Shown: positions 1-64,000 of the stretch, piece after piece
Position numbering within the stretch: position 1 is the first letter of the stretch
Layout of the letters: every line of letters begins with the position of its first letter
Source: a virus
Reading direction: 5' to 3' (one strand)
Virus record (IMG/VR): IMGVR_UViG_3300032246_002821
Span: 118,954 to 182,953 of that record
Length of the DNA stretch: 64,000 nt
Notes under the pieces: generated by a model
Told to the model about the DNA's origin: nothing
The model's input: only the letters and a program-made list of their open reading frames with translations
Databases searched by the model: none
Position numbers and translations under genes: made by a program

Positions 1-20
1 ATCTGACAATTCGATAGGTT

Positions 21-311
21 TCAATGTAACAGTACCTTGATCCAGCCCACGGAATCCATGCTTGCAATCATCAGGCCTGTGGCCAACATACCGAAACTGC
101 CTCTGCTCCAGGCACACCAGGCATAGATTAATGTGCCGCTGATCCACAAAGGATACAGCAACAGGAATGGCAGATCAGGTACAGTGGCATTGACTATGAT
201 AGCACACAACAGGCTGTTTAGCCAACACAACACTTCCAGCACGAATCTGATCTTGTTTTCTGCCCAATCGTCCTTGATCCATTCCCAGATGTTTTTTATG
301 AATCCGTTCAT
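21..311 (-). CDS. small multi-pass membrane protein (paralogue of 32724..33005)
   Basis: 96 aa, hydrophobic; LEVLCW...LLYPLW...CAWSRG resembles LEMLAA...VIYPGF...TNIRRD in 32724..33005. Confidence 0.7.
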   Translation of the reverse strand: MNGFIKNIWEWIKDDWAENKIRFVLEVLCWLNSLLCAIIVNATVPDLPFLLLYPLWISGTLIYAWCAWSRGSFGMLATGLMIASMDSVGWIKVLLH

Positions 312-721
312 TTTTTTTCCAGTTGCGGGTATCCCAGATAACGGCGCAGTTCCTTGTCCTGCGGTTCGAATCGTTCTCCCAGGAAGAAGATACGATAGCT
401 CTCACTACCATACTGTCCTATGCCATATAACACATTAGCATCTGCGCCGTCCCAGGTCAAGAAGTCTATGCTCATACGGTAGATCCTTTTGGCCCGGACC
501 TTGTACATACCCAATGGTTGTATCACAGCCTCGATGTCTATGATGCGGCTACGAAGCAATGCTTCAGGTGTGGGCCAGCGACTGAGAAATTCTGGCAGCA
601 CTGTCTTGACAGGTTTACAACCAGTCTGGTTAAGCATTATAACGCCCACCATATGTTGCCAGGCGCCAGAGATCTGTTGCTGCACCATCAGGTCATCAGA
701 AAGGGGCGTTGTGTTCGCCAT
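308..721 (-). CDS. MBD4-like HhH-GPD DNA glycosylase
   Basis: WQHMVGVIMLNQT...IQPLGMYKVRAK...LYGIGQYGSESYRIF...PQDKELRRY follows the MBD4 glycosylase domain pattern (LHGIGKYGNDSYRIF); start moved to ATG 721. Confidence 0.85.
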   Translation of the reverse strand: MANTTPLSDDLMVQQQISGAWQHMVGVIMLNQTGCKPVKTVLPEFLSRWPTPEALLRSRIIDIEAVIQPLGMYKVRAKRIYRMSIDFLTWDGADANVLYGIGQYGSESYRIFFLGERFEPQDKELRRYLGYPQLEKK

Positions 722-1100
722 CAGGTAATACCCCACTGTAACCAGGATCACGGCCTTGCACGATAGCCTGCTTTAACCGCTCGCCCTTGTAATGGTCGGC
801 GGTCTTACGTTCAGCATTGGTGATCTTCTGTTTGAAGCCCAGTGCATTCAGGTATTCCTGATGCTTCTGCCAGCCACGGAGGAAACACTCACACTCAGCG
901 AGATCGCCGGCAAACAGTTCGATACCACGGGTGTATACAGGCAGTATGGTGCCGTCATCTTCCGGCACACGGATGAAGAAAATATCTTCATTTCCAGGAA
1001 ATCCGTAACCGTGGCGACCGTGGCCCTCCAGCATGAAGCCCAGTTTGTTACAGTTGTGTTCCAGATCCATCATACGCTTATAAGTCTTGTAACCGCTCAT
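696..1100 (-). CDS. hypothetical protein
   Basis: 134 aa ORF coupled to both neighbours. Confidence 0.7.
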   Translation of the reverse strand: MSGYKTYKRMMDLEHNCNKLGFMLEGHGRHGYGFPGNEDIFFIRVPEDDGTILPVYTRGIELFAGDLAECECFLRGWQKHQEYLNALGFKQKITNAERKTADHYKGERLKQAIVQGRDPGYSGVLPDGEHNAPF

Positions 1101-1516
1101 CTTGTTTTCTCCACTATGTCTTTGTAGCCGGTATGGCTGGGATGAATCTGATCTGGTTGTACATTACGGATGGGAACCAAACCGTCTCCGTGCTGAGCTG
1201 CCACTTCCCGTACCCACTGCTGTATCTGTTCGATGGGCAGGTTCTGTGGAGCATGTAGGTTGCCATGTGGCAATACCCAGAACACTCGTTCAGCTGTCAC
1301 ACGCTGGCGTATGCGAAGCAGTTCTTCCTTTGTCCTGACACCCTTGTGATCGTTGGAACCCATGCTGATCACTACAGTGCGAGCAGTCAGTGGCATAGTA
1401 TACATCTTATTGAACTGCCAGCTGTTGATACCGCCCTTGGCTACCATCTCACAATGTGGAGCAAACTGATGGATGCCCACTGCAATGCTGTCACCTGCTA
1501 TCAGACATTCAAACAT
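1097..1516 (-). CDS. SGNH/GDSL hydrolase-like protein
   Basis: GDSI block I, SMGSND block III, DQIHP block V; start moved to ATG 1516; paralogue at 24717. Confidence 0.7.
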   Translation of the reverse strand: MFECLIAGDSIAVGIHQFAPHCEMVAKGGINSWQFNKMYTMPLTARTVVISMGSNDHKGVRTKEELLRIRQRVTAERVFWVLPHGNLHAPQNLPIEQIQQWVREVAAQHGDGLVPIRNVQPDQIHPSHTGYKDIVEKTR

Positions 1517-1676
1517 TTCTCTGCCTTTCCCATTCGTTATATCCTGCATCTACCACAGTCATGGTCACGCCCATCTCGCTCAGCTGTTGTATCTGCTGGT
1601 ATGCAGCATCGTATAGACGATTGCAGACACACATCTTCACACGATGCGCCAGCTTCATGAACTCGTAGTCTTTCAT
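1509..1676 (-). CDS. small hypothetical protein (55 aa, MKDYEFMKLAHR...), missing from the ORF track
   Basis: translated by hand; its start overlaps the upstream stop (ATGA) and its end overlaps the SGNH start. Confidence 0.55.
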   Translation of the reverse strand: MKDYEFMKLAHRVKMCVCNRLYDAAYQQIQQLSEMGVTMTVVDAGYNEWERQRNV

Positions 1677-1846
1677 TCCATCTCTTCCAACATCGCGACG
1701 AAATCTCTGCCCACTTGGGCGAAGTATTCATCTAGATCCTTAGCCATCTGATCCTCTGCTAGTTGCAGGTCCAGAGCAATCGTGAGGATCATCTGGGGTT
1801 TGAAAGTCTCTGGATCTACTTTTATCTCACGATTGATAAGTTTCAT
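1673..1846 (-). CDS. small hypothetical protein (57 aa, MKLINREIKVDP...), missing from the ORF track
   Basis: translated by hand; lies just downstream of the promoter at 1871-1898. Confidence 0.55.
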   Translation of the reverse strand: MKLINREIKVDPETFKPQMILTIALDLQLAEDQMAKDLDEYFAQVGRDFVAMLEEME

Positions 1847-1870
1847 CACCAATCCTTCTGCTTATAATAA

Positions 1871-1898
1871 AATGTAACACATCTTTCACAGTTGTCAA
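1871..1898 (-). promoter_or_regulatory. sigma70-type promoter
   Basis: TTGACA-N16-TACATT, TGT just before -10. Confidence 0.7.
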
Positions 1899-2116
1899 GG
1901 GCGATATTTGCCATACCAGAATTTGCTGCTGTGCCGTAGTCTAAGATTGCTTTCACGAATATGCTCCAGCAATGCTTTTGCCAGAGTAGCCTGATCTCTA
2001 CGCCAGCTGACATCTTCTTCGTCGGTGATCTTATCCAGCAGATCCTGTACCATATCGATGTATGGGCAGGTGTCATCAGGTACCACAGGCTTCTTTATAA
2101 CTGGACGGTGTGCCAT
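1895..2116 (-). CDS. hypothetical phage protein
   Basis: 73 aa ORF in a co-oriented early cluster. Confidence 0.65.
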   Translation of the reverse strand: MAHRPVIKKPVVPDDTCPYIDMVQDLLDKITDEEDVSWRRDQATLAKALLEHIRESNLRLRHSSKFWYGKYRP

Positions 2117-2337
2117 GCTGCCAGTTTTTCCTCGTCCAACATCTTCTTGGCTGTCTTGACTTCTTGGGCAAAGTCGATGCCATTCTGCTCACAGTATGCT
2201 TGCAGGTCGGTCAGCAGATCTGCCACACGGTCATAGGTGTAATGCTCCACCTTGTAGCTTGCTACCATCAGCTCACCACGGCGCACACTCTTTTGATAAT
2301 CGGTCATGATCTCAGTCATATACAAATCTCGCTTCAT
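2095..2337 (-). CDS. hypothetical protein
   Basis: 80 aa ORF in cluster. Confidence 0.6.
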   Translation of the reverse strand: MKRDLYMTEIMTDYQKSVRRGELMVASYKVEHYTYDRVADLLTDLQAYCEQNGIDFAQEVKTAKKMLDEEKLAAWHTVQL

Positions 2338-2578
2338 AATTGCCAGTGGGCATATCTTTAGATGTGGGATAATGATTATTTACCACTACCCAAGCTAAGT
2401 TGTGAGCATTATCGTTTTTGCCCATCCACACTGTTTCTTCGATGGTGTGTTTGGTTACCTTCTCATAGAAAGTGATACGCAACTTGCGCTGTTCTTTTTT
2501 CTTGCTATTCTTATTGTGGCGTTGCAGCCAGCCGATCTCTGTGCTATTCCAGATCTTATCCAACTGTTGCTTGTTCAT
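2312..2578 (-). CDS. hypothetical protein (MNKQQLDK...)
   Basis: start reassigned to ATG 2578 because the upstream part overlaps 2580..3242. Confidence 0.6.
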   Translation of the reverse strand: MNKQQLDKIWNSTEIGWLQRHNKNSKKKEQRKLRITFYEKVTKHTIEETVWMGKNDNAHNLAWVVVNNHYPTSKDMPTGNYEARFVYD

Positions 2579-2579
2579 A

Positions 2580-3242
2580 TCATGCCTCACCCAGGGGTTC
2601 ATAATTCCGCCAGGTGGTCTCATAACTGGCTTCGAAGATGTCGGGCTTGCAGGGATAAAACTCACCCCGGATGCCTTTGATGATATAGTCGCCCAGTGTA
2701 GCGATATGTTCCACCTGTGCATCACTACCATCTTCCAGTGTGCGGATGTGTGCTTCAGTATCAGTGACCTCTCCCAAAGCATCACCGCAGAAGTCGCGCA
2801 AAACTTCTACTGTCTCGGCAGTGAAAGGCACTGCTTGTACCACTACTGGTTTCTTAACATAGTTCTGGATCACATATTCCACTTTCAGCGGGCCAGTGAC
2901 AAAGTATTCTGTGTCTGTGCTATCCCAATCTTCGTTCTCCAGACCTTCCGCACCATCTTCGTTATAGATATCTTCCAGTCGTTCGATCTCATCAGGATCC
3001 ATATCATCTGGCCAGGTCCATTCCTGCCAGCAACCATCATCCTGTTCCTGATCACTGATATCACCGAAGCTGAACACTTCGGTCTGACCTTCAGGATCAT
3101 GACCACTGATATCCGGTTTGATTTCATAATCCCAATGCCCCCAGCGCCAACCGATCTCCAGCTGAGCTGTGAGTTCGCCATTGGTCCAGGTTTCGATCTG
3201 GGTGATGCTTTTCTTTTCTTGTGTACTGAGACGCCAGGTCAT
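2580..3242 (-). CDS. two-domain protein: acidic N-terminal domain fused to a PGDYG-like phage domain
   Basis: C-terminal YVKKPVVVQAV...IRTLEDG...GDYIIKGIRGEFYPCKPDIFEASY pattern. Confidence 0.7.
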   Translation of the reverse strand: MTWRLSTQEKKSITQIETWTNGELTAQLEIGWRWGHWDYEIKPDISGHDPEGQTEVFSFGDISDQEQDDGCWQEWTWPDDMDPDEIERLEDIYNEDGAEGLENEDWDSTDTEYFVTGPLKVEYVIQNYVKKPVVVQAVPFTAETVEVLRDFCGDALGEVTDTEAHIRTLEDGSDAQVEHIATLGDYIIKGIRGEFYPCKPDIFEASYETTWRNYEPLGEA

Positions 3243-3475
3243 TGTTGTTCCTCTTCTAGGGTTTGTGCTTCGGTATAGGGCAAATAGTATTCCATCATGA
3301 TCTTGATAGCTTCAAAATATCGGATAGCAGTTTCCAGATCTTCCTGCTCAAAGTCTGGCAATTCACCACGGGCTCGCAGATCATATATCTGCCTACGCAG
3401 TCCACGATAGTCTGTGACTAAGATGTCACGGAACAGGGCATCAGCAGTTTCGTCACTGATATCAATCTGAGGCAT
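3239..3475 (-). CDS. hypothetical protein
   Basis: 78 aa, coupled to neighbours. Confidence 0.65.
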   Translation of the reverse strand: MPQIDISDETADALFRDILVTDYRGLRRQIYDLRARGELPDFEQEDLETAIRYFEAIKIMMEYYLPYTEAQTLEEEQQ

Positions 3476-3653
3476 GGTCAGTCTCCTGAGGTTGTGCTTT
3501 CATTTGTTCTACTAGTACAGTCATCTCTTTGAGCCGTATGTCCAAGCTGTGTAGCAGAGCAGCGTTCATAGTGATCAGTTTCTTGTTCTGTTGTTGGAGA
3601 TCAGCAATCTGCTGATCTCTGTTGTAGTTGTGGATCGCATCGTTGTCGGTCAT
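3462..3653 (-). CDS. hypothetical coiled-coil protein
   Basis: 63 aa, coupled to neighbours. Confidence 0.55.
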   Translation of the reverse strand: MTDNDAIHNYNRDQQIADLQQQNKKLITMNAALLHSLDIRLKEMTVLVEQMKAQPQETDHASD

Positions 3654-4810
3654 TTCTGTACCTTTAATAGCATAGTGTCTGCGTTGAGTCGACCATTCAT
3701 TTGCACTCCAGTGGTGCTCATTTCCTCCAGCCAGCTACGCAGGGCAACCTTGCCAGCTGCCATGAACTTCTTCATCACCACCTCGGGCTTGCGTACAGTC
3801 TTGGCCACACTGGCACTGGCATCATAACCCAGGATAGCAGTACCACGGATGCCCAGTGTACCTGAATCTGCTGCTGCCACATACTTGCCCAGCTTGCGGG
3901 TCTTTTTGTTGTAGACCCACAACTCTTTGGCGCCAATCACATCCACAGGATTGATGCTGACCAGGTTCAGTGTGGTGTCCTCAGTGCAATACTTGACCTT
4001 CTTGACCAGCTTTTCTTTGCTCACAGGCTTCTTGACGCGAGCCTTACGCACCGCTGCCTTGACTGCACCATATGTATTCAGTGCATCTGTCAGCTTGGTA
4101 TAGAACTGTTGCATACGTTTGAGGTCAGTCTTTGTGACCCACTTGTATGCTTCTGCCAACTGGCTGTCAGCACCCTTGCCCTGGCTGGCGGTTAGCTCTG
4201 CTTCGATCTCTGCATAATAGGCAGTGATGCGGCTGACAAACTGCTGGGGCATCTTGATTTCACGAAAGTATGTGACAAAGTCCGGCAATTCAGCACCAGC
4301 AAGATAGGCGTCATACTGGGCTTCCAGTTCGCCGATGACATCATACTGCTTTTCACGCATATGATCCTGGATAGTGCGTTTGGCCTGTGGAGCTTTGACG
4401 GCTTGTTTCTCCGTCAACTTGGCTGTGCCATAGGCCAGCAATTCAGTGAGCTTGTTTGTCACATAATCCGGCACTGCATCGGGCAAGCCGTTGATCTTCA
4501 TCTTGCTGAAGCTGCAAACCGTCATACCCACACGGCTGTCTTCGCACTCTGTGAAAGCGGCTATCTCGGCCTTGCCCCACTTGAGATCGCGTTGGCCATA
4601 CTGCACCACATACTTCCGCATTTCTGCGGGAGTGTGATAATAATTATAGAAATTGTAGCTACGCAACAGGGCGAAGCGTTGCTGTTCTTCCGTGAGTTTG
4701 TCCCACTTTTCAAAGGTCAGCTCACCACCAGTGAACTTCTCGTCAGTGTATTTGGGCTGACGAATAGCGGGTTTCTTCTTGGACTTGACGCTGAGCAAAC
4801 TTTTGGCCAT
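3650..4810 (-). CDS. conserved jumbo-phage hypothetical protein, basic and helical
   Basis: 386 aa ORF with its own promoter and SD (aggaga). Confidence 0.8.
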   Translation of the reverse strand: MAKSLLSVKSKKKPAIRQPKYTDEKFTGGELTFEKWDKLTEEQQRFALLRSYNFYNYYHTPAEMRKYVVQYGQRDLKWGKAEIAAFTECEDSRVGMTVCSFSKMKINGLPDAVPDYVTNKLTELLAYGTAKLTEKQAVKAPQAKRTIQDHMREKQYDVIGELEAQYDAYLAGAELPDFVTYFREIKMPQQFVSRITAYYAEIEAELTASQGKGADSQLAEAYKWVTKTDLKRMQQFYTKLTDALNTYGAVKAAVRKARVKKPVSKEKLVKKVKYCTEDTTLNLVSINPVDVIGAKELWVYNKKTRKLGKYVAAADSGTLGIRGTAILGYDASASVAKTVRKPEVVMKKFMAAGKVALRSWLEEMSTTGVQMNGRLNADTMLLKVQK

Positions 4811-4833
4811 ATGGCTATCTCCTGTTTATATCG

Positions 4834-5256
4834 TCAGAATACACTGTTTAGAGCTTCTGTCAACTGATTTGTCGGCACACCGTGTGCTATGTATCCTTCA
4901 GTACACATCTGCAGATATCCCGGACTGGGTTCCTGCAGATAGTCCTGATCTGCCATAGTATAGACCCAGGCTATTATATGGTTTCCGTGTTTGTTCATAA
5001 CCCATACACGCTGGCGCAGGTAATAATCAGGAAAACCTTCAAGGATATCAAGTGCATCCAGATCATCGTCCGACACCTGCCACAGCACGCCGTGGACAGA
5101 GTTATAATCAGCCAGTTCCACATCTGCGTGGTTACGGAATACGAAGCGATATCCGGGCAGCAACGCTTCACCCAGGCACACAGATTCAGGGCATCTGCTA
5201 GCCATCTGTTCGGGGTGAGTGTTCATTCCATACGCGAAATAAAGATGTGTGTTCAT
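4834..5256 (-). CDS. gamma-glutamylcyclotransferase (GGCT/AIG2-like)
   Basis: LYFAYGMN...VHGVLWQV...LDILEG motifs. Confidence 0.85.
   Translation of the reverse strand: MNTHLYFAYGMNTHPEQMASRCPESVCLGEALLPGYRFVFRNHADVELADYNSVHGVLWQVSDDDLDALDILEGFPDYYLRQRVWVMNKHGNHIIAWVYTMADQDYLQEPSPGYLQMCTEGYIAHGVPTNQLTEALNSVF
4836..4863 (-). promoter_or_regulatory. sigma70-type promoter
   Basis: TTGACA-N16-TATTCT. Confidence 0.65.
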
Positions 5257-6359
5257 CGTGGTACCTCAGTGCAAGTGTAAAATTTCTCCTGTTGCTCACG
5301 TGCATACTGAAAAAATCTACTACGGTTATGCTGCAACTCGGGTTGCATCTGTTCATATAAGGCCACTATAGCTGACTTTTCCAGACCTGTCAACCACTTT
5401 ATTATTTCACATATTTTGTCTGTGGTTTGTGATGCCATACGTTGTGCCGTGACATCGGTCACGTCCACAGGCCAATAATTCCTGAATGTGTGAAAACCCT
5501 GTGATTCCAAGTAGTTATAAATCACAGGATTAGTGTTGAGCAGGAAAGGTCTGTGTCCTATCAATGGCTTAAACAGCTTCTCGCTGATGAACATCCTGCG
5601 GGTGTTGTTGCTGTCCACGCTGTGGTGGCTGGGTTCCAGATCGTAAAATTGGCTTTCATTTATGATATGCAGGAAGTGACGCTGCCAAAGATCCAAGTCG
5701 CCCAGGCTCCACAGATCGTGAGGTATGTTGTTGAAATTACTGGCATCTAACACATCCAGACCGCCTGTGTCTCTGTATTGTTCGGGCGTTTCAGCTATGT
5801 TCCTGCTGTATCTGCCCCACTGTGGATCTGCAGGATCCACGCCCAATGTCACCACTCCATAGCCAGCCAGATCCTGTTCTATCAGCTTTTTTGTCAGCAT
5901 CATACGATGCATCCTGGGCTTGCGGCTGTAGCTGATAAAGAGTTTTTCCGGTGTCATCTGTGACACCTGCTCATCGCTGTACTGCTGGAATTTATCCTTG
6001 GCTATGATGGCGAAACTATCGAAAAAAGCCTTATTTTCCAATGCGGTATAACCCATTTCGGTATATGTGTAATCCGTTTCTGTGAGGTCCAAGGCTTTGA
6101 AAAGCTGCTCTATCTCACAGGGATCCACAATCGTGATGAAAAATACTTGCCAATCTGGGCTATTCAAAGCTGTCCGTATCAGTTCAGCCTGCTGTTGTAT
6201 CCAGAAAAAATGATTATTTGCCTGTATTATCAATAGGTTAGCTCCTGGATACCTATACCTGGCATAGTTTTCCACCCTGCTAAACACTTGATCTTCATAG
6301 ACTTTTAAACTTGTACCCACAGGATGGGTGTGGGTGTTGCCCAATTTAATGATTTCCAT
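5253..6359 (-). CDS. GT10-like glycosyltransferase-fold protein (paralogue 1)
   Basis: IINESQF...FISEKLFKP...GFHTF; start moved to ATG 6359. Confidence 0.55.
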   Translation of the reverse strand: MEIIKLGNTHTHPVGTSLKVYEDQVFSRVENYARYRYPGANLLIIQANNHFFWIQQQAELIRTALNSPDWQVFFITIVDPCEIEQLFKALDLTETDYTYTEMGYTALENKAFFDSFAIIAKDKFQQYSDEQVSQMTPEKLFISYSRKPRMHRMMLTKKLIEQDLAGYGVVTLGVDPADPQWGRYSRNIAETPEQYRDTGGLDVLDASNFNNIPHDLWSLGDLDLWQRHFLHIINESQFYDLEPSHHSVDSNNTRRMFISEKLFKPLIGHRPFLLNTNPVIYNYLESQGFHTFRNYWPVDVTDVTAQRMASQTTDKICEIIKWLTGLEKSAIVALYEQMQPELQHNRSRFFQYAREQQEKFYTCTEVPR

Positions 6360-6372
6360 AGGAATAATTATG

Positions 6373-6400
6373 TTGACAATGGTGGCTTGTATGCTAGTAT
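6373..6400 (+). promoter_or_regulatory. sigma70-type promoter
   Basis: TTGACA-N16-TAGTAT, TGC before -10. Confidence 0.65.
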
Positions 6401-6430
6401 GAGTCATAAACACAACAAGGAGCGTGTGAA

Positions 6431-6604
6431 ATGAATGCATTGGGTTGGGTGGTATTTGTGTTAGTGCTTGCGCTTTTGGGCCCAGTTATCACTATCTGGA
6501 GTCTCAACACACTGTTTCCAGTGTTGAATATTCCTTATACCCTGGAAACCTGGGCGGCAGCTGGTGTGCTTTTCGGCAGCGCCATCTGGAAAACCAAAGA
6601 TTGA
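6431..6604 (+). CDS. small membrane protein (57 aa, MNALGWVVFV...GPVITIWSLNTLFP), missing from the ORF track
   Basis: translated by hand; SD aagga, hydrophobic, follows the promoter. Confidence 0.7.
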   Translation: MNALGWVVFVLVLALLGPVITIWSLNTLFPVLNIPYTLETWAAAGVLFGSAIWKTKD

Positions 6605-6609
6605 GGAAG

Positions 6610-7062
6610 ATGCCAATGACTAATTTCAAAGGTCCTGTGGTAGTTGATGTGGACGGCACCCTTGCCAACGTGCTGCATCGTCGTCACTGGGTGGCCAGCA
6701 AGCCCAAGAACTGGGCTGCTTGGAACGCCAGTATGCATCTGGACACCTGCCACGAAGACATCAGGCAGCTGGTCGTGGAACTGAGCCTGCGTCGTGAGGT
6801 TATCGTATGCACTGGGCGTGAGGACAGTTATCGTGAAGTCACAGAAAAATGGCTCACGGATAATCAGATCCCGTTCGACCGTGTGTTCATGCGCCGAGCC
6901 AAAGATTATCGTCCAGACAGCGTGGTGAAAGCAGAGCTGCTGGATCAGATCAGGCAGTGGCACGGCGAGCCTTGGATTTGGCTGGACGATCGCAATCAGG
7001 TGGTGGATGCCATCCGTGCTGCCGGAGTACGTGTCCTGCAGGTGGCACCCGGAGATTTCTGA
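6610..7062 (+). CDS. HAD-family polynucleotide 3'-phosphatase (T4 PseT C-terminal domain-like)
   Basis: DVDGT, TGR, RPDSVVKAE, WLDDRNQVV motifs; start at ATG 6610. Confidence 0.85.
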   Translation: MPMTNFKGPVVVDVDGTLANVLHRRHWVASKPKNWAAWNASMHLDTCHEDIRQLVVELSLRREVIVCTGREDSYREVTEKWLTDNQIPFDRVFMRRAKDYRPDSVVKAELLDQIRQWHGEPWIWLDDRNQVVDAIRAAGVRVLQVAPGDF

Positions 7063-7331
7063 TGTGGGGTTCGCCCCTAGAACTGGAACGTCGCAACAGG
7101 ATCAAACTTGCTGTTGCGGCGTACTCCTATGAATTTGAAAACCACAGCATCATGTCAGATGGAGAATTCGACGAGTTTGCCAAATTGATCGATCCTGATA
7201 TCAGCACAGGTAATTACATATTGGATCAGTTCTTCCAGCAGGAATTCCAGCCTGATACTGGGCAATGGATACACCGGCATCCAGAGCTGGACAAAATCAA
7301 GCAGTTATATCTGAGGTTTTATAAAAAATGA
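7062..7331 (+). CDS. stand-alone protein resembling the N-terminal (Ia) subdomain of NAD-dependent DNA ligase
   Basis: AAYSYEFENHSIMSDGEFDEFAK resembles Y-Y..d.p.isD.eYD.L. Confidence 0.55.
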   Translation: MWGSPLELERRNRIKLAVAAYSYEFENHSIMSDGEFDEFAKLIDPDISTGNYILDQFFQQEFQPDTGQWIHRHPELDKIKQLYLRFYKK

Positions 7332-7522
7332 AAGAACGTGTTAAAATATTCATCGATCGTTGGTATGGTACGGGTTGTCCTCCCTACACTTGGCCCTTGA
7401 CAATCACGCCCATTGTGCTAAGTTTGTTTCATATAAACGGCATAGAAAACGCCATAATCTTTTTCAGTGGCTTGTGTTTTGGTTTGCTGTGTGCTACTAT
7501 GATTTACTTGCACAATCACTGA
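7328..7522 (+). CDS. small membrane protein
   Basis: 64 aa, two hydrophobic segments. Confidence 0.55.
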   Translation: MKERVKIFIDRWYGTGCPPYTWPLTITPIVLSLFHINGIENAIIFFSGLCFGLLCATMIYLHNH

Positions 7523-7528
7523 TAAATA
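7523..7528 (+). promoter_or_regulatory. late promoter core TAAATA
   Basis: 4 nt upstream of ATG 7533. Confidence 0.55.
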
Positions 7529-7532
7529 AAGG

Positions 7533-8912
7533 ATGCGTGTTTTGGAATTGTTTGAGAGCGAATATCCTGCTAAAGCTGATCTAACCAACTTGGCTAAGAT
7601 AATCCACAGTGAGCTGCCTGCTATCCGTCTTAAAGTAAAGGGACGTGAACGCGGCAAGGCTGTGGCACACATCCGTGCCTATGGTGTCAGCATCGCCGAA
7701 CTGGTCAGCACTATGGATCAGTTGGGTTTCGCACAAGCAGATCTAGACAAGGAACAGACTGGTCTCACTGGCAAAGCCGGTGCCACCACATTCAGTTTTG
7801 TTAGAGAAGGCAGCAAATATACCATCATCCTGATGCCCAGCGGCACAGTACAGCGCAAGGAATTCACACCAGTGAACCTGGGCCTGGCTGGCAAGAAATT
7901 CAACAGAGATCAATTGATCACTGCTGTGGTGGAAGCTGTCAGTACCCGAGTCAAAGACGCCACACTGCGAAAGGCACTGCTGGCACTGATCGACATCGCT
8001 GTGGCAGGACAGGGCAAATTGCCTCCCGAATTGAACGCTAGCATCGATGCTGCTCGTGGCACCATCAGCCAGGACTTCGGTGAGATCCTGGCTCCCATAA
8101 TGATCATGAAACCCGATGACATCGCAGAGTTTCCAGTGGGCAACAGTCCACTGGTTGATGTTACAGTGGGTGACACCAACATCAGCGTCAAGAGCCTCAC
8201 AGGTTCTGGCACTAGTTTCGCCAGCATCAGCGATCTGATGGACCGATTCGAAGCAGGTATGCAGGCAGATGATCCGCGCCGCAGCAAATACAGTATCCTG
8301 AAACAATTCCATCCCACTAGCGGTGGCAGCAACAAAGACAAGATCATACGTGCCGCAGGAGCGGCTGTTATTCCTGAATACCAGCAGATGCTCAAGACAC
8401 TGGGTATCAGCAGACAGGTCACCGGCTGGGCGCAGATACACGCCTGGTTGCTGTCACAAGATATCGAATATGCCGGTTATGGAGAATGGTTACAGGGCGT
8501 TTATCCCATTATGATAGCAGGCGGTTGGGGTAGACCCGCAGGATTACCGGCAGATGGTCAGCACTATATGGCCAAGCCTAATGCTCCTGATTTGCCACAA
8601 CAGAAAAAAGCCGGCAAACGGGCCTTCGATCAGAATCCAGCCGCGGCAGGCGCAGACATCCTCACATACGTGCTGGGTGTGGGCTTGCTCAACTATGTCC
8701 GTAAGGGAAAAGACGCTCCAGACTACAGCCAGATGATGACAGACATTGTCAGCCAGAGCAACGCAGTGATCGGCAAGATCGACATCACGCTGGACGGCAG
8801 CTTGCGTCTGGTCACCAGACCATTCAGCGAACTGCAATTCGCTTTCCAGTATCACGCACCCAGCCATATCCCCGGCAACAATCTGCCGGGATTCATCGCA
8901 CTTAATGTTTGA
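7533..8912 (+). CDS. putative PD-(D/E)xK-family endonuclease
   Basis: QDFGE...FPVGNSPLVD...ISVKS spacing typical of the restriction-endonuclease-like fold; MRVLELFE N-terminus. Confidence 0.5.
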   Translation: MRVLELFESEYPAKADLTNLAKIIHSELPAIRLKVKGRERGKAVAHIRAYGVSIAELVSTMDQLGFAQADLDKEQTGLTGKAGATTFSFVREGSKYTIILMPSGTVQRKEFTPVNLGLAGKKFNRDQLITAVVEAVSTRVKDATLRKALLALIDIAVAGQGKLPPELNASIDAARGTISQDFGEILAPIMIMKPDDIAEFPVGNSPLVDVTVGDTNISVKSLTGSGTSFASISDLMDRFEAGMQADDPRRSKYSILKQFHPTSGGSNKDKIIRAAGAAVIPEYQQMLKTLGISRQVTGWAQIHAWLLSQDIEYAGYGEWLQGVYPIMIAGGWGRPAGLPADGQHYMAKPNAPDLPQQKKAGKRAFDQNPAAAGADILTYVLGVGLLNYVRKGKDAPDYSQMMTDIVSQSNAVIGKIDITLDGSLRLVTRPFSELQFAFQYHAPSHIPGNNLPGFIALNV

Positions 8913-8937
8913 CATTTAACTGTTCCAGTGCTAGGAT
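8909..8937 (+). promoter_or_regulatory. sigma70-type promoter of the methyltransferase
   Basis: TTGACA-N17-TAGGAT. Confidence 0.65.
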
Positions 8938-8943
8938 GATAAA

Positions 8944-9876
8944 ATGATAACTTTATTGAACACAGACTGTCTGCAGGCTGACGTGGCGGATAACAGCATC
9001 GATCTGCTGTTGACTGACCCCCCTTATAACATCAGTTCAGATGGTGCCAAACCCGAATGGCTGGATCCCATCACAGGTGAGAACAAGAACACCATCCACA
9101 ACCAGCGGTTCAGTGAAAGTTTCGAACAGAACTGGGACGATGTAAGTCACGAAGAATTTCTTGCACAGATGACCAGCTGGAGCAATTACTGGTTCGCCAA
9201 GCTACGGCGCGGTGGCAGTTTTGCAGTTTTTATCAGCGATCAATATATCAGTCATCTGTGGAAGATAATGGAGGCCACTGGGTTTGAACCCAAACGAGTC
9301 TGGACTTGGAAAAAGCCAGCCGCAGTGCCTTTCAATCGCCGGGTGAATCCCGTCAGCGGTTGCGAGTATGTGCTGTGGGGTATCAAACCCGGTGGCCCGC
9401 GCACGTTCCACAGCGATGCAACTGAAGGCAGCATTGTGGAACGGTATGCCAGTGCTGACAAGGTCAGCAGCATCGTGTACAAGATGATGAAAGACAGCAC
9501 AGCACCCTATGACCTGCCAGCCATATTCGCGGCAGCGCAGGCCGAGGCTGCTCGTATGCTGGCAGACCGCAAACGCAACGGCAATGTCATACAGTGTGTG
9601 GTACCCAACACCATCACCTACAGCGGTGGCCTGGGCAAGAAGATCCATCCCACACAGAAGCCCACGGAGATACTGGAATATTTCATCGAGCTGTTGAGCA
9701 ATCCTGGCGACACAGTTTTGGATACCTTTGCCGGAAGTGGCAGCACCGGTGTTGCTGCCGATAAACTAAACCGCAACTGCATACTGATCGAACGCGATAC
9801 AAAGATGTTCGCCATTATGAGCAAGCAATTTGAATCTGCCAACCACTTCAACCGTTTATTCGAACAAGAGGTATAA
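8944..9876 (+). CDS. beta-class N4-C/N6-A DNA methyltransferase
   Basis: motif IV DPPY near the N-terminus, HPTQKP, motif I DTFAGSGST near the C-terminus. Confidence 0.92.
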   Translation: MITLLNTDCLQADVADNSIDLLLTDPPYNISSDGAKPEWLDPITGENKNTIHNQRFSESFEQNWDDVSHEEFLAQMTSWSNYWFAKLRRGGSFAVFISDQYISHLWKIMEATGFEPKRVWTWKKPAAVPFNRRVNPVSGCEYVLWGIKPGGPRTFHSDATEGSIVERYASADKVSSIVYKMMKDSTAPYDLPAIFAAAQAEAARMLADRKRNGNVIQCVVPNTITYSGGLGKKIHPTQKPTEILEYFIELLSNPGDTVLDTFAGSGSTGVAADKLNRNCILIERDTKMFAIMSKQFESANHFNRLFEQEV

Positions 9877-9877
9877 A

Positions 9878-10138
9878 ATGTCTGACAATTTCCGTGCTGG
9901 TACCAAGCGAGTAGTACACACCCGAGCCAACACATCCTTCGCAGACTGGCGCGAAATGGTGCTGCTGGAATATACCAAGTTGGGCGTGGATCCTGGCACT
10001 GTGCGCCCGTTGCGAGAACTTCACGCCTGGGAAGGCGGTGATACCACGCAAGGTTGGGCTACCCACGTGTGGCACAACAATAAACTTCGTGAAAGAACCA
10101 AAGAAATCAATATGTTAAACGGCAAAAAAACCGGATAA
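9878..10138 (+). CDS. hypothetical protein
   Basis: ATG 9878 right after the MTase stop. Confidence 0.65.
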   Translation: MSDNFRAGTKRVVHTRANTSFADWREMVLLEYTKLGVDPGTVRPLRELHAWEGGDTTQGWATHVWHNNKLRERTKEINMLNGKKTG

Positions 10139-10144
10139 AAACGC

Positions 10145-10172
10145 TTGACAGGCCTATTTCCTGTGTTATATT
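10145..10172 (+). promoter_or_regulatory. sigma70-type promoter
   Basis: TTGACA-N16-TATATT, TGT before -10. Confidence 0.75.
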
Positions 10173-10196
10173 AAGGTATAAGCACAGGGGATAGCA

Positions 10197-10487
10197 ATGG
10201 TACAAGTTAATGGCAAGGCCACCGGTACGATTACCACTCGCGGTTTGATGCGTGACAAATATTTCCTCAGAGGCTACAACGATGTCTCCAAGAACCGCGG
10301 TTGGGACAAGGAATACGACAGCTGGTACACAGGTGCCCAGTGGAATTACGAGCGGGGTCGCCAGTTTGCTGCTGCCACTGCCAGCAAGCTGCCTCCCAAG
10401 GTCAAGACAATGAGCGGCAAGGTGATACTGAGCCGTGATGCCCAGTGGGCATTCGGTGACTTGTTTCGAGAAAACGCTATTATGTGA
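10197..10487 (+). CDS. hypothetical protein
   Basis: 96 aa, follows the promoter. Confidence 0.7.
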   Translation: MVQVNGKATGTITTRGLMRDKYFLRGYNDVSKNRGWDKEYDSWYTGAQWNYERGRQFAAATASKLPPKVKTMSGKVILSRDAQWAFGDLFRENAIM

Positions 10488-10497
10488 GGAGACTAAA

Positions 10498-11097
10498 ATG
10501 CCCAATTGGTGCAATAACAATGCCATCATCCGCCACGCTGATCCAGAGATGATCTCAAAAGTGGTCAAAGGCTACGCACACGGCAAGTTGTTCAGTGAGT
10601 TCTTTCCCTGCCCTGAAGAATTGTCAGCCCCTGTAGAGATAGGTGAAAACTATAACGATCGAGTGGCGGCTCAGGAAGCAGCCAATCGCGAAAAATTCGG
10701 TTATAGCGACTGGTATCACTGGTGCACAGACAACTGGGGAACCAAGTGGGACGCTGGGAACGAAAATGACGAGGACCTAGACTGCTTAGATCCCAACAAG
10801 GTACAGCTCAGCTTCGACACAGCCTGGCAGCCTCCCGTGGCATTCTATGAGAAGATGACGGATATAGGTTTCCAGATAGATGCTTTTTATCTGGAAGAAG
10901 GGGTAGGCTTCGTGGGCAAATACACAAGCACTGACGGTGATGAGAATTATAACTTCGATGGTTCCGAAGATCTGGAAGACATTCCAGATGACATCCGGGA
11001 GTTCTGGGATCTGGACACCATCTGTGAATGGCGTGATGCTGAAGAAGACGACGATGAAGAGCCTGAAGAAGACCAAGAGGAAGATGGATCCAGCTAA
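10498..11097 (+). CDS. DUF1281/YubB ferredoxin-like domain protein with acidic tail
   Basis: MPNWCNN...DWYHWCTDNWGTKWD...FDTAWQPP...FYLEEG. Confidence 0.8.
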   Translation: MPNWCNNNAIIRHADPEMISKVVKGYAHGKLFSEFFPCPEELSAPVEIGENYNDRVAAQEAANREKFGYSDWYHWCTDNWGTKWDAGNENDEDLDCLDPNKVQLSFDTAWQPPVAFYEKMTDIGFQIDAFYLEEGVGFVGKYTSTDGDENYNFDGSEDLEDIPDDIREFWDLDTICEWRDAEEDDDEEPEEDQEEDGSS

Positions 11098-11104
11098 TTA
11101 ACAT

Positions 11105-11257
11105 ATGCGATGTGATCCTGCTTTTCGTATGATCTGGATAGAAGGTTATACAGCTAAAAAGAACAATTTACCAGCTGCGGTTTGTCCTTATGACCAGGCC
11201 CAGCTGGTTTTTCATTGGCTCCAGGGGTACACAGATGCGGAATTGGATCAGCAATGA
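11105..11257 (+). CDS. Rmf/CrpP-fold small protein (ribosome modulation factor-like), missing from the ORF track
   Basis: hand translation MRCDPAFRMIWIEGYTAKKNNLPAAVCPYDQAQLVFHWLQGYTDAELDQQ contains GY.A...CPY......WL.G(Y/W). Confidence 0.65.
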   Translation: MRCDPAFRMIWIEGYTAKKNNLPAAVCPYDQAQLVFHWLQGYTDAELDQQ

Positions 11258-12360
11258 TACAACTACAAACCAAAGATTTTTGTTTCTATGGCAGCAATGT
11301 AAGTTACAACGCAAATGATTTAGCTGACGATATAGACATCTATAATTTAGATCTTAAAGATCATTTTTTATTTTTTATCAATGTAGACTTGATAACACAC
11401 ATAGACTGTTGTGATGAACAATTATTACAGTTGTTGAAAGACTATCAACAAACTGCTTCAGACAATGGCAAGCGATTCCACATAGTATGTGAAAGTATAT
11501 ATGAGGCTCCCAGTTACTCTTATGATCTCAAAAAATTCATATCTAGTATATGTGATAGTTTAGGTATAACGTTAGATGAGATCATATTGTTGACGGGTGC
11601 CCACGATCAACAAGGTGCTCCTGTCAAAGCAGTCAACAGTCTAGCAGTAGCAGCACATAATCTCATATTCCTTGATACCGAATCAGACACTCTACCTCAA
11701 CATCATTTCATCAGTTTAGCACGTTTATTAAAATCTCATAGGATAGCCGCAACAGTTGAGATATTGGACAGAGGGTTGGACGTCTACGGCAAAATTAGCT
11801 TGGGTTCTGGTTATTATATAGATCCAGAAGAAAATAACTTCACATTAGTACCCAAGCATCATAGGCACCGTATGCCTTTACTCCTGGATGGCGATGTTAG
11901 TGGTACTACCAATCCTGCTGAATTCAAGGCAACATCGGACGCTATGACCCATGCTTTTTGCAATCTAGTGATGGAAACCAGTTATGAAAGGGCACTGGTA
12001 CAAGGCAAATGGAATTTGAATTTCGTATCTGAAAAATCTCTTAAACCTTTCGCTTGGGGGCAGGTGCCCCTGTTCGTGGCCCCCGCAGGATTCGTACAGA
12101 TAATCAAAAACATGGGTTTCGATATATTCGAAGATATAATAGATCACAGTTATGACCATGAAACAGATCCCTTCAAACGCATAACGATGGTTATAGATTG
12201 TTTAGCTGAAATATGTGGTCAAGATATTTCTCATTGGCAACAGTATAAAGAAAACAACCAATCCAGATTCGATAGCAACAGACAGATAGCTATGAAAATC
12301 AATAATGATAAGAACCGCATCACCAGAGATAATTTGTGGAATGCAATTATTTCCACATAA
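11254..12360 (+). CDS. GT10-like glycosyltransferase-fold protein (paralogue 2)
   Basis: NLVMETSY...FVSEKSLKPFAWGQ...GFDIF. Confidence 0.55.
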   Translation: MIQLQTKDFCFYGSNVSYNANDLADDIDIYNLDLKDHFLFFINVDLITHIDCCDEQLLQLLKDYQQTASDNGKRFHIVCESIYEAPSYSYDLKKFISSICDSLGITLDEIILLTGAHDQQGAPVKAVNSLAVAAHNLIFLDTESDTLPQHHFISLARLLKSHRIAATVEILDRGLDVYGKISLGSGYYIDPEENNFTLVPKHHRHRMPLLLDGDVSGTTNPAEFKATSDAMTHAFCNLVMETSYERALVQGKWNLNFVSEKSLKPFAWGQVPLFVAPAGFVQIIKNMGFDIFEDIIDHSYDHETDPFKRITMVIDCLAEICGQDISHWQQYKENNQSRFDSNRQIAMKINNDKNRITRDNLWNAIIST

Positions 12361-12368
12361 TTAACTAT

Positions 12369-13103
12369 ATGAAAAACATCAGCAATCACATCTGTAACAT
12401 TAATCCTTTTACAGTCAGATCAGATTACTCAAAAGCCAGTCCTTTTCACATAACAGAAGTAAAAAATTTCATACCAGAATCTTTGGTGAAAGAATTATCG
12501 CAAGAATTAGCAGATATCAGTCTGGAAGATTGCAAGCATTTCACAAGGCGCGACAGTTGTATGTATGAACACAATAAGGTGGAAGATACTCCTGTGGCGC
12601 GAGATTTCATCAACATAATGCACAGCAGTCGTATTTTAAAATGGCTGGAATGTGCCACTGGGATGGCTAAATTGATTCCTGATCCCCATCTGACAGGAGC
12701 AGGATATGTCAAGAGTTTTTCCGGAGACAGTTTGAAAATCCATAGCGACTTCAATTGGGTGGAAGAGTTGGGTTTGCATCGCACTGTCAGTGTGGTGATC
12801 TATCTCAACGATGAATGGCAAGAAGACTGGGGCGGTAGCCTTAATTTTTATGACAAAGATAGGAAAACCGTGATAAAAAGCATAACTCCTGGTCCAGGCA
12901 ATGCTGCCATCTGGGGCTACAGCCCCATAGCCTATCACGGTTATCCTGAACCCATGACTTGTCCTGCGGATTACAGCCGTAAAGCACTGAGATTGTTTTA
13001 TTATACCAGCAGAGCTGAACACGATCCTGTGGATCCGCCACATCGCAGCCTATACTGGTTCGATGAAGTTGGCAATCCCGTGGACGACAGGAGCCAGAGA
13101 TGA
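12369..13103 (+). CDS. 2OG-Fe(II) oxygenase (prolyl-hydroxylase-like)
   Basis: IHSDFN (HxD), IYLNDEW, YHGYP, RKALRLFYY. Confidence 0.88.
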   Translation: MKNISNHICNINPFTVRSDYSKASPFHITEVKNFIPESLVKELSQELADISLEDCKHFTRRDSCMYEHNKVEDTPVARDFINIMHSSRILKWLECATGMAKLIPDPHLTGAGYVKSFSGDSLKIHSDFNWVEELGLHRTVSVVIYLNDEWQEDWGGSLNFYDKDRKTVIKSITPGPGNAAIWGYSPIAYHGYPEPMTCPADYSRKALRLFYYTSRAEHDPVDPPHRSLYWFDEVGNPVDDRSQR

Positions 13104-13951
13104 ATCATCGCGGGGCCAGAGCCATACCAGATGCAGATCACAGGAACTTTTTCCAGTCATTAAACGTGATGAAAAGTCTATATGATACAGATCTGCCTGT
13201 GAGATTTGCCAAGAAATTCCAGCGTTGGATCACAAATAATCGTTTGAACAGTTTGGAATCCCTGAGCCAATATCAGCACATCAGCCTGTGTGCTGGCACC
13301 AGCCAGGCGTTCGATCATTTTTACATCAAACATCACACCAGGCGTTTCCGCACATTAACTGGGGAGTTCATGTATCACAGGGCTGTGTTCAAGCAAGGAT
13401 ACAAACATCTGGATTATCCTCTGGCGCCACTAGATCCCAACGATGCAGTGATAATCAGCGTACCTTTCAGCGACCTGGGCAGCAAGCATCCTGATACCAA
13501 CGAGATACTGCGCCGTTGCAGCGAGATGGGTGTGCCTGTGCTGCTGGATATGGCCTATGTGGTTTGCAGCAAAAACATAGTCATAGATCTGGACCAGAGC
13601 TGCATAGACACTGTGGTATTCAGTCTCAGTAAGATGTTGTATGGTGCGGAAAACCTGCGTGTGGGAATCAGATTCCAGAAGACCAACAGCGACGATGGCA
13701 TAGATGTGTTCAACAGTGTGGGGATGAACAATAGGCTGGACATCGCTGTGGCTGAGCAGATCATCGACACATTTAAACCAGATTACATCTGGGGACGCTA
13801 CAGTGAGAAATATCAGAAAGTGATCAAAGATATGGGCCTACAGGCCACAGACTGCATAATGTTCGGATTAGATGATCAGGACCGTTATCCGGAATTGAAT
13901 CGCGGCAATAAAACCAATCGCGTTTGTATAAGTGATCAGCTATGCACATAA
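13100..13951 (+). CDS. PLP-dependent fold-type I enzyme (aminotransferase-like)
   Basis: LLDMAY and SLSK...LRVG motifs. Confidence 0.7.
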   Translation: MNHRGARAIPDADHRNFFQSLNVMKSLYDTDLPVRFAKKFQRWITNNRLNSLESLSQYQHISLCAGTSQAFDHFYIKHHTRRFRTLTGEFMYHRAVFKQGYKHLDYPLAPLDPNDAVIISVPFSDLGSKHPDTNEILRRCSEMGVPVLLDMAYVVCSKNIVIDLDQSCIDTVVFSLSKMLYGAENLRVGIRFQKTNSDDGIDVFNSVGMNNRLDIAVAEQIIDTFKPDYIWGRYSEKYQKVIKDMGLQATDCIMFGLDDQDRYPELNRGNKTNRVCISDQLCT

Positions 13952-15051
13952 CAGCCACAGACAGATACACTTTTTTCACCTTCAATAATCCCGAGCGTAG
14001 CTATCCTGCCAGGGACATCGTGGCCAACAGATATACAGGTCCAGATCATTGTCTGATAATAGACATCTATAGCATCAATTTCAGAGAGGACAAACAATTC
14101 CAGCATATCCTGGATCATATGACGCCTTATTTCCGAGCAGATAAAAGGCATAGATTGATAATAGATGCTGCCTATGAGGCACCCACATATCGTTATCATC
14201 TCAAGACGTTCATGGATTGGATGGCAGACAATGCTGGTATACCACTGGCAGATCAGGTGATCTTTGGCGGAAGCCAACACCAATTCGATGATCCCATAAA
14301 TTTTGCCCTATGCAACAGCATGGCTATTACCCATATGGTGCTGAAAGACAGCACATATGATCTGGTACCGGAACATCATTATATTAGTCTAGCCAGGATA
14401 GTCAAACGCCATCGTTTGCTCACCACAGTGGAGATCCTGGACAGGGGATTGGAACCCTATGGCTATATGAGCCTGGGCAGTGGTTATTACAACAGGGAGG
14501 GCGAAAACAGTCTGCTGTGGAGAGAGACTCCAGACAGATACAAGGACAAATTCCCCTTGTATATAGAAGGGCTGATAGCACCAGGGGCACTGGCAGAAAA
14601 TCAACACTATGCAGCTGACCCCAAAATGACATTGGCATTTTGCAACGTGGTACAGGAAACCAGTTATGATGCCGAAATCACACCTAGCAACTGGAACACA
14701 CCTTTCATAACAGAGAAAAGCACCAAACCCTTCGCCTGGGGACAGGTTCCTGTGTATGTTGCCACATCAGGGCACGTCAGCTTTGTACGCCAACTGGGTT
14801 TCGATATGTTCGATGATATAATAGATCACGGTTATGATAATGAACACGACGGCCGCAGACGCATATTGATGGCAGTGGATCAATTACAAAAGATCTGTGA
14901 ATTGCCCATAGAGCACTGGCAGCAATACAAACAGCAAAACATTGAAAGGTTCCGACGTAACCGTGAGATAGCGCATAATCTGTATGCCAACAACCAAGAA
15001 ACAATGGTCAGACCCAACACAGAAAATTTACTACGGGTTCTGGATTTATAA
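13942..15051 (+). CDS. GT10-like glycosyltransferase-fold protein (paralogue 3)
   Basis: NVVQETSY...FITEKSTKPFAWGQ...GFDMF; close to paralogue 2. Confidence 0.55.
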   Translation: MHITATDRYTFFTFNNPERSYPARDIVANRYTGPDHCLIIDIYSINFREDKQFQHILDHMTPYFRADKRHRLIIDAAYEAPTYRYHLKTFMDWMADNAGIPLADQVIFGGSQHQFDDPINFALCNSMAITHMVLKDSTYDLVPEHHYISLARIVKRHRLLTTVEILDRGLEPYGYMSLGSGYYNREGENSLLWRETPDRYKDKFPLYIEGLIAPGALAENQHYAADPKMTLAFCNVVQETSYDAEITPSNWNTPFITEKSTKPFAWGQVPVYVATSGHVSFVRQLGFDMFDDIIDHGYDNEHDGRRRILMAVDQLQKICELPIEHWQQYKQQNIERFRRNREIAHNLYANNQETMVRPNTENLLRVLDL

Positions 15052-15059
15052 ATATTTTT

Positions 15060-16214
15060 ATGAAACTTTCAATGATAGGATTGGGTAAACTAGGTTTGCC
15101 CTGCGCCACCGAAATGGCTCGAAAACATCAGGTTCGTGGTTATGATGTCAGCTTCATACCCACCGTATTTCCCCAGGCAGCAAGCATAGCGGATTGCATC
15201 AAGGACAGTGAATTCATATTCATTGCTGTGCCCACACCGCACGAAACAGGTTACGGGGGCGAGACACCCACCAGCCATCTGCCTGTGAAAGATTTCGATT
15301 ATACACTGGTCAAGCAAGTGCTGACAGAGATCGCCCAGCACAAGACACCAGACCAACAGGTGGTATTGATCAGCACTGTATTGCCAGGCACCACCAGGCG
15401 CGAGCTGGCTCCTATTATTCCCGACATCATCTATAATCCCTATCTGATAGCAGTGGGCACAGTGGCGGCAGACTTCGTGGATCCGGAAATGGTGATAATA
15501 GGTTCTGATGCCAATCCCAATGTGCCCAGATTGATAGAACTATACAAGAGTGTGCTGGTACCAGAAGCCAGATACGAAACAGGCACCTGGGAAGATGCCG
15601 AGGCCATAAAGATTTTTTACAACACATTCGCCAGCATGAAACTGGGGTTTGCCAATATGATTATGGATGTGGCCCTGGGTATTGGGCATATGGATCTGGC
15701 TAACATTACCAATGCACTGAGCAACAGCACCAAGCGCATAATGAGCAGCAAATATATGACGCCGGGCCTGGGCGATGGGGGTGCTTGCCATCCCCGAGAT
15801 AATATCGCTCTGAGATGGTTGAGCGATAGGCTGGATCTGGGTTATGATATGTTCGGAGAGATAATGCGTACTCGTGAAGTGCAGGCACGTAGATTGGCCG
15901 AACGCCTGTGCAGCTACGAATTACCTGTGGTGATACTGGGCAAAAGCTATAAAGAGAATGTGCATAACACAGATGGCAGTTACGGTCTGCTGGTGGGTCA
16001 TTATGTGGAAAAACTGGCTGGCAATGTGAATTACGTGGATCCGCTCAACAATACCGATTACGTGGCCAAGACAGCCAGCACGTTCTTGATCAGTTACCAT
16101 CATGATTGGATATCAGATTATGCAGATTATCCCGCAGGCAGCATCATAGTGGATCCCTGGCGTAGGAATCTGCAGATACCAGGATGCCGGGTGGTCAACC
16201 TTGGACAAGTTTGA
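15060..16214 (+). CDS. ugd: UDP-glucose/GDP-mannose 6-dehydrogenase
   Basis: GLGKLG Rossmann motif, IAVPTP, ISTVLPG, EAIKIFYN, GDGGACHPRD. Confidence 0.9.
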   Translation: MKLSMIGLGKLGLPCATEMARKHQVRGYDVSFIPTVFPQAASIADCIKDSEFIFIAVPTPHETGYGGETPTSHLPVKDFDYTLVKQVLTEIAQHKTPDQQVVLISTVLPGTTRRELAPIIPDIIYNPYLIAVGTVAADFVDPEMVIIGSDANPNVPRLIELYKSVLVPEARYETGTWEDAEAIKIFYNTFASMKLGFANMIMDVALGIGHMDLANITNALSNSTKRIMSSKYMTPGLGDGGACHPRDNIALRWLSDRLDLGYDMFGEIMRTREVQARRLAERLCSYELPVVILGKSYKENVHNTDGSYGLLVGHYVEKLAGNVNYVDPLNNTDYVAKTASTFLISYHHDWISDYADYPAGSIIVDPWRRNLQIPGCRVVNLGQV

Positions 16215-17301
16215 ATACCTGTGGGGTCAACACGAGAAAAATCTCGCAGATGTCCTGGAAGTATGGGCACGAACATTTCCTCCTGATAGCTTGGTAGCGG
16301 ATCTGGTACAAAATGATGGCAGCGATGGATTCAATGATATCGCAGATCTCATAGCATCCAGACTAGCACCAGGACAGACAGTGATACTGACCCATACCTG
16401 GGAGGCTGCTGAAAATTATTTGCTGGGCATAGCAGCGCGGTTATATCACAAAGGCATAGGCAGGGATCGCATCGTGGTGATCTGCTGCGGTTATCCCAAA
16501 AAATTATATCAGCAAACCATAATAGAATACGCCAGATTATACCATCTGCCTTACTTCCTGGTACGCACCTATAACAACAACAGTTGCCTGACACCTGGCG
16601 CCAAAAAACCAGGTTTCATCTGCCTCAACCGCAGGCCCAAATTCCCACGCAGTTATCTCATCAGCTGCTTGCTGGATCTGGGACTGGCGGATCATTGCAG
16701 CTGGGCTGGCAAAGACATCTACTTCAATGTGGGACCGGTGAGCGATTATACCAAACAAAAGATAGACAGCGTGATGAACCTGGATCATGCACGGTCTCAA
16801 TTGGACGATGGTCGATTTACCAGGTATCTCAACAACTGGCAGTGGTTCTCGTCGGCACACCACATCTCCAGCGACATCTATCCCAATGTGAATGACCACA
16901 GCACCAACAGCCCAGTGTACAACCATCTGATAAATGTCATCAGCGAAACCTATTGCGACGATAGCAACGAAGACGGCGTGGATGCCGATGGTTTTCATAG
17001 TATATTCCTCACGGAAAAGACCTACAAGAGCATCTATGCCAAGCAGATATTCCTGATCCAAAACAGTTGCCATACTCTTGATTATCTTAGAATGATGGGA
17101 TTCAAGACATTTGAAATGCTGGATCAAAGTTATGACCGTATTCCAGATGTCATCACACGCACGGAGAAATTAATAGATGTGCTACAGGATTGTCTGCAAA
17201 ATGCAGATTTGAATATAATGACCTGCACAATACGAAATCACAATCACAACCATATGATATCACTGGTGGAATCAGGCACATATTTGCTTGACTTAAATTA
17301 A
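16201..17301 (+). CDS. GT10-like glycosyltransferase-fold protein (paralogue 4)
   Basis: NVISETY...FLTEKTYKS...GFKTF; TTG start uncertain. Confidence 0.55.
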   Translation: MDKFEYLWGQHEKNLADVLEVWARTFPPDSLVADLVQNDGSDGFNDIADLIASRLAPGQTVILTHTWEAAENYLLGIAARLYHKGIGRDRIVVICCGYPKKLYQQTIIEYARLYHLPYFLVRTYNNNSCLTPGAKKPGFICLNRRPKFPRSYLISCLLDLGLADHCSWAGKDIYFNVGPVSDYTKQKIDSVMNLDHARSQLDDGRFTRYLNNWQWFSSAHHISSDIYPNVNDHSTNSPVYNHLINVISETYCDDSNEDGVDADGFHSIFLTEKTYKSIYAKQIFLIQNSCHTLDYLRMMGFKTFEMLDQSYDRIPDVITRTEKLIDVLQDCLQNADLNIMTCTIRNHNHNHMISLVESGTYLLDLN

Positions 17302-17315
17302 GATGATGCTATAAT
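17288..17315 (+). promoter_or_regulatory. sigma70-type promoter
   Basis: TTGACT-N16-TATAAT, TGC before -10. Confidence 0.75.
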
Positions 17316-17321
17316 CGCCAT

Positions 17322-18179
17322 ATGAAGATTCAAATTGTCAGTGACTTACATCTGGAACACCGCAATGACCTACCCGTGCTGCACAATGCTGGGGCTGATG
17401 TGCTGATATTGGCTGGCGACATCTGCCAGGCAGAAGATCTGTATCGTAATCCCCGTGATAAATTCACAGTGGATGGTCAAGTTGCCGATCTGTCACAGGT
17501 GATGACCGGTGATTGGCGTGGCTGGGATGCCAGACGTTTCCGTGAGTTCTTCCAGCATTGCAGCGATAACTGGCCACACGTGCTGTATGTGTCAGGTAAC
17601 CACGAACATTATGATGGTCGTTGGGAGCGCACATCAGATATCCTACGCACAGAGATGGCACATTACCACAATATCCATTTTATGGATCAGGACAGCATTA
17701 CCATAGATGGTATCAGGTTCCTGGGTGTGCCATTGTGGACCAGTTTCAAAGATGCAGATCCCAATGTGATGTGGGCTGTGAAAAGCTACATGAGCGACTA
17801 CCGCTGGATCAAACACTTCAATGCAGGTCAGTGGGGCAGGTTGCGTCCCCAGGATACCTTGGCCAAACATCAGAGCGATGTCAGTTGGCTGACAGATCAA
17901 CTTGCAATGGATCACACGCCCACGGTCATCATAGGGCATCACGCACCCAGCTATCAGAGCATCCACGAGATGTATCGCAACCAGGCGGATATGAACTATG
18001 CTTTTTGCAGCAGCCTGGATCATATGATGGTCACAAATTATCATATCCGACTATGGGTCCACGGTCACGTCCACAACTGTTTCGATTATTCAATCAATCA
18101 GGCACGTGTGGTGTGCAATCCCCTGGGTTACCCATCAGAGACCACAGGATTTGATCCTGCATTGGTTGTGGAAGTTTAG
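17322..18179 (+). CDS. calcineurin-like metallophosphoesterase
   Basis: SDLH, AGD, GNHE, GHH, HGHVH. Confidence 0.9.
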   Translation: MKIQIVSDLHLEHRNDLPVLHNAGADVLILAGDICQAEDLYRNPRDKFTVDGQVADLSQVMTGDWRGWDARRFREFFQHCSDNWPHVLYVSGNHEHYDGRWERTSDILRTEMAHYHNIHFMDQDSITIDGIRFLGVPLWTSFKDADPNVMWAVKSYMSDYRWIKHFNAGQWGRLRPQDTLAKHQSDVSWLTDQLAMDHTPTVIIGHHAPSYQSIHEMYRNQADMNYAFCSSLDHMMVTNYHIRLWVHGHVHNCFDYSINQARVVCNPLGYPSETTGFDPALVVEV

Positions 18180-18283
18180 TTACAATACCAAGTGCCAGCA
18201 ATATAGGTAGCAGCATCTTCGGCATTGTTGACCGCATCTATCACATCTAATATGCTACGTATAAGTTCTGCTGCTCTCATCAT
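18176..18283 (-). CDS. 35-aa ORF MMRAAELIRSILDVID..., possibly a truncated late gene
   Basis: hand translation; SD gagga upstream. Confidence 0.35.
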   Translation of the reverse strand: MMRAAELIRSILDVIDAVNNAEDAATYIAGTWYCN

Positions 18284-18289
18284 GATTCC

Positions 18290-18583
18290 TCAGCTACTCT
18301 GCACCACAGCGATAGTGCTGGCAGCTACATAACCCACATTGGCCACAACCACTTCAGCAGTGCCGGCGGTAGTGATGAATGCGATCTTGTTGCCCAGTCC
18401 TTCCATATTGATGTCTCTGGTAGCACCAGCTGGAACCACCATACAGTTGCCTGTGAAGGCGGTGGGATTAGCACCTACAGCATAGTGTACGCTGACGTTG
18501 CTGGTCACTTTGACTTTGGTGGTCTGTACAGCAGCACTCTGGGTGCTTGTTCCACTAACCGTAAGAACTTGTGCGGTGGCCAT
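18290..18583 (-). CDS. small beta-rich putative virion protein
   Basis: 97 aa, T/A/V-rich; TAAATA late motif at 18604-18609 (minus strand). Confidence 0.65.
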   Translation of the reverse strand: MATAQVLTVSGTSTQSAAVQTTKVKVTSNVSVHYAVGANPTAFTGNCMVVPAGATRDINMEGLGNKIAFITTAGTAEVVVANVGYVAASTIAVVQSS

Positions 18584-18620
18584 TTATGATATCCTCTTTA
18601 GTATATTTATGACAAAGCTG

Positions 18621-18648
18621 TTGACAAGTGAAATGTCTGTGTTATAGT
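18621..18648 (+). promoter_or_regulatory. sigma70-type promoter
   Basis: TTGACA-N16-TATAGT, TGT before -10. Confidence 0.75.
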
Positions 18649-18680
18649 TAAAAATGTAACAGTCACAAGGAGGACGGACC

Positions 18681-19064
18681 TTGTTACCAGTACCCTATCA
18701 CCCTGCACAAGTGCAGCGATATTTCCACGAATACCACAATTATGAGTATTTTCCACAAGCCGAAGCCATCGAAGTTCGCGAGTACCGCAGGATCGATCCT
18801 GCTGACGTCAAAGCCCGTATCCTGGATTATCTGGGAGAGGTGCTGGCTCGTTGCTGGTGCAACAAGGACCTTATGGCACTGCTCAAGCAGAATCCCCACG
18901 AGTGTTTGCTTCAGTTGGGCATCATCCTGCCGGAAGAGCTGAACATCCTGGTGGAAGAACGCCGGAATAATCCCAATCGTCCCAGATTGGTTGTGTATGA
19001 AAAGCAGGGCAAGATGACCAAACGTGTGTGCCACCTGCAACTGATGATGACCGCTGGCAGGTAG
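18681..19064 (+). CDS. hypothetical protein with an NHLP-leader/nitrile-hydratase-like segment
   Basis: TTG start with SD GGAGG; LARCWCNKDLMALLKQNPHECLLQLGIILPEELNILVEE. Confidence 0.55.
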   Translation: MLPVPYHPAQVQRYFHEYHNYEYFPQAEAIEVREYRRIDPADVKARILDYLGEVLARCWCNKDLMALLKQNPHECLLQLGIILPEELNILVEERRNNPNRPRLVVYEKQGKMTKRVCHLQLMMTAGR

Positions 19065-19099
19065 TTTCTGCATACCAGATGTCACAGGAAAAATGTCGA

Positions 19100-19133
19100 T
19101 TGTAATATGATTGTAACATTCGTAATCCATAAT
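19100..19133 (+). promoter_or_regulatory. Pho-box-like direct repeat plus -10
   Basis: TTGTAAT-atga-TTGTAAC (11-bp period), then 10 bp, then CATAAT, upstream of olsB. Confidence 0.7.
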
Positions 19134-19158
19134 ACGGTAAGTAAACGAAGAGGTTTGA

Positions 19159-20067
19159 ATGATGCAACCCGTATTTCCAGATTTTAAATTCATGATAAAT
19201 GCTTTAAATCGCGATCTGGAAAAGAGTATATTTGGTAAGATACCTTTCGTCATACCCAAGAGTTATACGGTGGTGCTGGGTCGCATAGGTGATCTGGAGA
19301 TCCGGCTGGCACAGACTCGTAAAGAGATCAAGCAAGCACAGAAACTCAGGTATCGTATATTCTTCAAAGAGCAAGGTGCCATCGCCACATTAGAGGCGAT
19401 GATGAAACAGAGAGACATAGATCCATATGATGCATATTGTGATCATCTACTGGTGGTGGATACGAAGTATCCTAGAAAGAAGATGCCAGGAGTTAAAGAA
19501 CTTTATAAAGAACAAGTGGTAGGCACCTATCGCCTACTCAGACAAGATGTAGCAGAAAAGTATTCGGGTTTCTACAGCCAAACAGAGTTTGATGTAGCGG
19601 CCTTGATCCAGCGACACCCAGGCAAGCGTTTCTTAGAGCTAGGGCGTAGCTGCGTTGATAGCGCATACCGCGACAAACGCACCATAGAACTATTGTGGCG
19701 TGGCATCTGGTGGTATGTGAACGAGTGTAAGATAGATGCCTTGTTCGGCTGTGCCAGTTTCGAAGGCACAGATGTTAAAAAATTGTCTGAACAACTGAGC
19801 TTGCTACAAGATGCTGCCAGTGCTGCACCTGAATGGCAAACCCAGGCACATCGTTCGGATTATGACAACACAGATAGGGTGACAGATTATGATGCTAAAA
19901 AAGTGTTGCATCAGTTGCCCACACTGATAAAAGGTTATATGCGCTGTGGTGCCAGGTTCGGCACAGGCGCTGTGATAGATAGAGAATTCAATACCACCGA
20001 TGTGCTAGTGGTATTGCCTGTCACAGACATCACACCCAGATATCGTGAACACTTTACCATGCAGTGA
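19159..20067 (+). CDS. olsB: ornithine-acyl-ACP N-acyltransferase (GNAT), ornithine lipid synthesis
   Basis: LGRIGDLEIRLA...RDIDPYDAYCDHLLV...VGTYRLL...FYSQTEF...LELGRSCV...RTIELLW...FGCASF...LPTLIKGYMRCGA, the Rhizobiales OlsB pattern. Confidence 0.82.
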   Translation: MMQPVFPDFKFMINALNRDLEKSIFGKIPFVIPKSYTVVLGRIGDLEIRLAQTRKEIKQAQKLRYRIFFKEQGAIATLEAMMKQRDIDPYDAYCDHLLVVDTKYPRKKMPGVKELYKEQVVGTYRLLRQDVAEKYSGFYSQTEFDVAALIQRHPGKRFLELGRSCVDSAYRDKRTIELLWRGIWWYVNECKIDALFGCASFEGTDVKKLSEQLSLLQDAASAAPEWQTQAHRSDYDNTDRVTDYDAKKVLHQLPTLIKGYMRCGARFGTGAVIDREFNTTDVLVVLPVTDITPRYREHFTMQ

Positions 20068-20090
20068 AAAAATATTTTTAATATCAGTGA

Positions 20091-20108
20091 TTGTAACACG
20101 ATTGTAAT
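20091..20108 (+). promoter_or_regulatory. second Pho-box-like direct repeat
   Basis: TTGTAAC-acga-TTGTAAT (11-bp period), near-copy of the 19100 element; TAAATA at 20120-20125. Confidence 0.65.
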
Positions 20109-20173
20109 ATTGCCGGTCTTAAATATTTGTGGTAGATGGTCTACCGCTTTTATTTTTTCCCAGGGGAAACAAA

Positions 20174-20488
20174 ATGAATCTTGATATGGTTGAACACGGT
20201 CTAGTGGTTAGTGTTAGTTTTGCGGAAGCAGACGATTTCGACAATGGTCCTGTTCTGGCAGCTATCAATGCTCTTGTAGAAGCATTGAAAGATTGTGCAG
20301 AAGTTAGTGTAAGCATCAGCAGCGAATATGTTGATGATAATGAAGAAGACTTAGTCCAGGAAGATGCAGATGATGAATTCGCTGATGATCAAGAAGATGA
20401 TGAAGCAGATGAATCAGAACATGATGCAGAAGATGCATCAGAAGATACAGATGCTGATGCAGAACACAAAGAAGATGACTTGCACTAA
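20174..20488 (+). CDS. very acidic small protein
   Basis: 104 aa from ATG 20174, about 40 D/E, 2 K, 0 R; SD agggga. Confidence 0.7.
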   Translation: MNLDMVEHGLVVSVSFAEADDFDNGPVLAAINALVEALKDCAEVSVSISSEYVDDNEEDLVQEDADDEFADDQEDDEADESEHDAEDASEDTDADAEHKEDDLH

Positions 20489-20546
20489 CAGCGTGATTTG
20501 AACTCGACAAATCCAGAGCAGTATGTTATACTGCTCTTTTTTTTGG

Positions 20547-20552
20547 TAAATA
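20547..20552 (+). promoter_or_regulatory. late promoter core TAAATA
   Basis: 6 nt upstream of the plcP ATG. Confidence 0.55.
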
Positions 20553-20558
20553 GCAGAC

Positions 20559-21332
20559 ATGAAACAATACAAAAGCATATTCATCAGCGACGTACACCTG
20601 GGCACCAAAGGCAGCAAAGCCGAACTATTACTGGCATTCCTACGAGAAGTAGAATGTGAAAACCTGTTCCTGGTGGGAGACATCCTGGACGGTTGGAGGA
20701 TGAAGAAAAACTGGTACTGGAACGAACACCACAGCACAGTGGTGCAGAAGATACTCAGGATGGCTCGTAAAGGCACAAAAGTTTATTATATCCCTGGCAA
20801 TCACGACGATTTTATGCGTGAATTCTTGGAATATAATTTCGGTAGCATAGAGCTGCACAACGAAATGATTTATACAGGCGTCAATGGCAATCAATACATT
20901 GTGATACATGGTGACAAGTTCGATATCGTGACACTGAATGCCAAATGGCTAGCACACATCGGGGACTGGGCCTATACAGCTCTATTGGATCTCAACACAA
21001 CATTGCATTGGGTAATGCACAAGCTAAAGTTGCCCTATTGGAGCCTGAGCAAATGGGCCAAGAACCAGGTCAAGCAGGCTGTCAGCTTTGTAGGAGATTA
21101 TGAAACCAGTCTGGTGAATTATGCCAGGTTGAAAAAAGCAGACGGCATCATATGTGGACACATCCACAGTGCCCGGATAGGAATGATTAACGATATAGAA
21201 TACATGAACTCAGGCGACTGGGTGGAGAGTTGCACGGCCCTGGTTGAACATACCGATGGTCTCTGGGAGATAATTACTTGGACAACAGACACTGATGTGG
21301 TTATTGATACTACTGGCAGTCAAGATAGGTGA
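20559..21332 (+). CDS. plcP: PlcP-type metallophosphoesterase phospholipase C (usually annotated UDP-2,3-diacylglucosamine hydrolase-like)
   Basis: IFISDVHLG, LVGDILDGW, VVQKILRMARKG, PGNHD, HGDKFD, WSLSKWAK..VK.AV, CGHIH, NSGDWVESCTAL. Confidence 0.82.
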   Translation: MKQYKSIFISDVHLGTKGSKAELLLAFLREVECENLFLVGDILDGWRMKKNWYWNEHHSTVVQKILRMARKGTKVYYIPGNHDDFMREFLEYNFGSIELHNEMIYTGVNGNQYIVIHGDKFDIVTLNAKWLAHIGDWAYTALLDLNTTLHWVMHKLKLPYWSLSKWAKNQVKQAVSFVGDYETSLVNYARLKKADGIICGHIHSARIGMINDIEYMNSGDWVESCTALVEHTDGLWEIITWTTDTDVVIDTTGSQDR

Positions 21333-21528
21333 TCCTGCAGATGTTCCTGGTCGTGTGACCCTGGAATTTCCCACAGAGCAAGCCTGTCAGGCCAGTTTGA
21401 AAACAATGACCTATTGGTTGAAATTCGATAGTTTCAAAGTCACAGGAGCCTGCAAAAGAAATGAAAATAACACTGGTAACAGACACCTGGAAACCCAGCA
21501 TAAATGGGGTAGTGACAACACTAACTAA
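21295..21528 (+). CDS. small phage-type hypothetical protein between plcP and agt
   Basis: hydrophobic N-terminus, FPTEQACQ motif; overlaps both neighbours. Confidence 0.5.
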   Translation: MWLLILLAVKIGDPADVPGRVTLEFPTEQACQASLKTMTYWLKFDSFKVTGACKRNENNTGNRHLETQHKWGSDNTN

Positions 21529-22471
21529 CACCGTACAGCATCTCATACAGCAGGGTCATGATGTACAGATCATAGAGCCTGGCCAGTTTCACACTGTAGG
21601 TGCACCTGGATATGCGGAAGTCAGACTCAGCTGGAACCTGTGGCAAGTGGGCCGGATGATCGAACAGTTCGATCCTGATGCCATACACATCGCCACAGAA
21701 GGTCCACTGGGATTAGCAGCCAGATGGTACTGCAAGGTGGAAAAGCGTAGCATACCACACAACACCAGCTATCACACCAAGTTTCCTGAATATCTCTATC
21801 AGCATTATCACATACCGGAAAGCTGGACCTATCGCTGTATGCGGGTGTTCCACAAGTTCAGCACCCGTGTGCTGGTGACCAATCAGGATATGATGACCGA
21901 TCTCGGTGAACGTGGTTTTGAAAATCTCAGCATCTGGAATCGTGGTGTGGATCGTGAGCTATATCATCCTGATCGTCGTCGTAGGCTCAGCTATCGCAGG
22001 CCCATAATACTGTGTGTTAGCCGTGTCAGTAAAGAAAAAGGACTGGACGACTTCTGCAGTCTACGTGTCAAAGGCACCAAAGTACTTGTGGGAGATGGAC
22101 CTATACTTCCGGAATTGAAAAGACGTTATCCAGATGTGGTATTCGCAGGTGCCAAGACAGGTACTGCACTGGCTGAATACTATGCTGCCGCGGATGTATT
22201 CGTGTTTCCCAGCCAGACCGATACTTTCGGTGTGGTGATGTTGGAAAGTATAGCGTCAGGTACACCTGTGGCTGCTTACCCTGTGACAGGTCCCCGAGAC
22301 GTGGTGATAAATGACGTCAACGGTTACATGGATTCAGACTTGACTGTTGCTGTGGAACGTGCTATGTTATGTGATAGAGTGGCGGTCAGGAACAGCAGCG
22401 AGCAATACGACTGGGCAGCTTGCACCGAAACTTTTGTAAAAAATCTGAAAATAATCGAAAAAAATAGTTGA
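21461..22471 (+). CDS. agt: GT4 glycosyltransferase, Agt-like monoglycosyl/glucuronosyl-diacylglycerol synthase
   Basis: LVTDTWKPSINGVV, PGYAEVRLS, IHIATEGPLG, YHTKFPEY, FVFPSQTDTFGVVMLES. Confidence 0.75.
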   Translation: MKITLVTDTWKPSINGVVTTLTNTVQHLIQQGHDVQIIEPGQFHTVGAPGYAEVRLSWNLWQVGRMIEQFDPDAIHIATEGPLGLAARWYCKVEKRSIPHNTSYHTKFPEYLYQHYHIPESWTYRCMRVFHKFSTRVLVTNQDMMTDLGERGFENLSIWNRGVDRELYHPDRRRRLSYRRPIILCVSRVSKEKGLDDFCSLRVKGTKVLVGDGPILPELKRRYPDVVFAGAKTGTALAEYYAAADVFVFPSQTDTFGVVMLESIASGTPVAAYPVTGPRDVVINDVNGYMDSDLTVAVERAMLCDRVAVRNSSEQYDWAACTETFVKNLKIIEKNS

Positions 22472-22497
22472 CATCGTCTGACGATAGTGTATAAATA
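22468..22497 (+). promoter_or_regulatory. promoter of the tRNA leader (sigma70 site overlapping T4-like late TATAAATA)
   Basis: TTGACA-N16-TATAAA; TATAAATA at 22490-22497. Confidence 0.75.
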
Positions 22498-22526
22498 GAT
22501 AGTAAGTTAAACAAACGGAAAAGAAT

Positions 22527-22604
22527 ATGTTTATGTCGCAAGAACCAAAATCACCCATTTGTAACTGGTATGGTCGTCATACCTGTGGGGTCCTTGTGGC
22601 GTGA
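22527..22604 (+). CDS. putative attenuator leader peptide MFMSQEPKSPICNWYGRHTCGVLVA
   Basis: 25 codons using 19 different amino acids; the last codons form the antiterminator arm. Confidence 0.65.
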   Translation: MFMSQEPKSPICNWYGRHTCGVLVA

Positions 22605-22631
22605 TGTGATCACACATCAATAGTTTACAAG

Positions 22632-22659
22632 AACCCCGGTGTCAAACCCGGGGTTTTTT
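22632..22659 (+). terminator. intrinsic terminator (attenuator), alternative to the antiterminator 22587-22597/22627-22637
   Basis: AACCCCGG-loop-CCGGGGTT followed by a T tract. Confidence 0.85.
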
Positions 22660-22660
22660 G

Positions 22661-22800
22661 TTGGCAGGCAGTTGCTCCCTAAACATAAGAGCAACCTCCG
22701 ACTGGTACTTGAGCCGAATGGCTGAATAGGTGGTTTCCAGCGGAGCAGGAGAGATTGTCTCTCCACAGATACATTTGTGTGTATCTGTAAAGTGACAATC
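22661..22800 (+). ncRNA. candidate structured RNA with a pseudoknot
   Basis: four helices plus 7-bp loop-to-tail pairing GATTGTC/GACAATC. Confidence 0.55.
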
Positions 22801-22802
22801 AA

Positions 22803-22879
22803 CCGCCCTTAGATAACGCTGGCTATATCACTACCCTTTCAAGGTAGAGTAACGGGATCGACACCCGTAGGGCGGACCA
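22803..22879 (+). tRNA. tRNA-Glu(UUC)
   Basis: cloverleaf, CTACC-CTTTCAA-GGTAG, CCA; T-loop ATCGACA. Confidence 0.85.
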
Positions 22880-22885
22880 GTTAAA

Positions 22886-22960
22886 GGACCAGTAGTTCAG
22901 AGGGAGAACAACCGACTCTTAATCGGTGTGTCGCAGGTTCGATCCCTGCCTGGTCTGCCA
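22886..22960 (+). tRNA. tRNA-Lys(CUU)
   Basis: ACCGA-CTCTTAA-TCGGT, TTCGA, CCA. Confidence 0.92.
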
Positions 22961-22963
22961 ATA

Positions 22964-22992
22964 TTGACTTTATCAGTGACATTGTATAAAAT
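22964..22992 (+). promoter_or_regulatory. sigma70-type promoter
   Basis: TTGACT-N17-TAAAAT. Confidence 0.6.
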
Positions 22993-23011
22993 CAAAGAAA
23001 AGGACAATGTT

Positions 23012-23719
23012 ATGGATATATTTTGGAGTGTGGCAGAATGTGCCAGCATACCACATATAAGTTATGAAGAACCCAGGCCGGTTTTGGCAGAAATATCAAA
23101 AACCATTCCTGAGTTCCAAAATCCAAAAAACCGTATAACCAGCTGCCCTGCTTTCCGTGACAGTTGTAAAAACACCTATAGTTTACACGTACCCATAGAG
23201 TATGAATTGACTTATGCTAATAACGACATCAGCACCACAATGTGGGACAGAGAATTTTTTACAGATGTGGTCACAGTCAGAGATTTCAAATATCCCAACT
23301 GGACCAGTATGCAGTTCAAATACATATTTGTTGCAGAGGGAGATCTGGAAATAGAAGTGCTGCCTTGTTTCCTGACTAGCAACAGTTTCACAGACAATGC
23401 AGACATCATACCTGGCCGGATGAACATTGGCAAATGGTTCAGACCTGTGGAATGTGCGTTCGTAGTTAAGTCAGGCGACAGGACCATAACATTCAACCAG
23501 GGCGATGCATACAGTTTTGTCAGGTTTTTGACTGATGAAAAGATCCGTTTACGTAGGTTTTTCATGACACCCGAATTGAATCACATCACCAGCAGCAACA
23601 TAAGCGCCAGAGATTACAAACGCAGATTGAATCCGCTGAGTTATTTTTACAATCTGTACGAACGCAGCCATATGCACAGCAAAGTGCTAAAAGAAGTAAA
23701 AAATAACCTGATGGAATGA
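23012..23719 (+). CDS. conserved phage hypothetical protein (CPAF...IGKWFRP...FNQGD family)
   Basis: start moved to ATG 23012 to avoid tRNA-Lys. Confidence 0.75.
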   Translation: MDIFWSVAECASIPHISYEEPRPVLAEISKTIPEFQNPKNRITSCPAFRDSCKNTYSLHVPIEYELTYANNDISTTMWDREFFTDVVTVRDFKYPNWTSMQFKYIFVAEGDLEIEVLPCFLTSNSFTDNADIIPGRMNIGKWFRPVECAFVVKSGDRTITFNQGDAYSFVRFLTDEKIRLRRFFMTPELNHITSSNISARDYKRRLNPLSYFYNLYERSHMHSKVLKEVKNNLME

Positions 23720-23861
23720 GTTGTGGGTGGAGGTAACCCTCAGTGGAGCAGGCCACTCAGAAACCATCCTGCTGAGTAGGATCCATCACAGGATCTGGGC
23801 AAGGGCGATCATAAGCCAGTGTGGCAGCGGTAGAGGGGGCTGGTCACACACTAAATATCCG

Positions 23862-24170
23862 ATGCGTATAGCCGAGATATTGACAGAATTGGATTTCATG
23901 GGCAGTCCTTGCACCAAAGATTGCAGTGGACACCAGGCAGGTTATATGTGGAGCCTGAACAAGGGCGGCAAGGTTGCCAACAGCTGGAGCAACAGTTTCA
24001 ACAACGGTGCTGCCATAGGTCACAAACAGGCCACACAGCGTCCACAGGGCGGAGGTAAACGTGCTGGTTATACCAGCCAGACTCCAGGTGCTATGAGACG
24101 CAGGAATCAGAGATTGGCTGCACAACAGGCTGCTCAGGCAGCGGCAGCACAACAACCACCACAAGTTTAA
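23862..24170 (+). CDS. late hypothetical protein MRIAEILTE...
   Basis: TAAATA at 23852; CTKDCSGHQAGY motif. Confidence 0.7.
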   Translation: MRIAEILTELDFMGSPCTKDCSGHQAGYMWSLNKGGKVANSWSNSFNNGAAIGHKQATQRPQGGGKRAGYTSQTPGAMRRRNQRLAAQQAAQAAAAQQPPQV

Positions 24171-24180
24171 AACTTTATAT

Positions 24181-24255
24181 GTAGGGATAGTTTAATAGGC
24201 AAAATCTTGGTCTCCAAAACCAAAGTTCCCAGATCGTTGCTGGGTCCCTATGCCA
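24181..24255 (+). tRNA. tRNA-Trp(CCA), non-canonical T-loop
   Basis: TTGGT-CTCCAAA-ACCAA; T-arm CCCAG-ATCGTTG-CTGGG; CCA. Confidence 0.75.
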
Positions 24256-24261
24256 TTACAC

Positions 24262-24418
24262 TGTTACAAACCCTCCAAGTGATAGCGATCTTGTCATAGG
24301 TTTTGTAACATTTTCACTTGGGCAGGCCTGCTAAACTATGATCTGCCTCCGCCACACACGAAACGCAGGATGGGCTGTGTGTGCCAGGCTGTGGAGTGCC
24401 TGAACAAATACTCCACAC
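24262..24418 (+). ncRNA. candidate structured RNA between tRNA-Trp and tRNA-Cys
   Basis: 9-bp, 8-bp, 7-bp and 8-bp complementary helices; no credible ORF. Confidence 0.5.
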
Positions 24419-24424
24419 TAATTT

Positions 24425-24498
24425 GGTCTGGTGTCGGAGTGGTTACGGAGCGGTCTGCAAAACCGCCTACGAGAGTTCGATTCTCTCCCAGACCTCCA
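24425..24498 (+). tRNA. tRNA-Cys(GCA)
   Basis: GCGGT-CTGCAAA-ACCGC, U73, CCA. Confidence 0.92.
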
Positions 24499-24502
24499 AT
24501 CT

Positions 24503-24578
24503 GCTTAGATAGCTCAGCTGGTAGAACACTGCGCTGAAGACGCAGGTGTCAGCGGTTCGATCCCGTTTCTAAGCACCA
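24503..24578 (+). tRNA. tRNA-Phe(GAA)
   Basis: CTGCG-CTGAAGA-CGCAG, CCA. Confidence 0.92.
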
Positions 24579-24579
24579 T

Positions 24580-24656
24580 ACACCCTTAGCTCAGCTGGAT
24601 AGAGCATCTGACTACGAATCAGAAGGCCGGGAGTTCGAATCTCTCAGGGTGTGCCA
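24580..24656 (+). tRNA. tRNA-Arg(ACG)
   Basis: TCTGA-CTACGAA-TCAGA, CCA. Confidence 0.93.
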
Positions 24657-24666
24657 AAAATAAGTA

Positions 24667-24694
24667 TTGACATATATGTTAGATGTAGTAATAT
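24667..24694 (+). promoter_or_regulatory. sigma70-type promoter
   Basis: TTGACA-N16-TAATAT. Confidence 0.65.
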
Positions 24695-24716
24695 GACATA
24701 TACAGGAGATTAGGCG

Positions 24717-25142
24717 ATGATGGAATGTTTGATCTTGGGCGACAGCATCGGACGCGGCATCAGCAGTGTCATGCGCGATTGTGTTCAAATCACAGAAATC
24801 GGCATCAATACTGATAACTGGTACAAGAAATATCACGATCGTCCCATATTCGATATGCAACAATATCGGTATGTGGTGGTCAGTCTGGGATCCAACGACA
24901 TCGCAGATAGCAGTGCCACCATGCGCCGCATACGCAAGAAATTCAGTGCTGCCAAAGTCATATGGGTATTGCCCAGCGATCAGGTCAAAGCGCCACAGCG
25001 AGCCATAGTGGAAAATGTAGCTGCAGAATTTGGCGATTGGGTTTTAAGTATCACTGACCGGGTGGGGGCGGACAAGGTGCACCCACCCACAGTGGAAGCA
25101 TATGAAAAGATAGCAAAAAACATAAAGGACAGTGTAAAATGA
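24717..25142 (+). CDS. SGNH/GDSL hydrolase-like protein (paralogue of 1097..1516)
   Basis: GDSIG, SLGSND, DKVHP. Confidence 0.72.
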   Translation: MMECLILGDSIGRGISSVMRDCVQITEIGINTDNWYKKYHDRPIFDMQQYRYVVVSLGSNDIADSSATMRRIRKKFSAAKVIWVLPSDQVKAPQRAIVENVAAEFGDWVLSITDRVGADKVHPPTVEAYEKIAKNIKDSVK

Positions 25143-25474
25143 TCAAGCGTATTGTTATGGCTACCTGTTTGATTGCATCACCAGCTGTTGCGGAAACCTG
25201 GGCCACTGCTGATTGCACGTTGGCCAACGGTGGCAAGATCCGCTACGCGGTACACGACAGCAAAGGTTTTATCTCTTATGATGGAGAAGGACCCTATGAG
25301 ATGTTTACCAAACGCGATGGTAATATGGGCATTGTCACACACATCGGCAACCGTGGTAACACAGTGTTGGCAGTGGATCTGGATAGCGGCCGAGGGTATA
25401 TTATCACCAAGTTTGATAATGGTCACACCAGAGAAATGAATGTCAGTTGCCGTTTGGGCGTCACAGAAAAATAA
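25139..25474 (+). CDS. secreted/periplasmic hypothetical protein
   Basis: signal-peptide-like MIKRIVMATCLIASPAVA. Confidence 0.7.
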   Translation: MIKRIVMATCLIASPAVAETWATADCTLANGGKIRYAVHDSKGFISYDGEGPYEMFTKRDGNMGIVTHIGNRGNTVLAVDLDSGRGYIITKFDNGHTREMNVSCRLGVTEK

Positions 25475-25478
25475 CCGG

Positions 25479-25506
25479 TTGACAACTATCTTAACTGTGT
25501 TATATT
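25479..25506 (+). promoter_or_regulatory. sigma70-type promoter
   Basis: TTGACA-N16-TATATT, TGT before -10. Confidence 0.75.
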
Positions 25507-25521
25507 CATAATATAGAGTTT

Positions 25522-25598
25522 GGTCAAGTAGCTCAGTTGGTTAGAGTGCCGGCCTGTCACGCCGGAGGTCGCGGGTTCGAGCCCCGTCTTGATCGCCA
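25522..25598 (+). tRNA. tRNA-Asp(GUC)
   Basis: CCGGC-CTGTCAC-GCCGG, CCA. Confidence 0.93.
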
Positions 25599-25619
25599 AA
25601 TTAGAGTCGCTGGATTACT

Positions 25620-25830
25620 ATAGAGACGGTCACCGCGGTCTGTCTCTTGTGCGTACCAGTGCTGGAGGCCCGTCAAACCAGCATAAACAAACGTGGCAGG
25701 AATTGGCAAGGGGAACTACTCGGCAGTCGCATCGCAAGATGTCGCAACGGAGCCCCTTGCCGTCGAGGCCAGAGGGATTGTAGGTGGACCTGTATTATAT
25801 GCCCTTGGGGTGTTGTGACTGGGCTTGTAA
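25620..25830 (+). ncRNA. candidate multi-stem structured RNA between tRNA-Asp and tRNA-Lys
   Basis: 8-bp, 6-bp and 9-bp helices, GCAA tetraloop. Confidence 0.5.
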
Positions 25831-25846
25831 CCTTCATAAATTTTAA

Positions 25847-25922
25847 GAACCCATAGCTCAGTAGGTAGAGCACCTGACTTTTAATCAGGGTGTCGCCGGT
25901 TCGACCCCGGCTGGGTTCACCA
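25847..25922 (+). tRNA. tRNA-Lys(UUU)
   Basis: CCTGA-CTTTTAA-TCAGG, CCA. Confidence 0.93.
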
Positions 25923-25923
25923 A

Positions 25924-26154
25924 TTATGCAAACTTGCTGGCTATGCTGATAGCAGTTATCAACGCAGCTTTAACGGCCATATCGTCAGCTTCTTCGTTCA
26001 AACGATCGGTTGCGATAAGGTCTTCCATAAGTTCAGCTGCTTCTTCAGGTGATAATGCGCCTGAGTTGCGTTGCTTCTGGATGTCTAGGGCCATCTTAGC
26101 GCGAGTTTCTGCCCAACCTGATCCGCAGTGTGCTAGTTCTTGTAGTGATGCCAT
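25924..26154 (-). CDS. hypothetical protein
   Basis: 76 aa, coupled (TAATG) to the upstream lipoprotein. Confidence 0.7.
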   Translation of the reverse strand: MASLQELAHCGSGWAETRAKMALDIQKQRNSGALSPEEAAELMEDLIATDRLNEEADDMAVKAALITAISIASKFA

Positions 26155-26546
26155 TAGAATCTCCCTAAAACGGCTTTGCTTGATAGTTCAGCTTGTTTAA
26201 CTAATATGTCTTTCTTAATCCGGCAATAGGCAGCACTGGGTTCTTTTTCTTTGCTACGGTCTGCCCATTCGTTCACTGTCTTTTGCATAGGAGCGATCAG
26301 TTCCAGCACATCGTGTTGCAGATAGCCTTTGCTCTCGCTGTACAGTTCAAACCATTGAAGTTCTTTTTGTATTTGTACAGCTTGAAAGTTTTGTGTATCT
26401 TCACAGTTGATGTTAACAATCAGTTGTCTGGCTGTTATGATGCTCCTGGATTGGTTGTCATCCCAGAAGCTGGGCACGAATGTTGCTACCGTTGCATTGC
26501 AACCGGCTAATACTAAGAAACTCAATACCGCGATGATTTTTTGCAT
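26154..26546 (-). CDS. putative lipoprotein
   Basis: lipobox LAGC; TAAATA at 26551-26556 (minus strand). Confidence 0.7.
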   Translation of the reverse strand: MQKIIAVLSFLVLAGCNATVATFVPSFWDDNQSRSIITARQLIVNINCEDTQNFQAVQIQKELQWFELYSESKGYLQHDVLELIAPMQKTVNEWADRSKEKEPSAAYCRIKKDILVKQAELSSKAVLGRF

Positions 26547-26577
26547 ACAGTATTTAGTTTTTGATAACTACCATAAC

Positions 26578-26653
26578 GCCCAATTAGCTCAGATGGTAGA
26601 GCAGTTGATTAGTAATCATCAGGTCGGCGGTTCGAATCCGTCATTGGGCACCA
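26578..26653 (+). tRNA. tRNA-Thr(AGU)
   Basis: GCCCAAT acceptor, anticodon loop TTAGTAA, TTCGAAT, CCA; one U-U mismatch in the anticodon stem. Confidence 0.85.
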
Positions 26654-26668
26654 TTATTAAGGTTCGCT

Positions 26669-27787
26669 ATGTTCGTAAAATGCATCAGGATGGAAGCCTA
26701 TTTCGGAGCCAGTTATAACTTCGAAAGATTGAAGGAAAATATACAAAAAGATCTGGCACAGACAAGAGCAGCTGGTACTGAACCCTATTTCTTCCTCAGT
26801 TATTGTTGGGAGAATTTTCCTGAATTCTATTGGTACGACAATGTCACTCAAAATATCCGTAGCATATTGAAAGACCTGGGCATAACACATTATAAATTCG
26901 TGTTTCCCACCAGTTTTTTACACAATAGATATCCAGTGTACACTGGCCAGATAGACCAGTCGGATATGATCTTCCTGGAGTTTTTTGCTCTATACAGTTT
27001 CCATAAGATATTCGGAGATCAAAAGAAATATCGCAGCTGGAATTATTCGGGAGAGGTGTTGGCCAATCCTGCCTGGAACAGTGACAGCGATCGCGCCCTG
27101 TTGCTATTGGGCAAGATAGCCAAATTGAACCGTATGCCATTGCTGGCCGAATTCTACAGAGCCAATAACCTGTCGCGCATAGACTGGAGTTTGTATCTGA
27201 ACGATAACATCAAAGCCGATGCCAGGCATCTGGCCCCAGAATTTACAGATGAGGAATATGAAATATTCATATCCCAGATGACCAAGAGACTGGATCCCAT
27301 AGACGTGCAGATGCAGGAACGCAGCAGCCATTACTGGGGTTTTCCTTATGATGTAAACTTATACAAAAACACTTGCCTGAGTGTCATAAGCGAAACCAAC
27401 TTCATGTATAACCAGACAGTGTGGGTTACAGAAAAAACCTATCGTGCCATAGCCAATAGGCATCCTTTCGTCATGGCTGCGCCTCCTGGTAGTTTGAAAT
27501 ACATCAAGACCCTGGGTTTCAAGACTTTCGAAGAATATATGCAGATAACAGATTATGATGATATAGAATATGACAAGCAAAGATTGGGCAGTATAATGAC
27601 CAATACCATGTATTTTCTTGATACTAAACACACAAATCTAGAAGAGATAAATGCAGATGTGGAGCATAACTACCAGAACCTTATAGATTTCGTCGATAGG
27701 GAAATTTTAAAACTTGACAAAGTGCTGGATTCAGTGCATAATAGACAGGATAAAGAAACAAGTTGGTCCTTATTGGCCCAGATGTAA
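26669..27787 (+). CDS. GT10-like glycosyltransferase-fold protein (paralogue 5)
   Basis: SVISETNF...WVTEKTYRA...GFKTF. Confidence 0.55.
   Translation: MFVKCIRMEAYFGASYNFERLKENIQKDLAQTRAAGTEPYFFLSYCWENFPEFYWYDNVTQNIRSILKDLGITHYKFVFPTSFLHNRYPVYTGQIDQSDMIFLEFFALYSFHKIFGDQKKYRSWNYSGEVLANPAWNSDSDRALLLLGKIAKLNRMPLLAEFYRANNLSRIDWSLYLNDNIKADARHLAPEFTDEEYEIFISQMTKRLDPIDVQMQERSSHYWGFPYDVNLYKNTCLSVISETNFMYNQTVWVTEKTYRAIANRHPFVMAAPPGSLKYIKTLGFKTFEEYMQITDYDDIEYDKQRLGSIMTNTMYFLDTKHTNLEEINADVEHNYQNLIDFVDREILKLDKVLDSVHNRQDKETSWSLLAQM
27714..27742 (+). promoter_or_regulatory. sigma70-type promoter inside the gene end, driving tRNA-Gly
   Basis: TTGACA-N17-CATAAT. Confidence 0.5.
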
Positions 27788-27789
27788 TT

Positions 27790-27864
27790 GCGGTTGTAGC
27801 TCAGTGGTAGAGCGTCACGTTGCCAACGTGAATGTCGTCGGTTCGACCCCGATCAGCCGCTCCA
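27790..27864 (+). tRNA. tRNA-Gly(GCC)
   Basis: TCACG-TTGCCAA-CGTGA, U73, CCA. Confidence 0.92.
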
Positions 27865-27869
27865 ATTTT

Positions 27870-27941
27870 ACTGCTGTCGGTGTTGATGGGAAACACAGAT
27901 GGACAACACTAGGACACCGTTCGAATCGGAGCAGCAGTACC
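27870..27941 (+). pseudogene. tRNA-like element with a collapsed anticodon arm
   Basis: acceptor ACTGCTG/CAGCAGT, D-stem GTGT/ACAC, T-loop TTCGAAT; no proper anticodon stem; ends ACCT. Confidence 0.6.
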
Positions 27942-27947
27942 TGATTA

Positions 27948-28021
27948 GCGGGCTTGGTATAGTGGTATTATGACAGCCTTCCAAGCTGACGAGACGGGTT
28001 CGATTCCCGTAGCCCGCTCCA
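27948..28021 (+). tRNA. tRNA-Gly(UCC)
   Basis: loop CTTCCAA, U73, CCA. Confidence 0.92.
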
Positions 28022-28027
28022 AAATTT

Positions 28028-28101
28028 GCTGTCTTGGTGTAATGGAAGCACACGAGTTTGTGGAACTCGTAGCACAGGATCGATACCTGTAGACAGTGCC
28101 A
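28028..28101 (+). tRNA. tRNA-His(GUG) lacking G-1, with G1-U72 and G73
   Basis: CGAGT-TTGTGGA-ACTCG; T-loop ATCGATA; upstream base is T. Confidence 0.8.
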
Positions 28102-28106
28102 TATAA

Positions 28107-28189
28107 GGGGCGGAAGTATCAAGGTGATACCGTGGACTGTAAATCCACCGCTTATAGCACGCCTGGTTCGATTCCAGGACGCCCCACCA
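28107..28189 (+). tRNA. tRNA-Tyr(GUA)
   Basis: GTGGA-CTGTAAA-TCCAC, long variable region, CCA. Confidence 0.9.
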
Positions 28190-28229
28190 CTACACACTAA
28201 ATAAAAGGTCAATTGAACAAAGGTCATCA

Positions 28230-28874
28230 ATGAAAGGCAAGATAGCCTTATTCCTGCACCAGCCCAAATGCTCGGTACAATCGGGCAATGGAATTATGCA
28301 GGCATTGCATCCAGATTATCAGTTCAAGATCTTCACAAAACATCGAGTGGAAAAAGATTTCTTCGATGATGTGGATATGATCGCTGTGCCAGGAGGACTG
28401 GGAGACAGCGACAGCTATGCCAGTCTGATGCGTGAAAACGCTGGTCGCATACAGGACTTTGTTGCTAAAGGTGGCAGGTACTTGGGTATCTGTATGGGTG
28501 CTTACTGGGCAGGATATCACTATCTAGACATACTAGACGGCGTCCGAGCCTATCAATATATCACACGCCCCAACACAGACACTCGTAGACCACACGCCAA
28601 AGCCATAGACGTGGATTGGCTGGGACAACCAGAGAAGATGTACTTCTATGATGGCCCAGCATTGGTGGGCGATAAAAACAAGTTTACCACCGTCAGCACA
28701 TACGTAAACGGTGACGCCATGGCCATATATCAGGATCGTATAGGACTGATAGGTTGCCATCCTGAGGCAAATCTGCACTGGTACCAGGCATATCCCTATA
28801 TGCTCAAACACTGGCATAAAGGTGCTCATTACAGTTTGTTGAAAGATTTTGTTGACAAACTGATGCTTCAGTAG
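28230..28874 (+). CDS. BPL_N-like class I glutamine-amidotransferase-fold protein
   Basis: AVPGG...GGRYLGICMGAY...CHPE; TAAATA at 28198. Confidence 0.78.
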   Translation: MKGKIALFLHQPKCSVQSGNGIMQALHPDYQFKIFTKHRVEKDFFDDVDMIAVPGGLGDSDSYASLMRENAGRIQDFVAKGGRYLGICMGAYWAGYHYLDILDGVRAYQYITRPNTDTRRPHAKAIDVDWLGQPEKMYFYDGPALVGDKNKFTTVSTYVNGDAMAIYQDRIGLIGCHPEANLHWYQAYPYMLKHWHKGAHYSLLKDFVDKLMLQ

Positions 28875-28880
28875 TATTAT
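28852..28880 (+). promoter_or_regulatory. sigma70-type promoter for tRNA-Met/Pro
   Basis: TTGACA-N17-TATTAT. Confidence 0.6.
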
Positions 28881-28889
28881 AAGGAATAT

Positions 28890-28966
28890 TGCGGGGTAGA
28901 GAAGTGGTCATCTCGTTAGGCTCATAACCTGAAGATCGGAGGTTCGAATCCTCCCCACCGCAACCA
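28890..28966 (+). tRNA. tRNA-Met(CAU), initiator-like
   Basis: TGCGGGG 5' end, loop CTCATAA, CCA; bulged A in the acceptor stem, only two anticodon-stem G-C pairs. Confidence 0.8.
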
Positions 28967-28971
28967 AGTTA

Positions 28972-29049
28972 CTCGGTGTAGCGCAGTCTGGCTAGCGCAT
29001 CTGGTTTGGGACCAGAGGGTCGGGAGTTCGAATCTCTCCACCGAGACCA
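28972..29049 (+). tRNA. tRNA-Pro(UGG)
   Basis: TCTGG-TTTGGGA-CCAGA, C1-G72, CCA. Confidence 0.92.
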
Positions 29050-30218
29050 AATAAAGCAGCATACTCAGGCATCATTTGGGCAAAGTTTTCGCCTCGTAGT
29101 TGGTCCAGTTTGCTGACGGTAGTTATAAAACTATCCTTTTTGCTAGCCCAGTCAGTGGGTTCATTTGCTAAAAATCTCAGTGTGCAATCACGCTGATCGA
29201 TCCAGCTTTGAACGTACTGACTGGGCTTGTGTGCAAGCAGCTTATCACGCACAGCCTGTTTTATATCTGGTGGCAGATAGCATATATTTGCGTCAGCCTT
29301 GTCTGTGACGCGGTTTGTAAATCCAATGATGTAGCCCAGATCGCTGAAAAACTCGAATGCTTCTGGAATATAAAATACATTATGGCTCATTGTACAGTAT
29401 TGCACTTGAACGGACAGATTATCATATTTGGCAAAATCTGTAGTGTAGCGTTGTAGATTCTCCAGCACGGTCGCCCACTGGCTACCAGCCCTGATATAGT
29501 CATTGTGAGCACCTACACCATCTATGCTATATCCCAATGACCCACTTTTGAATTTGCTCATTTTATCGGCTAAGTCAGGTTTGTATATGGTACCATTGGT
29601 GTGCATCTGTACGTCTTGCGTGGGTATACCACTGTCCAAGATCTTATATGTCAATGGATGTAGCAATGGTTCTCCACCATACAAGTCAAAGAATATAATA
29701 CTGTCGTGCCATTCAGCCAGAGTATCTTCTAACTCAGTGTTGTTGATATAGCTGGTTTCATAACTGACAAACTTTTGTAACCAGGTTTTGAACGGCACAG
29801 CTGGTTGTTCTAAATTGTAAGCGTCTTTGTACCATTGAGTGCTGCTATATGGATTACAACTGCGACAGGCACAGTTGCATTTGTTGCCGTGCTTTAATAT
29901 CAAGATCCTGGGTTGATCAGGCAATGACTCTACATCTGCAAGCAGGCGATTGTATTTTTGCCTGACGCTTTGGTTGCCAGCTTTTTCGTTGTTCCAGCAG
30001 TTGGAACAATAAGGGTTGGGAATTCCCTTAGCCAGCGTATTGAGAAATTTACTTCTGCTTTCACTATTCCAGGCCCGTTTCAATGAACCTGTGTCCAATG
30101 TAATAGGTTTACCACTGCTGTCTTTGAGATAAAGGCTGTTGTAATTACATGGAGTCACTCGTCCACTCATATCCAGGTTTAGAGTTATTTCTGCTAATTT
30201 GCACTTGATGGGTTCCAT
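28992..30218 (-). CDS. radical SAM protein with an N-terminal twitch/SPASM-like domain
   Basis: KCNCACRSC (CxxxCxxC), GGEP, TNGT, SIDG; start moved to ATG 30218; C-terminus runs antisense through tRNA-Pro. Confidence 0.85.
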   Translation of the reverse strand: MEPIKCKLAEITLNLDMSGRVTPCNYNSLYLKDSSGKPITLDTGSLKRAWNSESRSKFLNTLAKGIPNPYCSNCWNNEKAGNQSVRQKYNRLLADVESLPDQPRILILKHGNKCNCACRSCNPYSSTQWYKDAYNLEQPAVPFKTWLQKFVSYETSYINNTELEDTLAEWHDSIIFFDLYGGEPLLHPLTYKILDSGIPTQDVQMHTNGTIYKPDLADKMSKFKSGSLGYSIDGVGAHNDYIRAGSQWATVLENLQRYTTDFAKYDNLSVQVQYCTMSHNVFYIPEAFEFFSDLGYIIGFTNRVTDKADANICYLPPDIKQAVRDKLLAHKPSQYVQSWIDQRDCTLRFLANEPTDWASKKDSFITTVSKLDQLRGENFAQMMPEYAALFGLGGEIRTPDPLVPNQMR

Positions 30219-30234
30219 ACTGATATATATTAAT

Positions 30235-31287
30235 ATGACCGTTTTTCCCGATAAAAATCTGTCAGGATTAGTATGTACAGAACCGTTCCGTACGGTCAAT
30301 ATAGATCCCGTGGGCAATGTACAACTCTGTGGATGCAGTGATTGGATGCCACAGATAGCCGGCAACATAAACAATGCCAGCTTGCAAGACATACTCAACA
30401 GCCCAAAAGCTCAGCTAATGCGTGAGAGCATCAGAGATGGCAGTTACAGATATTGTAACGCAGATAAATGTGGTGTTATAAACAACAAGTGGTTGATACC
30501 CCACACAGATGCCCCTGGTCATAATCTCGATCCAGAATGGCGGTTATACAGGAAAGAAAGCAGTAAAAAAATACCTACCAAATATTTTATAGCTGGTGAT
30601 AAGACCTGTAATCTCAGTTGTCCCAGTTGTAGAAACACAGTGATTAAAAATACCATTGGCGACACTGGTAACAATATCAGAGTGATGAATCTGTTAAACC
30701 AGAACGTGTTTGCCGGCAAAAGCCATTTGCCTATTGAAATAATGTTGAGCACTAGCGGAGAGATTTTTGCCAGCAAATTCCTTTTGGAATTTTTACAAAC
30801 TTTCCCTATAAACAATTACCCAAATGTTATTTTTCACTTACAAACCAATGGTTTGTTGTTAAAGAAAAACTGGCATTTACTTGCTAATATACATAAAAAT
30901 ATCAAAAGTATCACGGTGACTACTGATGGTTGCACCGCAGATACATATGAACATCTGCGTCGTGGAGGTAGATTTACAGATATACTGGACAATCTCAAGT
31001 ATATGCAACAATTAAAACAACAGCATAACTTCGTGACACACAATCGTATGGTAGTCCAGCTGGCCAATTACCAGCAGATAACAGATTTTTATCACTGGAG
31101 CAAGCAACTGGGATTCGATACTGTGGAATACAGCAGATTGCAGGATTGGAAAACATATACCGGTCCGGAATTCGCAGAACTCGATGTATTGAACCCGGAA
31201 CATCAAGCATATAATGCTGCTACGGATAGTATCAAGGAACTATTATCAGAGGGTTCTAGTGTGGTACTTTTGGGGTTTAGTATCTAG
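30235..31287 (+). CDS. radical SAM protein with an N-terminal twitch/SPASM-like domain
   Basis: TCNLSCPSC, SGEIF, TNG; N-terminal CTEPF...LCGC...YCNADKC. Confidence 0.85.
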   Translation: MTVFPDKNLSGLVCTEPFRTVNIDPVGNVQLCGCSDWMPQIAGNINNASLQDILNSPKAQLMRESIRDGSYRYCNADKCGVINNKWLIPHTDAPGHNLDPEWRLYRKESSKKIPTKYFIAGDKTCNLSCPSCRNTVIKNTIGDTGNNIRVMNLLNQNVFAGKSHLPIEIMLSTSGEIFASKFLLEFLQTFPINNYPNVIFHLQTNGLLLKKNWHLLANIHKNIKSITVTTDGCTADTYEHLRRGGRFTDILDNLKYMQQLKQQHNFVTHNRMVVQLANYQQITDFYHWSKQLGFDTVEYSRLQDWKTYTGPEFAELDVLNPEHQAYNAATDSIKELLSEGSSVVLLGFSI

Positions 31288-31364
31288 GCACCCGTAGCTC
31301 AGCGGAACAGAGCTTCGCGCTTCGAACGCGACGGTCGGGAGTTCGAATCTCTCCGGGTGTGCCA
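31288..31364 (+). tRNA. tRNA-Arg(UCG)
   Basis: TCGCG-CTTCGAA-CGCGA, CCA. Confidence 0.9.
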
Positions 31365-31374
31365 AAAATAGTTG

Positions 31375-31402
31375 TTGACATATGTTAACAATCATATATA
31401 CT
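31375..31402 (+). promoter_or_regulatory. sigma70-type promoter
   Basis: TTGACA-N16-TATACT. Confidence 0.75.
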
Positions 31403-31419
31403 GATGATATAAAGTTTAT

Positions 31420-31496
31420 TCCGAGTCGGTCACAAGGTGGGACAGCAGACTGTTAATCTGTTCATCAGGTTGGTTCGATTCCAACACTCGGAGCCA
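31420..31496 (+). tRNA. tRNA-Asn(GUU)
   Basis: GCAGA-CTGTTAA-TCTGT, G73, CCA. Confidence 0.9.
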
Positions 31497-31500
31497 AGTT

Positions 31501-31567
31501 TAGATGTGCGAGGAAGGCGATATGTTTGAACAACTGCTCGCCGCAGGTTCGACTCCTGCCGCATCTA
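31501..31567 (+). ncRNA. three-armed tRNA-like RNA (acceptor, T-arm and a single central arm)
   Basis: TAGATGT/GCATCTA, GCGAG/CTCGC, GCAGG-TTCGACT-CCTGC; no CCA. Confidence 0.6.
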
Positions 31568-31578
31568 ATCTAATAAAT

Positions 31579-31655
31579 GCCCCAGTAGTCCAATTGGTAG
31601 AGGCACTGGTTTTAGGTACCAGGTGGTGGGGGTTCGAGTCCCTCCTGGGGCACCA
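31579..31655 (+). tRNA. tRNA-Leu(UAG) with a short variable loop
   Basis: CTGGT-TTTAGGT-ACCAG, 5-nt variable loop, CCA. Confidence 0.85.
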
Positions 31656-31662
31656 CTAACGA

Positions 31663-31738
31663 TGGCGTGTAGCTCAGCTGGAAGAGCATTCGACCGATAA
31701 TCGAAAGGTCACTGGTTCGAGACCAGTCACGCCAACCA
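31663..31738 (+). tRNA. tRNA-Ile(GAU)
   Basis: TTCGA-CCGATAA-TCGAA (C33), CCA. Confidence 0.87.
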
Positions 31739-31744
31739 AGATAT

Positions 31745-31821
31745 GCTAGCAGGGCGGTAGTGGAATCGCGCCCGCCTCATAAGCGGGTCCAAAGCTGGAT
31801 CGAAGCCAGCTGTTAGCACCA
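31745..31821 (+). tRNA. tRNA with CAU anticodon (elongator Met or Ile2)
   Basis: CCCGC-CTCATAA-GCGGG; T-loop ATCGAAG; CCA. Confidence 0.8.
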
Positions 31822-31829
31822 ATAGTAGT

Positions 31830-31903
31830 TGGGATGTCGTCTAAAGGTAGGACAACGGATTTTGATTCCGTTTATCGTGGTTCGAATCCATGCATCCCAG
31901 CCA
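31830..31903 (+). tRNA. tRNA-Gln(UUG)
   Basis: TGGGATG acceptor, ACGGA-TTTTGAT-TCCGT, CCA. Confidence 0.9.
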
Positions 31904-31919
31904 AGCTATATATGATAAA

Positions 31920-32009
31920 GGAGAGGTGGTCGAGTGGTTGATGGCTCTGGTCTTGAAAACCAGCGAGGGTTCAAGCCCTCCGTGGGTTCGAATCCCACCC
32001 TCTCCGCCA
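31920..32009 (+). tRNA. tRNA-Ser(UGA)
   Basis: CTGGT-CTTGAAA-ACCAG, long variable arm, G73, CCA. Confidence 0.93.
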
Positions 32010-32020
32010 ACAAACGATAT

Positions 32021-32740
32021 TTGATAGAATATCTGGGAGGCTGCAAGGGCGAGCTGTTTTGCAGATTCCTCAACAAAGATACTTTTATCAAAGATATATA
32101 CAATAGATTTCCCAGTTTTATCAAAGATGAGAATGATTTGCGTAAAATCAGTCAATTAGCAAATACAAAAGGTTTTAATAAAGATTACGATGTATCATAT
32201 TTCCGACGGTATTTCGACCAATATGATGCTGGGAAAAAATTTTTAAGATGTCATGACATAGAAAATATTTTTCCTTTAATGGAATTATTTACAAAACACA
32301 ATATCCAAGTAGTCAAAATCAAATTCCATAAAGAAAGTTACGCTAATATTTTTATCGAAGGAACTTTAAAAAATATAGATAGGCCAGCGGAGACGCACTA
32401 TTATTACACAATGGATAAGGAGTTGCTGGACAATGATGTGCCATTGAATGATACACATAGATGCGAGTGGTTATATAAAAGATTGAAAGGCCAAGACGAT
32501 CAAAGATCCAGACACTTTCAAAGTTATGACCACTTCAATAAAAAGTTATTCGATAAACACAAAAAAATAATATATTATGAGGATATATTTTTGAAATTAG
32601 ATCTAGAACACGAAATATTTCAAGATGTGGATACTGAGGATTACAAAAATTTTGTTTCTCAGACCTGGCTACCTGAAAAGATAATTCTTTTCGGACAAGA
32701 GTGGTATCCCAAGGATTACGGTTATGAAGCACATATATAA
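32021..32740 (+). CDS. AT-rich hypothetical protein, possibly P-loop/sulfotransferase-like
   Basis: YLGGCKGELF N-terminal Gly motif; IIYYEDIF; first plausible start after tRNA-Ser is TTG 32021. Confidence 0.6.
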   Translation: MIEYLGGCKGELFCRFLNKDTFIKDIYNRFPSFIKDENDLRKISQLANTKGFNKDYDVSYFRRYFDQYDAGKKFLRCHDIENIFPLMELFTKHNIQVVKIKFHKESYANIFIEGTLKNIDRPAETHYYYTMDKELLDNDVPLNDTHRCEWLYKRLKGQDDQRSRHFQSYDHFNKKLFDKHKKIIYYEDIFLKLDLEHEIFQDVDTEDYKNFVSQTWLPEKIILFGQEWYPKDYGYEAHI

Positions 32741-33005
32741 ATTTTTCTATAACAGTTATCACACAGACAAGACCTGTTTCTATCTGGAGATGTTAGCTGC
32801 CGTCATAACCATCTGCGCCAGCCTGGCATTGGCTGTTACTGCCAGACACCCGGATATGACAGTGATCTATCCGGGTTTTTTCGTGGGCAGTTGCATCAGC
32901 GCCTACACCAATATCAGACGCGACCTAGCTTGGCCAGCAATCTTGACTTTTTATTTCGCCAGTGTAAATATCTATGGCTGGTTCAGGGCCATGGGCTACA
33001 TTTAA
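32724..33005 (+). CDS. small multi-pass membrane protein (paralogue of 21..311)
   Basis: hydrophobic, shared pattern. Confidence 0.7.
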   Translation: MKHIYKFFYNSYHTDKTCFYLEMLAAVITICASLALAVTARHPDMTVIYPGFFVGSCISAYTNIRRDLAWPAILTFYFASVNIYGWFRAMGYI

Positions 33006-33015
33006 GGAAAGTTAG

Positions 33016-33177
33016 ATGAGTTATAGCATCCTCAAGATGATCGAATTTAGCCTGGATTACCTGCTAAGGAACGAACTAAGAGAGGATGTGGAAATACCCG
33101 AGGGTCCTGAAGCCAAAGCGATCATTATAGGATATGTTCGCAGACGAATATCAGAGATCCAAAAACAGACTAAATGA
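33016..33177 (+). CDS. small hypothetical protein (53 aa, MSYSILKMIEF...), missing from the ORF track
   Basis: hand translation; SD aagga; ATGA overlap with the next gene. Confidence 0.6.
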   Translation: MSYSILKMIEFSLDYLLRNELREDVEIPEGPEAKAIIIGYVRRRISEIQKQTK

Positions 33178-33443
33178 ATACAGAAATACACATAAAAGAA
33201 CCAGTCAAATTACATCAAAATTGGTACATAAAGATACAGACCAACTTTTTCCTGCCACTGCAATTCATGAACAGCGAAGTGGTGGAACACACCGTGGGCC
33301 GCCCATTAAGAGACTGGCTGGACGATTGCCTCATAGGTGATTATAATCTGAATATGCACTTCAACACTGGCGATCCCTATTACAACTTATTGTTAGAAAA
33401 CGAAGCAGACGTCTTGACCGTCATGATGAAATATGGTAATTGA
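33174..33443 (+). CDS. hypothetical protein
   Basis: 89 aa, coupled. Confidence 0.65.
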   Translation: MNTEIHIKEPVKLHQNWYIKIQTNFFLPLQFMNSEVVEHTVGRPLRDWLDDCLIGDYNLNMHFNTGDPYYNLLLENEADVLTVMMKYGN

Positions 33444-34044
33444 CAAAAACTTTCACATCGCTAGTTTTATAATCTTGAAATACAGCAGGTTTCTTCAAAC
33501 CTAAATACTCACACAACAATTGATTATCGGATATTTGCCCACAGATCCGACTGAATTCCAACAATTTTGAGTTTTGGTTGTCTATATGAACTGCCATGGT
33601 TTTTAAATCTCTATAATAAGAATAACAAGGGTATGTGATATCAAAATGTCCACACCTTACCCACCATCCTAGACAAGCATCATCTGGTCTATGAGCGATT
33701 ATTATGGGACAATCAGGCCAGGTTTGTCTGATAAAATCCAAATGATAACTGAACACGTGGCTTTTTATCAATCTCACACCTGTAGCACTGAAGGGTTTAT
33801 CGAATTCTTGTTCCAATTCTTCTTTAGTATATAGATTCAAATCACAGAAATCACTTCCAAATTCCATCTGTGGATCCCAGTAGGCACCCATATGCATCAA
33901 TAAGTTTTCGCCCCAGGCGCTGTGCCAATATTGCCTGGCAGGCGATTGGTCGCTGGTATCGAAGCTATCACTGGTGTATAGATTTTTAGCCACACTGCTC
34001 CATTTGCTGCCAGGTGCGCCTGCCAGGAAAACATATTTGAACAT
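33421..34044 (-). CDS. P-loop-like/sulfotransferase-like protein
   Basis: FLAGAPGSKWSSV, RLIKSH, HRPDDAC; start at ATG 34044. Confidence 0.6.
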   Translation of the reverse strand: MFKYVFLAGAPGSKWSSVAKNLYTSDSFDTSDQSPARQYWHSAWGENLLMHMGAYWDPQMEFGSDFCDLNLYTKEELEQEFDKPFSATGVRLIKSHVFSYHLDFIRQTWPDCPIIIAHRPDDACLGWWVRCGHFDITYPCYSYYRDLKTMAVHIDNQNSKLLEFSRICGQISDNQLLCEYLGLKKPAVFQDYKTSDVKVFVNYHISS

Positions 34045-34247
34045 CACATCCTCTTCAATATAGGCAACCACAACCGTTCGTGACAATAGTACAGGAAGAT
34101 CTTTGTGAAGAATTCTATACCTGATATGGCCAGTGCGATATGTGGTTGCCCTGTTATCAGATAACTTATCACGAATGTATCCAGTGTGCCTACCACACGC
34201 CAGCTGACTGTTTTGATCAATAACAACAGATCTCTGGTGAATTTCAT
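34044..34247 (-). CDS. DUF2061-family membrane protein
   Basis: KTVSWRVVGTLDT...ITG...KIFLYYCHERLW. Confidence 0.85.
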   Translation of the reverse strand: MKFTRDLLLLIKTVSWRVVGTLDTFVISYLITGQPHIALAISGIEFFTKIFLYYCHERLWLPILKRM

Positions 34248-34933
34248 ATGGAATATCTCACGTCAGGTCCGGCTCTTTGTAATAAAAACCTGGTGCGATC
34301 TGATTTACGTCCGGTTATTTGCAATGTAGGTCTGATGCTCCTGCTGGCATTGGCCGTTGCGTGTGGCACATTGGGCCAGTCGAATATGTGTGCGTCTCCT
34401 GCTCGCCAACGATCATAGATGTAATTTCCATACATATAGAATTGTCCCGGTTCCCAATCTTCCAACATGACTGTCAGACGTATGACATTGTCGGGATTTT
34501 CATCTATGTCCCACAGCTTGTCTATGTGCAGATTGAACATATCTCCCAGCTTTTGGATATGTATGCGTATCTTGGGCTTCTCTATCTGGAAGTAATCTAC
34601 CATCTTCTGCAACGTGGGATATCCTGTGAGATCGTCCCACATATGAGTGATGGTCATCTTGGGATCTCCGCCCACAGCAGCTATGTCGCGTTCTTCCTGT
34701 GCCAGCATAGGGCTGTAGTTAGGGCTATCTTTTCCATAAAATTTTCGTGTCTCCCAATTCATAGGAGCAGCTTTGTGCTTGATATCGTCGATCTCTGACT
34801 GCCAGTCTCCGGTAAATCTACCTAAACGTGTGAACCATTCACCATCAGCATCTTTCCGCCATTTGTCGAAATGATAGTTGCTTCGTTCTACAGTCCATTC
34901 CCAACTGCTATCGTACTCATCTAGATTCTTCAT
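34244..34933 (-). CDS. cupin/2OG-type hydroxylase (Asp/Asn beta-hydroxylase-like)
   Basis: FNLHIDK (HxD), VMLEDWEPGQ, NVPHATAN, RPTLQITG. Confidence 0.65.
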   Translation of the reverse strand: MKNLDEYDSSWEWTVERSNYHFDKWRKDADGEWFTRLGRFTGDWQSEIDDIKHKAAPMNWETRKFYGKDSPNYSPMLAQEERDIAAVGGDPKMTITHMWDDLTGYPTLQKMVDYFQIEKPKIRIHIQKLGDMFNLHIDKLWDIDENPDNVIRLTVMLEDWEPGQFYMYGNYIYDRWRAGDAHIFDWPNVPHATANASRSIRPTLQITGRKSDRTRFLLQRAGPDVRYSI

Positions 34934-35570
34934 CGTTTTTCCTCAACCATGGTGGTGTGTTAATATTTCTTACGTGGTCATCTAACCAATAGGGATCCGC
35001 CGCGTGTATGTATTTGCTGTTGGCATCGTCCTTCAAGATGTCATCTATGCAAGGATCAGTATCAGCTACAGGAAAATCCAGCCAATGACCCAAGCTCTTG
35101 ACATACTGGCGCCTGTACAGATACAACAGCTCTTGGCTTACGAAGAACGGAGGAGTCTGGAACCAGCGTATCAGCTGTGGTAGTGTGCCCCAGCTGGGTC
35201 CTCCTCGCACTCTGGTCTGTTGATGTGTCAGTATGTTCTGATCACGACCAATTATCACAGGCTGTACCGTGATGCCTGCTGATTGGGCTGCGTGAATAAA
35301 ATCAAACAGAGGAGGTATGCGAGGCATCCAGTCCTGTATGTAAGGACAGCTGATGCTTGTGACAGCATACTGTTTGCCCTGCATCATCTCTGTCGTGATT
35401 GTATCAGGATCCCGCCAATAGTCATTGAAAGGTTCCTGTATGTGTGGTATGAAGTAACCATCTGGTTCCAGCAGTGCTTGCCAGCCCAGCACATCTGTAT
35501 GTAGGCTGAATATCTTGCTGAACAGATGATTTCCCGAGCCTTGTGGCCCCACAAGGACCAGTATTTTCAT
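34917..35570 (-). CDS. P-loop/sulfotransferase-like protein
   Basis: LVGPQGSGNHLFSKIF; IGRDQNIL. Confidence 0.6.
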   Translation of the reverse strand: MKILVLVGPQGSGNHLFSKIFSLHTDVLGWQALLEPDGYFIPHIQEPFNDYWRDPDTITTEMMQGKQYAVTSISCPYIQDWMPRIPPLFDFIHAAQSAGITVQPVIIGRDQNILTHQQTRVRGGPSWGTLPQLIRWFQTPPFFVSQELLYLYRRQYVKSLGHWLDFPVADTDPCIDDILKDDANSKYIHAADPYWLDDHVRNINTPPWLRKNDEESR

Positions 35571-37039
35571 ACTTCTGTAGCTGCCAACTTGTCTGTGTTA
35601 TTGTCCGCGTAACTGATGATAACGCTCAGCAATCCGCTGCCGAACACTGCCAGCATGGTACCTGCGAATATCATATCCTTGCCGCCGCCCCAGTACTGTC
35701 CATACACATACAGGGGGAAGCCCACGAGGAACGCACTGAGTATACCCCAGAACATCCCACGCTCTGTGATGGCGTTCTCATTCCAGATGCTGATCATAAT
35801 GGGCAGCCACACACAGGCTCTCATTATACCGAAGAACAGGAATATGGTCTGCAAGGTCATTCCTGGCCAATTGGCCATAATTAACCCAGCTATCACCAGT
35901 ATCATCATTCCTGTCCTGGCATAACTGATGCTGTGTTCTTCTGTGCTATTGAAACGATTATAGACATCGTGTCCTGCTATGTTGGCTGCACTACTCAGTT
36001 GGCTATCCAACACACTGACCAGACCGGCAAACAGCATGAACAGATACAACATACTGCACCAGGCTGGCAACAGACTGCCCACTGTTACGATATTGGTATA
36101 ACCTACCAGTGCTGCTGGTATCTGGTATTTTAGGCCTGCTGCCAAGAAACCCAGCACACCACTCATTACAGGGATGCAAAGGAATATCATTGCGCCTATC
36201 CAGAATGCCTTACGCACCTGTTGCTGATCGATGGCAAACGCACGTTGATAGAAACTGTTGTCGCCCCAGGGGCCTCCCATATGTCCTATGAATGTGACGA
36301 ATCCCACGCCCATGAAAACACCAGTGGCGAAGTCTGTGCCTAATATGTTGGCACCTTTGCCTGTGATGCCGCCCAGTCCTGACAACACTATGTCCCAGCC
36401 ACCTGCGCTGCTGACCGCACTGGGTACCAATACCACTAATCCTATCCACAACACACTGAGTTTCAATACTTCGGTGACAACACTGGCTTTCAAACCGTTG
36501 CCGAAAGCATACACCAGTGCCAGTACTGCCAGACAATAACTCACGATGTGATAGTCCAAGCCTGTCAGCACTTCCACGCTCTTGCTGCCTGCCAACACAT
36601 TGATAGCGAACGCACACACTGCCAGCATGGCCATCTCCACACTGAGCAGTGCCTGCACACGTGGACTGAATTTTTCACGGAAATATCCCGCGATAGTGAA
36701 TCCATCTGGCTTGCGTTCTCTCAGCAGTTTAGCGAAATATCCGAACAAGAACAACGTGAGGAAATTACCAATGGTGAACCAGAACAAGCCTACCAGACCG
36801 TTCTGATATGCCTGTTGTGCGCTGATGAACATACCGGGCGCCCATACCCAGGCTGCACCCACGCTGAGTGCTCCGGGCAACAGGCCTACACCACGGCGTG
36901 CTACCAGATAGCTTTCTTTATTGGTATTGAAACCAGTGGCAAAATAATATGTCAGTGTCAGTGCCACTAAGGCATATGCTGCCAGAACCATACTGCCCGT
37001 TTCAGGAGCAAATAAGGGAAATAATTTTGAGAAGTCCAT
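35567..37039 (-). CDS. sodium:solute symporter (SSS) family transporter
   Basis: 490 aa, many TM helices; YLVARRG, SVGAAW, FYQRAFA, AGLVSVLDSQL; TAAATA at 37071-37076 (minus strand). Confidence 0.88.
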   Translation of the reverse strand: MDFSKLFPLFAPETGSMVLAAYALVALTLTYYFATGFNTNKESYLVARRGVGLLPGALSVGAAWVWAPGMFISAQQAYQNGLVGLFWFTIGNFLTLFLFGYFAKLLRERKPDGFTIAGYFREKFSPRVQALLSVEMAMLAVCAFAINVLAGSKSVEVLTGLDYHIVSYCLAVLALVYAFGNGLKASVVTEVLKLSVLWIGLVVLVPSAVSSAGGWDIVLSGLGGITGKGANILGTDFATGVFMGVGFVTFIGHMGGPWGDNSFYQRAFAIDQQQVRKAFWIGAMIFLCIPVMSGVLGFLAAGLKYQIPAALVGYTNIVTVGSLLPAWCSMLYLFMLFAGLVSVLDSQLSSAANIAGHDVYNRFNSTEEHSISYARTGMMILVIAGLIMANWPGMTLQTIFLFFGIMRACVWLPIMISIWNENAITERGMFWGILSAFLVGFPLYVYGQYWGGGKDMIFAGTMLAVFGSGLLSVIISYADNNTDKLAATEV

Positions 37040-37114
37040 AAAAATTCCTTTGCAAGTGAAAATTACTTTTTATTTAGTGATTTTTTCTTTACATAAATAA
37101 AAAATATAGATTAT

Positions 37115-37858
37115 ATGGAAAAAAATATGAATATCAAAATTTATAACCATCTATTGGAAAAATTATCTGATTGTTTCGCTTTGGAAAAATATCAGGGAAT
37201 CCAGGATAGTTTCGATAAAGAAACCATCGTGGATCAGCTGCCCTGGACTCCCAAACGCTGGCAAAATTTCCAAGAGCAAATCAATCAGACATTTGATCTG
37301 GATGTCAATTATACCGGATCATTACAGGACATCGTGGATGATATAGATGAAAAGTACAAAACTAGATTCTGGGGCGAAGGTGTCTGGCAGCCCAGGACCA
37401 ACCAATTCCAATACACAGGCTGGCAGATAGCAGAGGAGATCAACAAGCGCAATCCTGCTGCTGTGCTGGATGTGGGCTGCGGCTACAATCAGTTCAAGAG
37501 CCAGATAGCCAATCTCACAGGCATAGACAAATACAACAACAATGCCGATTTCATGGTGGGCATAATGGAGTACAACGTGCCGGAAAAGTATGACGCCATC
37601 ATAGTGTTCGGTAGCATCAACTTCGGCACTTACACAGACATAGGTGAACAATTTGCCAAAGTTTTCAGTCTACTTGCTCCTGGCGGCAGGATCTATGTCA
37701 GGGCCAATCCTGGTATCAGCCACAAGAACGGTCCCTGGATAGACATTTTTGCCTATGACTTCGAGACAGCAGACAAGATAGCCAGGGAAAACCTGGCCCG
37801 TATGGTAACCTTCAAGAAAGACAACGGCGACAGATTGTATTTCGTATACGAAAAATAA
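37115..37858 (+). CDS. class I SAM-dependent methyltransferase with an N-terminal extension
   Basis: VLDVGCG, GIDKY, LAPGGRIY; TAAATA at 37094. Confidence 0.8.
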   Translation: MEKNMNIKIYNHLLEKLSDCFALEKYQGIQDSFDKETIVDQLPWTPKRWQNFQEQINQTFDLDVNYTGSLQDIVDDIDEKYKTRFWGEGVWQPRTNQFQYTGWQIAEEINKRNPAAVLDVGCGYNQFKSQIANLTGIDKYNNNADFMVGIMEYNVPEKYDAIIVFGSINFGTYTDIGEQFAKVFSLLAPGGRIYVRANPGISHKNGPWIDIFAYDFETADKIARENLARMVTFKKDNGDRLYFVYEK

Positions 37859-37874
37859 GCTATCTGTTCCTAGA

Positions 37875-37880
37875 TAAATA
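37875..37880 (+). promoter_or_regulatory. late promoter core TAAATA
   Basis: 15 nt upstream of the neck gene. Confidence 0.6.
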
Positions 37881-37895
37881 TATCTAGGAACTCAT

Positions 37896-38978
37896 ATGCC
37901 CAGATTAAGTCTATACCGTGAAAATCACAGCAACGATTACAAATTCCAAGACAAACGCATCCAGGAAGTGTTCACTGCCGGCGGCGTGGGTATAAACGTA
38001 CACAAATATCTGGGTCCAAAAGATAACGGTGCCACCACAGATTACACCGAACCACAGTATGCCAATCAGAGTGAAAAGAACATACAGGATTTGCTGTTCC
38101 TGGAAAACCGTGATCGCAAATATGATCTGGACGTTTACAACCTGCGTGGCCACTATACCATTCAGGACATAGATTTCAATCTGGCTCAGTTCGGACTGTT
38201 CATCAACAACGACACATTATACATCACATTCCACTACAATGATATGGTGGCCCGACTGGGACGCAAGATAATGCCAGGCGATGTATTCGAGATGCCGCAT
38301 CTGAAAGATTATCATCCACTGGACGACACTATACCAGCAGCATTGAAAAAATACTACGTGGTGCAAGAAGCCACCCGTGCAGCTGAAGGTTATGCACCCA
38401 CTTGGCACTATCATCTGTGGCGCTGCAAAGTGGTACCAATGGTGGATGGTCAGGAATATAAAGACATACTAGATCAACCAGTGAGCGACGACAGCACCTT
38501 GAATTTGCGCGACATAATGAGCAATTACAACCAGAATATACAAATCAATGATGCTGTGGTCGTACAAGCAGAAACAGATGTGCCTTTCAGTGGTTACAGC
38601 ACCACTAGCCTGTATATACTACCCAGCAACAGTGCCATAAGTCCCACACAGGGCATACAGGGTTACCTGACAGGTGATGGCAACGCACCTAATGGTTTGA
38701 GTGTCACTGCCGACGTGGCATTTCCTGTGCATCCCACACTGGGCCAATATGTACTACGCACAGACTATTTTCCCAATCGCCTGTTCCGTTACGATGGACA
38801 ACGTTGGATAGCCATACAGGATGTACAGCGCCAGAATATGACAGGTGCCAACAACAAGAGCTTGCTGGGCACATTCATAAACAACAGCGCAACAACTCAT
38901 CTGAGCAATGGTTTCGTCACCAGCCAGAAACAAGCACTGAGCAACTTGCTAAAAATAGCACCAGACAAGCTAGGATAA
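37896..38978 (+). CDS. neck/head-completion protein (T4 gp14-like)
   Basis: MPRLSLYR...LLFLENRDRKYD...LAQFGLF pattern; precedes the gp15-like gene. Confidence 0.7.
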   Translation: MPRLSLYRENHSNDYKFQDKRIQEVFTAGGVGINVHKYLGPKDNGATTDYTEPQYANQSEKNIQDLLFLENRDRKYDLDVYNLRGHYTIQDIDFNLAQFGLFINNDTLYITFHYNDMVARLGRKIMPGDVFEMPHLKDYHPLDDTIPAALKKYYVVQEATRAAEGYAPTWHYHLWRCKVVPMVDGQEYKDILDQPVSDDSTLNLRDIMSNYNQNIQINDAVVVQAETDVPFSGYSTTSLYILPSNSAISPTQGIQGYLTGDGNAPNGLSVTADVAFPVHPTLGQYVLRTDYFPNRLFRYDGQRWIAIQDVQRQNMTGANNKSLLGTFINNSATTHLSNGFVTSQKQALSNLLKIAPDKLG

Positions 38979-38981
38979 TCA

Positions 38982-40376
38982 ATGGGTCAGTTTTTTTACG
39001 ACAAACAGATACGTAGATTTGTCAACCAGTTTGTAAGATTTTTCAGTGAGATGTACGTGGAGTACGGCAACGATCTCAACGGCAATCCAGTGTTGTACCG
39101 CGTACCTGTGCGCTATGCAGATACAAACAGGCAAGTGGCTGCTATACTCAAACAGAACAGCGACAACAGCGTCAACAGTGTGCCTGCCATGGTTGTCTAT
39201 ATTACCAAGGTGGATTATGACCGCACACGTATGCAGAATCCCACACACGTGGATCAGAGACAGATCAGGACCAGGGCCAGCGATCCCACTACTGGTACAG
39301 TGGGAACCACGCAAGGACAGGCTTTGAGCGTAGACAGGCTGATGCCTGTGCCATACAAGATAACGATGGTAATGGAATTGTGGACCACGAATTTTGATCA
39401 GAAATTGCAGTTGTGGGAGCAGATATGCAGCCAATTCAATCCGGATATGGAGATACAGAGCACAGATAACTGGCTGGACTGGACCAGCCTCAGTTATATC
39501 CTATTGACTGCCACCAATTGGACCACACGCAACATACCTGTGGGCACAGACGATCCCATAGATGTTGCCACACTCACTTTCGAATTACCCATATGGCTCA
39601 CCACTCCTGCCAAGCTGAAAAGGCTGGGCGTCATACAGAGCGTGGTGGGCAGCGTTTACGATGCCAACGGCGATCTGATACAGGCTGTGGTGGACCAGAT
39701 CAATCTATTGGGAGACAGGCAGTATTTCACGCCCACTGGCTATCAGATAGTGGTGAACAATGGCGTTGCAACCCTGTTCAACAGGGCAGGACCGGTGTTG
39801 AACAACACGAATTTCACCATACCCACAACCAACAGCAACCAGATCAAATGGGCACCTGTGATAAACAGTTTCGGCGAGATCAAGAACGGTTACAGTCTCT
39901 TGTATCTCACAGACAGCATCACACAGCGATTGGTCACAGGTACCATCAGTTACAATCCCACCAATGAATACGAACTTTTATTCACTGTAGATCCAGCCAC
40001 GGTTCCCACAAACAACGTCAGTGCCATAAATGCCGTGGTAGATCCGGCTGTGAACGGTCCAGGAGTAGGCTTGCCCGCTGCTGCGATAGGACAACGATAC
40101 CTGCTGGTAAATGATCTAGGTAATGCCAACAACCAGGCAGGAAACAGCCCACTGGCCTGGCAGAATTCAGACGGCAGCGGTCCCATAGCACAGGCCAACG
40201 ACATCATACAGTATGATGGCAATAATTGGAACATAGATTTGCATCCTGTCAGCACCACGCCCACTAAGTATGTTACAAATACCTATTCAGGTATCCAATA
40301 TATGTGGAACGGCGAACAATGGCAAAAAAGCTGGGAAGGACTGTATCCCGAAGGATTCTGGTCCATCGTGATCTGA
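38982..40376 (+). CDS. tail terminator / sheath stabiliser (T4 gp15-like)
   Basis: FFYDKQIRRF...RVPVRY...PVPYKIT...QKLQLWEQICSQFNP. Confidence 0.8.
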   Translation: MGQFFYDKQIRRFVNQFVRFFSEMYVEYGNDLNGNPVLYRVPVRYADTNRQVAAILKQNSDNSVNSVPAMVVYITKVDYDRTRMQNPTHVDQRQIRTRASDPTTGTVGTTQGQALSVDRLMPVPYKITMVMELWTTNFDQKLQLWEQICSQFNPDMEIQSTDNWLDWTSLSYILLTATNWTTRNIPVGTDDPIDVATLTFELPIWLTTPAKLKRLGVIQSVVGSVYDANGDLIQAVVDQINLLGDRQYFTPTGYQIVVNNGVATLFNRAGPVLNNTNFTIPTTNSNQIKWAPVINSFGEIKNGYSLLYLTDSITQRLVTGTISYNPTNEYELLFTVDPATVPTNNVSAINAVVDPAVNGPGVGLPAAAIGQRYLLVNDLGNANNQAGNSPLAWQNSDGSGPIAQANDIIQYDGNNWNIDLHPVSTTPTKYVTNTYSGIQYMWNGEQWQKSWEGLYPEGFWSIVI

Positions 40377-40795
40377 CAGCGGCAGGTGCTCTGATAATCA
40401 GTGCCAAGACAGGCCGTGGTTTATTCCTGCTCAGGGATCAGGACACTTACAGCGATACCTGGGGCCTGGTGGGCGGACAGTTGAATTTCGACGAAACACT
40501 GCAACAGGGTCTGGCCAGAGAGATAACCGAAGAGATAGGTTTCCTGCCCATCATATTGAAAACCATACCACTGGAATTGTTCAGCAGCCCCGATGGGCAT
40601 TTCAATTACCACACATTCGTGCTGATAGTAAAGAATGAATTCATACCTGAATTAAGCAGCGAGCACAAAGGCTATGCCTGGTGCAATCTGAACAATCATC
40701 CCAGACCCTTGCATCCTGGCCTATACAACAGTTTAAACAACAGTATCATACAGGAAAAGCTGTCCCTGATCTTGGACCTATTAGAAGTCGCCTAG
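40319..40795 (+). CDS. NUDIX hydrolase
   Basis: WGLVGG.....ETLQQGLAREITEEIG Nudix box; start uncertain. Confidence 0.85.
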   Translation: MAKKLGRTVSRRILVHRDLTAAGALIISAKTGRGLFLLRDQDTYSDTWGLVGGQLNFDETLQQGLAREITEEIGFLPIILKTIPLELFSSPDGHFNYHTFVLIVKNEFIPELSSEHKGYAWCNLNNHPRPLHPGLYNSLNNSIIQEKLSLILDLLEVA

Positions 40796-41494
40796 CAGCA
40801 CGGCTTCCCTTACACTGACTTCAGTATAATTGGGTAGAGTTGAAAGATCTACATTTGTTTTGCCAGTATATTGGGTTTTTACCCTATAAAATTGTGTATC
40901 AGGATATAATTTAATCAAATCATATAGAAACATATGGAATTTATTAAAACATTCAGGAGAGACTGGATCAGTATATCCTGGGGTATTGGAATATACGTTG
41001 CCTACTTGGAGACCATCTGTTCCATCCATACCAAATAAAAATATTTTTTCAGCACCATCAAAAGCCGCCAGATATGCCGCAGTCGTACCAGCATCCAAAT
41101 GGCTGTAATAAGGTATTAGATTTGTTTGGGAACGATTTAACCACATATCATAACTGACAAAACACTTGTGATGCAGATCGGGATGGATTTCCTGTAAAAT
41201 ATCTGCGTCTTTTATCACATAATAATCAGCAGCAGTATCAAAAAAAGCTCTATTACAAGCATAAGTGAGTTTGTAATTTTCAGCAAATTTACTTTTATTT
41301 GTATTGATTAATAATTGTATCTCTGGTAAATTTTTACTCAAACCATTACCAAGCACAATAGCATTTTTTACACCAAAATCATAAGGTAAATCTCTAGGTT
41401 TGCTTTTTACACTGTTGAGCACATCATCGTATACATAGGAAACGACTTCCCCTGTGTAATCTCTACGGTAATGAGGTGTTATTAAATTTGGCAT
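40781..41494 (-). CDS. Maf/MptE(DUF115)-like, glycosyltransferase-like protein
   Basis: IVLGNGLS, YACNRA, DAGTTAAYLA, IFLFGMDG; TAAATA at 41514-41519 (minus strand). Confidence 0.55.
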   Translation of the reverse strand: MPNLITPHYRRDYTGEVVSYVYDDVLNSVKSKPRDLPYDFGVKNAIVLGNGLSKNLPEIQLLINTNKSKFAENYKLTYACNRAFFDTAADYYVIKDADILQEIHPDLHHKCFVSYDMWLNRSQTNLIPYYSHLDAGTTAAYLAAFDGAEKIFLFGMDGTDGLQVGNVYSNTPGYTDPVSPECFNKFHMFLYDLIKLYPDTQFYRVKTQYTGKTNVDLSTLPNYTEVSVREAVLLGDF

Positions 41495-41519
41495 TGTGAT
41501 TCCATATATGCAGTATTTA

Positions 41520-41792
41520 TTACTTCATTATGTTGACCAATCTACTGTTGTCTTCCAATGCTAGGAATTCATGATTAATATGTTTTTCCCAATCCACTAT
41601 ATCTCCGGTTTTAAGAACATTATTCCAATTTTCTCCTTTTACTAGGAAACTGCCCCTTGCTACAATACTGATATGTTCTCCACCCGAAATATGATTGTGC
41701 ATAGGCAGTATCTGATCCATTTTATCGAAATCATAAACGTTCAAAACCAGTTTGCCATAATTGACTATCTTTGGTAGATTAACTATTTGCAT
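41520..41792 (-). CDS. cupin-fold protein
   Basis: LPMHNH...EHISIV.RG...HEFLALED. Confidence 0.7.
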   Translation of the reverse strand: MQIVNLPKIVNYGKLVLNVYDFDKMDQILPMHNHISGGEHISIVARGSFLVKGENWNNVLKTGDIVDWEKHINHEFLALEDNSRLVNIMK

Positions 41793-42313
41793 TATATAAC
41801 CTGCGGCGCTGTTTGGACAAAGGTACTGGGTTCCAGTGGCCAAGAGAAATTATAAGGATCAAGCGTGTCATCGATAAGGTCTCTGAGTTCTTGCCTGTAA
41901 ATTTTGTATTTTTCTTTAAGTTCTATACTCATAGGAGCGTCCGGAAGTTGAGTCCAATCACTCATACTCAACCTAAAATTACGTTGTTGCCTAACGGTCG
42001 CCAAGACGTCATTGCGCCTAGCTATCCTTTCTTCTTCTGTTAATTCCACCAACATCCATTGTTGTAACCATATACCATCTGCATTTCTCACAGGATTGGA
42101 TTCTATAAGTTTGTGTGTATTCTGATTGTATGCCGGCACGGGACTGTAATCGTATATTCCAAAACCGTAAGGTTCCACTATATCTGGAGTAAGCATAGCA
42201 GGGAAACTGATATTGGGATGTAGCATACGGAAGTTTTCACTCAGTACTGGAAACTCAATGGTTCTAGATTCTCCTGTATTTGGATCTTGAGTTAATTGTA
42301 TTAATAAAGTCAT
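41792..42313 (-). CDS. tail fibre assembly chaperone-like protein
   Basis: RQQRNFRLSMSDWTQLPDAP...YRQELRDL. Confidence 0.8.
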   Translation of the reverse strand: MTLLIQLTQDPNTGESRTIEFPVLSENFRMLHPNISFPAMLTPDIVEPYGFGIYDYSPVPAYNQNTHKLIESNPVRNADGIWLQQWMLVELTEEERIARRNDVLATVRQQRNFRLSMSDWTQLPDAPMSIELKEKYKIYRQELRDLIDDTLDPYNFSWPLEPSTFVQTAPQVI

Positions 42314-42328
42314 AGTTGTTTTCCTTGA

Positions 42329-42838
42329 TTATACACCAGAAACATTTGTACTGGGAAATTGCCTTGTGGTACCTGGCCACACTATCCTCACAGCGCCGCC
42401 TGCACCGTTTCCACCTTTAACGCTCAAAAGCGTATTGTTATTTAGACCAGCACCCCCGCCACCACCATACAAACCGCCATCTCCCCCGATAGCAACACCA
42501 GCTAGCCCGCCAGCACCATTGCTGCCGTCCAGACCTCCCGAACCAGCTTTCCCACCAGCACCATAATTTATAAATGCTGTGCCTCCTGATCCACTTGTGC
42601 CTTGACCGAAGATACCTACACCACCACCACCGCCAGCACCCGCTGCTTTCAAATTATTATCGTTGTCTGCAGAACCACCAGCACCACCACCGCCACCCGT
42701 GCCAGCTAGACCATTGAAACTTCCGGGAGCAGACATGGATCCACCGGCTCCGCTATAACCGCCTGCGCCTCCACCGCCACCAGTAGTTTGGGCTGTGCTT
42801 GTGCCGCCTAAGCCACCGCCGTCACCCGTAATAGCCAT
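42329..42838 (-). CDS. Gly-rich fibre-associated protein, C-terminal half
   Basis: TGDGGG...GGGGAGGYSG...GAVRIVWPG. Confidence 0.75.
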   Translation of the reverse strand: MAITGDGGGLGGTSTAQTTGGGGGAGGYSGAGGSMSAPGSFNGLAGTGGGGGAGGSADNDNNLKAAGAGGGGGVGIFGQGTSGSGGTAFINYGAGGKAGSGGLDGSNGAGGLAGVAIGGDGGLYGGGGGAGLNNNTLLSVKGGNGAGGAVRIVWPGTTRQFPSTNVSGV

Positions 42839-43803
42839 TATTGGTAATCTCCTATATCCAATACTATATCTTTTTTCTGCCAGGACAAGTAATCAAAGTC
42901 ATCTTCCCTAGGCCAGCCTGTCACACAATAACCATTCACGTAATAGGTATGGCTGCCAGATAATACAAAATTATATAGTGGTGTATTATAGTCGAATATT
43001 TCTTTCTGGATACTGGTTACAGTTTTGCTCCCCTGTCTGTGCAGCAACTGGGTTCCCACAGTAAGTTTTTTAATTTTTTCTCTAGGATTATCCAAACCAC
43101 GATTTTTAAGAGGTATCACAGAACCATCTCCCAGTTTACAGGCATAGGAGCGTCCCCATACATCGCAGATGGCATCCACATCACAACTGTAAAATTTTTT
43201 ATCTGGACTCATGTGAGGATGATCATCATAGGTATAGTGCTCATCGTTTATCTTATACATATATCTAGCAGCCACAATGGGATTATCCAGGGCGATCACT
43301 TTATTGATCTCACCGAAAGCTCCCAATACATACTCTCCCACATAAACATTTTCGATTCTCCTCAAAGAACCATCTGCCATAGTTATCAGAGACCCCGCAA
43401 GGAAACATCCACCTCCACCACAAACATATGTACTACCTCCTGTGCCTCCCCCTGCGCTTACTGTACCTGTGCTGTTGAAATATGATGTTCCTCCGTTGCC
43501 GCCGGCATTGGATTGACTGGGTGCGCCGGTGCCACCAGCCCCCACTACTACAGCATAGCTTCGTCCAGGAATCACAGCGATGTTGTTTTTATAGGCCAGA
43601 TCGCCGCCATTGCCTGCGAAACCGAAATATACACCCGCATTAGTGACGGAACCACCACCCCCACCACCTATAGCTACCACGCTCACACTGTTGACGCCTA
43701 TGGGTGCTATCCAGCTGTAAGTTCCAGGCGTGGTGTAGGATTGGCTACCTGCTCCTGCAGTCTTGGCGCTGGCTGCTGCTGCCATCAATTTAGATATGGG
43801 CAT
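42838..43803 (-). CDS. Gly-rich fibre-associated protein N-terminal half fused to a Hint domain
   Basis: YTTPGTYSW...VVAIGGGGGG, then CFLAGSLITMADG...LYNFVLSGSHTYYVNG (Hint about 42922-43407). Confidence 0.8.
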   Translation of the reverse strand: MPISKLMAAAASAKTAGAGSQSYTTPGTYSWIAPIGVNSVSVVAIGGGGGGSVTNAGVYFGFAGNGGDLAYKNNIAVIPGRSYAVVVGAGGTGAPSQSNAGGNGGTSYFNSTGTVSAGGGTGGSTYVCGGGGCFLAGSLITMADGSLRRIENVYVGEYVLGAFGEINKVIALDNPIVAARYMYKINDEHYTYDDHPHMSPDKKFYSCDVDAICDVWGRSYACKLGDGSVIPLKNRGLDNPREKIKKLTVGTQLLHRQGSKTVTSIQKEIFDYNTPLYNFVLSGSHTYYVNGYCVTGWPREDDFDYLSWQKKDIVLDIGDYQ

Positions 43804-44537
43804 TAGCTGTTATATCCTCCCACATATCCATAATAATTGGTACCCCCATCCACTGTGAAAAAAACAAAAAAATCGGTCTTACCGCTCGTAGCGGTCAAAC
43901 TAGGCGCCGTGCCGCTGGGCCATTTAACACTGGATGGCCATACACTTGTATAACCGGTTGTAGCACTATAGGTGTATTTTAACGTGAAGCCAAAACTTGT
44001 GCCGCTGGCAGGAGGATTTGTAAAAGTCATGCTGCTTATGCTAGCATTGACGGTCACATCGAAAAAATTAGCTGTACTCAAATCTAAATTCAGCGCACCC
44101 CCTGTGATTGCAGGAGTGGCACGTGTTTCTGTGAATTGGGTGCTTTTAAAACTGCTGTTTACTGTCACAGTGTTGCCGAAAGTTGCCCCTGTGCCGTATA
44201 TATTACCAGCTATACCTACGCCGCCGGCGACTATCAAAGCCCCCGTAGTAGTATTAGTGCTTGCACTTGTATCCAAAACAAACACTGTGGTAGCAGGACT
44301 GAAAACAACGTCAGCTGTGCCATCGGGATCGATGTAAAGATTGCTGTTTGTTCCAACTGTGGTTGTTATGTTATTTGCAATTATAGTACCATTGGCAGTA
44401 ACATTCAGATTGCCCACCGTCAGTGTGTTGCTGTTGACAGTCTGCCTGAACCAGGCATTGGCATTGCTCCAGTATACGAAATTGATGCCGTCCACAGTAG
44501 TCAGTTGCAAATTGGTAGGGCTCAGTGGAAATGTCAT
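43803..44537 (-). CDS. tail fibre-associated structural protein
   Basis: T/N/G-rich; GALIVAGGVGIAG repeat; C-terminal WPSSVKWPSGTAP domain. Confidence 0.75.
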   Translation of the reverse strand: MTFPLSPTNLQLTTVDGINFVYWSNANAWFRQTVNSNTLTVGNLNVTANGTIIANNITTTVGTNSNLYIDPDGTADVVFSPATTVFVLDTSASTNTTTGALIVAGGVGIAGNIYGTGATFGNTVTVNSSFKSTQFTETRATPAITGGALNLDLSTANFFDVTVNASISSMTFTNPPASGTSFGFTLKYTYSATTGYTSVWPSSVKWPSGTAPSLTATSGKTDFFVFFTVDGGTNYYGYVGGYNS

Positions 44538-44546
44538 GTTTTATCC

Positions 44547-46106
44547 TTATGCTCCGCGTACCATAGCACCGTTGAACCAAGTGATATTAGGAGAGCCAAC
44601 TGCTGTAACAGTTACATTTCCGCCAAACCCCTGTTGAACATATATTTCAAAATAGTCTGTGGTTCCATTGGCATACACCAATGAGCTCACAGTCATGGCC
44701 CAAAAGTTTGAGGCAATTTGTGTGCCGCTTTGATTTGTGCCACGCTTGTGTTCTGAACCATTCCTCCAAATAACAATCATCATTTCGCCTGTGCCAGTGG
44801 CACCATCTAATCGAACTTCGGCATTCAGTTGATAGTAGCCTTCCACTGTGGGAGTAAAGCGTGAGTTGGTGTAGCAATTATCTGTGTCAAATTCTTCTGT
44901 TTGGAATAGAACCTTTTGTTGGCTACCTGTGGTTATAGTCTGTGCTGAGTTATTTGCATAAGCACTAAACGCAGGACCGTTGACTGCTTTTTTGCCACTA
45001 ACTGTGTACCCACCTGTTACGTTCAAGTTGCCAGATGGATACAAGGTTAACTTAGTTGAACCAGGAACAAACCAACGGAACTCACCGGCATTGTTGTCAA
45101 TCTGCCAGTTCTGGCTCACGTTGCCGTTGTAAAAACCAATGCGAGGACTAGGCGTGCCTGAGCCTGTGTTGCCTATGAACACACCGGCCAATGTGCTATT
45201 TTCGTTATAGACTCCGCTGAAATATCCGCTGCCAGTGACGCTGAGATTGCCACTAGCTACCACATTGCCTGTGTTTTTAACCGCAAGGGTGATGCCTATG
45301 TTTGTATCCGATCCCACAGCGGTTATGGTGGGATTGTTGCCTGTGGTCTGCCCAGCCAATGTCAGATAATTGGCACTGCTGGCGCCTGCTGTGAGACTGC
45401 TACCTGTGTATACTGTACCCTGTACAGCGGCACCACCAGATACCTGCAATGCTCCGGACACTGTGCTGCTGGCAGGACTGGTGTTGGATATGTAAACCAC
45501 GCCAGCCACATTGGCTAGCCCTGCTACGAATATATTTGCTGTATACAGGTTAGCATATTGATATGCACTGCTACCCAAAGAATATGTCACATTGCTGGAG
45601 GGAATTAGATTGCCTGTGATACTCAGAGCACCATTGGCCACTGTATTGATGCCGTAGGCGGCATTGGCAATGCTGGTGGTACTGGGGCTGAAATTGCTAA
45701 ATGTGGGACTGGTGATATCTACCCAGTAGTAACCGCCTCCGTCATACGTGTATCTCAGCATGGTATCGTTCTGAGTGCAGTACCAGAAATCTCCCACGTT
45801 GGGATTGGCCGGAGGTGTGCTGCTAGTAGTGTGCCTGGTAGTGGCGATCTGACCGTTGCTGTAACGGAAAGCCGCGGCATTCACGTTGCCAGCCACATAC
45901 AGGTTGGCACCTATGCCAGCACCACCTGTGACTATCAGAGCACCGCTGCTGCTACCAGTGCTGTCTGTGGTGGCACTGAGAGTGAGACTGCTGTTGGCTA
46001 TGCCTGAATATAATCTGGTCCAGGTGTTTGTAGCAAAACTGTACTGGTAATTATAACCGCCTACAGTTGCTATCTGCTGGTCTGCTGGACTTGTAGGAAA
46101 ACTCAT
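44547..46106 (-). CDS. tail fibre protein with a C-terminal C1q-like domain
   Basis: GPAFSAY...FQTEEFDT...RFTPTVEGYYQL. Confidence 0.78.
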   Translation of the reverse strand: MSFPTSPADQQIATVGGYNYQYSFATNTWTRLYSGIANSSLTLSATTDSTGSSSGALIVTGGAGIGANLYVAGNVNAAAFRYSNGQIATTRHTTSSTPPANPNVGDFWYCTQNDTMLRYTYDGGGYYWVDITSPTFSNFSPSTTSIANAAYGINTVANGALSITGNLIPSSNVTYSLGSSAYQYANLYTANIFVAGLANVAGVVYISNTSPASSTVSGALQVSGGAAVQGTVYTGSSLTAGASSANYLTLAGQTTGNNPTITAVGSDTNIGITLAVKNTGNVVASGNLSVTGSGYFSGVYNENSTLAGVFIGNTGSGTPSPRIGFYNGNVSQNWQIDNNAGEFRWFVPGSTKLTLYPSGNLNVTGGYTVSGKKAVNGPAFSAYANNSAQTITTGSQQKVLFQTEEFDTDNCYTNSRFTPTVEGYYQLNAEVRLDGATGTGEMMIVIWRNGSEHKRGTNQSGTQIASNFWAMTVSSLVYANGTTDYFEIYVQQGFGGNVTVTAVGSPNITWFNGAMVRGA

Positions 46107-46155
46107 TTATCTATCCCAAACATATATCATACTTATCTGATCACATATACTGACG

Positions 46156-46181
46156 AAAATGCCGCCCGTAGGCGGCATTTT
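46156..46181. terminator. bidirectional intrinsic terminator
   Basis: AAAATGCCGCC-CGTA-GGCGGCATTTT. Confidence 0.85.
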
Positions 46182-46200
46182 ATCGAAATCTTTACCAGTA

Positions 46201-46857
46201 TTATACTGGCACTTCTTCCCAAGCCATTGAACCAAAGAAACCGTTGGTGTTGGCCACTGTGCTCAAGTAGAAACAAGCGTAACCAGTTGGAGGAATGACG
46301 ATACTGCCTTCCAGATCCACCAAAGCTGTTGGTGTCTGACCAGTTGAAGTAGCAGCAACAGTACCAACCCAACCCAGTGTGTACACAGGATATGTGGTTA
46401 CTGGAGCAGTTGTGGTGATACCTGGTGTGGCAACTGAGTACAGTGCAGCAACCGATGCTGGACCGTTGATGTAGTTGTTACGTACTGTTACAGCAGTTGT
46501 GGTGATCAGCGGTAGTGCTGAAAAACCTATACCGATACTGACTACTGAAGCAGCAGCAGGGGCAATGGGGAAGCTGTAACCTACTTTTTGCAGTACACAG
46601 TTGACAGTTGAACCTGGAGGATTGTAAAGCACCAGACCAGTGTAAGCTGTGGCAGTTACCAGTCCCAGTGCGGTGGCTGTGACACCAGTGGCACCTGATA
46701 GTGCGCCGGAAAACAAGTTACGGCGGTATGCTGTTTCGTAATAACGACCGTGCAGTTCACTGACGATCATATCACCCTGGTTACCCTGACGAATCGGAGG
46801 GTTAGTGCCGGGTGTTGCACTCTGTGCGATTGGACCTACTTGTCCCTGAATAATCAT
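46201..46857 (-). CDS. putative structural protein
   Basis: 218 aa, beta-rich, ends WEEVPV. Confidence 0.7.
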   Translation of the reverse strand: MIIQGQVGPIAQSATPGTNPPIRQGNQGDMIVSELHGRYYETAYRRNLFSGALSGATGVTATALGLVTATAYTGLVLYNPPGSTVNCVLQKVGYSFPIAPAAASVVSIGIGFSALPLITTTAVTVRNNYINGPASVAALYSVATPGITTTAPVTTYPVYTLGWVGTVAATSTGQTPTALVDLEGSIVIPPTGYACFYLSTVANTNGFFGSMAWEEVPV

Positions 46858-47378
46858 AATCTAAACTCCTGTGTATTTGGATTAGTCAAATCTGACCTGA
46901 GTTGGTTCAAGTCATCCATGTTTATATTTAGCCCTTGGGCTAGGATAATGTTCATCGTCTGCAATTCTGTCAGCATCGCTAGTTGAATTTCCATCAATTT
47001 TTGTAGATTTCCACCAGTTTCCTGTGTGGCGTTTTCCTCGTTTCCTACCGCACCGAAATCCAGTGCACCTATGCTGGTATCATAGAATACGTTGATGATA
47101 TCCGTGCTGGAATGAGCAGATGTATCATAAGTTAGCAGCACTATGCTTGATGTCAAAGGTGCTCCGCCTGCGGCAGTGCTTGCGCCCACGATACCATTGG
47201 ATGGGGTCGCAACACCTAAACCAGCTGCGCCTGGTGCATAGATTATGGCATTTCTTGTGACATTTATCACGGCATACAATTTGCTGATATCGAAAAAAGG
47301 AAATGCGCTGAAATCCAGATATCCCACACCAGCTGTTCCTGGAACAAATGTTGGGGCAAAAGAAAGTAATTGTTTCAT
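46854..47378 (-). CDS. putative structural protein
   Basis: 174 aa, coupled to the downstream gene. Confidence 0.7.
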   Translation of the reverse strand: MKQLLSFAPTFVPGTAGVGYLDFSAFPFFDISKLYAVINVTRNAIIYAPGAAGLGVATPSNGIVGASTAAGGAPLTSSIVLLTYDTSAHSSTDIINVFYDTSIGALDFGAVGNEENATQETGGNLQKLMEIQLAMLTELQTMNIILAQGLNINMDDLNQLRSDLTNPNTQEFRL

Positions 47379-47387
47379 TTATCGTCC

Positions 47388-47621
47388 TTACATGGCCAAC
47401 TGGAACGCCAGCAGCGTATTTAGATTGGGGATAGCTACACCGTTCTGGTAAAAACCACCTGTGACAGTGACGTTGCTTGCTGCCACGTTACCAGAATAAG
47501 TGATGGCCGATACACCAGCAACACTGGCTGGTCCCCAGGCATTCTTGGTGCTGTTGTAGGCATATACGACACCATTTATAGTGGTGGTCTGTCCATTGAT
47601 GGGGTTTACTGGCCAAGCCAT
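47388..47621 (-). CDS. small structural protein carrying the FPxSP..G..Y....W module
   Basis: MAWPVNPINGQTTTINGVVYAYNSTKNAW; TAAATA at 47639-47644 (minus strand). Confidence 0.7.
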   Translation of the reverse strand: MAWPVNPINGQTTTINGVVYAYNSTKNAWGPASVAGVSAITYSGNVAASNVTVTGGFYQNGVAIPNLNTLLAFQLAM

Positions 47622-47644
47622 TGTGTTCTCCTGTCAGCTATTTA

Positions 47645-47917
47645 TTAAATTCCCGGAGGTGTCATGGCTGGCAGTTCTGGTTGTGTATCAGCGTAAACTA
47701 GATCGGCTGCTTGTACCACAGCATCCACGCTGGCAGGCATACTGGTGATGTCAGGATCTGCCACCATACGGCGCACTTCGTTCTGGTAGATCTCCTGTTT
47801 GGCAGCATTGATCCTGGCCCTGACAAAGTTATCGGCCCATTCGTGCGGGTCAGCTGCGAAATAACGCAGCACTTTCCAGTCCAGATCTGTCAATTCTATT
47901 GTTATAGTATGGCTCAT
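47645..47917 (-). CDS. small protein accompanying the C1q genes (possible chaperone)
   Basis: 90 aa, ends the C1q gene run. Confidence 0.65.
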   Translation of the reverse strand: MSHTITIELTDLDWKVLRYFAADPHEWADNFVRARINAAKQEIYQNEVRRMVADPDITSMPASVDAVVQAADLVYADTQPELPAMTPPGI

Positions 47918-47928
47918 ATTGTCTTCCT

Positions 47929-48510
47929 TTAAGCTATCTGATATCCGCAGAACATACTGCTGTTGTCCAGGTAATATTGTACAGTGACACTCGCATTCAC
48001 GTATATCACGTAATTAACATAATCTCCAGCAGTGAGATAAAAAATATCATTTATGCCACCATGGGCTGCATAACCACTGCTGTAATAGGTCCTGCCACGG
48101 ATCCTGTAAGGTCCGCCTGTTGCGGCATTATGCACTTGCTTGGCTGTAAAACTGCCATTTATCCAGAATGTGGGATGGAAATAATCCAGATCAGTGCCAC
48201 CCTGTTTTACCACATAAGCACTGGCCATGAAATGGTATATTCCTGTCACAGGTGCTGTGAATCTGCCGTTGTTGGTATTATAATCTCCCAGATTATCTGA
48301 ATAACTGCCAGCAAATATCATGGTATTCCAGGCGGCGTTGCTGCCAAAATTTATATTACTACCAGTGGATCCCTGTGCGTAGAAAAAACTGCGTTTATTT
48401 TGCAGTGGCAATCCAGTGTCACTGACATTGAAACCAGTGAAGTTATTGGTGGTTATGCTCACTGCACTGTTGCTGGATCTTATTATCGCGCCGTTCACAT
48501 CGAATACCAT
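47929..48510 (-). CDS. C1q-like domain protein
   Basis: YNTNNGRFTAPVTGIYHF...IFYLTAGDYV...FCGYQI. Confidence 0.8.
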   Translation of the reverse strand: MVFDVNGAIIRSSNSAVSITTNNFTGFNVSDTGLPLQNKRSFFYAQGSTGSNINFGSNAAWNTMIFAGSYSDNLGDYNTNNGRFTAPVTGIYHFMASAYVVKQGGTDLDYFHPTFWINGSFTAKQVHNAATGGPYRIRGRTYYSSGYAAHGGINDIFYLTAGDYVNYVIYVNASVTVQYYLDNSSMFCGYQIA

Positions 48511-48511
48511 A

Positions 48512-49117
48512 TCAAGACCCCAGATACACACCGCTCATATTGCTATGAGCGTCGTAAGTTGACATGACAGTCGCTCCTCCTGAATACCACCAGGCTTCCA
48601 CATAATCCGCCGCTGTGAGATATAGTATCTCACAGAAATCGGTATCGTGTCCATAGCTGCCCAGGTAACCGTATTGCCTGATACGATATATGGTGCTGGG
48701 TCGTCTGGTGGTCTGGCTACCATTCACGTACAATACTGGATGGCAATAACAGTTATAATTGACTCCGTCACCAGAGTAGATATAGTTGTGTACTTTGATC
48801 AGATAATAACCGGTCCAAGGAGCAGTGAAACGGTAGTTGACCAGATCGTAACAACTGTTGACATTGCGATATCCAGCACCCCCGGTGTATGCGAATGCCA
48901 GTTTGCCCCAGGTGCCCAGACTGACGGGAGCAGACCAAGCTGCTGCTGCTGCATTATAACCTACCATGAACAGCGGAGTGGCTAGACTGCCATCACTCTT
49001 GAGCGGACTGCTGGTCCGGCCGGCGCTGTCTTGGACAAACAATGTGTTGTTGGCTGCATCTGTGGCATAGAAGCTGGTGTTTCCTGTGAGCAGTGTTCCG
49101 TTGACATTGATAGGCAT
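48512..49117 (-). CDS. C1q-like domain protein
   Basis: YDLVNYRFTAPWTGYYL...ILYLTAADYV...SGVYLG. Confidence 0.8.
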   Translation of the reverse strand: MPINVNGTLLTGNTSFYATDAANNTLFVQDSAGRTSSPLKSDGSLATPLFMVGYNAAAAAWSAPVSLGTWGKLAFAYTGGAGYRNVNSCYDLVNYRFTAPWTGYYLIKVHNYIYSGDGVNYNCYCHPVLYVNGSQTTRRPSTIYRIRQYGYLGSYGHDTDFCEILYLTAADYVEAWWYSGGATVMSTYDAHSNMSGVYLGS

Positions 49118-49692
49118 TATCCCACGAACACTCCTGCGAAACAAGTAAATAACGGTGTATAGTAGCCCAGTGTACCGGTTATGCCGTGAGGTTCCACATA
49201 ATCGCCAGCTATGAGATTTATCACTTCTTCCATCTGGTTATCTATGTTATAGTTTGCCACGTAACCATAACCCACAATACGATATACCGAATTATTACCA
49301 CGCCTTGTGGCAGTGTTTCCGTTGACTGCGAATGCGGTGTGCGTATAATTGTTATTGTATCCATAACTGGTGAATACGAACAGATAAGGTCCGCTTATGG
49401 GCGCAGTGAACCTGCCTTTGTTTGTCACTGTATCATAACAGTTGTTTACATTGACAACAGTGTTCAACAGATTGTAACTCATGCTACCGAAAAGAGCAGT
49501 ATTCAATGCTATGCTAGTACCATCGGTTCCACCTGCTATGAAAGCAGGCCTGGCATTCTGGGTCACTCGGGTATAGCTCTGTCCACCATAGCTGGCTATG
49601 GCTTGCTCTAATATGGTGGTGCTGTTGACGTCTTTGATACGAAATGCACTGTTACCACCTTCTATGCTACCACCACCTGCTACTATGGGCAT
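49117..49692 (-). CDS. C1q-like domain protein
   Basis: RPAFIAG...GRFTAPISGPYLF...INLIAGDYV...FAGVFVG. Confidence 0.8.
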   Translation of the reverse strand: MPIVAGGGSIEGGNSAFRIKDVNSTTILEQAIASYGGQSYTRVTQNARPAFIAGGTDGTSIALNTALFGSMSYNLLNTVVNVNNCYDTVTNKGRFTAPISGPYLFVFTSYGYNNNYTHTAFAVNGNTATRRGNNSVYRIVGYGYVANYNIDNQMEEVINLIAGDYVEPHGITGTLGYYTPLFTCFAGVFVG

Positions 49693-49694
49693 TC

Positions 49695-51608
49695 TTATGT
49701 TCCTTTTTTAGCAGGCACTGTGGTTGGATCCACTTCTGTGAGATTGAATTTATAAACTTTTTTACGCCTGTTGTTGTAGATGAACAGATCATCCTCGCCT
49801 TCCACTATTGTCCAGTCACCTATGCCATTGCTCAGTTCCAAGTCACCTGTGTAAATGATGTTCCATCTGCTGGTAGGGCTGCCCAGATTATATGTGACGT
49901 TGGCGATAGGCAGGATGGTTTTAGTGTAAACGTTACCGCTGCTGTCTATACTGGCAGCGTTGGCACCCACGCTCAGAGATCCTGTGCTGGTCTGAGTGAC
50001 TACGTTGATGTTACCGTAGATATAACTGCTGCCCAGGATTGTCTGGCTACCCACTGTCTGACTTCCAGTTATGGTCTGGCTTCCTGTGATGGCTGTGCCA
50101 CTGCTGTTGAATGTCACAATAGGCGTATTGACACTTCCGAAATTGAAATATATGGGACCATTAGGCGCGGCACTTATGCTGGTGGTACCGGCAACGATAC
50201 CAGCCGGACTCCTGGTATACAGATCCACCCAATAGCTGCTGACCCCGTCACTGACCCTGGTATACAAAGTATCGGTGCTGGTATCATACCATTGATCGCC
50301 GGGCCTGGCGCTGGCTGGAGAACTGGCGCTGGCATTATATAGGATAGCTTCAGGAAAGTTCAGTATGTCCAGCCAATAGCTGCTTACGCCGTCACTGATC
50401 CTGGTGTACAAGGTATCAGTGCTGTTGTCATACCATTGATCTCCCACGTTGGGATTAGCTGGTGCTGATGAACTGGTAGTGAATTTTACAAAATTGCTCT
50501 TGTCGCTGATGTCCAACCAAAATGTGCTGGTGCCGTCTGTGAAATAAGTGTACAGGCTGTCTGTGCTTGTGTCGTACCATTGATCACCCACGTTGGGACT
50601 GGCAGGGCTTGACACGCTAGTGGTATATACTTGAGCGTTCCTGGTCACCCCGCCTTTGCTCAATGTTGTGTAGTTGACAGTGGTGGCGCTGACGTTTCCT
50701 ATGGTAGCAGTATTTGTCACTACCAGGTTGGCAAAACTGTTGGGCTGATTGGTGATGTCGACCCAGATGGTATTATTGGCACCATCCAGGATATATTCAT
50801 AGAGTATATCTGTCGTGGTGTTATACCAGGTATCGCCCACATTAGGATTGCTCGGTGGACTACTTGAGGTGCTGTGCTTGATGAAGGTGGAGGCTCCACC
50901 CACAGTGACATTACCACTGATTGCCAGATTACCGCCCACAAACAGATTTCCAGTGACACCGGCGCCGCCCACTACCTGCAGGGCACCGCTTGTGGTGCTA
51001 GTGGCTGTGACTCCGCTGTTGGCTACCAGGTTTCCAGCATACTCTGTCACTCTGAGCACTTCGCTGCTGAGGAAGGTGGTGTTGCCTGTGACTGTCAAAT
51101 TACCGGCGACGAACAGATTTCCGCCTATGCCAGCACCGCCAGCCACAGTGAATGCGCCAGTGCTGCTGTTAGTGCTGGCCGTGGTGCTGAGAATGTTTAA
51201 ATTATTTGTGGTACTGGTAAAATAATTTAAGATGGTGCTGTACAGATTGCTAAACTGTATGGGACTGGTGCCCACTTGTACGTTACCAGCATTGCCGGGA
51301 ATATAATAGAATACGTTGCCGCTGACAGTGCCTGCTTCCACGAATGTCAGCGCACCGCCGCTGATTTCCCTGTAATCATTAAAATCGCTGGTGCGATACC
51401 AGGTACCGTTGCTGCCGGTACCAAGCGTTGTCACACGGAAGATGCCGTTTTCTGTAGGATCTGTCTGGGACCTGACCAGGACACGGTCGTTGGCGACAAG
51501 ACTTACCCCATCCACCACATTGGGCGCACCACCAGTGAGATTGACATTGGTAGTGGTAGCTGCACGAACGCTGTCTTTGTAGTCAGTAACTAACCGGGTA
51601 AGAGCCAT
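49695..51608 (-). CDS. tail fibre protein with four P..P..GD.WY repeats
   Basis: N-terminal VRAATTTNV...DRVLV...ENGIF; C-terminal WTIVEGEDDLFI; TAAATA at 51626-51631 (minus strand). Confidence 0.8.
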   Translation of the reverse strand: MALTRLVTDYKDSVRAATTTNVNLTGGAPNVVDGVSLVANDRVLVRSQTDPTENGIFRVTTLGTGSNGTWYRTSDFNDYREISGGALTFVEAGTVSGNVFYYIPGNAGNVQVGTSPIQFSNLYSTILNYFTSTTNNLNILSTTASTNSSTGAFTVAGGAGIGGNLFVAGNLTVTGNTTFLSSEVLRVTEYAGNLVANSGVTATSTTSGALQVVGGAGVTGNLFVGGNLAISGNVTVGGASTFIKHSTSSSPPSNPNVGDTWYNTTTDILYEYILDGANNTIWVDITNQPNSFANLVVTNTATIGNVSATTVNYTTLSKGGVTRNAQVYTTSVSSPASPNVGDQWYDTSTDSLYTYFTDGTSTFWLDISDKSNFVKFTTSSSAPANPNVGDQWYDNSTDTLYTRISDGVSSYWLDILNFPEAILYNASASSPASARPGDQWYDTSTDTLYTRVSDGVSSYWVDLYTRSPAGIVAGTTSISAAPNGPIYFNFGSVNTPIVTFNSSGTAITGSQTITGSQTVGSQTILGSSYIYGNINVVTQTSTGSLSVGANAASIDSSGNVYTKTILPIANVTYNLGSPTSRWNIIYTGDLELSNGIGDWTIVEGEDDLFIYNNRRKKVYKFNLTEVDPTTVPAKKGT

Positions 51609-51633
51609 GATTTATCCTTGCCCAGTATTTAAC

Positions 51634-52557
51634 TCAAAGCCTGCCCACTACAACTTCGATCACGCCTGTTTCACCGTCAAAGTTTTCCAATGCTTTACCG
51701 ATCACGCTACCTAGGACTGGATTAGTTTCTGCACGAGCAGTACCATCGCCATTGCTGACCATCATCTGGCCTTGGCGTACTGTGCCTGTTACCTTACAAG
51801 GAACACGACCTGTCAGTGCCAGCTGAACCTGTGTGATATTTTCCAGGCCTGAGTTCATCAAATAGGCTGGAGCAGTGGATACCACACCAGCAACTGCTGT
51901 ACTGGCATCTATAGAACTGATGGTCACTTCACTTTCGCCACCGAAATCCAACACAGTGCCTGGTTCATATTCAGCATCGCTGGTGTAACACTCGGCCAAG
52001 TCGGCGTATTTTGCTGTTGTACTGGTGCCCAGGAAGTTTACTGCATATACGTTGTTCCAGTACGCAGTGGTCGTGCCTAAATTGACACTTGCGTTGCTGA
52101 TAGGCGCCAATGTATTAGTTACTGTGGTATTACCACCAACAAACAAGTTGCTGCCGATACCAACACCACCAGTGACAGTCAATGCGCCTGACGTACTGCT
52201 TGTAGATTGAGTTGTCTGTGATATCCAAGTGTTACCACTTGCGGCTACACGAAAATATTCAGTACCCTGGCTAGTGATACCTACCACACCTGTGCTAGGA
52301 TTGAAAATGCCAGTGTTTTTATCTGCTATCCAGGTATAGGCCGGATCCAAGGGGCCGTCCGTGTCGTTACCGAATATCTGAGCGCCATCTGTGCTGAAAA
52401 ATATGTTACCTAGAAAGTAAACATTGGCAGCAAAGCTGGCAGGCACCGCACCTGTGCTTACGATAGTTCCTGTGGTAGTGATATTACCGTTAGCTGCATC
52501 TATGCTTAGACCGCCTACTTGTAGTCCGTTGTGAATATTAAAATAACTGTTGGCCAT
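51634..52557 (-). CDS. fibre protein with a Peptidase_G2-like autocleaving chaperone domain
   Basis: YADLAECY...EPGTVL...GVVSTAPAYLMN...LTGRVPCKV. Confidence 0.78.
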   Translation of the reverse strand: MANSYFNIHNGLQVGGLSIDAANGNITTTGTIVSTGAVPASFAANVYFLGNIFFSTDGAQIFGNDTDGPLDPAYTWIADKNTGIFNPSTGVVGITSQGTEYFRVAASGNTWISQTTQSTSSTSGALTVTGGVGIGSNLFVGGNTTVTNTLAPISNASVNLGTTTAYWNNVYAVNFLGTSTTAKYADLAECYTSDAEYEPGTVLDFGGESEVTISSIDASTAVAGVVSTAPAYLMNSGLENITQVQLALTGRVPCKVTGTVRQGQMMVSNGDGTARAETNPVLGSVIGKALENFDGETGVIEVVVGRL

Positions 52558-52578
52558 GATTCCATCTCCTCTATGGCA

Positions 52579-54969
52579 TTAAATCGGCATATAAATCTGT
52601 TGTACTTTGGCGAAGCTGGCTACACTGCTGTTGGCATATAGTCTGGCTGTGCTACCGCTGACGTTAGCATAAAAATTACAGAAGCTGACACCGTTGGCGC
52701 TCACCACACCATAAGTTTGCACAGTGGCGTTGCTGTTGCCTGTAACCAGTATTACTTCTGCCATCTGGAAGTTATAGTTGGTGTAATCCTGCATACTGAC
52801 AACATATTTTGCACCACGGAAAACAGTATTATCAAAGCTGTCTATGATGGTGGGAGTATTAGCGGCACAACTGGTGTTGCCTGCTACCGGGCTTATACCG
52901 CCGCCAAAGTAATTGCCGTTGATATTAGCTATGTGCCTGATGAGATTGTTGCTTACTATAGCCACATTGGCTGTGGTACCACCGGTATCGCTCACTTGTA
53001 CATAACTGTTGTTTTGGCTGATACTTGTGACCGAGGCAGTGGTAACGATGCTACGTGCGTCTATGATATCAGTGCTGAGAGGTGCTTCTGTGAACGTTAG
53101 TGTAGTTCCTACCACACTATAAGCTGTGAGAGGTATCTGGATCACACCGTTGATAGCGACAATAGTACCGTTGGTTGTTGTTGACTGGCTAAGAGTGAAA
53201 GCTGTCTGACTACCATTACCTGTGAAGCTATCAGCTGTGATGGTAGTGAACGAACTGCCTGTACCGCTCCAAGCACTGGTTCCACTGTTGTAAAATTCCA
53301 ACTGATTGGATTGATTGTTGTAACGAATCATACCAGCAGCACCAGTAGGACGCTGACCGGTCGTACCAGCTGGGATGATCATGCTATCTGTGCTGTTTAC
53401 TTGTAAGCTAGCACCTGTTGTGATAACACCAGGTGCTACTTTGATGCCCACTTGTCCTGTTGCACCATTGGTTACCAACAGATTTTGATATCCATTGGTC
53501 CAGTTTCCTTGCACTATCAGGTTAGCTGTAAGACCCGAGGGGTTCACGTTCAGATTGCCGTTCACACCCAAATATTTGTTGAGATCCGAACCTGTCAGTG
53601 GGTAAACGTTATTGTTGTACATATTAGGCGCGACAACAGAACTGGTGGCAACGATATTTGCTCCACCATATATGTTACCAGATACACCTGCGCCACCATT
53701 TACAACCAATGCACCTGTTGTTGTGCCAGTGCTACTGATATTGCTGGCAGCAAATATATTTCCACCCACGTTCAAAGTGCCGCTGATGCCAGCACCACCC
53801 GAAACAACCACTGCACCAGTGCTGGTAGTAGTGCTGCTGTTTCCGCTCAGTGCGATCAGGTTTCCTAGCTTTAAAGTGTCGTATATTATGCTTGCGTTGC
53901 CCAGATCCACGGTATTTGTAGGTTCTGTTTTGATATTGCTGAACAGATACCAAGCGTTGTCCAAATGGTTTCTAGTTAAACCAGTGTGGTTATATCCCAC
54001 CACGTTATCTAATTTTTGTGAATAAAAACCGATTTCGTAATTGTAATTGGATTCATCTGCTTGTAGATAAACCAGTGGAGCGTTGACTATAAGTTGATTA
54101 TAACCTATAGATGTTATGTTTGCGACAGTGAGGTTTCCTCTGATGTAGCTGTCGCCGCCTGCGTAAAAACCGCCGGTTATCTGCAGAGCACCTTGGCCAG
54201 AACCATAACTGTTGGCAGTGCCAGTGAGAGTAGCGGTGCTAGCTGTTAAAGCTGCACCAGTATTACCTATGGTACCAGCATTGACTGTGACAGCAGTAAG
54301 GGTGCCGTTGACCTGTGCTGTACCGGTAGTAAGTGTGGTAAAATTACCAGTATTTGCGCTGTTGGCACCGATAGCACCGGTGTGATAACCAATATGTTGG
54401 CCACCGCTGCTGGTTGTAACGCTTGTGGCAACAATGGTATTGGGTGTAGTTGCGCCTATCGTGATATTATCTAATGTACCACCAGTGATGCTGACATTAC
54501 CACTGACCAAATTGGTTACAGTGCTGGTTCCCACAGTGGAGTTATTGACTTTTATTCCATAAGCCTGCAGATTGGCATAGCCACTGTTGTTGATAGCGCC
54601 TAGGGTGCTACCTGCACTGGTTTCCGTGGTATACTGTAGCTGGAATTGTTTGTTACCTTCTTCCCAGACAAACGCTGTATTGGTCTGGTTACCTCTGGCC
54701 ATTACCAGACCCACATCATAACTGGGTGCCCCTGATTGGTTTCTGTTCAATACCAATAGCGGATCAGCTATGACCAGGTTGGTTGCATCCAGTGTCTCAG
54801 TAGTGCCATTGACAGTGAGATTTCCACCTATGACCAAATTACCAGCATAGGTCAAACTGTTGGCCCATAGCCCACCAGTGATACTGTAGGGTACGATCTT
54901 GGTAGCAGCATCTATATCACTGTTATAGACCTGGTTATTTCTTATTCTTGTTAATGCACTACCTACCAT
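52579..54969 (-). CDS. long tail fibre/baseplate-associated structural protein
   Basis: 796 aa, GA(L/V)..GG repeats, GMIRYN, C-terminal IDSF...RGAKY domain; TAAATA at 54990-54995 (minus strand). Confidence 0.8.
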   Translation of the reverse strand: MVGSALTRIRNNQVYNSDIDAATKIVPYSITGGLWANSLTYAGNLVIGGNLTVNGTTETLDATNLVIADPLLVLNRNQSGAPSYDVGLVMARGNQTNTAFVWEEGNKQFQLQYTTETSAGSTLGAINNSGYANLQAYGIKVNNSTVGTSTVTNLVSGNVSITGGTLDNITIGATTPNTIVATSVTTSSGGQHIGYHTGAIGANSANTGNFTTLTTGTAQVNGTLTAVTVNAGTIGNTGAALTASTATLTGTANSYGSGQGALQITGGFYAGGDSYIRGNLTVANITSIGYNQLIVNAPLVYLQADESNYNYEIGFYSQKLDNVVGYNHTGLTRNHLDNAWYLFSNIKTEPTNTVDLGNASIIYDTLKLGNLIALSGNSSTTTSTGAVVVSGGAGISGTLNVGGNIFAASNISSTGTTTGALVVNGGAGVSGNIYGGANIVATSSVVAPNMYNNNVYPLTGSDLNKYLGVNGNLNVNPSGLTANLIVQGNWTNGYQNLLVTNGATGQVGIKVAPGVITTGASLQVNSTDSMIIPAGTTGQRPTGAAGMIRYNNQSNQLEFYNSGTSAWSGTGSSFTTITADSFTGNGSQTAFTLSQSTTTNGTIVAINGVIQIPLTAYSVVGTTLTFTEAPLSTDIIDARSIVTTASVTSISQNNSYVQVSDTGGTTANVAIVSNNLIRHIANINGNYFGGGISPVAGNTSCAANTPTIIDSFDNTVFRGAKYVVSMQDYTNYNFQMAEVILVTGNSNATVQTYGVVSANGVSFCNFYANVSGSTARLYANSSVASFAKVQQIYMPI

Positions 54970-55009
54970 CTGGCAACTCCAATATCAGATATTTATCTGA
55001 CGGAGTGTT

Positions 55010-55348
55010 TTATTGGAGCTCGTAGAGTTGGTCCTCTATCCTCTGTAGGTTATCCAGGATCAGATCGGGATCGTAATCCTCGTGTACGATGGATTCTGCG
55101 TCCAATCTGCCTTCGTTTTCCAATATCATTTTTTTGAATGTCCAGGCTTGTATCAGATGGTCGATCAACTTTGTGTCCGTGATCACATCGCCCGGTTCTA
55201 CCATCCTGGGTTCTGCCGGTTCCACGAAACCTTTGTTAGTATGCCAATGCACACTGCGATATTTGCCAGCCAAACTGGTGCAATCCACAGACAATTTCAA
55301 ATTGTCTATCATCACTTGATTTTCTTCCACTAAAACTATAGCAAACAT
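55010..55348 (-). CDS. tail fibre assembly-like protein
   Basis: 112 aa following the fibre genes. Confidence 0.55.
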   Translation of the reverse strand: MFAIVLVEENQVMIDNLKLSVDCTSLAGKYRSVHWHTNKGFVEPAEPRMVEPGDVITDTKLIDHLIQAWTFKKMILENEGRLDAESIVHEDYDPDLILDNLQRIEDQLYELQ

Positions 55349-55351
55349 TGA

Positions 55352-55900
55352 TTATCCTCTGTATCGTGTGCTGGCATAATAAGTGCTGGAATATACGCCC
55401 AGACTGCTATAAGTGGGGCTCAATCCGGTACCCACATATTTGATCCTGGCTATATTACTCGCAGTACCTGCATAATTGGTACTGCCACCGCTATAATAAC
55501 TGGATGAACTTAAACTAGTACCATCAAAACTAAAATTCCAATAATTGTTTTTACCATTGCCGTTGCTGGTATTCCAGGCTCCGCTGGATGAGGTTCCGTA
55601 AGTCAGTGTAACTTGGTAAGCATTTCCACCGTTATCCCAACCTCCTGTTCCTACGATATCCACATAAAAACAATCGCCTGTGAGAACCTGCGGAAAATAG
55701 GTGGCTGGACTCAAAGAAGTACCACTGGTCAAAGTTACTGCACTTTTTCCATAGAAATCTGTTAATTTCCTATTTGTGTCGGTGTTGTTTCCTATCAGCA
55801 TATCAGCAGGATGACCTACGATATCGAAATTTGTGCTGCTAGATCCTAATTCTGTTCGTATAGCACCTAAACTTATGGCACCGCTGGAAGGTAAAGTCAT
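55352..55900 (-). CDS. small fibre-associated protein
   Basis: MTLPSSGAISLGAIRTELG N-terminal motif typical downstream of S74 fibres. Confidence 0.7.
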   Translation of the reverse strand: MTLPSSGAISLGAIRTELGSSSTNFDIVGHPADMLIGNNTDTNRKLTDFYGKSAVTLTSGTSLSPATYFPQVLTGDCFYVDIVGTGGWDNGGNAYQVTLTYGTSSSGAWNTSNGNGKNNYWNFSFDGTSLSSSSYYSGGSTNYAGTASNIARIKYVGTGLSPTYSSLGVYSSTYYASTRYRG

Positions 55901-57801
55901 AGTTTGCTTTTAACCTCTGCTAATTCCGCACGTAGTTCTTTGATAGCTTCGATCAATAATGGTACTATTTTTTCATAACGTACAGCCAAGTAACCATCAT
56001 CGCGCTGTGTGACTACTTCAGGCAATACTGCCTGGATTTCTTGTGCTATGACTCCAGCTTCAGGTCCAGGACGATTGGTGTCTACCCAATCAAATATCAC
56101 ACCATTGATCTGTCCTACTTTGTCCAGGGCACTCGGGATATTAGTTATGTTTGTTTTTAAACGTCTGTCTGAACTGTAATAAGCTATAACATCGCCAGTT
56201 GCGTTGATATTTCCAGTCACACTAAGAGTATTTGCGCTGTAAGTTAGATAAGCATTTCCTATAAGGGTCTGTGTGCTATCATAAACACCCACTTGACCCG
56301 CGCTGCTGTTTTTGACCACTGTATTATAGACATTGACGGTAGCCCAGTTTAGATTGCCTGCTCCATCTGTGGCTAGATACTGACCGTTAGTGCCTCCACC
56401 GATATGAACATTGCTGTTTGCGCCCACATAGACGTTGGAACCGTAGAAAAAGCTGTTTCCTGTCACAGTCAATGCAGTAAGCGTACCTACGGTATTGATA
56501 CTGGGTTGGCTATTGGTGGTCAGTGTACCAGTGACGTTAGTGGTCGTGACGTTTCCTGCACCAACCGTGCCTGTGACACTCAGGCTTGTCAGTGTGCCTA
56601 GTGTATTGATGAAAGGCTGGCTATTGGTTATCAGCGTACCAGTGTACTGTGTGCCAGTATTGCCCACGTTTCTTACCAGTAAGCTGGAAGCAGCAACATT
56701 GCTGCTCACGTTGATATAAGGGGCATTGATATTGCCGGAAAAATTATTGGTGCTGCCACCAGTATTGATATTGCCACCGATGCCCACACCACCCACTACT
56801 TGCAGAGCGCCTGTAGTGGTGTTATAACTGGGATTACTACCGGTGATTCGTAAAGTCGTGCTGCCGTTGGTCAAGCTGATATTACCAGCAACGATAAGAT
56901 CATAATTTACGACTGTAGCTGTGTTCCCCAAAATTTCCAATATACTCAGGGGACTGCCGCCACTGTATGTTCTCAGTTTGGTATTACCCAGGTTAGTGGT
57001 GTTGTCTATGAGGAAATCATTTGTCAGGTAGTTGAGCTGACCTTTATTTGTCGCACCCACATACAAGCCCTGATTATTCAGTATGCTCAGAGTACCAGTC
57101 ATCGTCTGGTTGCCCTGATTTTGCAGATAATAGGCAGCAGCTACCCCACCCAGCTGGGCACTGTCGTTGGCCTGGCCCCAGAGTCTGCTGTTGGTCAAAG
57201 TTGCGCTGTTTATCAAATTCAAACCTGGACTTAGTGTGGGGAATCCTGGGATAGTAGTGGGAGCGATAGGAGTGATGGTGCTAGCCAGTGGGCTTATAAT
57301 CACATAATCCACATTGTTGACCTGCAAACTCAACACGCTGGTGCTGCCACCACTGTAATTGATGGTGCGGCTTCTTGCTTGTGCTGTACCACTAAGAGGA
57401 CCGATAGGAACCCATCCCGCAGCCAACCCACCATAGCAATTCAAAATGCTATTTGTTGTATCCCACCATAGATCGCCTATGGTGCTTGTAGTGGTGCTGG
57501 GTCCTGGAAAAGCGGCGCTGGTGGCACTACCTATATTTTTAAAATTGTTGTTGTCATAACAAACCTGTAAAACACCATTGCCGATGCTGGTATTATACCA
57601 AAGTTGGCCAGTTACTGGATTGGTTGGTTTGGTCCCATTGGCAAAATTTTCCAACATATAAAGGAAATTTTGATTCAAGAAACTACCATAATTGGGATAG
57701 TTTCTTCCCACGAGGGTTAAACTTGTGCTGGTGTTTTTCTGACCATCGGCGATAACTATGGGTTGTACTGTACCGCTACTATGGTAAATTGTATATGACA
57801 T
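55897..57801 (-). CDS. baseplate/tail fibre protein with a Peptidase S74 intramolecular chaperone
   Basis: LTLVGRNY..YG...NQNF.YMLENFA N-terminus; SDRRLKTNI...GVIAQEIQ.VLPEVV...VRYEKIVPLLIEAIKEL; TAAATA at 57824-57829 (minus strand). Confidence 0.85.
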   Translation of the reverse strand: MSYTIYHSSGTVQPIVIADGQKNTSTSLTLVGRNYPNYGSFLNQNFLYMLENFANGTKPTNPVTGQLWYNTSIGNGVLQVCYDNNNFKNIGSATSAAFPGPSTTTSTIGDLWWDTTNSILNCYGGLAAGWVPIGPLSGTAQARSRTINYSGGSTSVLSLQVNNVDYVIISPLASTITPIAPTTIPGFPTLSPGLNLINSATLTNSRLWGQANDSAQLGGVAAAYYLQNQGNQTMTGTLSILNNQGLYVGATNKGQLNYLTNDFLIDNTTNLGNTKLRTYSGGSPLSILEILGNTATVVNYDLIVAGNISLTNGSTTLRITGSNPSYNTTTGALQVVGGVGIGGNINTGGSTNNFSGNINAPYINVSSNVAASSLLVRNVGNTGTQYTGTLITNSQPFINTLGTLTSLSVTGTVGAGNVTTTNVTGTLTTNSQPSINTVGTLTALTVTGNSFFYGSNVYVGANSNVHIGGGTNGQYLATDGAGNLNWATVNVYNTVVKNSSAGQVGVYDSTQTLIGNAYLTYSANTLSVTGNINATGDVIAYYSSDRRLKTNITNIPSALDKVGQINGVIFDWVDTNRPGPEAGVIAQEIQAVLPEVVTQRDDGYLAVRYEKIVPLLIEAIKELRAELAEVKSKL

Positions 57802-57847
57802 TAGGGCCTGCTCCTAGACCCGGTATTTATGCGTTTTGCGGTAAAGA

Positions 57848-59542
57848 TTAGACAGTGATATATGTCTGGGATACACGCACATTGCTGTTATTGTAGGCGG
57901 TCGTGGCATATAAACCCACATTTCCGCTGTTTACATTGGCTGTCAATGTGACCAAACTGTTGCCCATAGTCTGTACAGCATAGGTGGTGATGACCGCATT
58001 ACTGCCATTTTGGGTTACCAGTGCTTCCATGCTCTGATAATCGTTGGTTGTTGTGTTGCTGATGCTCAGGATATATTTGGCTGTCCTATAGACACTTGTG
58101 CTGAAAGTATCTATCAATGTAGTGCCGCTGTTGATGATGGAAGAATTTGGATTGCTAGCAAATGCTGTGTTGAGAGTGAAAACATTGCTGTTGAGAGTGG
58201 CGGTGATCAAGCTGTCGTTGGTAAATCTGGTTGTTCCCTGGGCATAGGGAAATGTAAGATCTATGCTGTTGAAACCATTGCTTATAACGCCCAGATGGCT
58301 AGCAGCACTGAAAGTCCTGGCTTCGATTATGTCGGTTGTCAGCGGTGTTTCTGTAAGAGTAAGCAAATTACCAGCCACACTATAACTGGTGGTGGGTATC
58401 TGGACCACACCATTTATAGTTACCAATGTACCCTGTGTGGTATTGTTTTGGCTGAGAGTATATGTGGTTCCTGAACCATTAGGATAGAAAATATCGCTGG
58501 TGACGATAGTCTGCGCTCCGCCTTCCAGACCCACCGCTTCCCAAGTATTGCCTGTATATACTTCCAAATATCCGTAAGTGGCGTTCCATCTTATCATACC
58601 GCTTTGGGGAGTGACTGGATATTGAGTATTGGTGCCTGTGGGTACTTGCAAAGCAGTGGTGCTATTAACATAAACAACACCATTGGAACCGGGTGTTATA
58701 CTGATGTTGGCATTGGTACCGGTGCTGAATATGTTGCTGGTATAGACATTGCCCACAGTTTTACCATTGAAAAATGTTGCAGTGACGTTACCGTTGGGCA
58801 CATTCACATTGCCGTTGTTAGTTGTTATGTTTCCGTTGGCAGTAATGGTGCCGTTAGCTGCTATTATGTTGGTATTTGCGGTTATATTTCCGGAAAATAC
58901 AGCACTACCGTTGGCAGCAACGTTGGTAGCTGTGATATTAGCGTTGAAAGCTACAGTGTTGCTGAAGGTGATGGGACTAAGGAAATTGGATATTCCGGTT
59001 TGACCTGTGTATCTGGCTCCTACCGCATAAACTACGTTACCTGTGCTGCCATTCCAAGTTACCGCGGTTGGCACATTGGTGTCGGCAAAGTTGATCAATC
59101 CACTCTGATAATCGAAGAACCAGCTGTCGCTGTTACCACTACCAGCTTGAGGCAAGCTCACACCATAGGTTTGGGGTGCGCTGTTGCCACTGGGTGCTGC
59201 ATATAATTTTAGCTGATATCCCGAACCGTATTGAGTGGGTATCCAGTTAGTCAGATTGGTAGCCCAGGTCTGGTTTGTTGTGCTTTCTGCCAGATTAACT
59301 GTTTGGACACTGGTGCTTAATGTATCGCTGTATACTGTTACTACTGCACTATTGCTGGTAGGCAAAACAGTGACACTGGGAATCAAAAAATCCTGTTGCC
59401 AGATTGTCACGCCAGGACTGAGCAAGGGACTGGCATTTGCTTCGTTACTGGGACTTTTTGCCGTGCTGACGTCGGTTTTGGCAACACCATAACCGATTTT
59501 CTTGAGCAAATAATCAACTATCTGTGTCTGTGAAATGGCCAT
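57848..59542 (-). CDS. structural protein
   Basis: 564 aa; shares the C-terminal IDTF..YRTAKY domain with 52579..54969. Confidence 0.78.
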   Translation of the reverse strand: MAISQTQIVDYLLKKIGYGVAKTDVSTAKSPSNEANASPLLSPGVTIWQQDFLIPSVTVLPTSNSAVVTVYSDTLSTSVQTVNLAESTTNQTWATNLTNWIPTQYGSGYQLKLYAAPSGNSAPQTYGVSLPQAGSGNSDSWFFDYQSGLINFADTNVPTAVTWNGSTGNVVYAVGARYTGQTGISNFLSPITFSNTVAFNANITATNVAANGSAVFSGNITANTNIIAANGTITANGNITTNNGNVNVPNGNVTATFFNGKTVGNVYTSNIFSTGTNANISITPGSNGVVYVNSTTALQVPTGTNTQYPVTPQSGMIRWNATYGYLEVYTGNTWEAVGLEGGAQTIVTSDIFYPNGSGTTYTLSQNNTTQGTLVTINGVVQIPTTSYSVAGNLLTLTETPLTTDIIEARTFSAASHLGVISNGFNSIDLTFPYAQGTTRFTNDSLITATLNSNVFTLNTAFASNPNSSIINSGTTLIDTFSTSVYRTAKYILSISNTTTNDYQSMEALVTQNGSNAVITTYAVQTMGNSLVTLTANVNSGNVGLYATTAYNNSNVRVSQTYITV

Positions 59543-61548
59543 TAGTTAGTTGCCGCCTGTATGCTTAGTGCGGTTAAACTCTGAGCACTCGTCAGTTTGA
59601 CCCTGACATAGATTTCGTTGCCTATGTTACCGGCACTACTGGTATTTACAGTACCGAATGTTGCTGTGTAACTGCCACTACTTACCAAAGATCCTATGAC
59701 TGCTGTACCACCTACTGCACAGCCGTTGCTGCCGTTGCCGCCAGCACCAGTATTTGCTCCTGGAATACCGCTACCTGCATAAGCTGTGCTCATGCTGTAC
59801 CAGCCATTGAGTGTGCTGTAAGTGGGACTTATCCCTGGCAATGCTACCCATAGACCTGCTATGGTGCCGCTGTATAGGATGTTGAATTTGGCTACCGCAG
59901 TCTTGGCGAATTTGAATGTATAATATTGTGCTGCACCCTGACCTGACAGATTAGGTCCCACAGGCTGATAACCTGTGCTGTAATTGGTCTGATCGAATTT
60001 CAATACTGCTGCCACTATAGTAGCATCAGTGGTGTAAAAAGGTCCTGTCTGGCTGTTAAAAGCACTTTCGCTGCCAGTGAAGGCAGGGGTGTCGCTGGCT
60101 GTTCCGGCATCAGGATTCACTATGCGAAAAGTGCTGGGAGCACCAGTAAGAGCATTGGTCATACTGGATTCTTCTATCTGTGTGCTGGTGCCGTTCTTAT
60201 ACAACACGGTCAAACCAGGGCTGAAAGTATTGCTGGCACTGCTGTAACTGTTGAACACCGTCATACTGGGACCGGTACTGCTGCTACCGAAACCCGAAGC
60301 AGTGCCGCTGGCAGTGGTCGTAAAATAAGCACTGCCTGATGTCACATAAGCATTTCGTATCAATGGTGTGGTCACGCCAGCTTGTGTATAGGTCACACTG
60401 GTGGGTGTCTGCATAGCACCACCGGCTGAACCTGTTATGAACGTGTCACTGGTGTAATATGTATCACCACTCAATTTGGCCACATTGCCTACCAGACGCC
60501 ATACACTACTGCTGTTCAAATGTGGCACTGTGCTGCTGAAAGTGGTGCTGTTGGTTGTTAGACTGATGCTGGTGTTGCTCCAAGTGGGAGCGCCGACATT
60601 GTTGATATCATAATACCAAGTGGCAGTGTTTGTGCTGGATCCTGCGCTGTCCGTGATGGATATACGATTCCATCCTGCTGTTGCGTTGGATCCGCTGCCC
60701 TGGGCACTGAAACTGCTCCAGAAACCCCCGCTGCCACCGCTCAATGCGCTGTAGTCTTGATTACTGGTGATGATCAGATGACCATACGTGCCATTGTTGT
60801 TATTGCCAGGAGCCATCACACGATAACCGGTGGCGACGCCGTTTACTATCACTTGCACGTTGCCGCTGTCGCCAGGACCCTGGCGTGTGAATGTGTTGGT
60901 AGTGATAGTGGCTGCACGGATACCAGTGGTTAAACTAGTTCCACCTGCTACACTCAAATTGGCCCATCCACTGTTGTCCGTCTGTGTGAAATTGGTCATA
61001 CGACCCAGTGTGCTCAAGCCCGACAAGCTCAATGCACTGCCGTTGGGAAAATTACCTGGACTAGGTGGCACTAGTTTTCCTAATACAGCGTTCAGCAGGC
61101 TCAAGCCGTCGGTCACAGTGGTCGTAGTGGTCAAAGTGACTGCATTGCTTACCAGTGCTCCGCTGCTATTAGGACCCAATAATATCAGGTTTCCATACAG
61201 ATCGCTGACGATAGTGCTGTCTACATAGTTCTTGGTAGCTACATCTTGGGCATAGATGGGATCTACAACATCTGTGATCCTGAGACTACTGGCGCTGATA
61301 TTACCTGACAGAGTTTTGAGATATAAATTGCCTGATAAGCTGGTTAGATTGCTGTTGACGATGTAGATATTGCTGGCAGTGACGCTGCCGTTGACCGTCA
61401 GAGCGTTACCAGGCGTGGTGTTGTTGATACCCACGCGACGATTGTTCACATCGAAATATACGAGATTGCTGTCAAGGATGAGATCTGTGCCATTACGGAC
61501 AAGATTGTCCTTGAGCATAGTACCAGCGACTTTTCCTAAAATGGCCAT
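59542..61548 (-). CDS. structural protein
   Basis: 668 aa, S/T/G-rich; TAAATA at 61567-61572 (minus strand). Confidence 0.78.
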   Translation of the reverse strand: MAILGKVAGTMLKDNLVRNGTDLILDSNLVYFDVNNRRVGINNTTPGNALTVNGSVTASNIYIVNSNLTSLSGNLYLKTLSGNISASSLRITDVVDPIYAQDVATKNYVDSTIVSDLYGNLILLGPNSSGALVSNAVTLTTTTTVTDGLSLLNAVLGKLVPPSPGNFPNGSALSLSGLSTLGRMTNFTQTDNSGWANLSVAGGTSLTTGIRAATITTNTFTRQGPGDSGNVQVIVNGVATGYRVMAPGNNNNGTYGHLIITSNQDYSALSGGSGGFWSSFSAQGSGSNATAGWNRISITDSAGSSTNTATWYYDINNVGAPTWSNTSISLTTNSTTFSSTVPHLNSSSVWRLVGNVAKLSGDTYYTSDTFITGSAGGAMQTPTSVTYTQAGVTTPLIRNAYVTSGSAYFTTTASGTASGFGSSSTGPSMTVFNSYSSASNTFSPGLTVLYKNGTSTQIEESSMTNALTGAPSTFRIVNPDAGTASDTPAFTGSESAFNSQTGPFYTTDATIVAAVLKFDQTNYSTGYQPVGPNLSGQGAAQYYTFKFAKTAVAKFNILYSGTIAGLWVALPGISPTYSTLNGWYSMSTAYAGSGIPGANTGAGGNGSNGCAVGGTAVIGSLVSSGSYTATFGTVNTSSAGNIGNEIYVRVKLTSAQSLTALSIQAATN

Positions 61549-61580
61549 TTAAACTTCCTACGGAAGTATTTATTGCTGAT

Positions 61581-61988
61581 TTAATTTGCGTCGGTGGAAT
61601 TAAATTTGTGGAAAACAACCACAGTCTGACCGCTGGGCGGAGGATTACTGAAAGTTATATTAGCACCGGCCAGAGTGAAGGCATCATCGGGATTCTGCGC
61701 CACGTTGCCTACGAATACCAGGATACTGGTGCTGCTGGGAGGAATATAACTCAGCGTGAACAGCGTGGTCGTACCATCCCCAGTGAATGTGTCTTTGGGT
61801 ATGGTCACGTTGCCGTTGATAGCGATCTGTTGCCAAGCATTGTAGTAGATCTCGAATCTTTGCACATCGGTGTTGAATCTTATCTGTCCATTCACAGGAG
61901 CAGCAGGTCTATCAGCTGTGGATCCGATGGGCAACTGGATCGCACTGCTTCCTGTCTTGATAAAATCGTTTTTAAGTAATCTGGCCAT
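61581..61988 (-). CDS. small structural protein
   Basis: PIGSTADRP...GQIRFNT module shared with 52579 and 57848. Confidence 0.75.
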   Translation of the reverse strand: MARLLKNDFIKTGSSAIQLPIGSTADRPAAPVNGQIRFNTDVQRFEIYYNAWQQIAINGNVTIPKDTFTGDGTTTLFTLSYIPPSSTSILVFVGNVAQNPDDAFTLAGANITFSNPPPSGQTVVVFHKFNSTDAN

Positions 61989-62296
61989 TAGAGACTGATA
62001 TATCCTACGGTTGCAGTGATACTTGTCGCAGCATTGGCATTTGCATAGATGGCATCGCCGTTGCTGAGAATGATCTTTTCTGTGGCTACTACCAGGGTAT
62101 CGCTGCTGGTGATAGCATAATTGCTGTATACTATAGTGCTATTTCCAGCAAAGCCGCCGCTGGGAACCACATATAGATTGACGGTTTTTGTAGATCCACT
62201 AGTGTTGCAGAAGTACAATAGCTGCACAACACTCTGACCACTGCTGGTATAGATCGCACTAGCTGATGTTCCTAGTATTGAATTACTTACTGCCAT
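61988..62296 (-). CDS. small beta-rich structural protein
   Basis: EKIILSNGDAI motif. Confidence 0.72.
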   Translation of the reverse strand: MAVSNSILGTSASAIYTSSGQSVVQLLYFCNTSGSTKTVNLYVVPSGGFAGNSTIVYSNYAITSSDTLVVATEKIILSNGDAIYANANAATSITATVGYISL

Positions 62297-62305
62297 TATC
62301 GTTCC

Positions 62306-62992
62306 TTATCCAAATATCAGCGCCAACACTGTGGCTTTTGTCTTAGTTATCAATTCGTCACCAGTACCACTATTTACCACGTACAATCCGGTACCGCCGC
62401 TTCCCACTGTATTGGCGAAAAGCATAGTGAAATTGGTCTGGTTAGATGGAGCACTGCCCTGATATGCAAACTTAGCAACATCATTGATGACAACATAGCC
62501 GGTGCCATTGCCCTGCAGATAAAGATCCTGGTTGGTACCAGTGGTCCAGATATTACCGTTGCCGATGCTGGTGTTGGAAATCCTTAGATTTCCATTATTC
62601 AGTGTCAGATTGGCACTGCCATACAGGTAATTGGCATTGTTCCACTGGATGGCGCCTTGTTGGCCCACAGCAGCGATAGTAGCACTTGCTGTGATAGCAC
62701 TATATGTGCTACCGTCGTTGGTCAATTCCCAACGTGTGTTTGTTTCGCTCCAGCGGATCTGCACATTGGGACTAGTCCCACGATCCACTTCGATAGCAGC
62801 ACCCCCGGCAAGAGGTGTGGTTGTTCCGTGATTGAGCGTGAGGATGCTATCTGTGATGACACTGTTAGTGATATCTTGAGTACTAGTATTACCCATGATC
62901 TGCAAATTGCCGTGTATGGTTACCACATTTGCAAAAATGTCATATGGTGCTAGATTACCATCGTTTCCGATTACTCTTTTACTACTGCTCAT
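62306..62992 (-). CDS. structural protein
   Basis: 228 aa; TAAATA at 63009-63014 (minus strand). Confidence 0.72.
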   Translation of the reverse strand: MSSSKRVIGNDGNLAPYDIFANVVTIHGNLQIMGNTSTQDITNSVITDSILTLNHGTTTPLAGGAAIEVDRGTSPNVQIRWSETNTRWELTNDGSTYSAITASATIAAVGQQGAIQWNNANYLYGSANLTLNNGNLRISNTSIGNGNIWTTGTNQDLYLQGNGTGYVVINDVAKFAYQGSAPSNQTNFTMLFANTVGSGGTGLYVVNSGTGDELITKTKATVLALIFG

Positions 62993-63034
62993 GAGTTGTT
63001 CCTGGAAATATTTATGCCTAATCAGGCACAGATG

Positions 63035-63065
63035 AAAATAGCAGCCCTGAGGCTGCTATTTTTTT
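63035..63065. terminator. bidirectional intrinsic terminator
   Basis: AAAATAGCAGCC-CTGA-GGCTGCTATTTTTTT. Confidence 0.85.
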
Positions 63066-63080
63066 GTATTTTTTTACAGA

Positions 63081-63725
63081 TTAAGCACCTGGAATACGTG
63101 CAGTTGTGCTTGTGGGATTACCAAAAGTCCACTGATACTTGTTGCCAGCGAAATCTCTTACAAATTTGTTGCTGAGACTCTGTGCTAATTGTCCGCTGTA
63201 AAGGCTGATAGCAGCAGTGTTTGAGAAACTTTGGCTGCTCTGGAAGCTGACGTTGGCGTTGCCCACACCGTTGGTTACACTATAAGATGTTATCTTGACA
63301 TTTCCTACAATACCAGGAACGCCACGAACATAATCACCCACAGCTGGTGTACTTACAGCAGCCAGGTTAGCTGAGTTGAAACGTACCCACGCAAAAGTAG
63401 TTGGGCTACTGGTAACATTGACGTTGCAATAGCTAAGATATGCAGTATCAATACCGATACTCATTGAACCAGCAGAAAGATTGGCGTTGGGGTAATTTGC
63501 CAGTGTACAAACACCTGTGTTTGTACCATCTGTAACTAGAAATTTACTACGTCCTTTCTGACGCAACACACTACCAAGTGCTGCAAAAGTTGCACCTGTC
63601 ACATATACGTTTGGACGAATCTGAGTTCCAGCAATACTTGTGAGACCACCAGTACCACCGATCACGTTGCCTGCATCAGCATACTGGTTCACAGTTGCTG
63701 ACTTCTGAATTTTAAACTTTCCCAT
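63081..63725 (-). CDS. putative virion structural protein
   Basis: 214 aa, SD aggag; TAAATA at 63793-63798 (minus strand). Confidence 0.75.
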   Translation of the reverse strand: MGKFKIQKSATVNQYADAGNVIGGTGGLTSIAGTQIRPNVYVTGATFAALGSVLRQKGRSKFLVTDGTNTGVCTLANYPNANLSAGSMSIGIDTAYLSYCNVNVTSSPTTFAWVRFNSANLAAVSTPAVGDYVRGVPGIVGNVKITSYSVTNGVGNANVSFQSSQSFSNTAAISLYSGQLAQSLSNKFVRDFAGNKYQWTFGNPTSTTARIPGA

Positions 63726-63819
63726 TTTTATTACTCCTGAAAAGACGTTCTAGGTCGCCGGCTGGGTCACCGTAATCTATTAAACGACAAGGTATTTATG
63801 GTAAATTACGATTAATATA

Positions 63820-63999
63820 TTAAAATGGTTTTATTGTTGAAGTTTGTGTTATAGTTCCGTGTGATGTAACAGTTTGAACACCGCTTGCATCACCAGTAAT
63901 AGTATCACCAAGCATCAGGTATTGTGTATTTGTAATTGCAGTAAGTGCTGAATTAGGAACAGTTATACTTGTTAAATTAGGATCATATGGTGTTGAACC
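63820..63999 (-). CDS. 3' end of a LamG-type fibre-associated gene entering from the right edge (partial)
   Basis: hand translation ...PNSALTAITNTQYLMLGD...TIKPF*. Confidence 0.6.
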   Translation of the reverse strand, partial: GSTPYDPNLTSITVPNSALTAITNTQYLMLGDTITGDASGVQTVTSHGTITQTSTIKPF

Positions 64000-64000
64000 A

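Follow-up and report, generated by a model that had tools for sequence, protein, structure and literature searches.

The window analysed here is the whole 64-kb stretch of DNA and makes up the final 64 kb of an IMG/VR virus record of 182,953 bp. This viral contig is about 54% complete, the size of the complete phage being estimated at approximately 340 kb. Three enzyme genes, an olsB, a plcP-type metallophosphoesterase gene and an agt-type GT4 glycosyltransferase gene, are found on the plus strand at the positions given in a preliminary description of this DNA (Table 1). They are accompanied by two Pho-box-type elements, the first of which sits 42-59 nt 5' of the olsB ATG, and by an ORF for a small acidic protein that has neither a Pfam nor a PHROG match. 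Homologues of this protein occupy the same place in the relatives L014 (46% identity) and L012 (30%); the ORF is missing in L004 and L013, where olsB abuts plcP.

Table 1. Features of the module and of its upstream neighbourhood, numbered from the first nucleotide of the window
Feature	Position	Strand	Basis or remark
Nucleotide-sugar dehydrogenase (ugd-like)	15060..16214	+	PHROG 9148; separate upstream operon
Second metallophosphoesterase, phrog_1649	17322..18179	+	Pfam/PHROG match; unrelated to plcP
Pho-box-type element 1, TTGTAAT-ATGA-TTGTAAC	19100..19117	+	two 7-nt direct repeats, 4-nt spacer
-10-like hexamer, CATAAT	19128..19133	+	read from sequence, 10 nt 3' of element 1
olsB, ornithine N-alpha-acyltransferase, 302 aa	19159..20067	+	PF13444 and NF052555
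Pho-box-type element 2, TTGTAAC-ACGA-TTGTAAT	20091..20108	+	upstream of acidic ORF and plcP
Conserved hairpin (GTGGTAGAT...CTACC)	20129..20147	+	terminator-like; between element 2 and acidic ORF
Small acidic protein, 104 aa, Asp/Glu-rich tail	20174..20488	+	ORF; plcP transcription unit
Terminator-like hairpin with T run, overlapping a sigma-70-like promoter	20515..20537	+	just before plcP
plcP-type metallophosphoesterase, LpxH-like superfamily, 257 aa	20559..21332	+	Pfam Metallophos, motifs, tree, synteny
agt-type GT4 glycosyltransferase, 336 aa	21461..22471	+	Glyco_transf_4 and Glycos_transf_1

The module genes are owned by the phage, as had been proposed. The record is viral and the window includes a tail sheath gene, baseplate/tail-fibre genes and 22 tRNAs; between 10 and 26 kb, module included, the GC content lies within 0.44-0.49, with no composition break. 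A synteny survey of related phages retrieved olsB, plcP and agt together, in identical order and amid phage genes, on six further phage contigs from other assemblies. L011 and L013 also have the phrog_1649 metallophosphoesterase as a syntenic neighbour of the module. The ORFs closest to the module upstream, 18290-18583 on the minus strand and 18681-19064 on the plus strand, match no Pfam or PHROG family, and the virion-type gene formerly placed on this flank is not confirmed. A tmRNA of the alphaproteobacterial type (alpha_tmRNA) in the same record suggests that the host is an alphaproteobacterium; the OlsB and PlcP-Agt pathways have been characterised in this group.

The module genes evolve under purifying selection (dN/dS 0.06-0.18 overall, 0.10-0.13 for olsB and about 0.10 for agt). 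A pstS gene is inserted between olsB and plcP in three relatives (L011, L012 and L014); neither pstS nor phoH was found in the present phage within the available 183 kb (about 54% of the genome). Phage plcP occurs on at least 587 IMG/VR contigs, often labelled lpxH. The plcP of Pelagibacter phage Mosig, 50% identical, adjoins pstS divergently, and in T4-like phages the plcP-agt pair adjoins ribonucleotide reductase and thyX, which belong to nucleotide supply.

The 18-nt pattern YTGTAAY-N4-YTGTAAY is matched twice in the whole 183-kb record, by elements 1 and 2, whose format fits the PHO box definition (PMC4415409). Equivalents of element 1 are present at the same place before olsB in L011, L013 and L004 (CTGTAAT AATT CTGTAAC), and olsB is likewise preceded by TTGTCAT CATA CTGTTAT in L012 and by TTGTAAT CTTA CCGTCAT in L014. 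The equivalent of element 2 follows pstS in L014 (TTGTAAT CGAA CTGTAAT) and is canonical in L012 (TTGTCAT CATA GTGTCAT, with TGTCAT half-sites). A degenerate Pho-box pattern gave 10 matches in 128.7 kb against 0.65 expected, nine of them at module promoters. In most of these phages the half-sites read TGTAAY, not TGTCAY. Pho boxes are also enriched upstream of bacterial plcP (27 of 80 regions, versus 1.2% of shuffles) and occur at the olsB of the bacterial sister group. The -10 position of olsB is kept as a TATAAT-like hexamer in the alignment of the relatives, and the olsB promoter, devoid of a -35 element, may resemble PhoB-activated promoters. The hairpin between element 2 and the acidic ORF, a candidate olsB terminator or 5'-UTR structure, is kept in L014 and has an analogue in L012. 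Because element 2 is separated from plcP by a terminator-like hairpin and a sigma-70-like promoter, Pho control of plcP-agt is uncertain in this phage. The repeats before both units, the pstS inside the module of three relatives and the Pho boxes of the bacterial homologues nevertheless bear out the proposed link to phosphate starvation and, as far as sequence motifs can tell, the module is most likely under the control of host PhoB.

OlsB catalyses the first step of ornithine-lipid synthesis. The phage protein matches Pfam Acetyltransf_5 (PF13444) at 1.5e-29 and scores 335.4 bits on the NCBIfam equivalog NF052555 (Brucella-type OlsB), above the cut-off of 320. The 26 phage OlsB sequences form a single clade (SH-aLRT 100) inside the Hyphomicrobiales-type OlsB, with which the phage protein shares 55-57% identity. 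No olsA-type acyltransferase (PF01553) was found in the 183 kb of the record; as OlsB yields lyso-ornithine lipid only, completion of the ornithine-lipid branch would fall to the host. Phage OlsB is rare: it has no PHROG family, a search of 50,697 phage records gave no match, and only two IMG/VR contigs besides the present record carry it.

The phosphoesterase displays all the calcineurin-type metal motifs (DxH, GD, GNHD, HGD, GHxH), each of them invariant. Its scores on both LpxH equivalog models (47-52 bits, cut-offs 134-190) are comparable to those of a PlcP-like paralogue of Burkholderiales (36-52 bits), the true LpxH of these bacteria reaching 182-212 bits and being encoded at other loci; the alphaproteobacteria checked hold the PlcP-like paralogue only. 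The tree places the phage sequence within the PlcP-like clade, from which a very long branch separates LpxH; this differs from the clustering with LpxH that had been considered as a refuting case. The family comparisons were made without the characterised proteins SMc00171, Atu2297 and PB7211_983/960. The phage PlcP is 49-57% identical to the PlcP of the bacterial operon pairs. Among the 80 closest bacterial homologues, 68 loci carry an agt-like gene, homologous to the phage GT4, directly after plcP; the phage order matches the type 2 plcP-agt layout described previously (PMC4796936). Structure prediction returned an LpxH-like fold with a helical insertion of low confidence at residues 118-191, and the top 25 PDB matches were all LpxH (TM 0.51-0.65, about 20% identity over the whole length). 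The phage enzyme is thus predicted from its sequence to be a PlcP-type phospholipase C converting phospholipid to diacylglycerol and a phospho-head group, and databases and virome AMG lists probably mislabel the PlcP-like group as lpxH.

The GT4 is 41-51% identical to the enzymes encoded behind plcP in bacteria. The Agt/GTcp signature FPSxTDTFG is present as FPSQTDTFG (249-257), including the catalytic Asp254, and His105 (catalytic), Arg161 and Trp318 align with key residues of GTcp; one UDP-sugar motif departs from the clade consensus (SRVSKEKG versus GRVAxEKN). Conversion of diacylglycerol to glucosyl- or glucuronosyl-diacylglycerol is therefore the predicted activity of this Agt-type protein. 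The ugd-like protein was suggested to supply UDP-glucuronate to the module. It scores 271 bits on PHROG 9148 and 144 bits on NCBIfam TIGR03026, under the cut-off of 190, and keeps the catalytic Cys in GGACHPRD. This role is possible from proximity; ugd was not found in the examined flanks of relatives nor in the related IMG/VR fragments G006 and G007, and the link lacks support.

The position of the predicted lipid-swap enzymes behind phosphate-starvation control sites suggests that membrane phosphorus is probably released to support replication of the phage. We consider it reasonably probable that the locus is a PhoB-controlled module replacing phospholipids by phosphorus-free glycolipids and ornithine lipids, which would operate as follows. 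When phosphate is scarce, phosphorylated host PhoB would bind the Pho-box-type site ahead of each of two transcription units. In the first, OlsB would acylate ornithine with a 3-hydroxyacyl chain and the resulting lyso-ornithine lipid would receive its second acyl chain from host OlsA. The second unit would express, in this order, the small acidic protein, PlcP and Agt; PlcP would remove the phospho-head group from membrane phospholipids and Agt would add glucose or glucuronate to the diacylglycerol produced. A phosphorus-free glycolipid and an aminolipid would then take the place of phospholipid, the bilayer being kept and phosphate esters released. As the PlcP reaction yields phospho-head groups and not free phosphate, and the module holds no identified dedicated phosphatase, host phosphatases would have to convert these esters to phosphate for the DNA of the phage.

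The same enzymes could serve instead to alter the envelope lipids, so as to exclude superinfecting phages, change membrane permeability or time lysis; phosphorus recovery would then be a by-product. An olsA mutant of Ruegeria pomeroyi binds phage less well, so aminolipids do affect attachment (PMC9938194), and a further report discusses lipid renovation as changing the phage susceptibility of P. aeruginosa (PMC9804370). It also fits this purpose that olsB is an add-on limited to a sub-lineage, two plcP-bearing jumbo phages, each at least 95% complete, being devoid of it. The aminolipid of R. pomeroyi, however, favours attachment instead of blocking it (PMC9938194), the Pho-box-type sites and the pstS within the module point to phosphate stress, and the neighbours of plcP-agt in T4-like phages point to nucleotide supply; we regard such a purpose as unlikely. 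It is quite unlikely as well that the module just builds new phosphorus-free membrane during a long jumbo-phage infection, with PlcP as a supplier of diacylglycerol and no net mining of phospholipid. PlcP is the only route to diacylglycerol in many alphaproteobacteria (PMC4796936) and OlsB synthesis is de novo, releasing no phosphorus; each diacylglycerol made by PlcP nevertheless costs one phospholipid, so that membrane phosphorus drops in either case. Membrane building and phosphorus mining differ in emphasis, and sequence cannot separate them.

That there is no lipid-renovation set at all, the phosphoesterase being LpxH, the GT4 acting on LPS or cell wall and the GNAT being a haemolysin-like or other N-acyltransferase, is very improbable. 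Database labels ('LpxH', 'glycosyltransferase involved in cell wall biosynthesis', 'putative hemolysin'), the placement of viral lpxH under LPS biosynthesis in virome surveys and the closest solved fold agree with these identities, which are contradicted by the LpxH models, the tree, the GT4 motifs and synteny and the OlsB equivalog score. Mis-assembly of host DNA into the viral contig can practically be discounted. All three genes are of bacterial ancestry, but their phage versions group in clades of their own and share no more than 57% identity with the bacterial sequences found; the module lies in a stretch of continuous composition, flanked on either side by phage genes and a tRNA array, and it recurs in a phage context in independently assembled contigs from other samples.

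The lipid-remodelling interpretation given in the preliminary description hence stands as regards the three enzyme families, phage ownership and phosphate starvation; the ugd link is unsupported and the virion-type flank unconfirmed. Its sense of novelty fits our literature searches, which retrieved no paper on a phage-encoded olsB, plcP and agt lipid-swap module, but phage plcP(-agt) is widespread and the new part is the olsB branch.

Compared with the OlsB/OlsA pathway of Alphaproteobacteria such as S. meliloti and Brucella abortus (PMC12971839, PMC3017556), the phage shares an enzyme recognised by the Brucella-type model and the Pho boxes of the sister-group olsB, and differs in carrying, within the available 183 kb, the first enzyme alone. 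The likeness to the bacterial PlcP-Agt operon (S. meliloti PlcP, SAR11 HTCC7211 PlcP and Agt/GTcp, A. tumefaciens Agt; PMC4796936, bioRxiv 10.1101/2021.03.25.437072) extends to gene order, sequence identity, intact catalytic motifs and upstream Pho-box-type sites. In contrast, the carrier is a lytic-type jumbo phage with copies in their own clades, a small acidic ORF precedes plcP, one UDP-sugar motif is modified and the pair is joined by olsB and, in relatives, by pstS. LpxH, the UDP-2,3-diacylglucosamine diphosphatase of lipid A synthesis, has superfamily and fold in common with the phage phosphoesterase, which is a separate paralogue failing both equivalog models. In cyanophages, pstS comes under the PhoBR system of the host. 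Like the pstS, phoA and phoH of cyanophages and pelagiphages, the module consists of host-derived phosphate-stress genes apparently under the host starvation regulator, and it is likewise associated with pstS, inside the module of three relatives and beside plcP in Mosig. Whereas the products of those genes take up or scavenge phosphate from outside the cell, the present module would redistribute intracellular phosphorus and rebuild the membrane.

On sequence grounds, the best-supported reading of the olsB, plcP-type and agt-type genes is a phosphate-starvation module. The 182,953-bp record, whose terminal 64 kb constitute the window, was estimated by CheckV to be approximately 54% complete, which puts the genome at roughly 340 kb. 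Phage structural genes (tail sheath, baseplate and tail-fibre) are present on the record. The GC content remains between 0.44 and 0.49 across 10-26 kb and the module shows no composition break. This composition, the flanking phage genes and the recurrence of the same phage context in independent assemblies exclude host contamination of the module and uphold the preliminary description, which had attributed it to the phage. A two-piece tmRNA of the alphaproteobacterial type was missed by ARAGORN and found with Rfam (RF01849, 135.5 bits; RF04321, 95 bits) at L105 1116-1449 (- strand), corresponding to approximately 44115-44448 of G000:C1 in the phage record itself, and points to an alphaproteobacterial host. 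No related DNA record was obtained by blastn and megablast of the phage collection. The features of the window are collected in the table.

Coordinates of the module and of other features of the window
Feature	Position	Strand	Remarks
Run of six genes	12336-18179	+	tightly spaced
ugd-like dehydrogenase	15060-16214		
127-aa ORF	18681-19064		TTG start
Pho box 1	19100-19117		TTGTAAT-ATGA-TTGTAAC; 42-59 nt 5' of olsB start
olsB	19159-20067	+	
Pho box 2	20091-20108		TTGTAAC-ACGA-TTGTAAT; before acidic ORF and plcP
Small acidic ORF	20174-20488	+	no family match; kept in two relatives
Metallophosphoesterase (plcP-type)	20559-21332	+	
GT4 glycosyltransferase (agt-type)	21461-22471	+	
tRNA genes (22)	22803-32009		
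BPL_N-domain protein	28230-28874		inside tRNA array
Radical SAM/SPASM protein	30199-31287		inside tRNA array
Tenth degenerate Pho-type match	60432-60449	+	CTGTTAT GAAC GTGTCAC, within a - strand gene

By profile scores and phylogeny, the metallophosphoesterase is a PlcP-like paralogue distinct from LpxH. The calcineurin-type metal-binding motifs of PlcP are all kept, D11, H13, D41, N81, H82, H117, H201 and H203 being invariant in alignment A2. Structure prediction gives it an LpxH-like fold in which residues 118-191 form a helical insertion of low confidence. The phage protein scores 52.5 bits on the LpxH equivalog NF003743 (cut-off 134) and 46.6 bits on TIGR01854 (cut-off 190). Roseateles and Variovorax possess a true LpxH at another locus (182-212 bits on TIGR01854), their homologue of the phage protein reaching 36-42 bits, and Bradyrhizobium and Azospirillum carry only the PlcP-like paralogue (46-52 bits on the LpxH model). 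In the tree, a branch of great length (SH-aLRT 100) sets LpxH apart, and all phage PlcP sequences, including those of Pelagibacter phage Mosig and of a T4-like lake phage, group together (SH-aLRT 87) within the alpha/betaproteobacterial PlcP-like clade. The LpxH reading was rejected on account of the two missed cut-offs and of this separate position, and the phylogeny bears out the PlcP identity proposed initially. The phage PlcP and Agt-like proteins were compared to their nearest bacterial homologues, the characterised SMc00171, Atu2297, MED193_17359 and PB7211_983/960 lying outside this comparison; for plcP, the set comprises the 80 closest species (49-56% identity) and includes no characterised strain. 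A published criterion for PlcP is a BLASTP E-value below 1e-40 to MED193_17359 (PMC4796936). In the record of phage Mosig (L002, MT647606.1), plcP is labeled UDP-2,3-diacylglucosamine hydrolase.

An agt-like gene follows plcP in the window and in six contigs from related phages. Of the 80 nearest bacterial loci, 68 share this order, with the homologue of the phage GT4 directly downstream (41-51% identity over the full length); these partners include a Roseibium (Labrenzia) species. The phage GT4 contains the UDP-sugar motif FPSQTDTFG at residues 249-257, with Asp254 (not Glu) as the catalytic residue, and the catalytic His105 in YHTKFPEY, which aligns with the operon-partner GT4s. The diacylglycerol-binding residues of GTcp, the Agt-type glycosyltransferase of SAR11, were taken as Thr162/Arg163 and Trp320. 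In an alignment with the bacterial partners that leaves GTcp itself outside, Arg161 and Trp318 of the phage protein are kept and the Thr position is occupied by Asn. The Asp, His, Arg and Trp counterparts were shown to be important in GTcp (bioRxiv 10.1101/2021.03.25.437072). The second UDP-sugar motif is GRVAVEKN in most bacterial partners and SRVSKEKG, not GRVAxEKN, in the phage clade, Gly and Asn being replaced by Ser and Gly, respectively, with Arg, Glu and Lys retained. Identities of 46-58% are reported within the Agt/GTcp clade and of less than 25% to other GT4s. By motif and identity, the phage GT4 is accordingly placed in this clade, in agreement with the Agt-like identity first put forward: the FPSxTDTFG signature, the catalytic His and Asp and the identity to the plcP partners are all present, and every curated GT4 equivalog scores far under its cut-off. 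A reading as a cell-wall glycosyltransferase failed the family tests and was rejected.

The GNAT is assigned by profile and tree to OlsB, of the ornithine N-alpha-acyltransferase family. Its residues 37-300 score 335.4 bits on NF052555, the Brucella-type OlsB equivalog of NCBI (cut-off 320), and 221 bits on the Rhodobacter-type model NF052554, under the cut-off of 350. Its relatives are split into approximately 20 clusters, 66-95% identical and located on large phage-like contigs, followed after a gap by OlsB of Hyphomicrobiales at 55-57%. In the tree, 26 phage-type sequences form a single clade (SH-aLRT 100, stem 0.94) nested in the Hyphomicrobiales-type bacterial OlsB, and 75 alignment columns are invariant in the phage and bacterial sequences together. 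The OlsB identity initially proposed therefore stands, the equivalog cut-off being passed and the protein nesting among bacterial OlsB. A haemolysin label was rejected after failing the family tests. OlsB has no PHROG family and produced zero tblastn matches among 50,697 phage records. No acyltransferase of the OlsA type (PF01553), which completes ornithine lipid after OlsB, was found in the 183-kb record, itself about 54% complete, and this lipid may be completed by a host OlsA. In two freshwater Burkholderiales MAGs (L070, 4276-6690, and L081), an OlsB-like gene of 29-35% identity adjoins plcP-agt; a three-gene layout thus occurs in bacteria too.

The preliminary description had suggested a synteny survey of related phages, and six further phage contigs indeed share the three genes and their order. 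In an ENA scaffold (L004/L005), whose protein is also found on a 349-kb contig, olsB abuts plcP. In L011 (IMG/VR, 58 kb, about 14% complete), L012 (IMG/VR, 31 kb, about 9% complete) and L014 (ENA scaffold), these two genes enclose a gene for a phosphate-binding protein of the PstS type (305 aa; PF12849, 127-133 bits). In L013, a 136.6-kb scaffold, a RimK-like ATP-grasp ligase gene (8639-9517; PF08443, 177 bits) separates plcP from agt, and a 185-kb ENA contig, for which DNA is lacking, displays the same gene order. Neither pstS nor phoH was found in the 183-kb record of the present phage (about 54% complete). All three genes show pairwise dN/dS values of 0.06-0.18 against the window copy, at dS values extending from 0.6 to saturation. 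Between the window and L004, L012, L013 and L014, the identity of plcP (45-87%) is out of step with the 67-87% of olsB and agt. The olsB-bearing phages fall into two clades by their plcP, the window allele being nearer to that of T4-like phages (69%), which suggests that plcP alleles were exchanged between phages by recombination. A PlcP relative occurs on at least 587 contigs of IMG/VR. Among the best 80 of these, 35 carry an Agt-like GT4 within 4 kb, 7 carry pstS, at least 7 a T4-type nrdA, and none olsB, which is also missing from two plcP-bearing jumbo phages at least 95% complete. These counts indicate that plcP-agt is common in phages and that only a small group of jumbo phages has the olsB extension. 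Directly 5' of olsB in L014, near ArfA and T4-type PNKP genes, an alpha/beta-hydrolase (4622-5542; PHROG 789, esterase/lipase) is encoded that might act on lipids.

Both Pho boxes fit the format YTGTAAY-N4-YTGTAAY, in which two 7-nt direct repeats and a 4-nt spacer make up 18 nt. None was expected in the window, and the entire 183-kb record contains no others. In a PHO box, a 7-nt repeat (CTGTCAT in E. coli) occurs twice with 4 nt in between (PMC4415409). Pho box 1 has stayed in place in each of the five relatives for which DNA exists, despite diverged surroundings, as CTGTAAT AATT CTGTAAC in L004, TTGTCAT CATA CTGTTAT in L012 and TTGTAAT CTTA CCGTCAT in L014. Pho box 2 recurs after pstS in L014 and takes the canonical form TTGTCAT CATA GTGTCAT in L012. 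A degenerate pattern gave 10 matches in 128.7 kb against 0.65 expected, 9 of them at module promoters on the coding strand; the tenth is probably due to chance. A -10-like hexamer, with no -35 element, is located 10-11 nt downstream of Pho box 1, and the stretch from Pho box 2 to plcP contains a sigma-70-like promoter as well as a hairpin resembling a terminator. In bacteria, 27 of the 80 plcP upstream regions share at least 11 of 14 positions with the E. coli-type CTGTCAT-N4-CTGTCAT, as against 1.2% of shuffles, these sites lying mostly at -70 to -76, and only 3 of the 80 contain the strict TGT[CA]A-N6-TGT[CA]A pattern. In the bacterial sister group, similar boxes, one of them CTGTAAT CTTA CGTCAC, stand before olsB. 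Given this format, its conservation and the like sites at bacterial homologues, we read the two elements as candidate PhoB targets. In phage Mosig, the intergenic region of the divergent pstS and plcP genes (L002, 4851-5000) contains TTAACA-type repeats at 11-nt spacing (TTTAACA AAAA CTTAACA), which may represent a SAR11-type Pho box common to both genes.

Upstream of the module, the 127-aa ORF weakly matches an NHLP-leader-like family (TIGR03793, 23.6 bits, under the cut-off); L011 and L004, and probably also L013, keep it directly 5' of Pho box 1. The six-gene run (2OG-Fe(II) oxygenase, weak aminotransferase-like ORF, unknown ORF, nucleotide-sugar dehydrogenase, unknown ORF and phrog_1649 metallophosphoesterase) looks like a sugar-modification operon. 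The link formerly drawn between the ugd-like dehydrogenase and the module found no support: the gene belongs to a separate operon and was not found in the flanks retrieved for the relatives or in the related IMG/VR fragments G006 and G007, a negative result of little weight in these two, which are only 9-14% complete.

Phosphate is often limiting for bacteria and their phages, and large phage genomes demand much phosphorus. A 350-kb dsDNA genome contains about 7x10^5 P atoms and a bacterial cell has, roughly, 10^6-10^7 phospholipid molecules, so that the membrane could fund several to tens of genomes. In the proposed mechanism, the module genes would be switched on by the host PhoB. PlcP would strip the phospho-head group off phospholipids, the remaining diacylglycerol would be glycosylated by Agt, and OlsB would begin an ornithine-lipid synthesis, forming lyso-ornithine lipid from ornithine and 3-hydroxyacyl-ACP, that a host OlsA would finish. 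PlcP would release phosphate esters and not free phosphate, and no phosphatase was identified in the module. In a wider proposal, to which we give as much credence as doubt, phages of aquatic bacteria would commonly draw on the host membrane for stored phosphorus, a PlcP-Agt pair switched by PhoB exchanging phospholipid for P-free lipid and lipid phosphorus passing into phage DNA; the jumbo lineage would add OlsB and its relatives PstS, the plcP gene having been overlooked because of the lpxH label in at least 587 viral contigs. The module could also change the envelope for exclusion or adsorption control, since the attachment of phages to Ruegeria is influenced by aminolipids (PMC9938194). 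Its phosphate-linked surroundings speak against such a change as the main role, which we consider improbable.

The known phage phosphate genes pstS, phoA and phoH act on external phosphate. If the phosphate-starvation reading is correct, a phage-run lipid swap would constitute a second, internal phosphate route, and the input of infected cells to lipid pools and phosphorus cycling would be altered in lakes and oceans. Viral 'lpxH' entries, placed under LPS biosynthesis in virome papers, would then be assigned to the wrong pathway in AMG catalogues. The module lends itself to direct tests: bacterial mutants are known for its three enzymes, and the two candidate PhoB sites are short. In keeping with the novelty claimed initially, no description of a phage-encoded PlcP, Agt or OlsB was found in full-text literature searches, and the Mosig genome note is silent on its plcP and pstS. 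What is new is the three-enzyme form with its ornithine-lipid branch, its Pho boxes, the presence of pstS within the module of relatives and the limitation of this form to a single lineage of jumbo phages. The plcP-agt order of the phage is that of the 'type 2' layout known from marine bacteria (PMC4796936).

Follow-up and report, generated by a model that had tools for sequence, protein, structure and literature searches.

We found a short open reading frame (ORF), an RNA switch and a transcriptional stop signal ahead of the tRNA genes of a giant phage and of at least 13 relatives. The window analysed here comprises 64,000 nt of the IMG/VR record IMGVR_UViG_3300032246_002821. The unit is very probably a ribosome-dependent leader-peptide transcription attenuator, conserved in a jumbo-phage clade at the entrance to the tRNA gene region. 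Since these three elements precede the tRNA genes, transcription of the tRNA region is probably tuned to the speed at which ribosomes read the short ORF. Uncultured jumbo phages of one clade would thereby conserve a textbook bacterial control device at the entrance to their tRNA arrays, with a leader that is unusually rich in different amino acids.

According to our model, host RNA polymerase would start at a strong promoter and transcribe the small ORF, whose last codons constitute a strand 2 able to pair with the terminator's 5' arm, here called strand 3. A fast ribosome on the last codons or at the stop codon would cover strand 2, the terminator would form and transcription would end 55–60 nt past the stop codon. 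If the ribosome were delayed earlier in the ORF, strands 2 and 3 would pair, no terminator would form, and RNA polymerase would read through into a structured RNA, a small gene and tRNAs. In the subfamily to which the window belongs, strand 1 (codons 3–7) would sequester strand 2 if the leader is not translated, so that only an early-stalled ribosome would allow read-through. Translation speed would set the level of read-through, and the signal would be decoding capacity, i.e. the supply of charged tRNAs. If read-through does follow translation speed, the phage would possess a feedback loop supplying tRNAs on demand, and when and why phages express their tRNAs would become directly testable.

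Architecture of the locus

The unit begins with a sigma-70-type promoter on the + strand (22468–22495; TTGACA at 22468–22473, a 16-nt spacer and TATAAA at 22490–22495) that matches the consensus at 11 of 12 positions, overlaps the preceding glycosyltransferase gene at its stop codon and is kept in the homologous units L087 and L002. A promoter scan that insists on a second hexamer ending in T skips this site for that reason only. The leader ORF follows on the same strand (22527–22604), with 25 codons and a TGA stop; it encodes 19 distinct amino acids, Asp being the missing one. Its Shine-Dalgarno signal is weak, consisting of a GGA motif at 22517–22519.

Two small hairpins were predicted on the + strand by folding. 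One lies within the ORF (22567–22583; 6-bp stem, 5-nt loop), and in L002 its stem is invariant and its loop variable. The other, inner hairpin includes the stop codon (22602–22619) and is present in both fold states; compared with L087 and L002, again the stem is kept and the loop varies. The intrinsic terminator (22632–22659, + strand; stem 22632–22639/22648–22655, T6 tract 22654–22659) has an energy of -14 to -17.4 kcal/mol and is the sole + strand terminator between 20544 and 29219. The original prediction, made from the sequence of the window, had included the promoter, the 25-codon ORF with 19 of the 20 amino acids, the inner hairpin, the terminator stem with its T tract and a pairing of 22587–22597 with 22627–22637; all of these were confirmed, the last with 10 of 11 positions paired.

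Alternative RNA structures

Strand 2 (22587–22602, + strand) comprises the last ORF codons and the first base of the stop codon (22602) and represents the 5' strand of the antiterminator. Strand 3 (22627–22639, + strand) serves both structures, as 3' strand in the antiterminator and as 5' arm in the terminator. The energy of the 2:3 duplex in the window is reached by only 2–6 per 1000 or 500 shuffles. Beyond the earlier description, minimum-energy folds and a shuffle test revealed a putative anti-antiterminator strand 1 (22533–22546, + strand), which covers codons 3–7 and pairs with 22589–22602. The 8-mer CAAGAACC is common to strands 1 and 3, and in the folds strand 2 pairs with either of the two. 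With the 1:2 pairing, the classical four-strand layout of an attenuator would be complete.

In minimum-energy folds of the window leader, 8 of 8 terminator pairs form without a ribosome as well as with a ribosome at the stop codon, and none of the eight forms when strand 1 is masked. The same switch behaviour was seen in only 3 of 1000 dinucleotide shuffles of this leader. In a ribosome-mask model, the terminator of all five modelled units was off with the ribosome at early or mid-ORF positions and on over the last 8–17 codons. For the window leader, a simple masking model predicts that the terminator is fully opened only by stalls in the first few codons. The folds are crude: L091 and L093 adopt the antiterminator even without a ribosome, and L087 retains a short terminator when masked. 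Strand 1 appears in the minimum-energy folds of the window, L087, L002 and L095, and is not evident in units with a 33-codon ORF. The 1:2 helix of L002 carries one strengthening change and another that disrupts a pair.

Homologous units in related phages

We identified 13 homologous units in related jumbo phages and metagenomes, giving 14 units together with the window, with ORFs of 25, 33 or 43/44 codons. The 33-codon forms appear to be leaderless. Directly upstream of every homologous unit lies a promoter with 10–12 of 12 matches. All 14 units have a terminator of -14.8 to -17.4 kcal/mol with a T tract, and the distance from the stop codon to the T tract is 55–60 nt throughout. The best partner of the terminator 5' arm is always the last 10–30 nt of the ORF, with pairing energies matched by 0–23 of 500 shuffles across units. 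The antiterminator pairing is conserved in 14 of 14 units, and it occurs in three different sequence registers across the subfamilies.

In L100, concerted changes in strands 2, 3 and 4 have left pairing at 100% in each of the helices 2:3 and 3:4, and the peptide has paid for this with a Gln-to-Arg replacement; shuffle controls of this three-way covariation are not significant, because it rests on this one variant sequence. A 1-nt insertion in L091 alters the last six amino acids while the nucleotides are kept, and shifts the stop codon upstream by 4 nt.

A search of relatives for high-diversity leaders in front of tRNA arrays had been suggested. Such leaders were found in the 13 units, with the antiterminator pairing kept; in the 33-codon form, the amino-acid diversity is not maintained (see below). 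Distant blastn of the region against GenBank phages returned tRNA matches only, the 235-residue ORF downstream had no match in viral contigs, and two exact-pattern scans of viral contigs recovered L002's contig only. A metagenome pattern scan yielded one true homolog (L087) and six chance matches. The search of a representative library added only four small-ORF clusters, its long-protein matches being repetitive false positives.

Selection on the leader ORF

The leader ORF is under purifying selection, with dN/dS values of 0.11–0.62 across the family and of 0.11–0.14 for the window against L087 and L002. All three substitutions between the window and L087 are synonymous, and all six single-base codon changes relative to L002 are at third positions. 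In the alignment, variable columns at codon positions 1, 2 and 3 number 9, 11 and 20. The ORF thus evolves like a translated gene, which suggests that the leader is translated.

Such conservation could also be expected from an independent micro-protein gene of 25–44 residues with its own promoter and terminator, merely adjoining the tRNA region, in which case the complementarity would be structural, serving RNA stability for instance, rather than regulatory. The amino-acid sequence is conserved in distant relatives (dN/dS about 0.2), promoter and terminator of the unit are both strong, the terminators of L095, L099 and L107 are immediately followed by a possible second promoter, and trans-acting attenuator-derived RNAs and leader peptides are known (PMC6614838, PMC7298713). 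We nevertheless regard this explanation as improbable. The three-way covariation in L100 keeps both alternative helices and changes the peptide; likewise, the L091 frameshift alters the C-terminus and keeps the RNA, with a stop codon shifted by only 4 nt. Moreover, the terminator arm pairs in every case with the 3' end of the ORF, where a terminating ribosome sits, the position before tRNA arrays is invariant, and the peptide matches no Pfam or PHROGs family.

Amino-acid composition of the leader

The occurrence of 19 amino-acid types in the window leader has a probability of 4e-4 under a random-nucleotide model and of 2.6e-4 for independent draws at proteome composition. Among sliding windows of the phage's long ORFs, 8 of 34,091 show this diversity, and the leader is the only one of the 409 ATG ORFs in the window to reach 19 types. 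Every lineage lies in the upper tail of diversity (P for independent draws: 4e-3 in L002, 0.012 in L095, 0.056 in L091, 0.07 in L090 and 0.09 in L093). All 20 amino acids are present in five of the six 43/44-codon members, and the single Val and Cys residues occupy different positions in different members. Column shuffling of the 43/44-codon alignment lowers diversity (observed 19.75 vs. 18.76; reached in 40 of 20,000 shuffles), and the completeness of all three divergent members of this form was reached in 403 of 20,000. In the 43/44-codon form, diversity therefore looks as if it were maintained. The 33-codon subfamily, with 16–19 types, has no excess over column shuffles (17.78 vs. 17.94).

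These observations bear on the idea that the leader is a pan-amino-acid test ORF, in which shortage or cleavage of almost any tRNA would stall the ribosome and switch on phage tRNA transcription. This idea is a special case of the attenuator model. The upper-tail diversity in every lineage speaks in its favour, as do the 43/44-codon members, with five of six complete, a loss of diversity upon column shuffling and single Val and Cys residues at differing positions. On the other hand, diversity is not in excess in the 33-codon subfamily, and a handful of rare but conserved residues (Trp, Cys, His) account for part of the diversity excess. Invariance extends to repeated residues (Leu, Pro, Asn, Ile, Glu), at a dN/dS of about 0.2, which points to peptide-specific constraints; conservation of the peptide exceeds what a pure codon-sampling role needs. 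In addition, only the first few codons of the window leader fully open the terminator in the masking model, Lys was lost in L002, and the discovery case was chosen for being extreme. A test ORF of this kind is possible but less likely than not. The "general tRNA-depletion sensor" of the original prediction accordingly retains the elevated diversity in every lineage and its apparent maintenance in the 43/44-codon form, and lacks this maintenance in the 33-codon form. Slightly more doubtful is the full proposal that jumbo phages gauge the overall decoding capacity of the cell by means of a test OR​F with all or nearly all 20 amino acids, such that depletion of any tRNA raises transcription of the tRNA region. 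If this general-sensor reading were true, the unit would represent a homeostatic counter-defence circuit responding to tRNA depletion by host shut-off, starvation or anticodon-nuclease defences, and the first case of leader-peptide control of tRNA genes.

Leader codons and the tRNAs that follow

Attenuation could instead depend on specific leader sequences. A few codons before strand 2 (Trp, Cys, Glu) might be regulatory, or the conserved nascent peptide might arrest the ribosome in response to a ligand, in the manner of known arrest peptides. These three codons correspond to tRNAs for Cys, Trp and Glu located behind the unit. Every peptide contains Trp, which falls into one MAFFT column within the 43/44-codon and within the 33-codon forms; Cys is likewise found in every peptide, at differing positions. 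The first tRNAs behind the 33-codon units are those for Met, Cys and Trp, and in L091 six of seven consecutive codons (22–28) match tRNAs located behind the unit (P = 0.0008). Replaced codons in L002 form a single cluster (codons 8–10), where two Asn are gained, and the first downstream tRNA in this unit is tRNA-Asn instead of the Glu-like and Lys tRNAs. Purifying selection on the whole peptide would also fit.

Several findings weigh against such specificity, however. In 10 of 13 units, leader residues do not correspond significantly to the tRNAs behind them, and the codon match to phage tRNAs is that of ordinary phage genes (21 of 25 codons in the window vs. a baseline of 0.72; P = 0.14). On the basis of these codon- and residue-match tests across units, the notion that leader codons mirror the phage's own tRNAs is not generally supported. 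The distance of the Trp codon from strand 2 is not conserved, with about 20 nt for two subfamilies as against 44 nt for the third, and the L091 frameshift shows that C-terminal residues are dispensable. The window leader contains no codon runs, and a significant enrichment of regulatory codons for downstream tRNAs was seen only in L091. Searches of Pfam (E up to 10) and PHROGs (E up to 1) revealed no relevant leader- or arrest-peptide family; a weak EGF-like match of the window peptide was below the cutoff and taken as chance. Altogether we consider a sequence-specific leader rather unlikely.

Comparison with known control systems

Classical leader-peptide attenuators control amino-acid operons (trp, his, leu, thr, ilv, pheA) and pheST. 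The phage unit shares with them the promoter-proximal short ORF, the predicted 1:2, 2:3 and 3:4 pairings, the mutual exclusion of antiterminator and terminator, the expected covering of strand 2 by a ribosome at the stop codon and a similar distance from stop codon to terminator. It differs in that its leader is unusually diverse and devoid of runs of one regulatory codon, it would control phage tRNAs, a structured RNA or a small ORF rather than biosynthetic enzymes, and strand 1 lies at the very start of the ORF; further, the apparently leaderless 33-codon phage forms may lack strand 1. T-box riboswitches bind uncharged tRNA directly and need no translation. They resemble the phage unit in that transcription antitermination answers to tRNA status, as we propose for the latter, whereas the phage unit has no T-box or other Rfam match.

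A precedent for read-through set by translation speed is bmrB-bmrCD of Bacillus subtilis, where general slowing of translation raises read-through and rare codons raise basal read-through (PMC4191407). As we propose for the phage unit, a leader ORF with alternative stem-loops there senses translation speed and not one amino acid; unlike the phage unit, this non-phage system answers to ribosome-targeting antibiotics, controls a drug exporter, has no link to tRNA genes and is unrelated in sequence (PMC4191407). In Sinorhizobium, the terminated attenuator RNA rnTrpL and the leader peptide peTrpL are both functional, with trans functions demonstrated there by experiment, offering a precedent for leader-peptide conservation (PMC6614838, PMC7298713). 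Phage tRNA genes are now regarded as a means of countering codon mismatch, host shut-off and tRNA-cleaving defences (PMC10264068, PMC11555353, PMC11464382). Our literature search found no publication on a leader-peptide unit of this kind before phage tRNA genes. To our knowledge, control of phage tRNA-gene expression is almost unstudied.

The tRNA gene region downstream

Wherever the sequence extends far enough, tRNA genes on the same strand follow the unit within 0.15–1.7 kb. In the window, read-through would first transcribe a conserved structured RNA of ~140 nt (22661–22802, + strand). The fold z-score is -5.1 for 22500–22810, the leader included. In L002 this RNA is about 95% identical; a compensatory change of 4 bp in a helix, with a G-U pair among them, assigns it to the + strand. 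Rfam models, including T-box and known attenuator RNAs, gave only one chance-level microRNA match over 22460–22810. Next on the + strand come a tRNA-Glu(UUC)-like gene (22803–22879), detected by ARAGORN and weak by Rfam (29.7 bits, cutoff 29), whose gene body is precisely deleted in L002, and, as the final gene ahead of another promoter (at 22964), tRNA-Lys(CUU) (22886–22960).

The unit had been proposed to gate the tRNA cluster. It cannot gate all of it, because near-consensus promoters are located directly before most tRNA blocks (25479, 27714, 28852 and 31375 with 11 of 12 matches; 24667 with 10 of 12). Only the ~140-nt RNA, the tRNA-Glu-like gene and tRNA-Lys(CUU) are without a convincing promoter of their own; the sole match there (22661–22689, 9 of 12) is at chance level and not kept in L002. 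In the window, L090, L100 and L105, the stretch from the terminator to the first tRNAs contains no strong promoter, and a weak promoter-like site right behind the terminator is conserved in the three 43/44-codon units L095, L099 and L107. What holds of the proposed attenuator with a leader peptide at a tRNA region is therefore the pairing in 14 of 14 units, the coding-type evolution of the ORF and the tRNAs that follow, without control over the entire cluster. Cognate tRNAs for the 16 amino acids of the upstream part of the leader, and the lack of an intact tRNA for Ala or Val, had also been noted; both hold for the window, but a tRNA-Ala(UGC) is encoded elsewhere in the record.

Upstream, the glycosyltransferase gene is syntenic in L002 alone. 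As radical SAM genes adjoin the unit in L102 (Pfam), we considered a RiPP precursor; this idea was dropped because upstream neighbours vary by lineage, while the terminator and the tRNA array are constant. A radical-SAM-like motif was read by eye in the ORF upstream of L091.

Genomic setting of the leader unit

The window constitutes the final 64 kb of a record of 183 kb from a viral metagenome, which is estimated to cover roughly half the genome of a jumbo phage. It encodes 22 tRNAs, all on the + strand (22803 to 32009), and the record harbors two further tRNA genes outside the window, tRNA-Ala(UGC) among them. One of the 22, tRNA-Thr (26578-26653), has the anticodon AGU, with an A residue at the wobble position that is unusual for bacteria and phages. 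Genes for a GNAT acyltransferase (Pfam Acetyltransf_5), a metallophosphoesterase and a glycosyltransferase form a row directly upstream of the leader unit (19159-22471). Relatives of the glycosyltransferase in 80 viral contigs provided a route to related jumbo phages.

Architecture of the leader

All sequence elements named in the original prediction, a near-pangram leader peptide as putative tRNA-depletion sensor gating the tRNA cluster, were located in the window. The promoter (22468-22495) matches the consensus at 11 of 12 positions, and is absent from our promoter scan solely because the scan demands a T as the last base of the second hexamer. The leader ORF (22527-22604) encodes 19 distinct amino acids in 25 codons (P about 3e-4 to 4e-4 under two null models), a P value that alone is weak evidence because the leader had been chosen for its extremeness. 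Among 34,091 sliding windows over real phage proteins, 8 are as diverse, and none of the other ORFs in the window (409 in all) is.

Beyond the elements already named, RNA folding predicted that codons 3-7 (strand 1, 22533-22546) pair with 22589-22602, a stretch that runs through the last codons to the first base of the stop codon (within strand 2, 22587-22602). The alternative partner of these last codons is 22627-22637 (within strand 3), which overlaps the 5' arm of the terminator (22632-22659; stem 22632-22639 with 22648-22655, then T6). Strands 1 and 3 have the 8-mer CAAGAACC in common. In minimum-energy folds, the terminator forms with all 8 pairs if no ribosome is present or if a ribosome is positioned at the stop codon, and masking of strand 1 leads to its full replacement by the 2:3 helix; of 1000 dinucleotide-shuffled leaders, just 3 showed both behaviors together. 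As modelled, the window leader has the classical layout of anti-antiterminator (1:2), antiterminator (2:3) and terminator (3:4), with the same mode of working as attenuators of the trp and his type. It also resembles bmrB-bmrCD in lacking a single regulatory amino acid; there, read-through is set by the speed of translation over the leader (PMC4191407). The unit is outside every curated leader family: the leader peptides matched no family in Pfam or PHROGs, and the leader RNA none in Rfam. No attenuator of phage tRNA genes is described in the literature searched, where work on phage tRNAs addresses how they counter tRNA-targeting defences and not how they are regulated.

Homologous units in related phages

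Close homologs are present in the related sequences L087 (96% nucleotide identity) and L002 (85%). More distant ones were obtained from the tRNA regions of related jumbo phages, reached via the glycosyltransferase gene, in which promoters, terminators and tRNAs were listed, and from profile searches with small leader peptides. Altogether, 14 units with DNA fall into three length forms with mutually alignable peptides: 25 codons (window, L087, L002), 33 codons (L090, L091, L100, L102, L104, L105) and 43/44 codons (L093, L095, L099, L106, L107). The ORFs show dN/dS values of 0.11-0.62, and changes are over-represented at third positions; all three changes between the window and L087 ORFs are synonymous, and codon 4 is TCG, TCA or TCT across the three 25-codon members. 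The leader ORFs thus evolve in the manner of translated genes. In all six 33-codon units (L090 on the minus strand), the ATG is found just 6-10 nt past the TATAAT hexamer, and their mRNAs are probably leaderless, starting at or adjoining the AUG.

All 14 units have a promoter directly upstream (10-12 of 12 matches), a terminator with an energy between -14.8 and -17.4 kcal/mol, and 55-60 nt between stop codon and T tract. Without exception, the best partner of the terminator 5' arm is located within the last 10-30 nt of the ORF, at a pairing energy that shuffled leaders reached in 0-23 of 500 trials. The antiterminator pairing is thus kept among relatives, one of the points on which the original prediction was to be judged; since the paired sequences vary between subfamilies, the conserved feature is complementarity rather than sequence. 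In L100, strands 2, 3 and 4 have changed jointly, leaving both alternative helices fully paired and replacing Gln by Arg in the peptide; as a single event, this covariation is not significant against shuffle controls. In L091, from a complete 337-kb genome, a 1-nt insertion rewrites the last six leader residues while the nucleotides remain intact, and the stop codon is 4 nt upstream of its usual place. When a ribosome mask was slid along five units, mask positions that turned the terminator off lay in the early or middle ORF, and the terminator was on over the last 8-17 codons, in each of them. We therefore consider it likely that a ribosome-dependent attenuator heads the tRNA region.

What the leader may sense

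That the leader is a general sensor responding to shortage of any tRNA is possible but less likely than not. In every lineage, the amino-acid diversity of the leader falls in the upper tail (Fisher combination for the three lineages besides the discovery case roughly 0.004, calculated by hand), all 20 amino acids occur in five of the six 43/44-codon peptides, and single Val and Cys residues occupy differing positions between members. Diversity drops when alignment columns are shuffled (observed value reached in 40 of 20,000 shuffles, four divergent members), in a test that ignores phylogeny. However, the 33-codon peptides contain only 16-19 types, with no excess over shuffles. Conservation extends to repeated residues, part of the excess in diversity is owed to a small number of rare residues that are conserved, and in the mask model of the window codons 1-4 alone open the terminator fully, codons 5, 6, 8 and 9 partly.

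Nor do leader codons generally mirror the tRNAs behind them. Two cases would fit: in L087, a leader with Glu-Pro-Lys at codons 6-8 is followed by Glu-like, Pro, Lys and Lys tRNAs, and the L002 leader has gained two Asn codons, its first downstream tRNA being tRNA-Asn. Yet leader codons match phage tRNAs at the baseline rate of phage genes, and the match to the following tRNAs is significant in L091 alone (codons 22-28, P = 0.0008).

Genes behind the probable attenuator

Same-strand tRNAs follow 0.15-1.7 kb downstream of every unit with a long enough sequenced flank. Between the window terminator and the next promoter at 22964 we found no convincing promoter, the sole match (22661-22689; 9 of 12, chance level) being absent in L002; read-through is therefore needed for expression of a structured RNA, a weakly scoring tRNA-Glu-like gene and tRNA-Lys(CUU). 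Most later tRNA blocks have their own near-consensus promoters (24667, 25479, 27714, 28852, 31375), and beyond 22659 no further + strand terminator occurs until 29219. Of the proposed gating of the tRNA cluster, control of entry into the region thus stands, but not control of the whole cluster.

The conserved structured RNA of roughly 140 nt (22661-22802) lies directly behind the terminator and belongs to no Rfam family. In its L002 copy, both sides of one 4-bp helix are altered, and the change includes a G-U pair, so that the RNA can be assigned to the + strand; the L087 copy has many changes in the central hairpin. The adjacent tRNA-Glu-like gene (22803-22879) has an Rfam score at the threshold. 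In L002 (around 7385-7410), a precise deletion has removed the body of this gene and left just the two acceptor-stem halves; in the corresponding region of L087 (1098-1256), an extra tRNA-Pro lies between it and tRNA-Lys.

In the 33-codon subfamily, a conserved ORF of ~57 codons with a good ribosome-binding site begins ~20 nt past the terminator (L091 8579-8752, L100 3181-3354, L102 3179-3352, L105 857-1027); the L091 copy matched no Pfam family. Met, Cys and Trp tRNAs are close behind it, 7-10 nt from its stop codon in L102 and L105 and about 90 nt in L100.

Three 43/44-codon units share a weak promoter-like site (TTGACT, 17 nt, TAAAGT) ~28 nt past the terminator (L095 5933-5961, L107 3215-3243, and L099 on the minus strand), which may give basal expression of downstream genes. 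Genes of the homing-endonuclease type are inserted between attenuator and tRNA array in L095 (6324-6923, HNH-like by eye) and L106 (2101-2505 and 2860-3390, with Endonuclease_7 and T5orf172 Pfam matches); the inner stem of the terminator differs in L106 as well. ARAGORN reported an amber-suppressor type of tRNA (anticodon CUA) in one relative and, in two others, long genes resembling tRNA-Ile(UAU) (loci L095 2194-2268, L094 2421-2515, L106 4527-4620). The sixth tRNA of L091 (11052-11128), identified by Rfam and missed by ARAGORN at default settings, resembles, at a lower threshold, a tRNA-Leu(CAG) whose D arm is odd.
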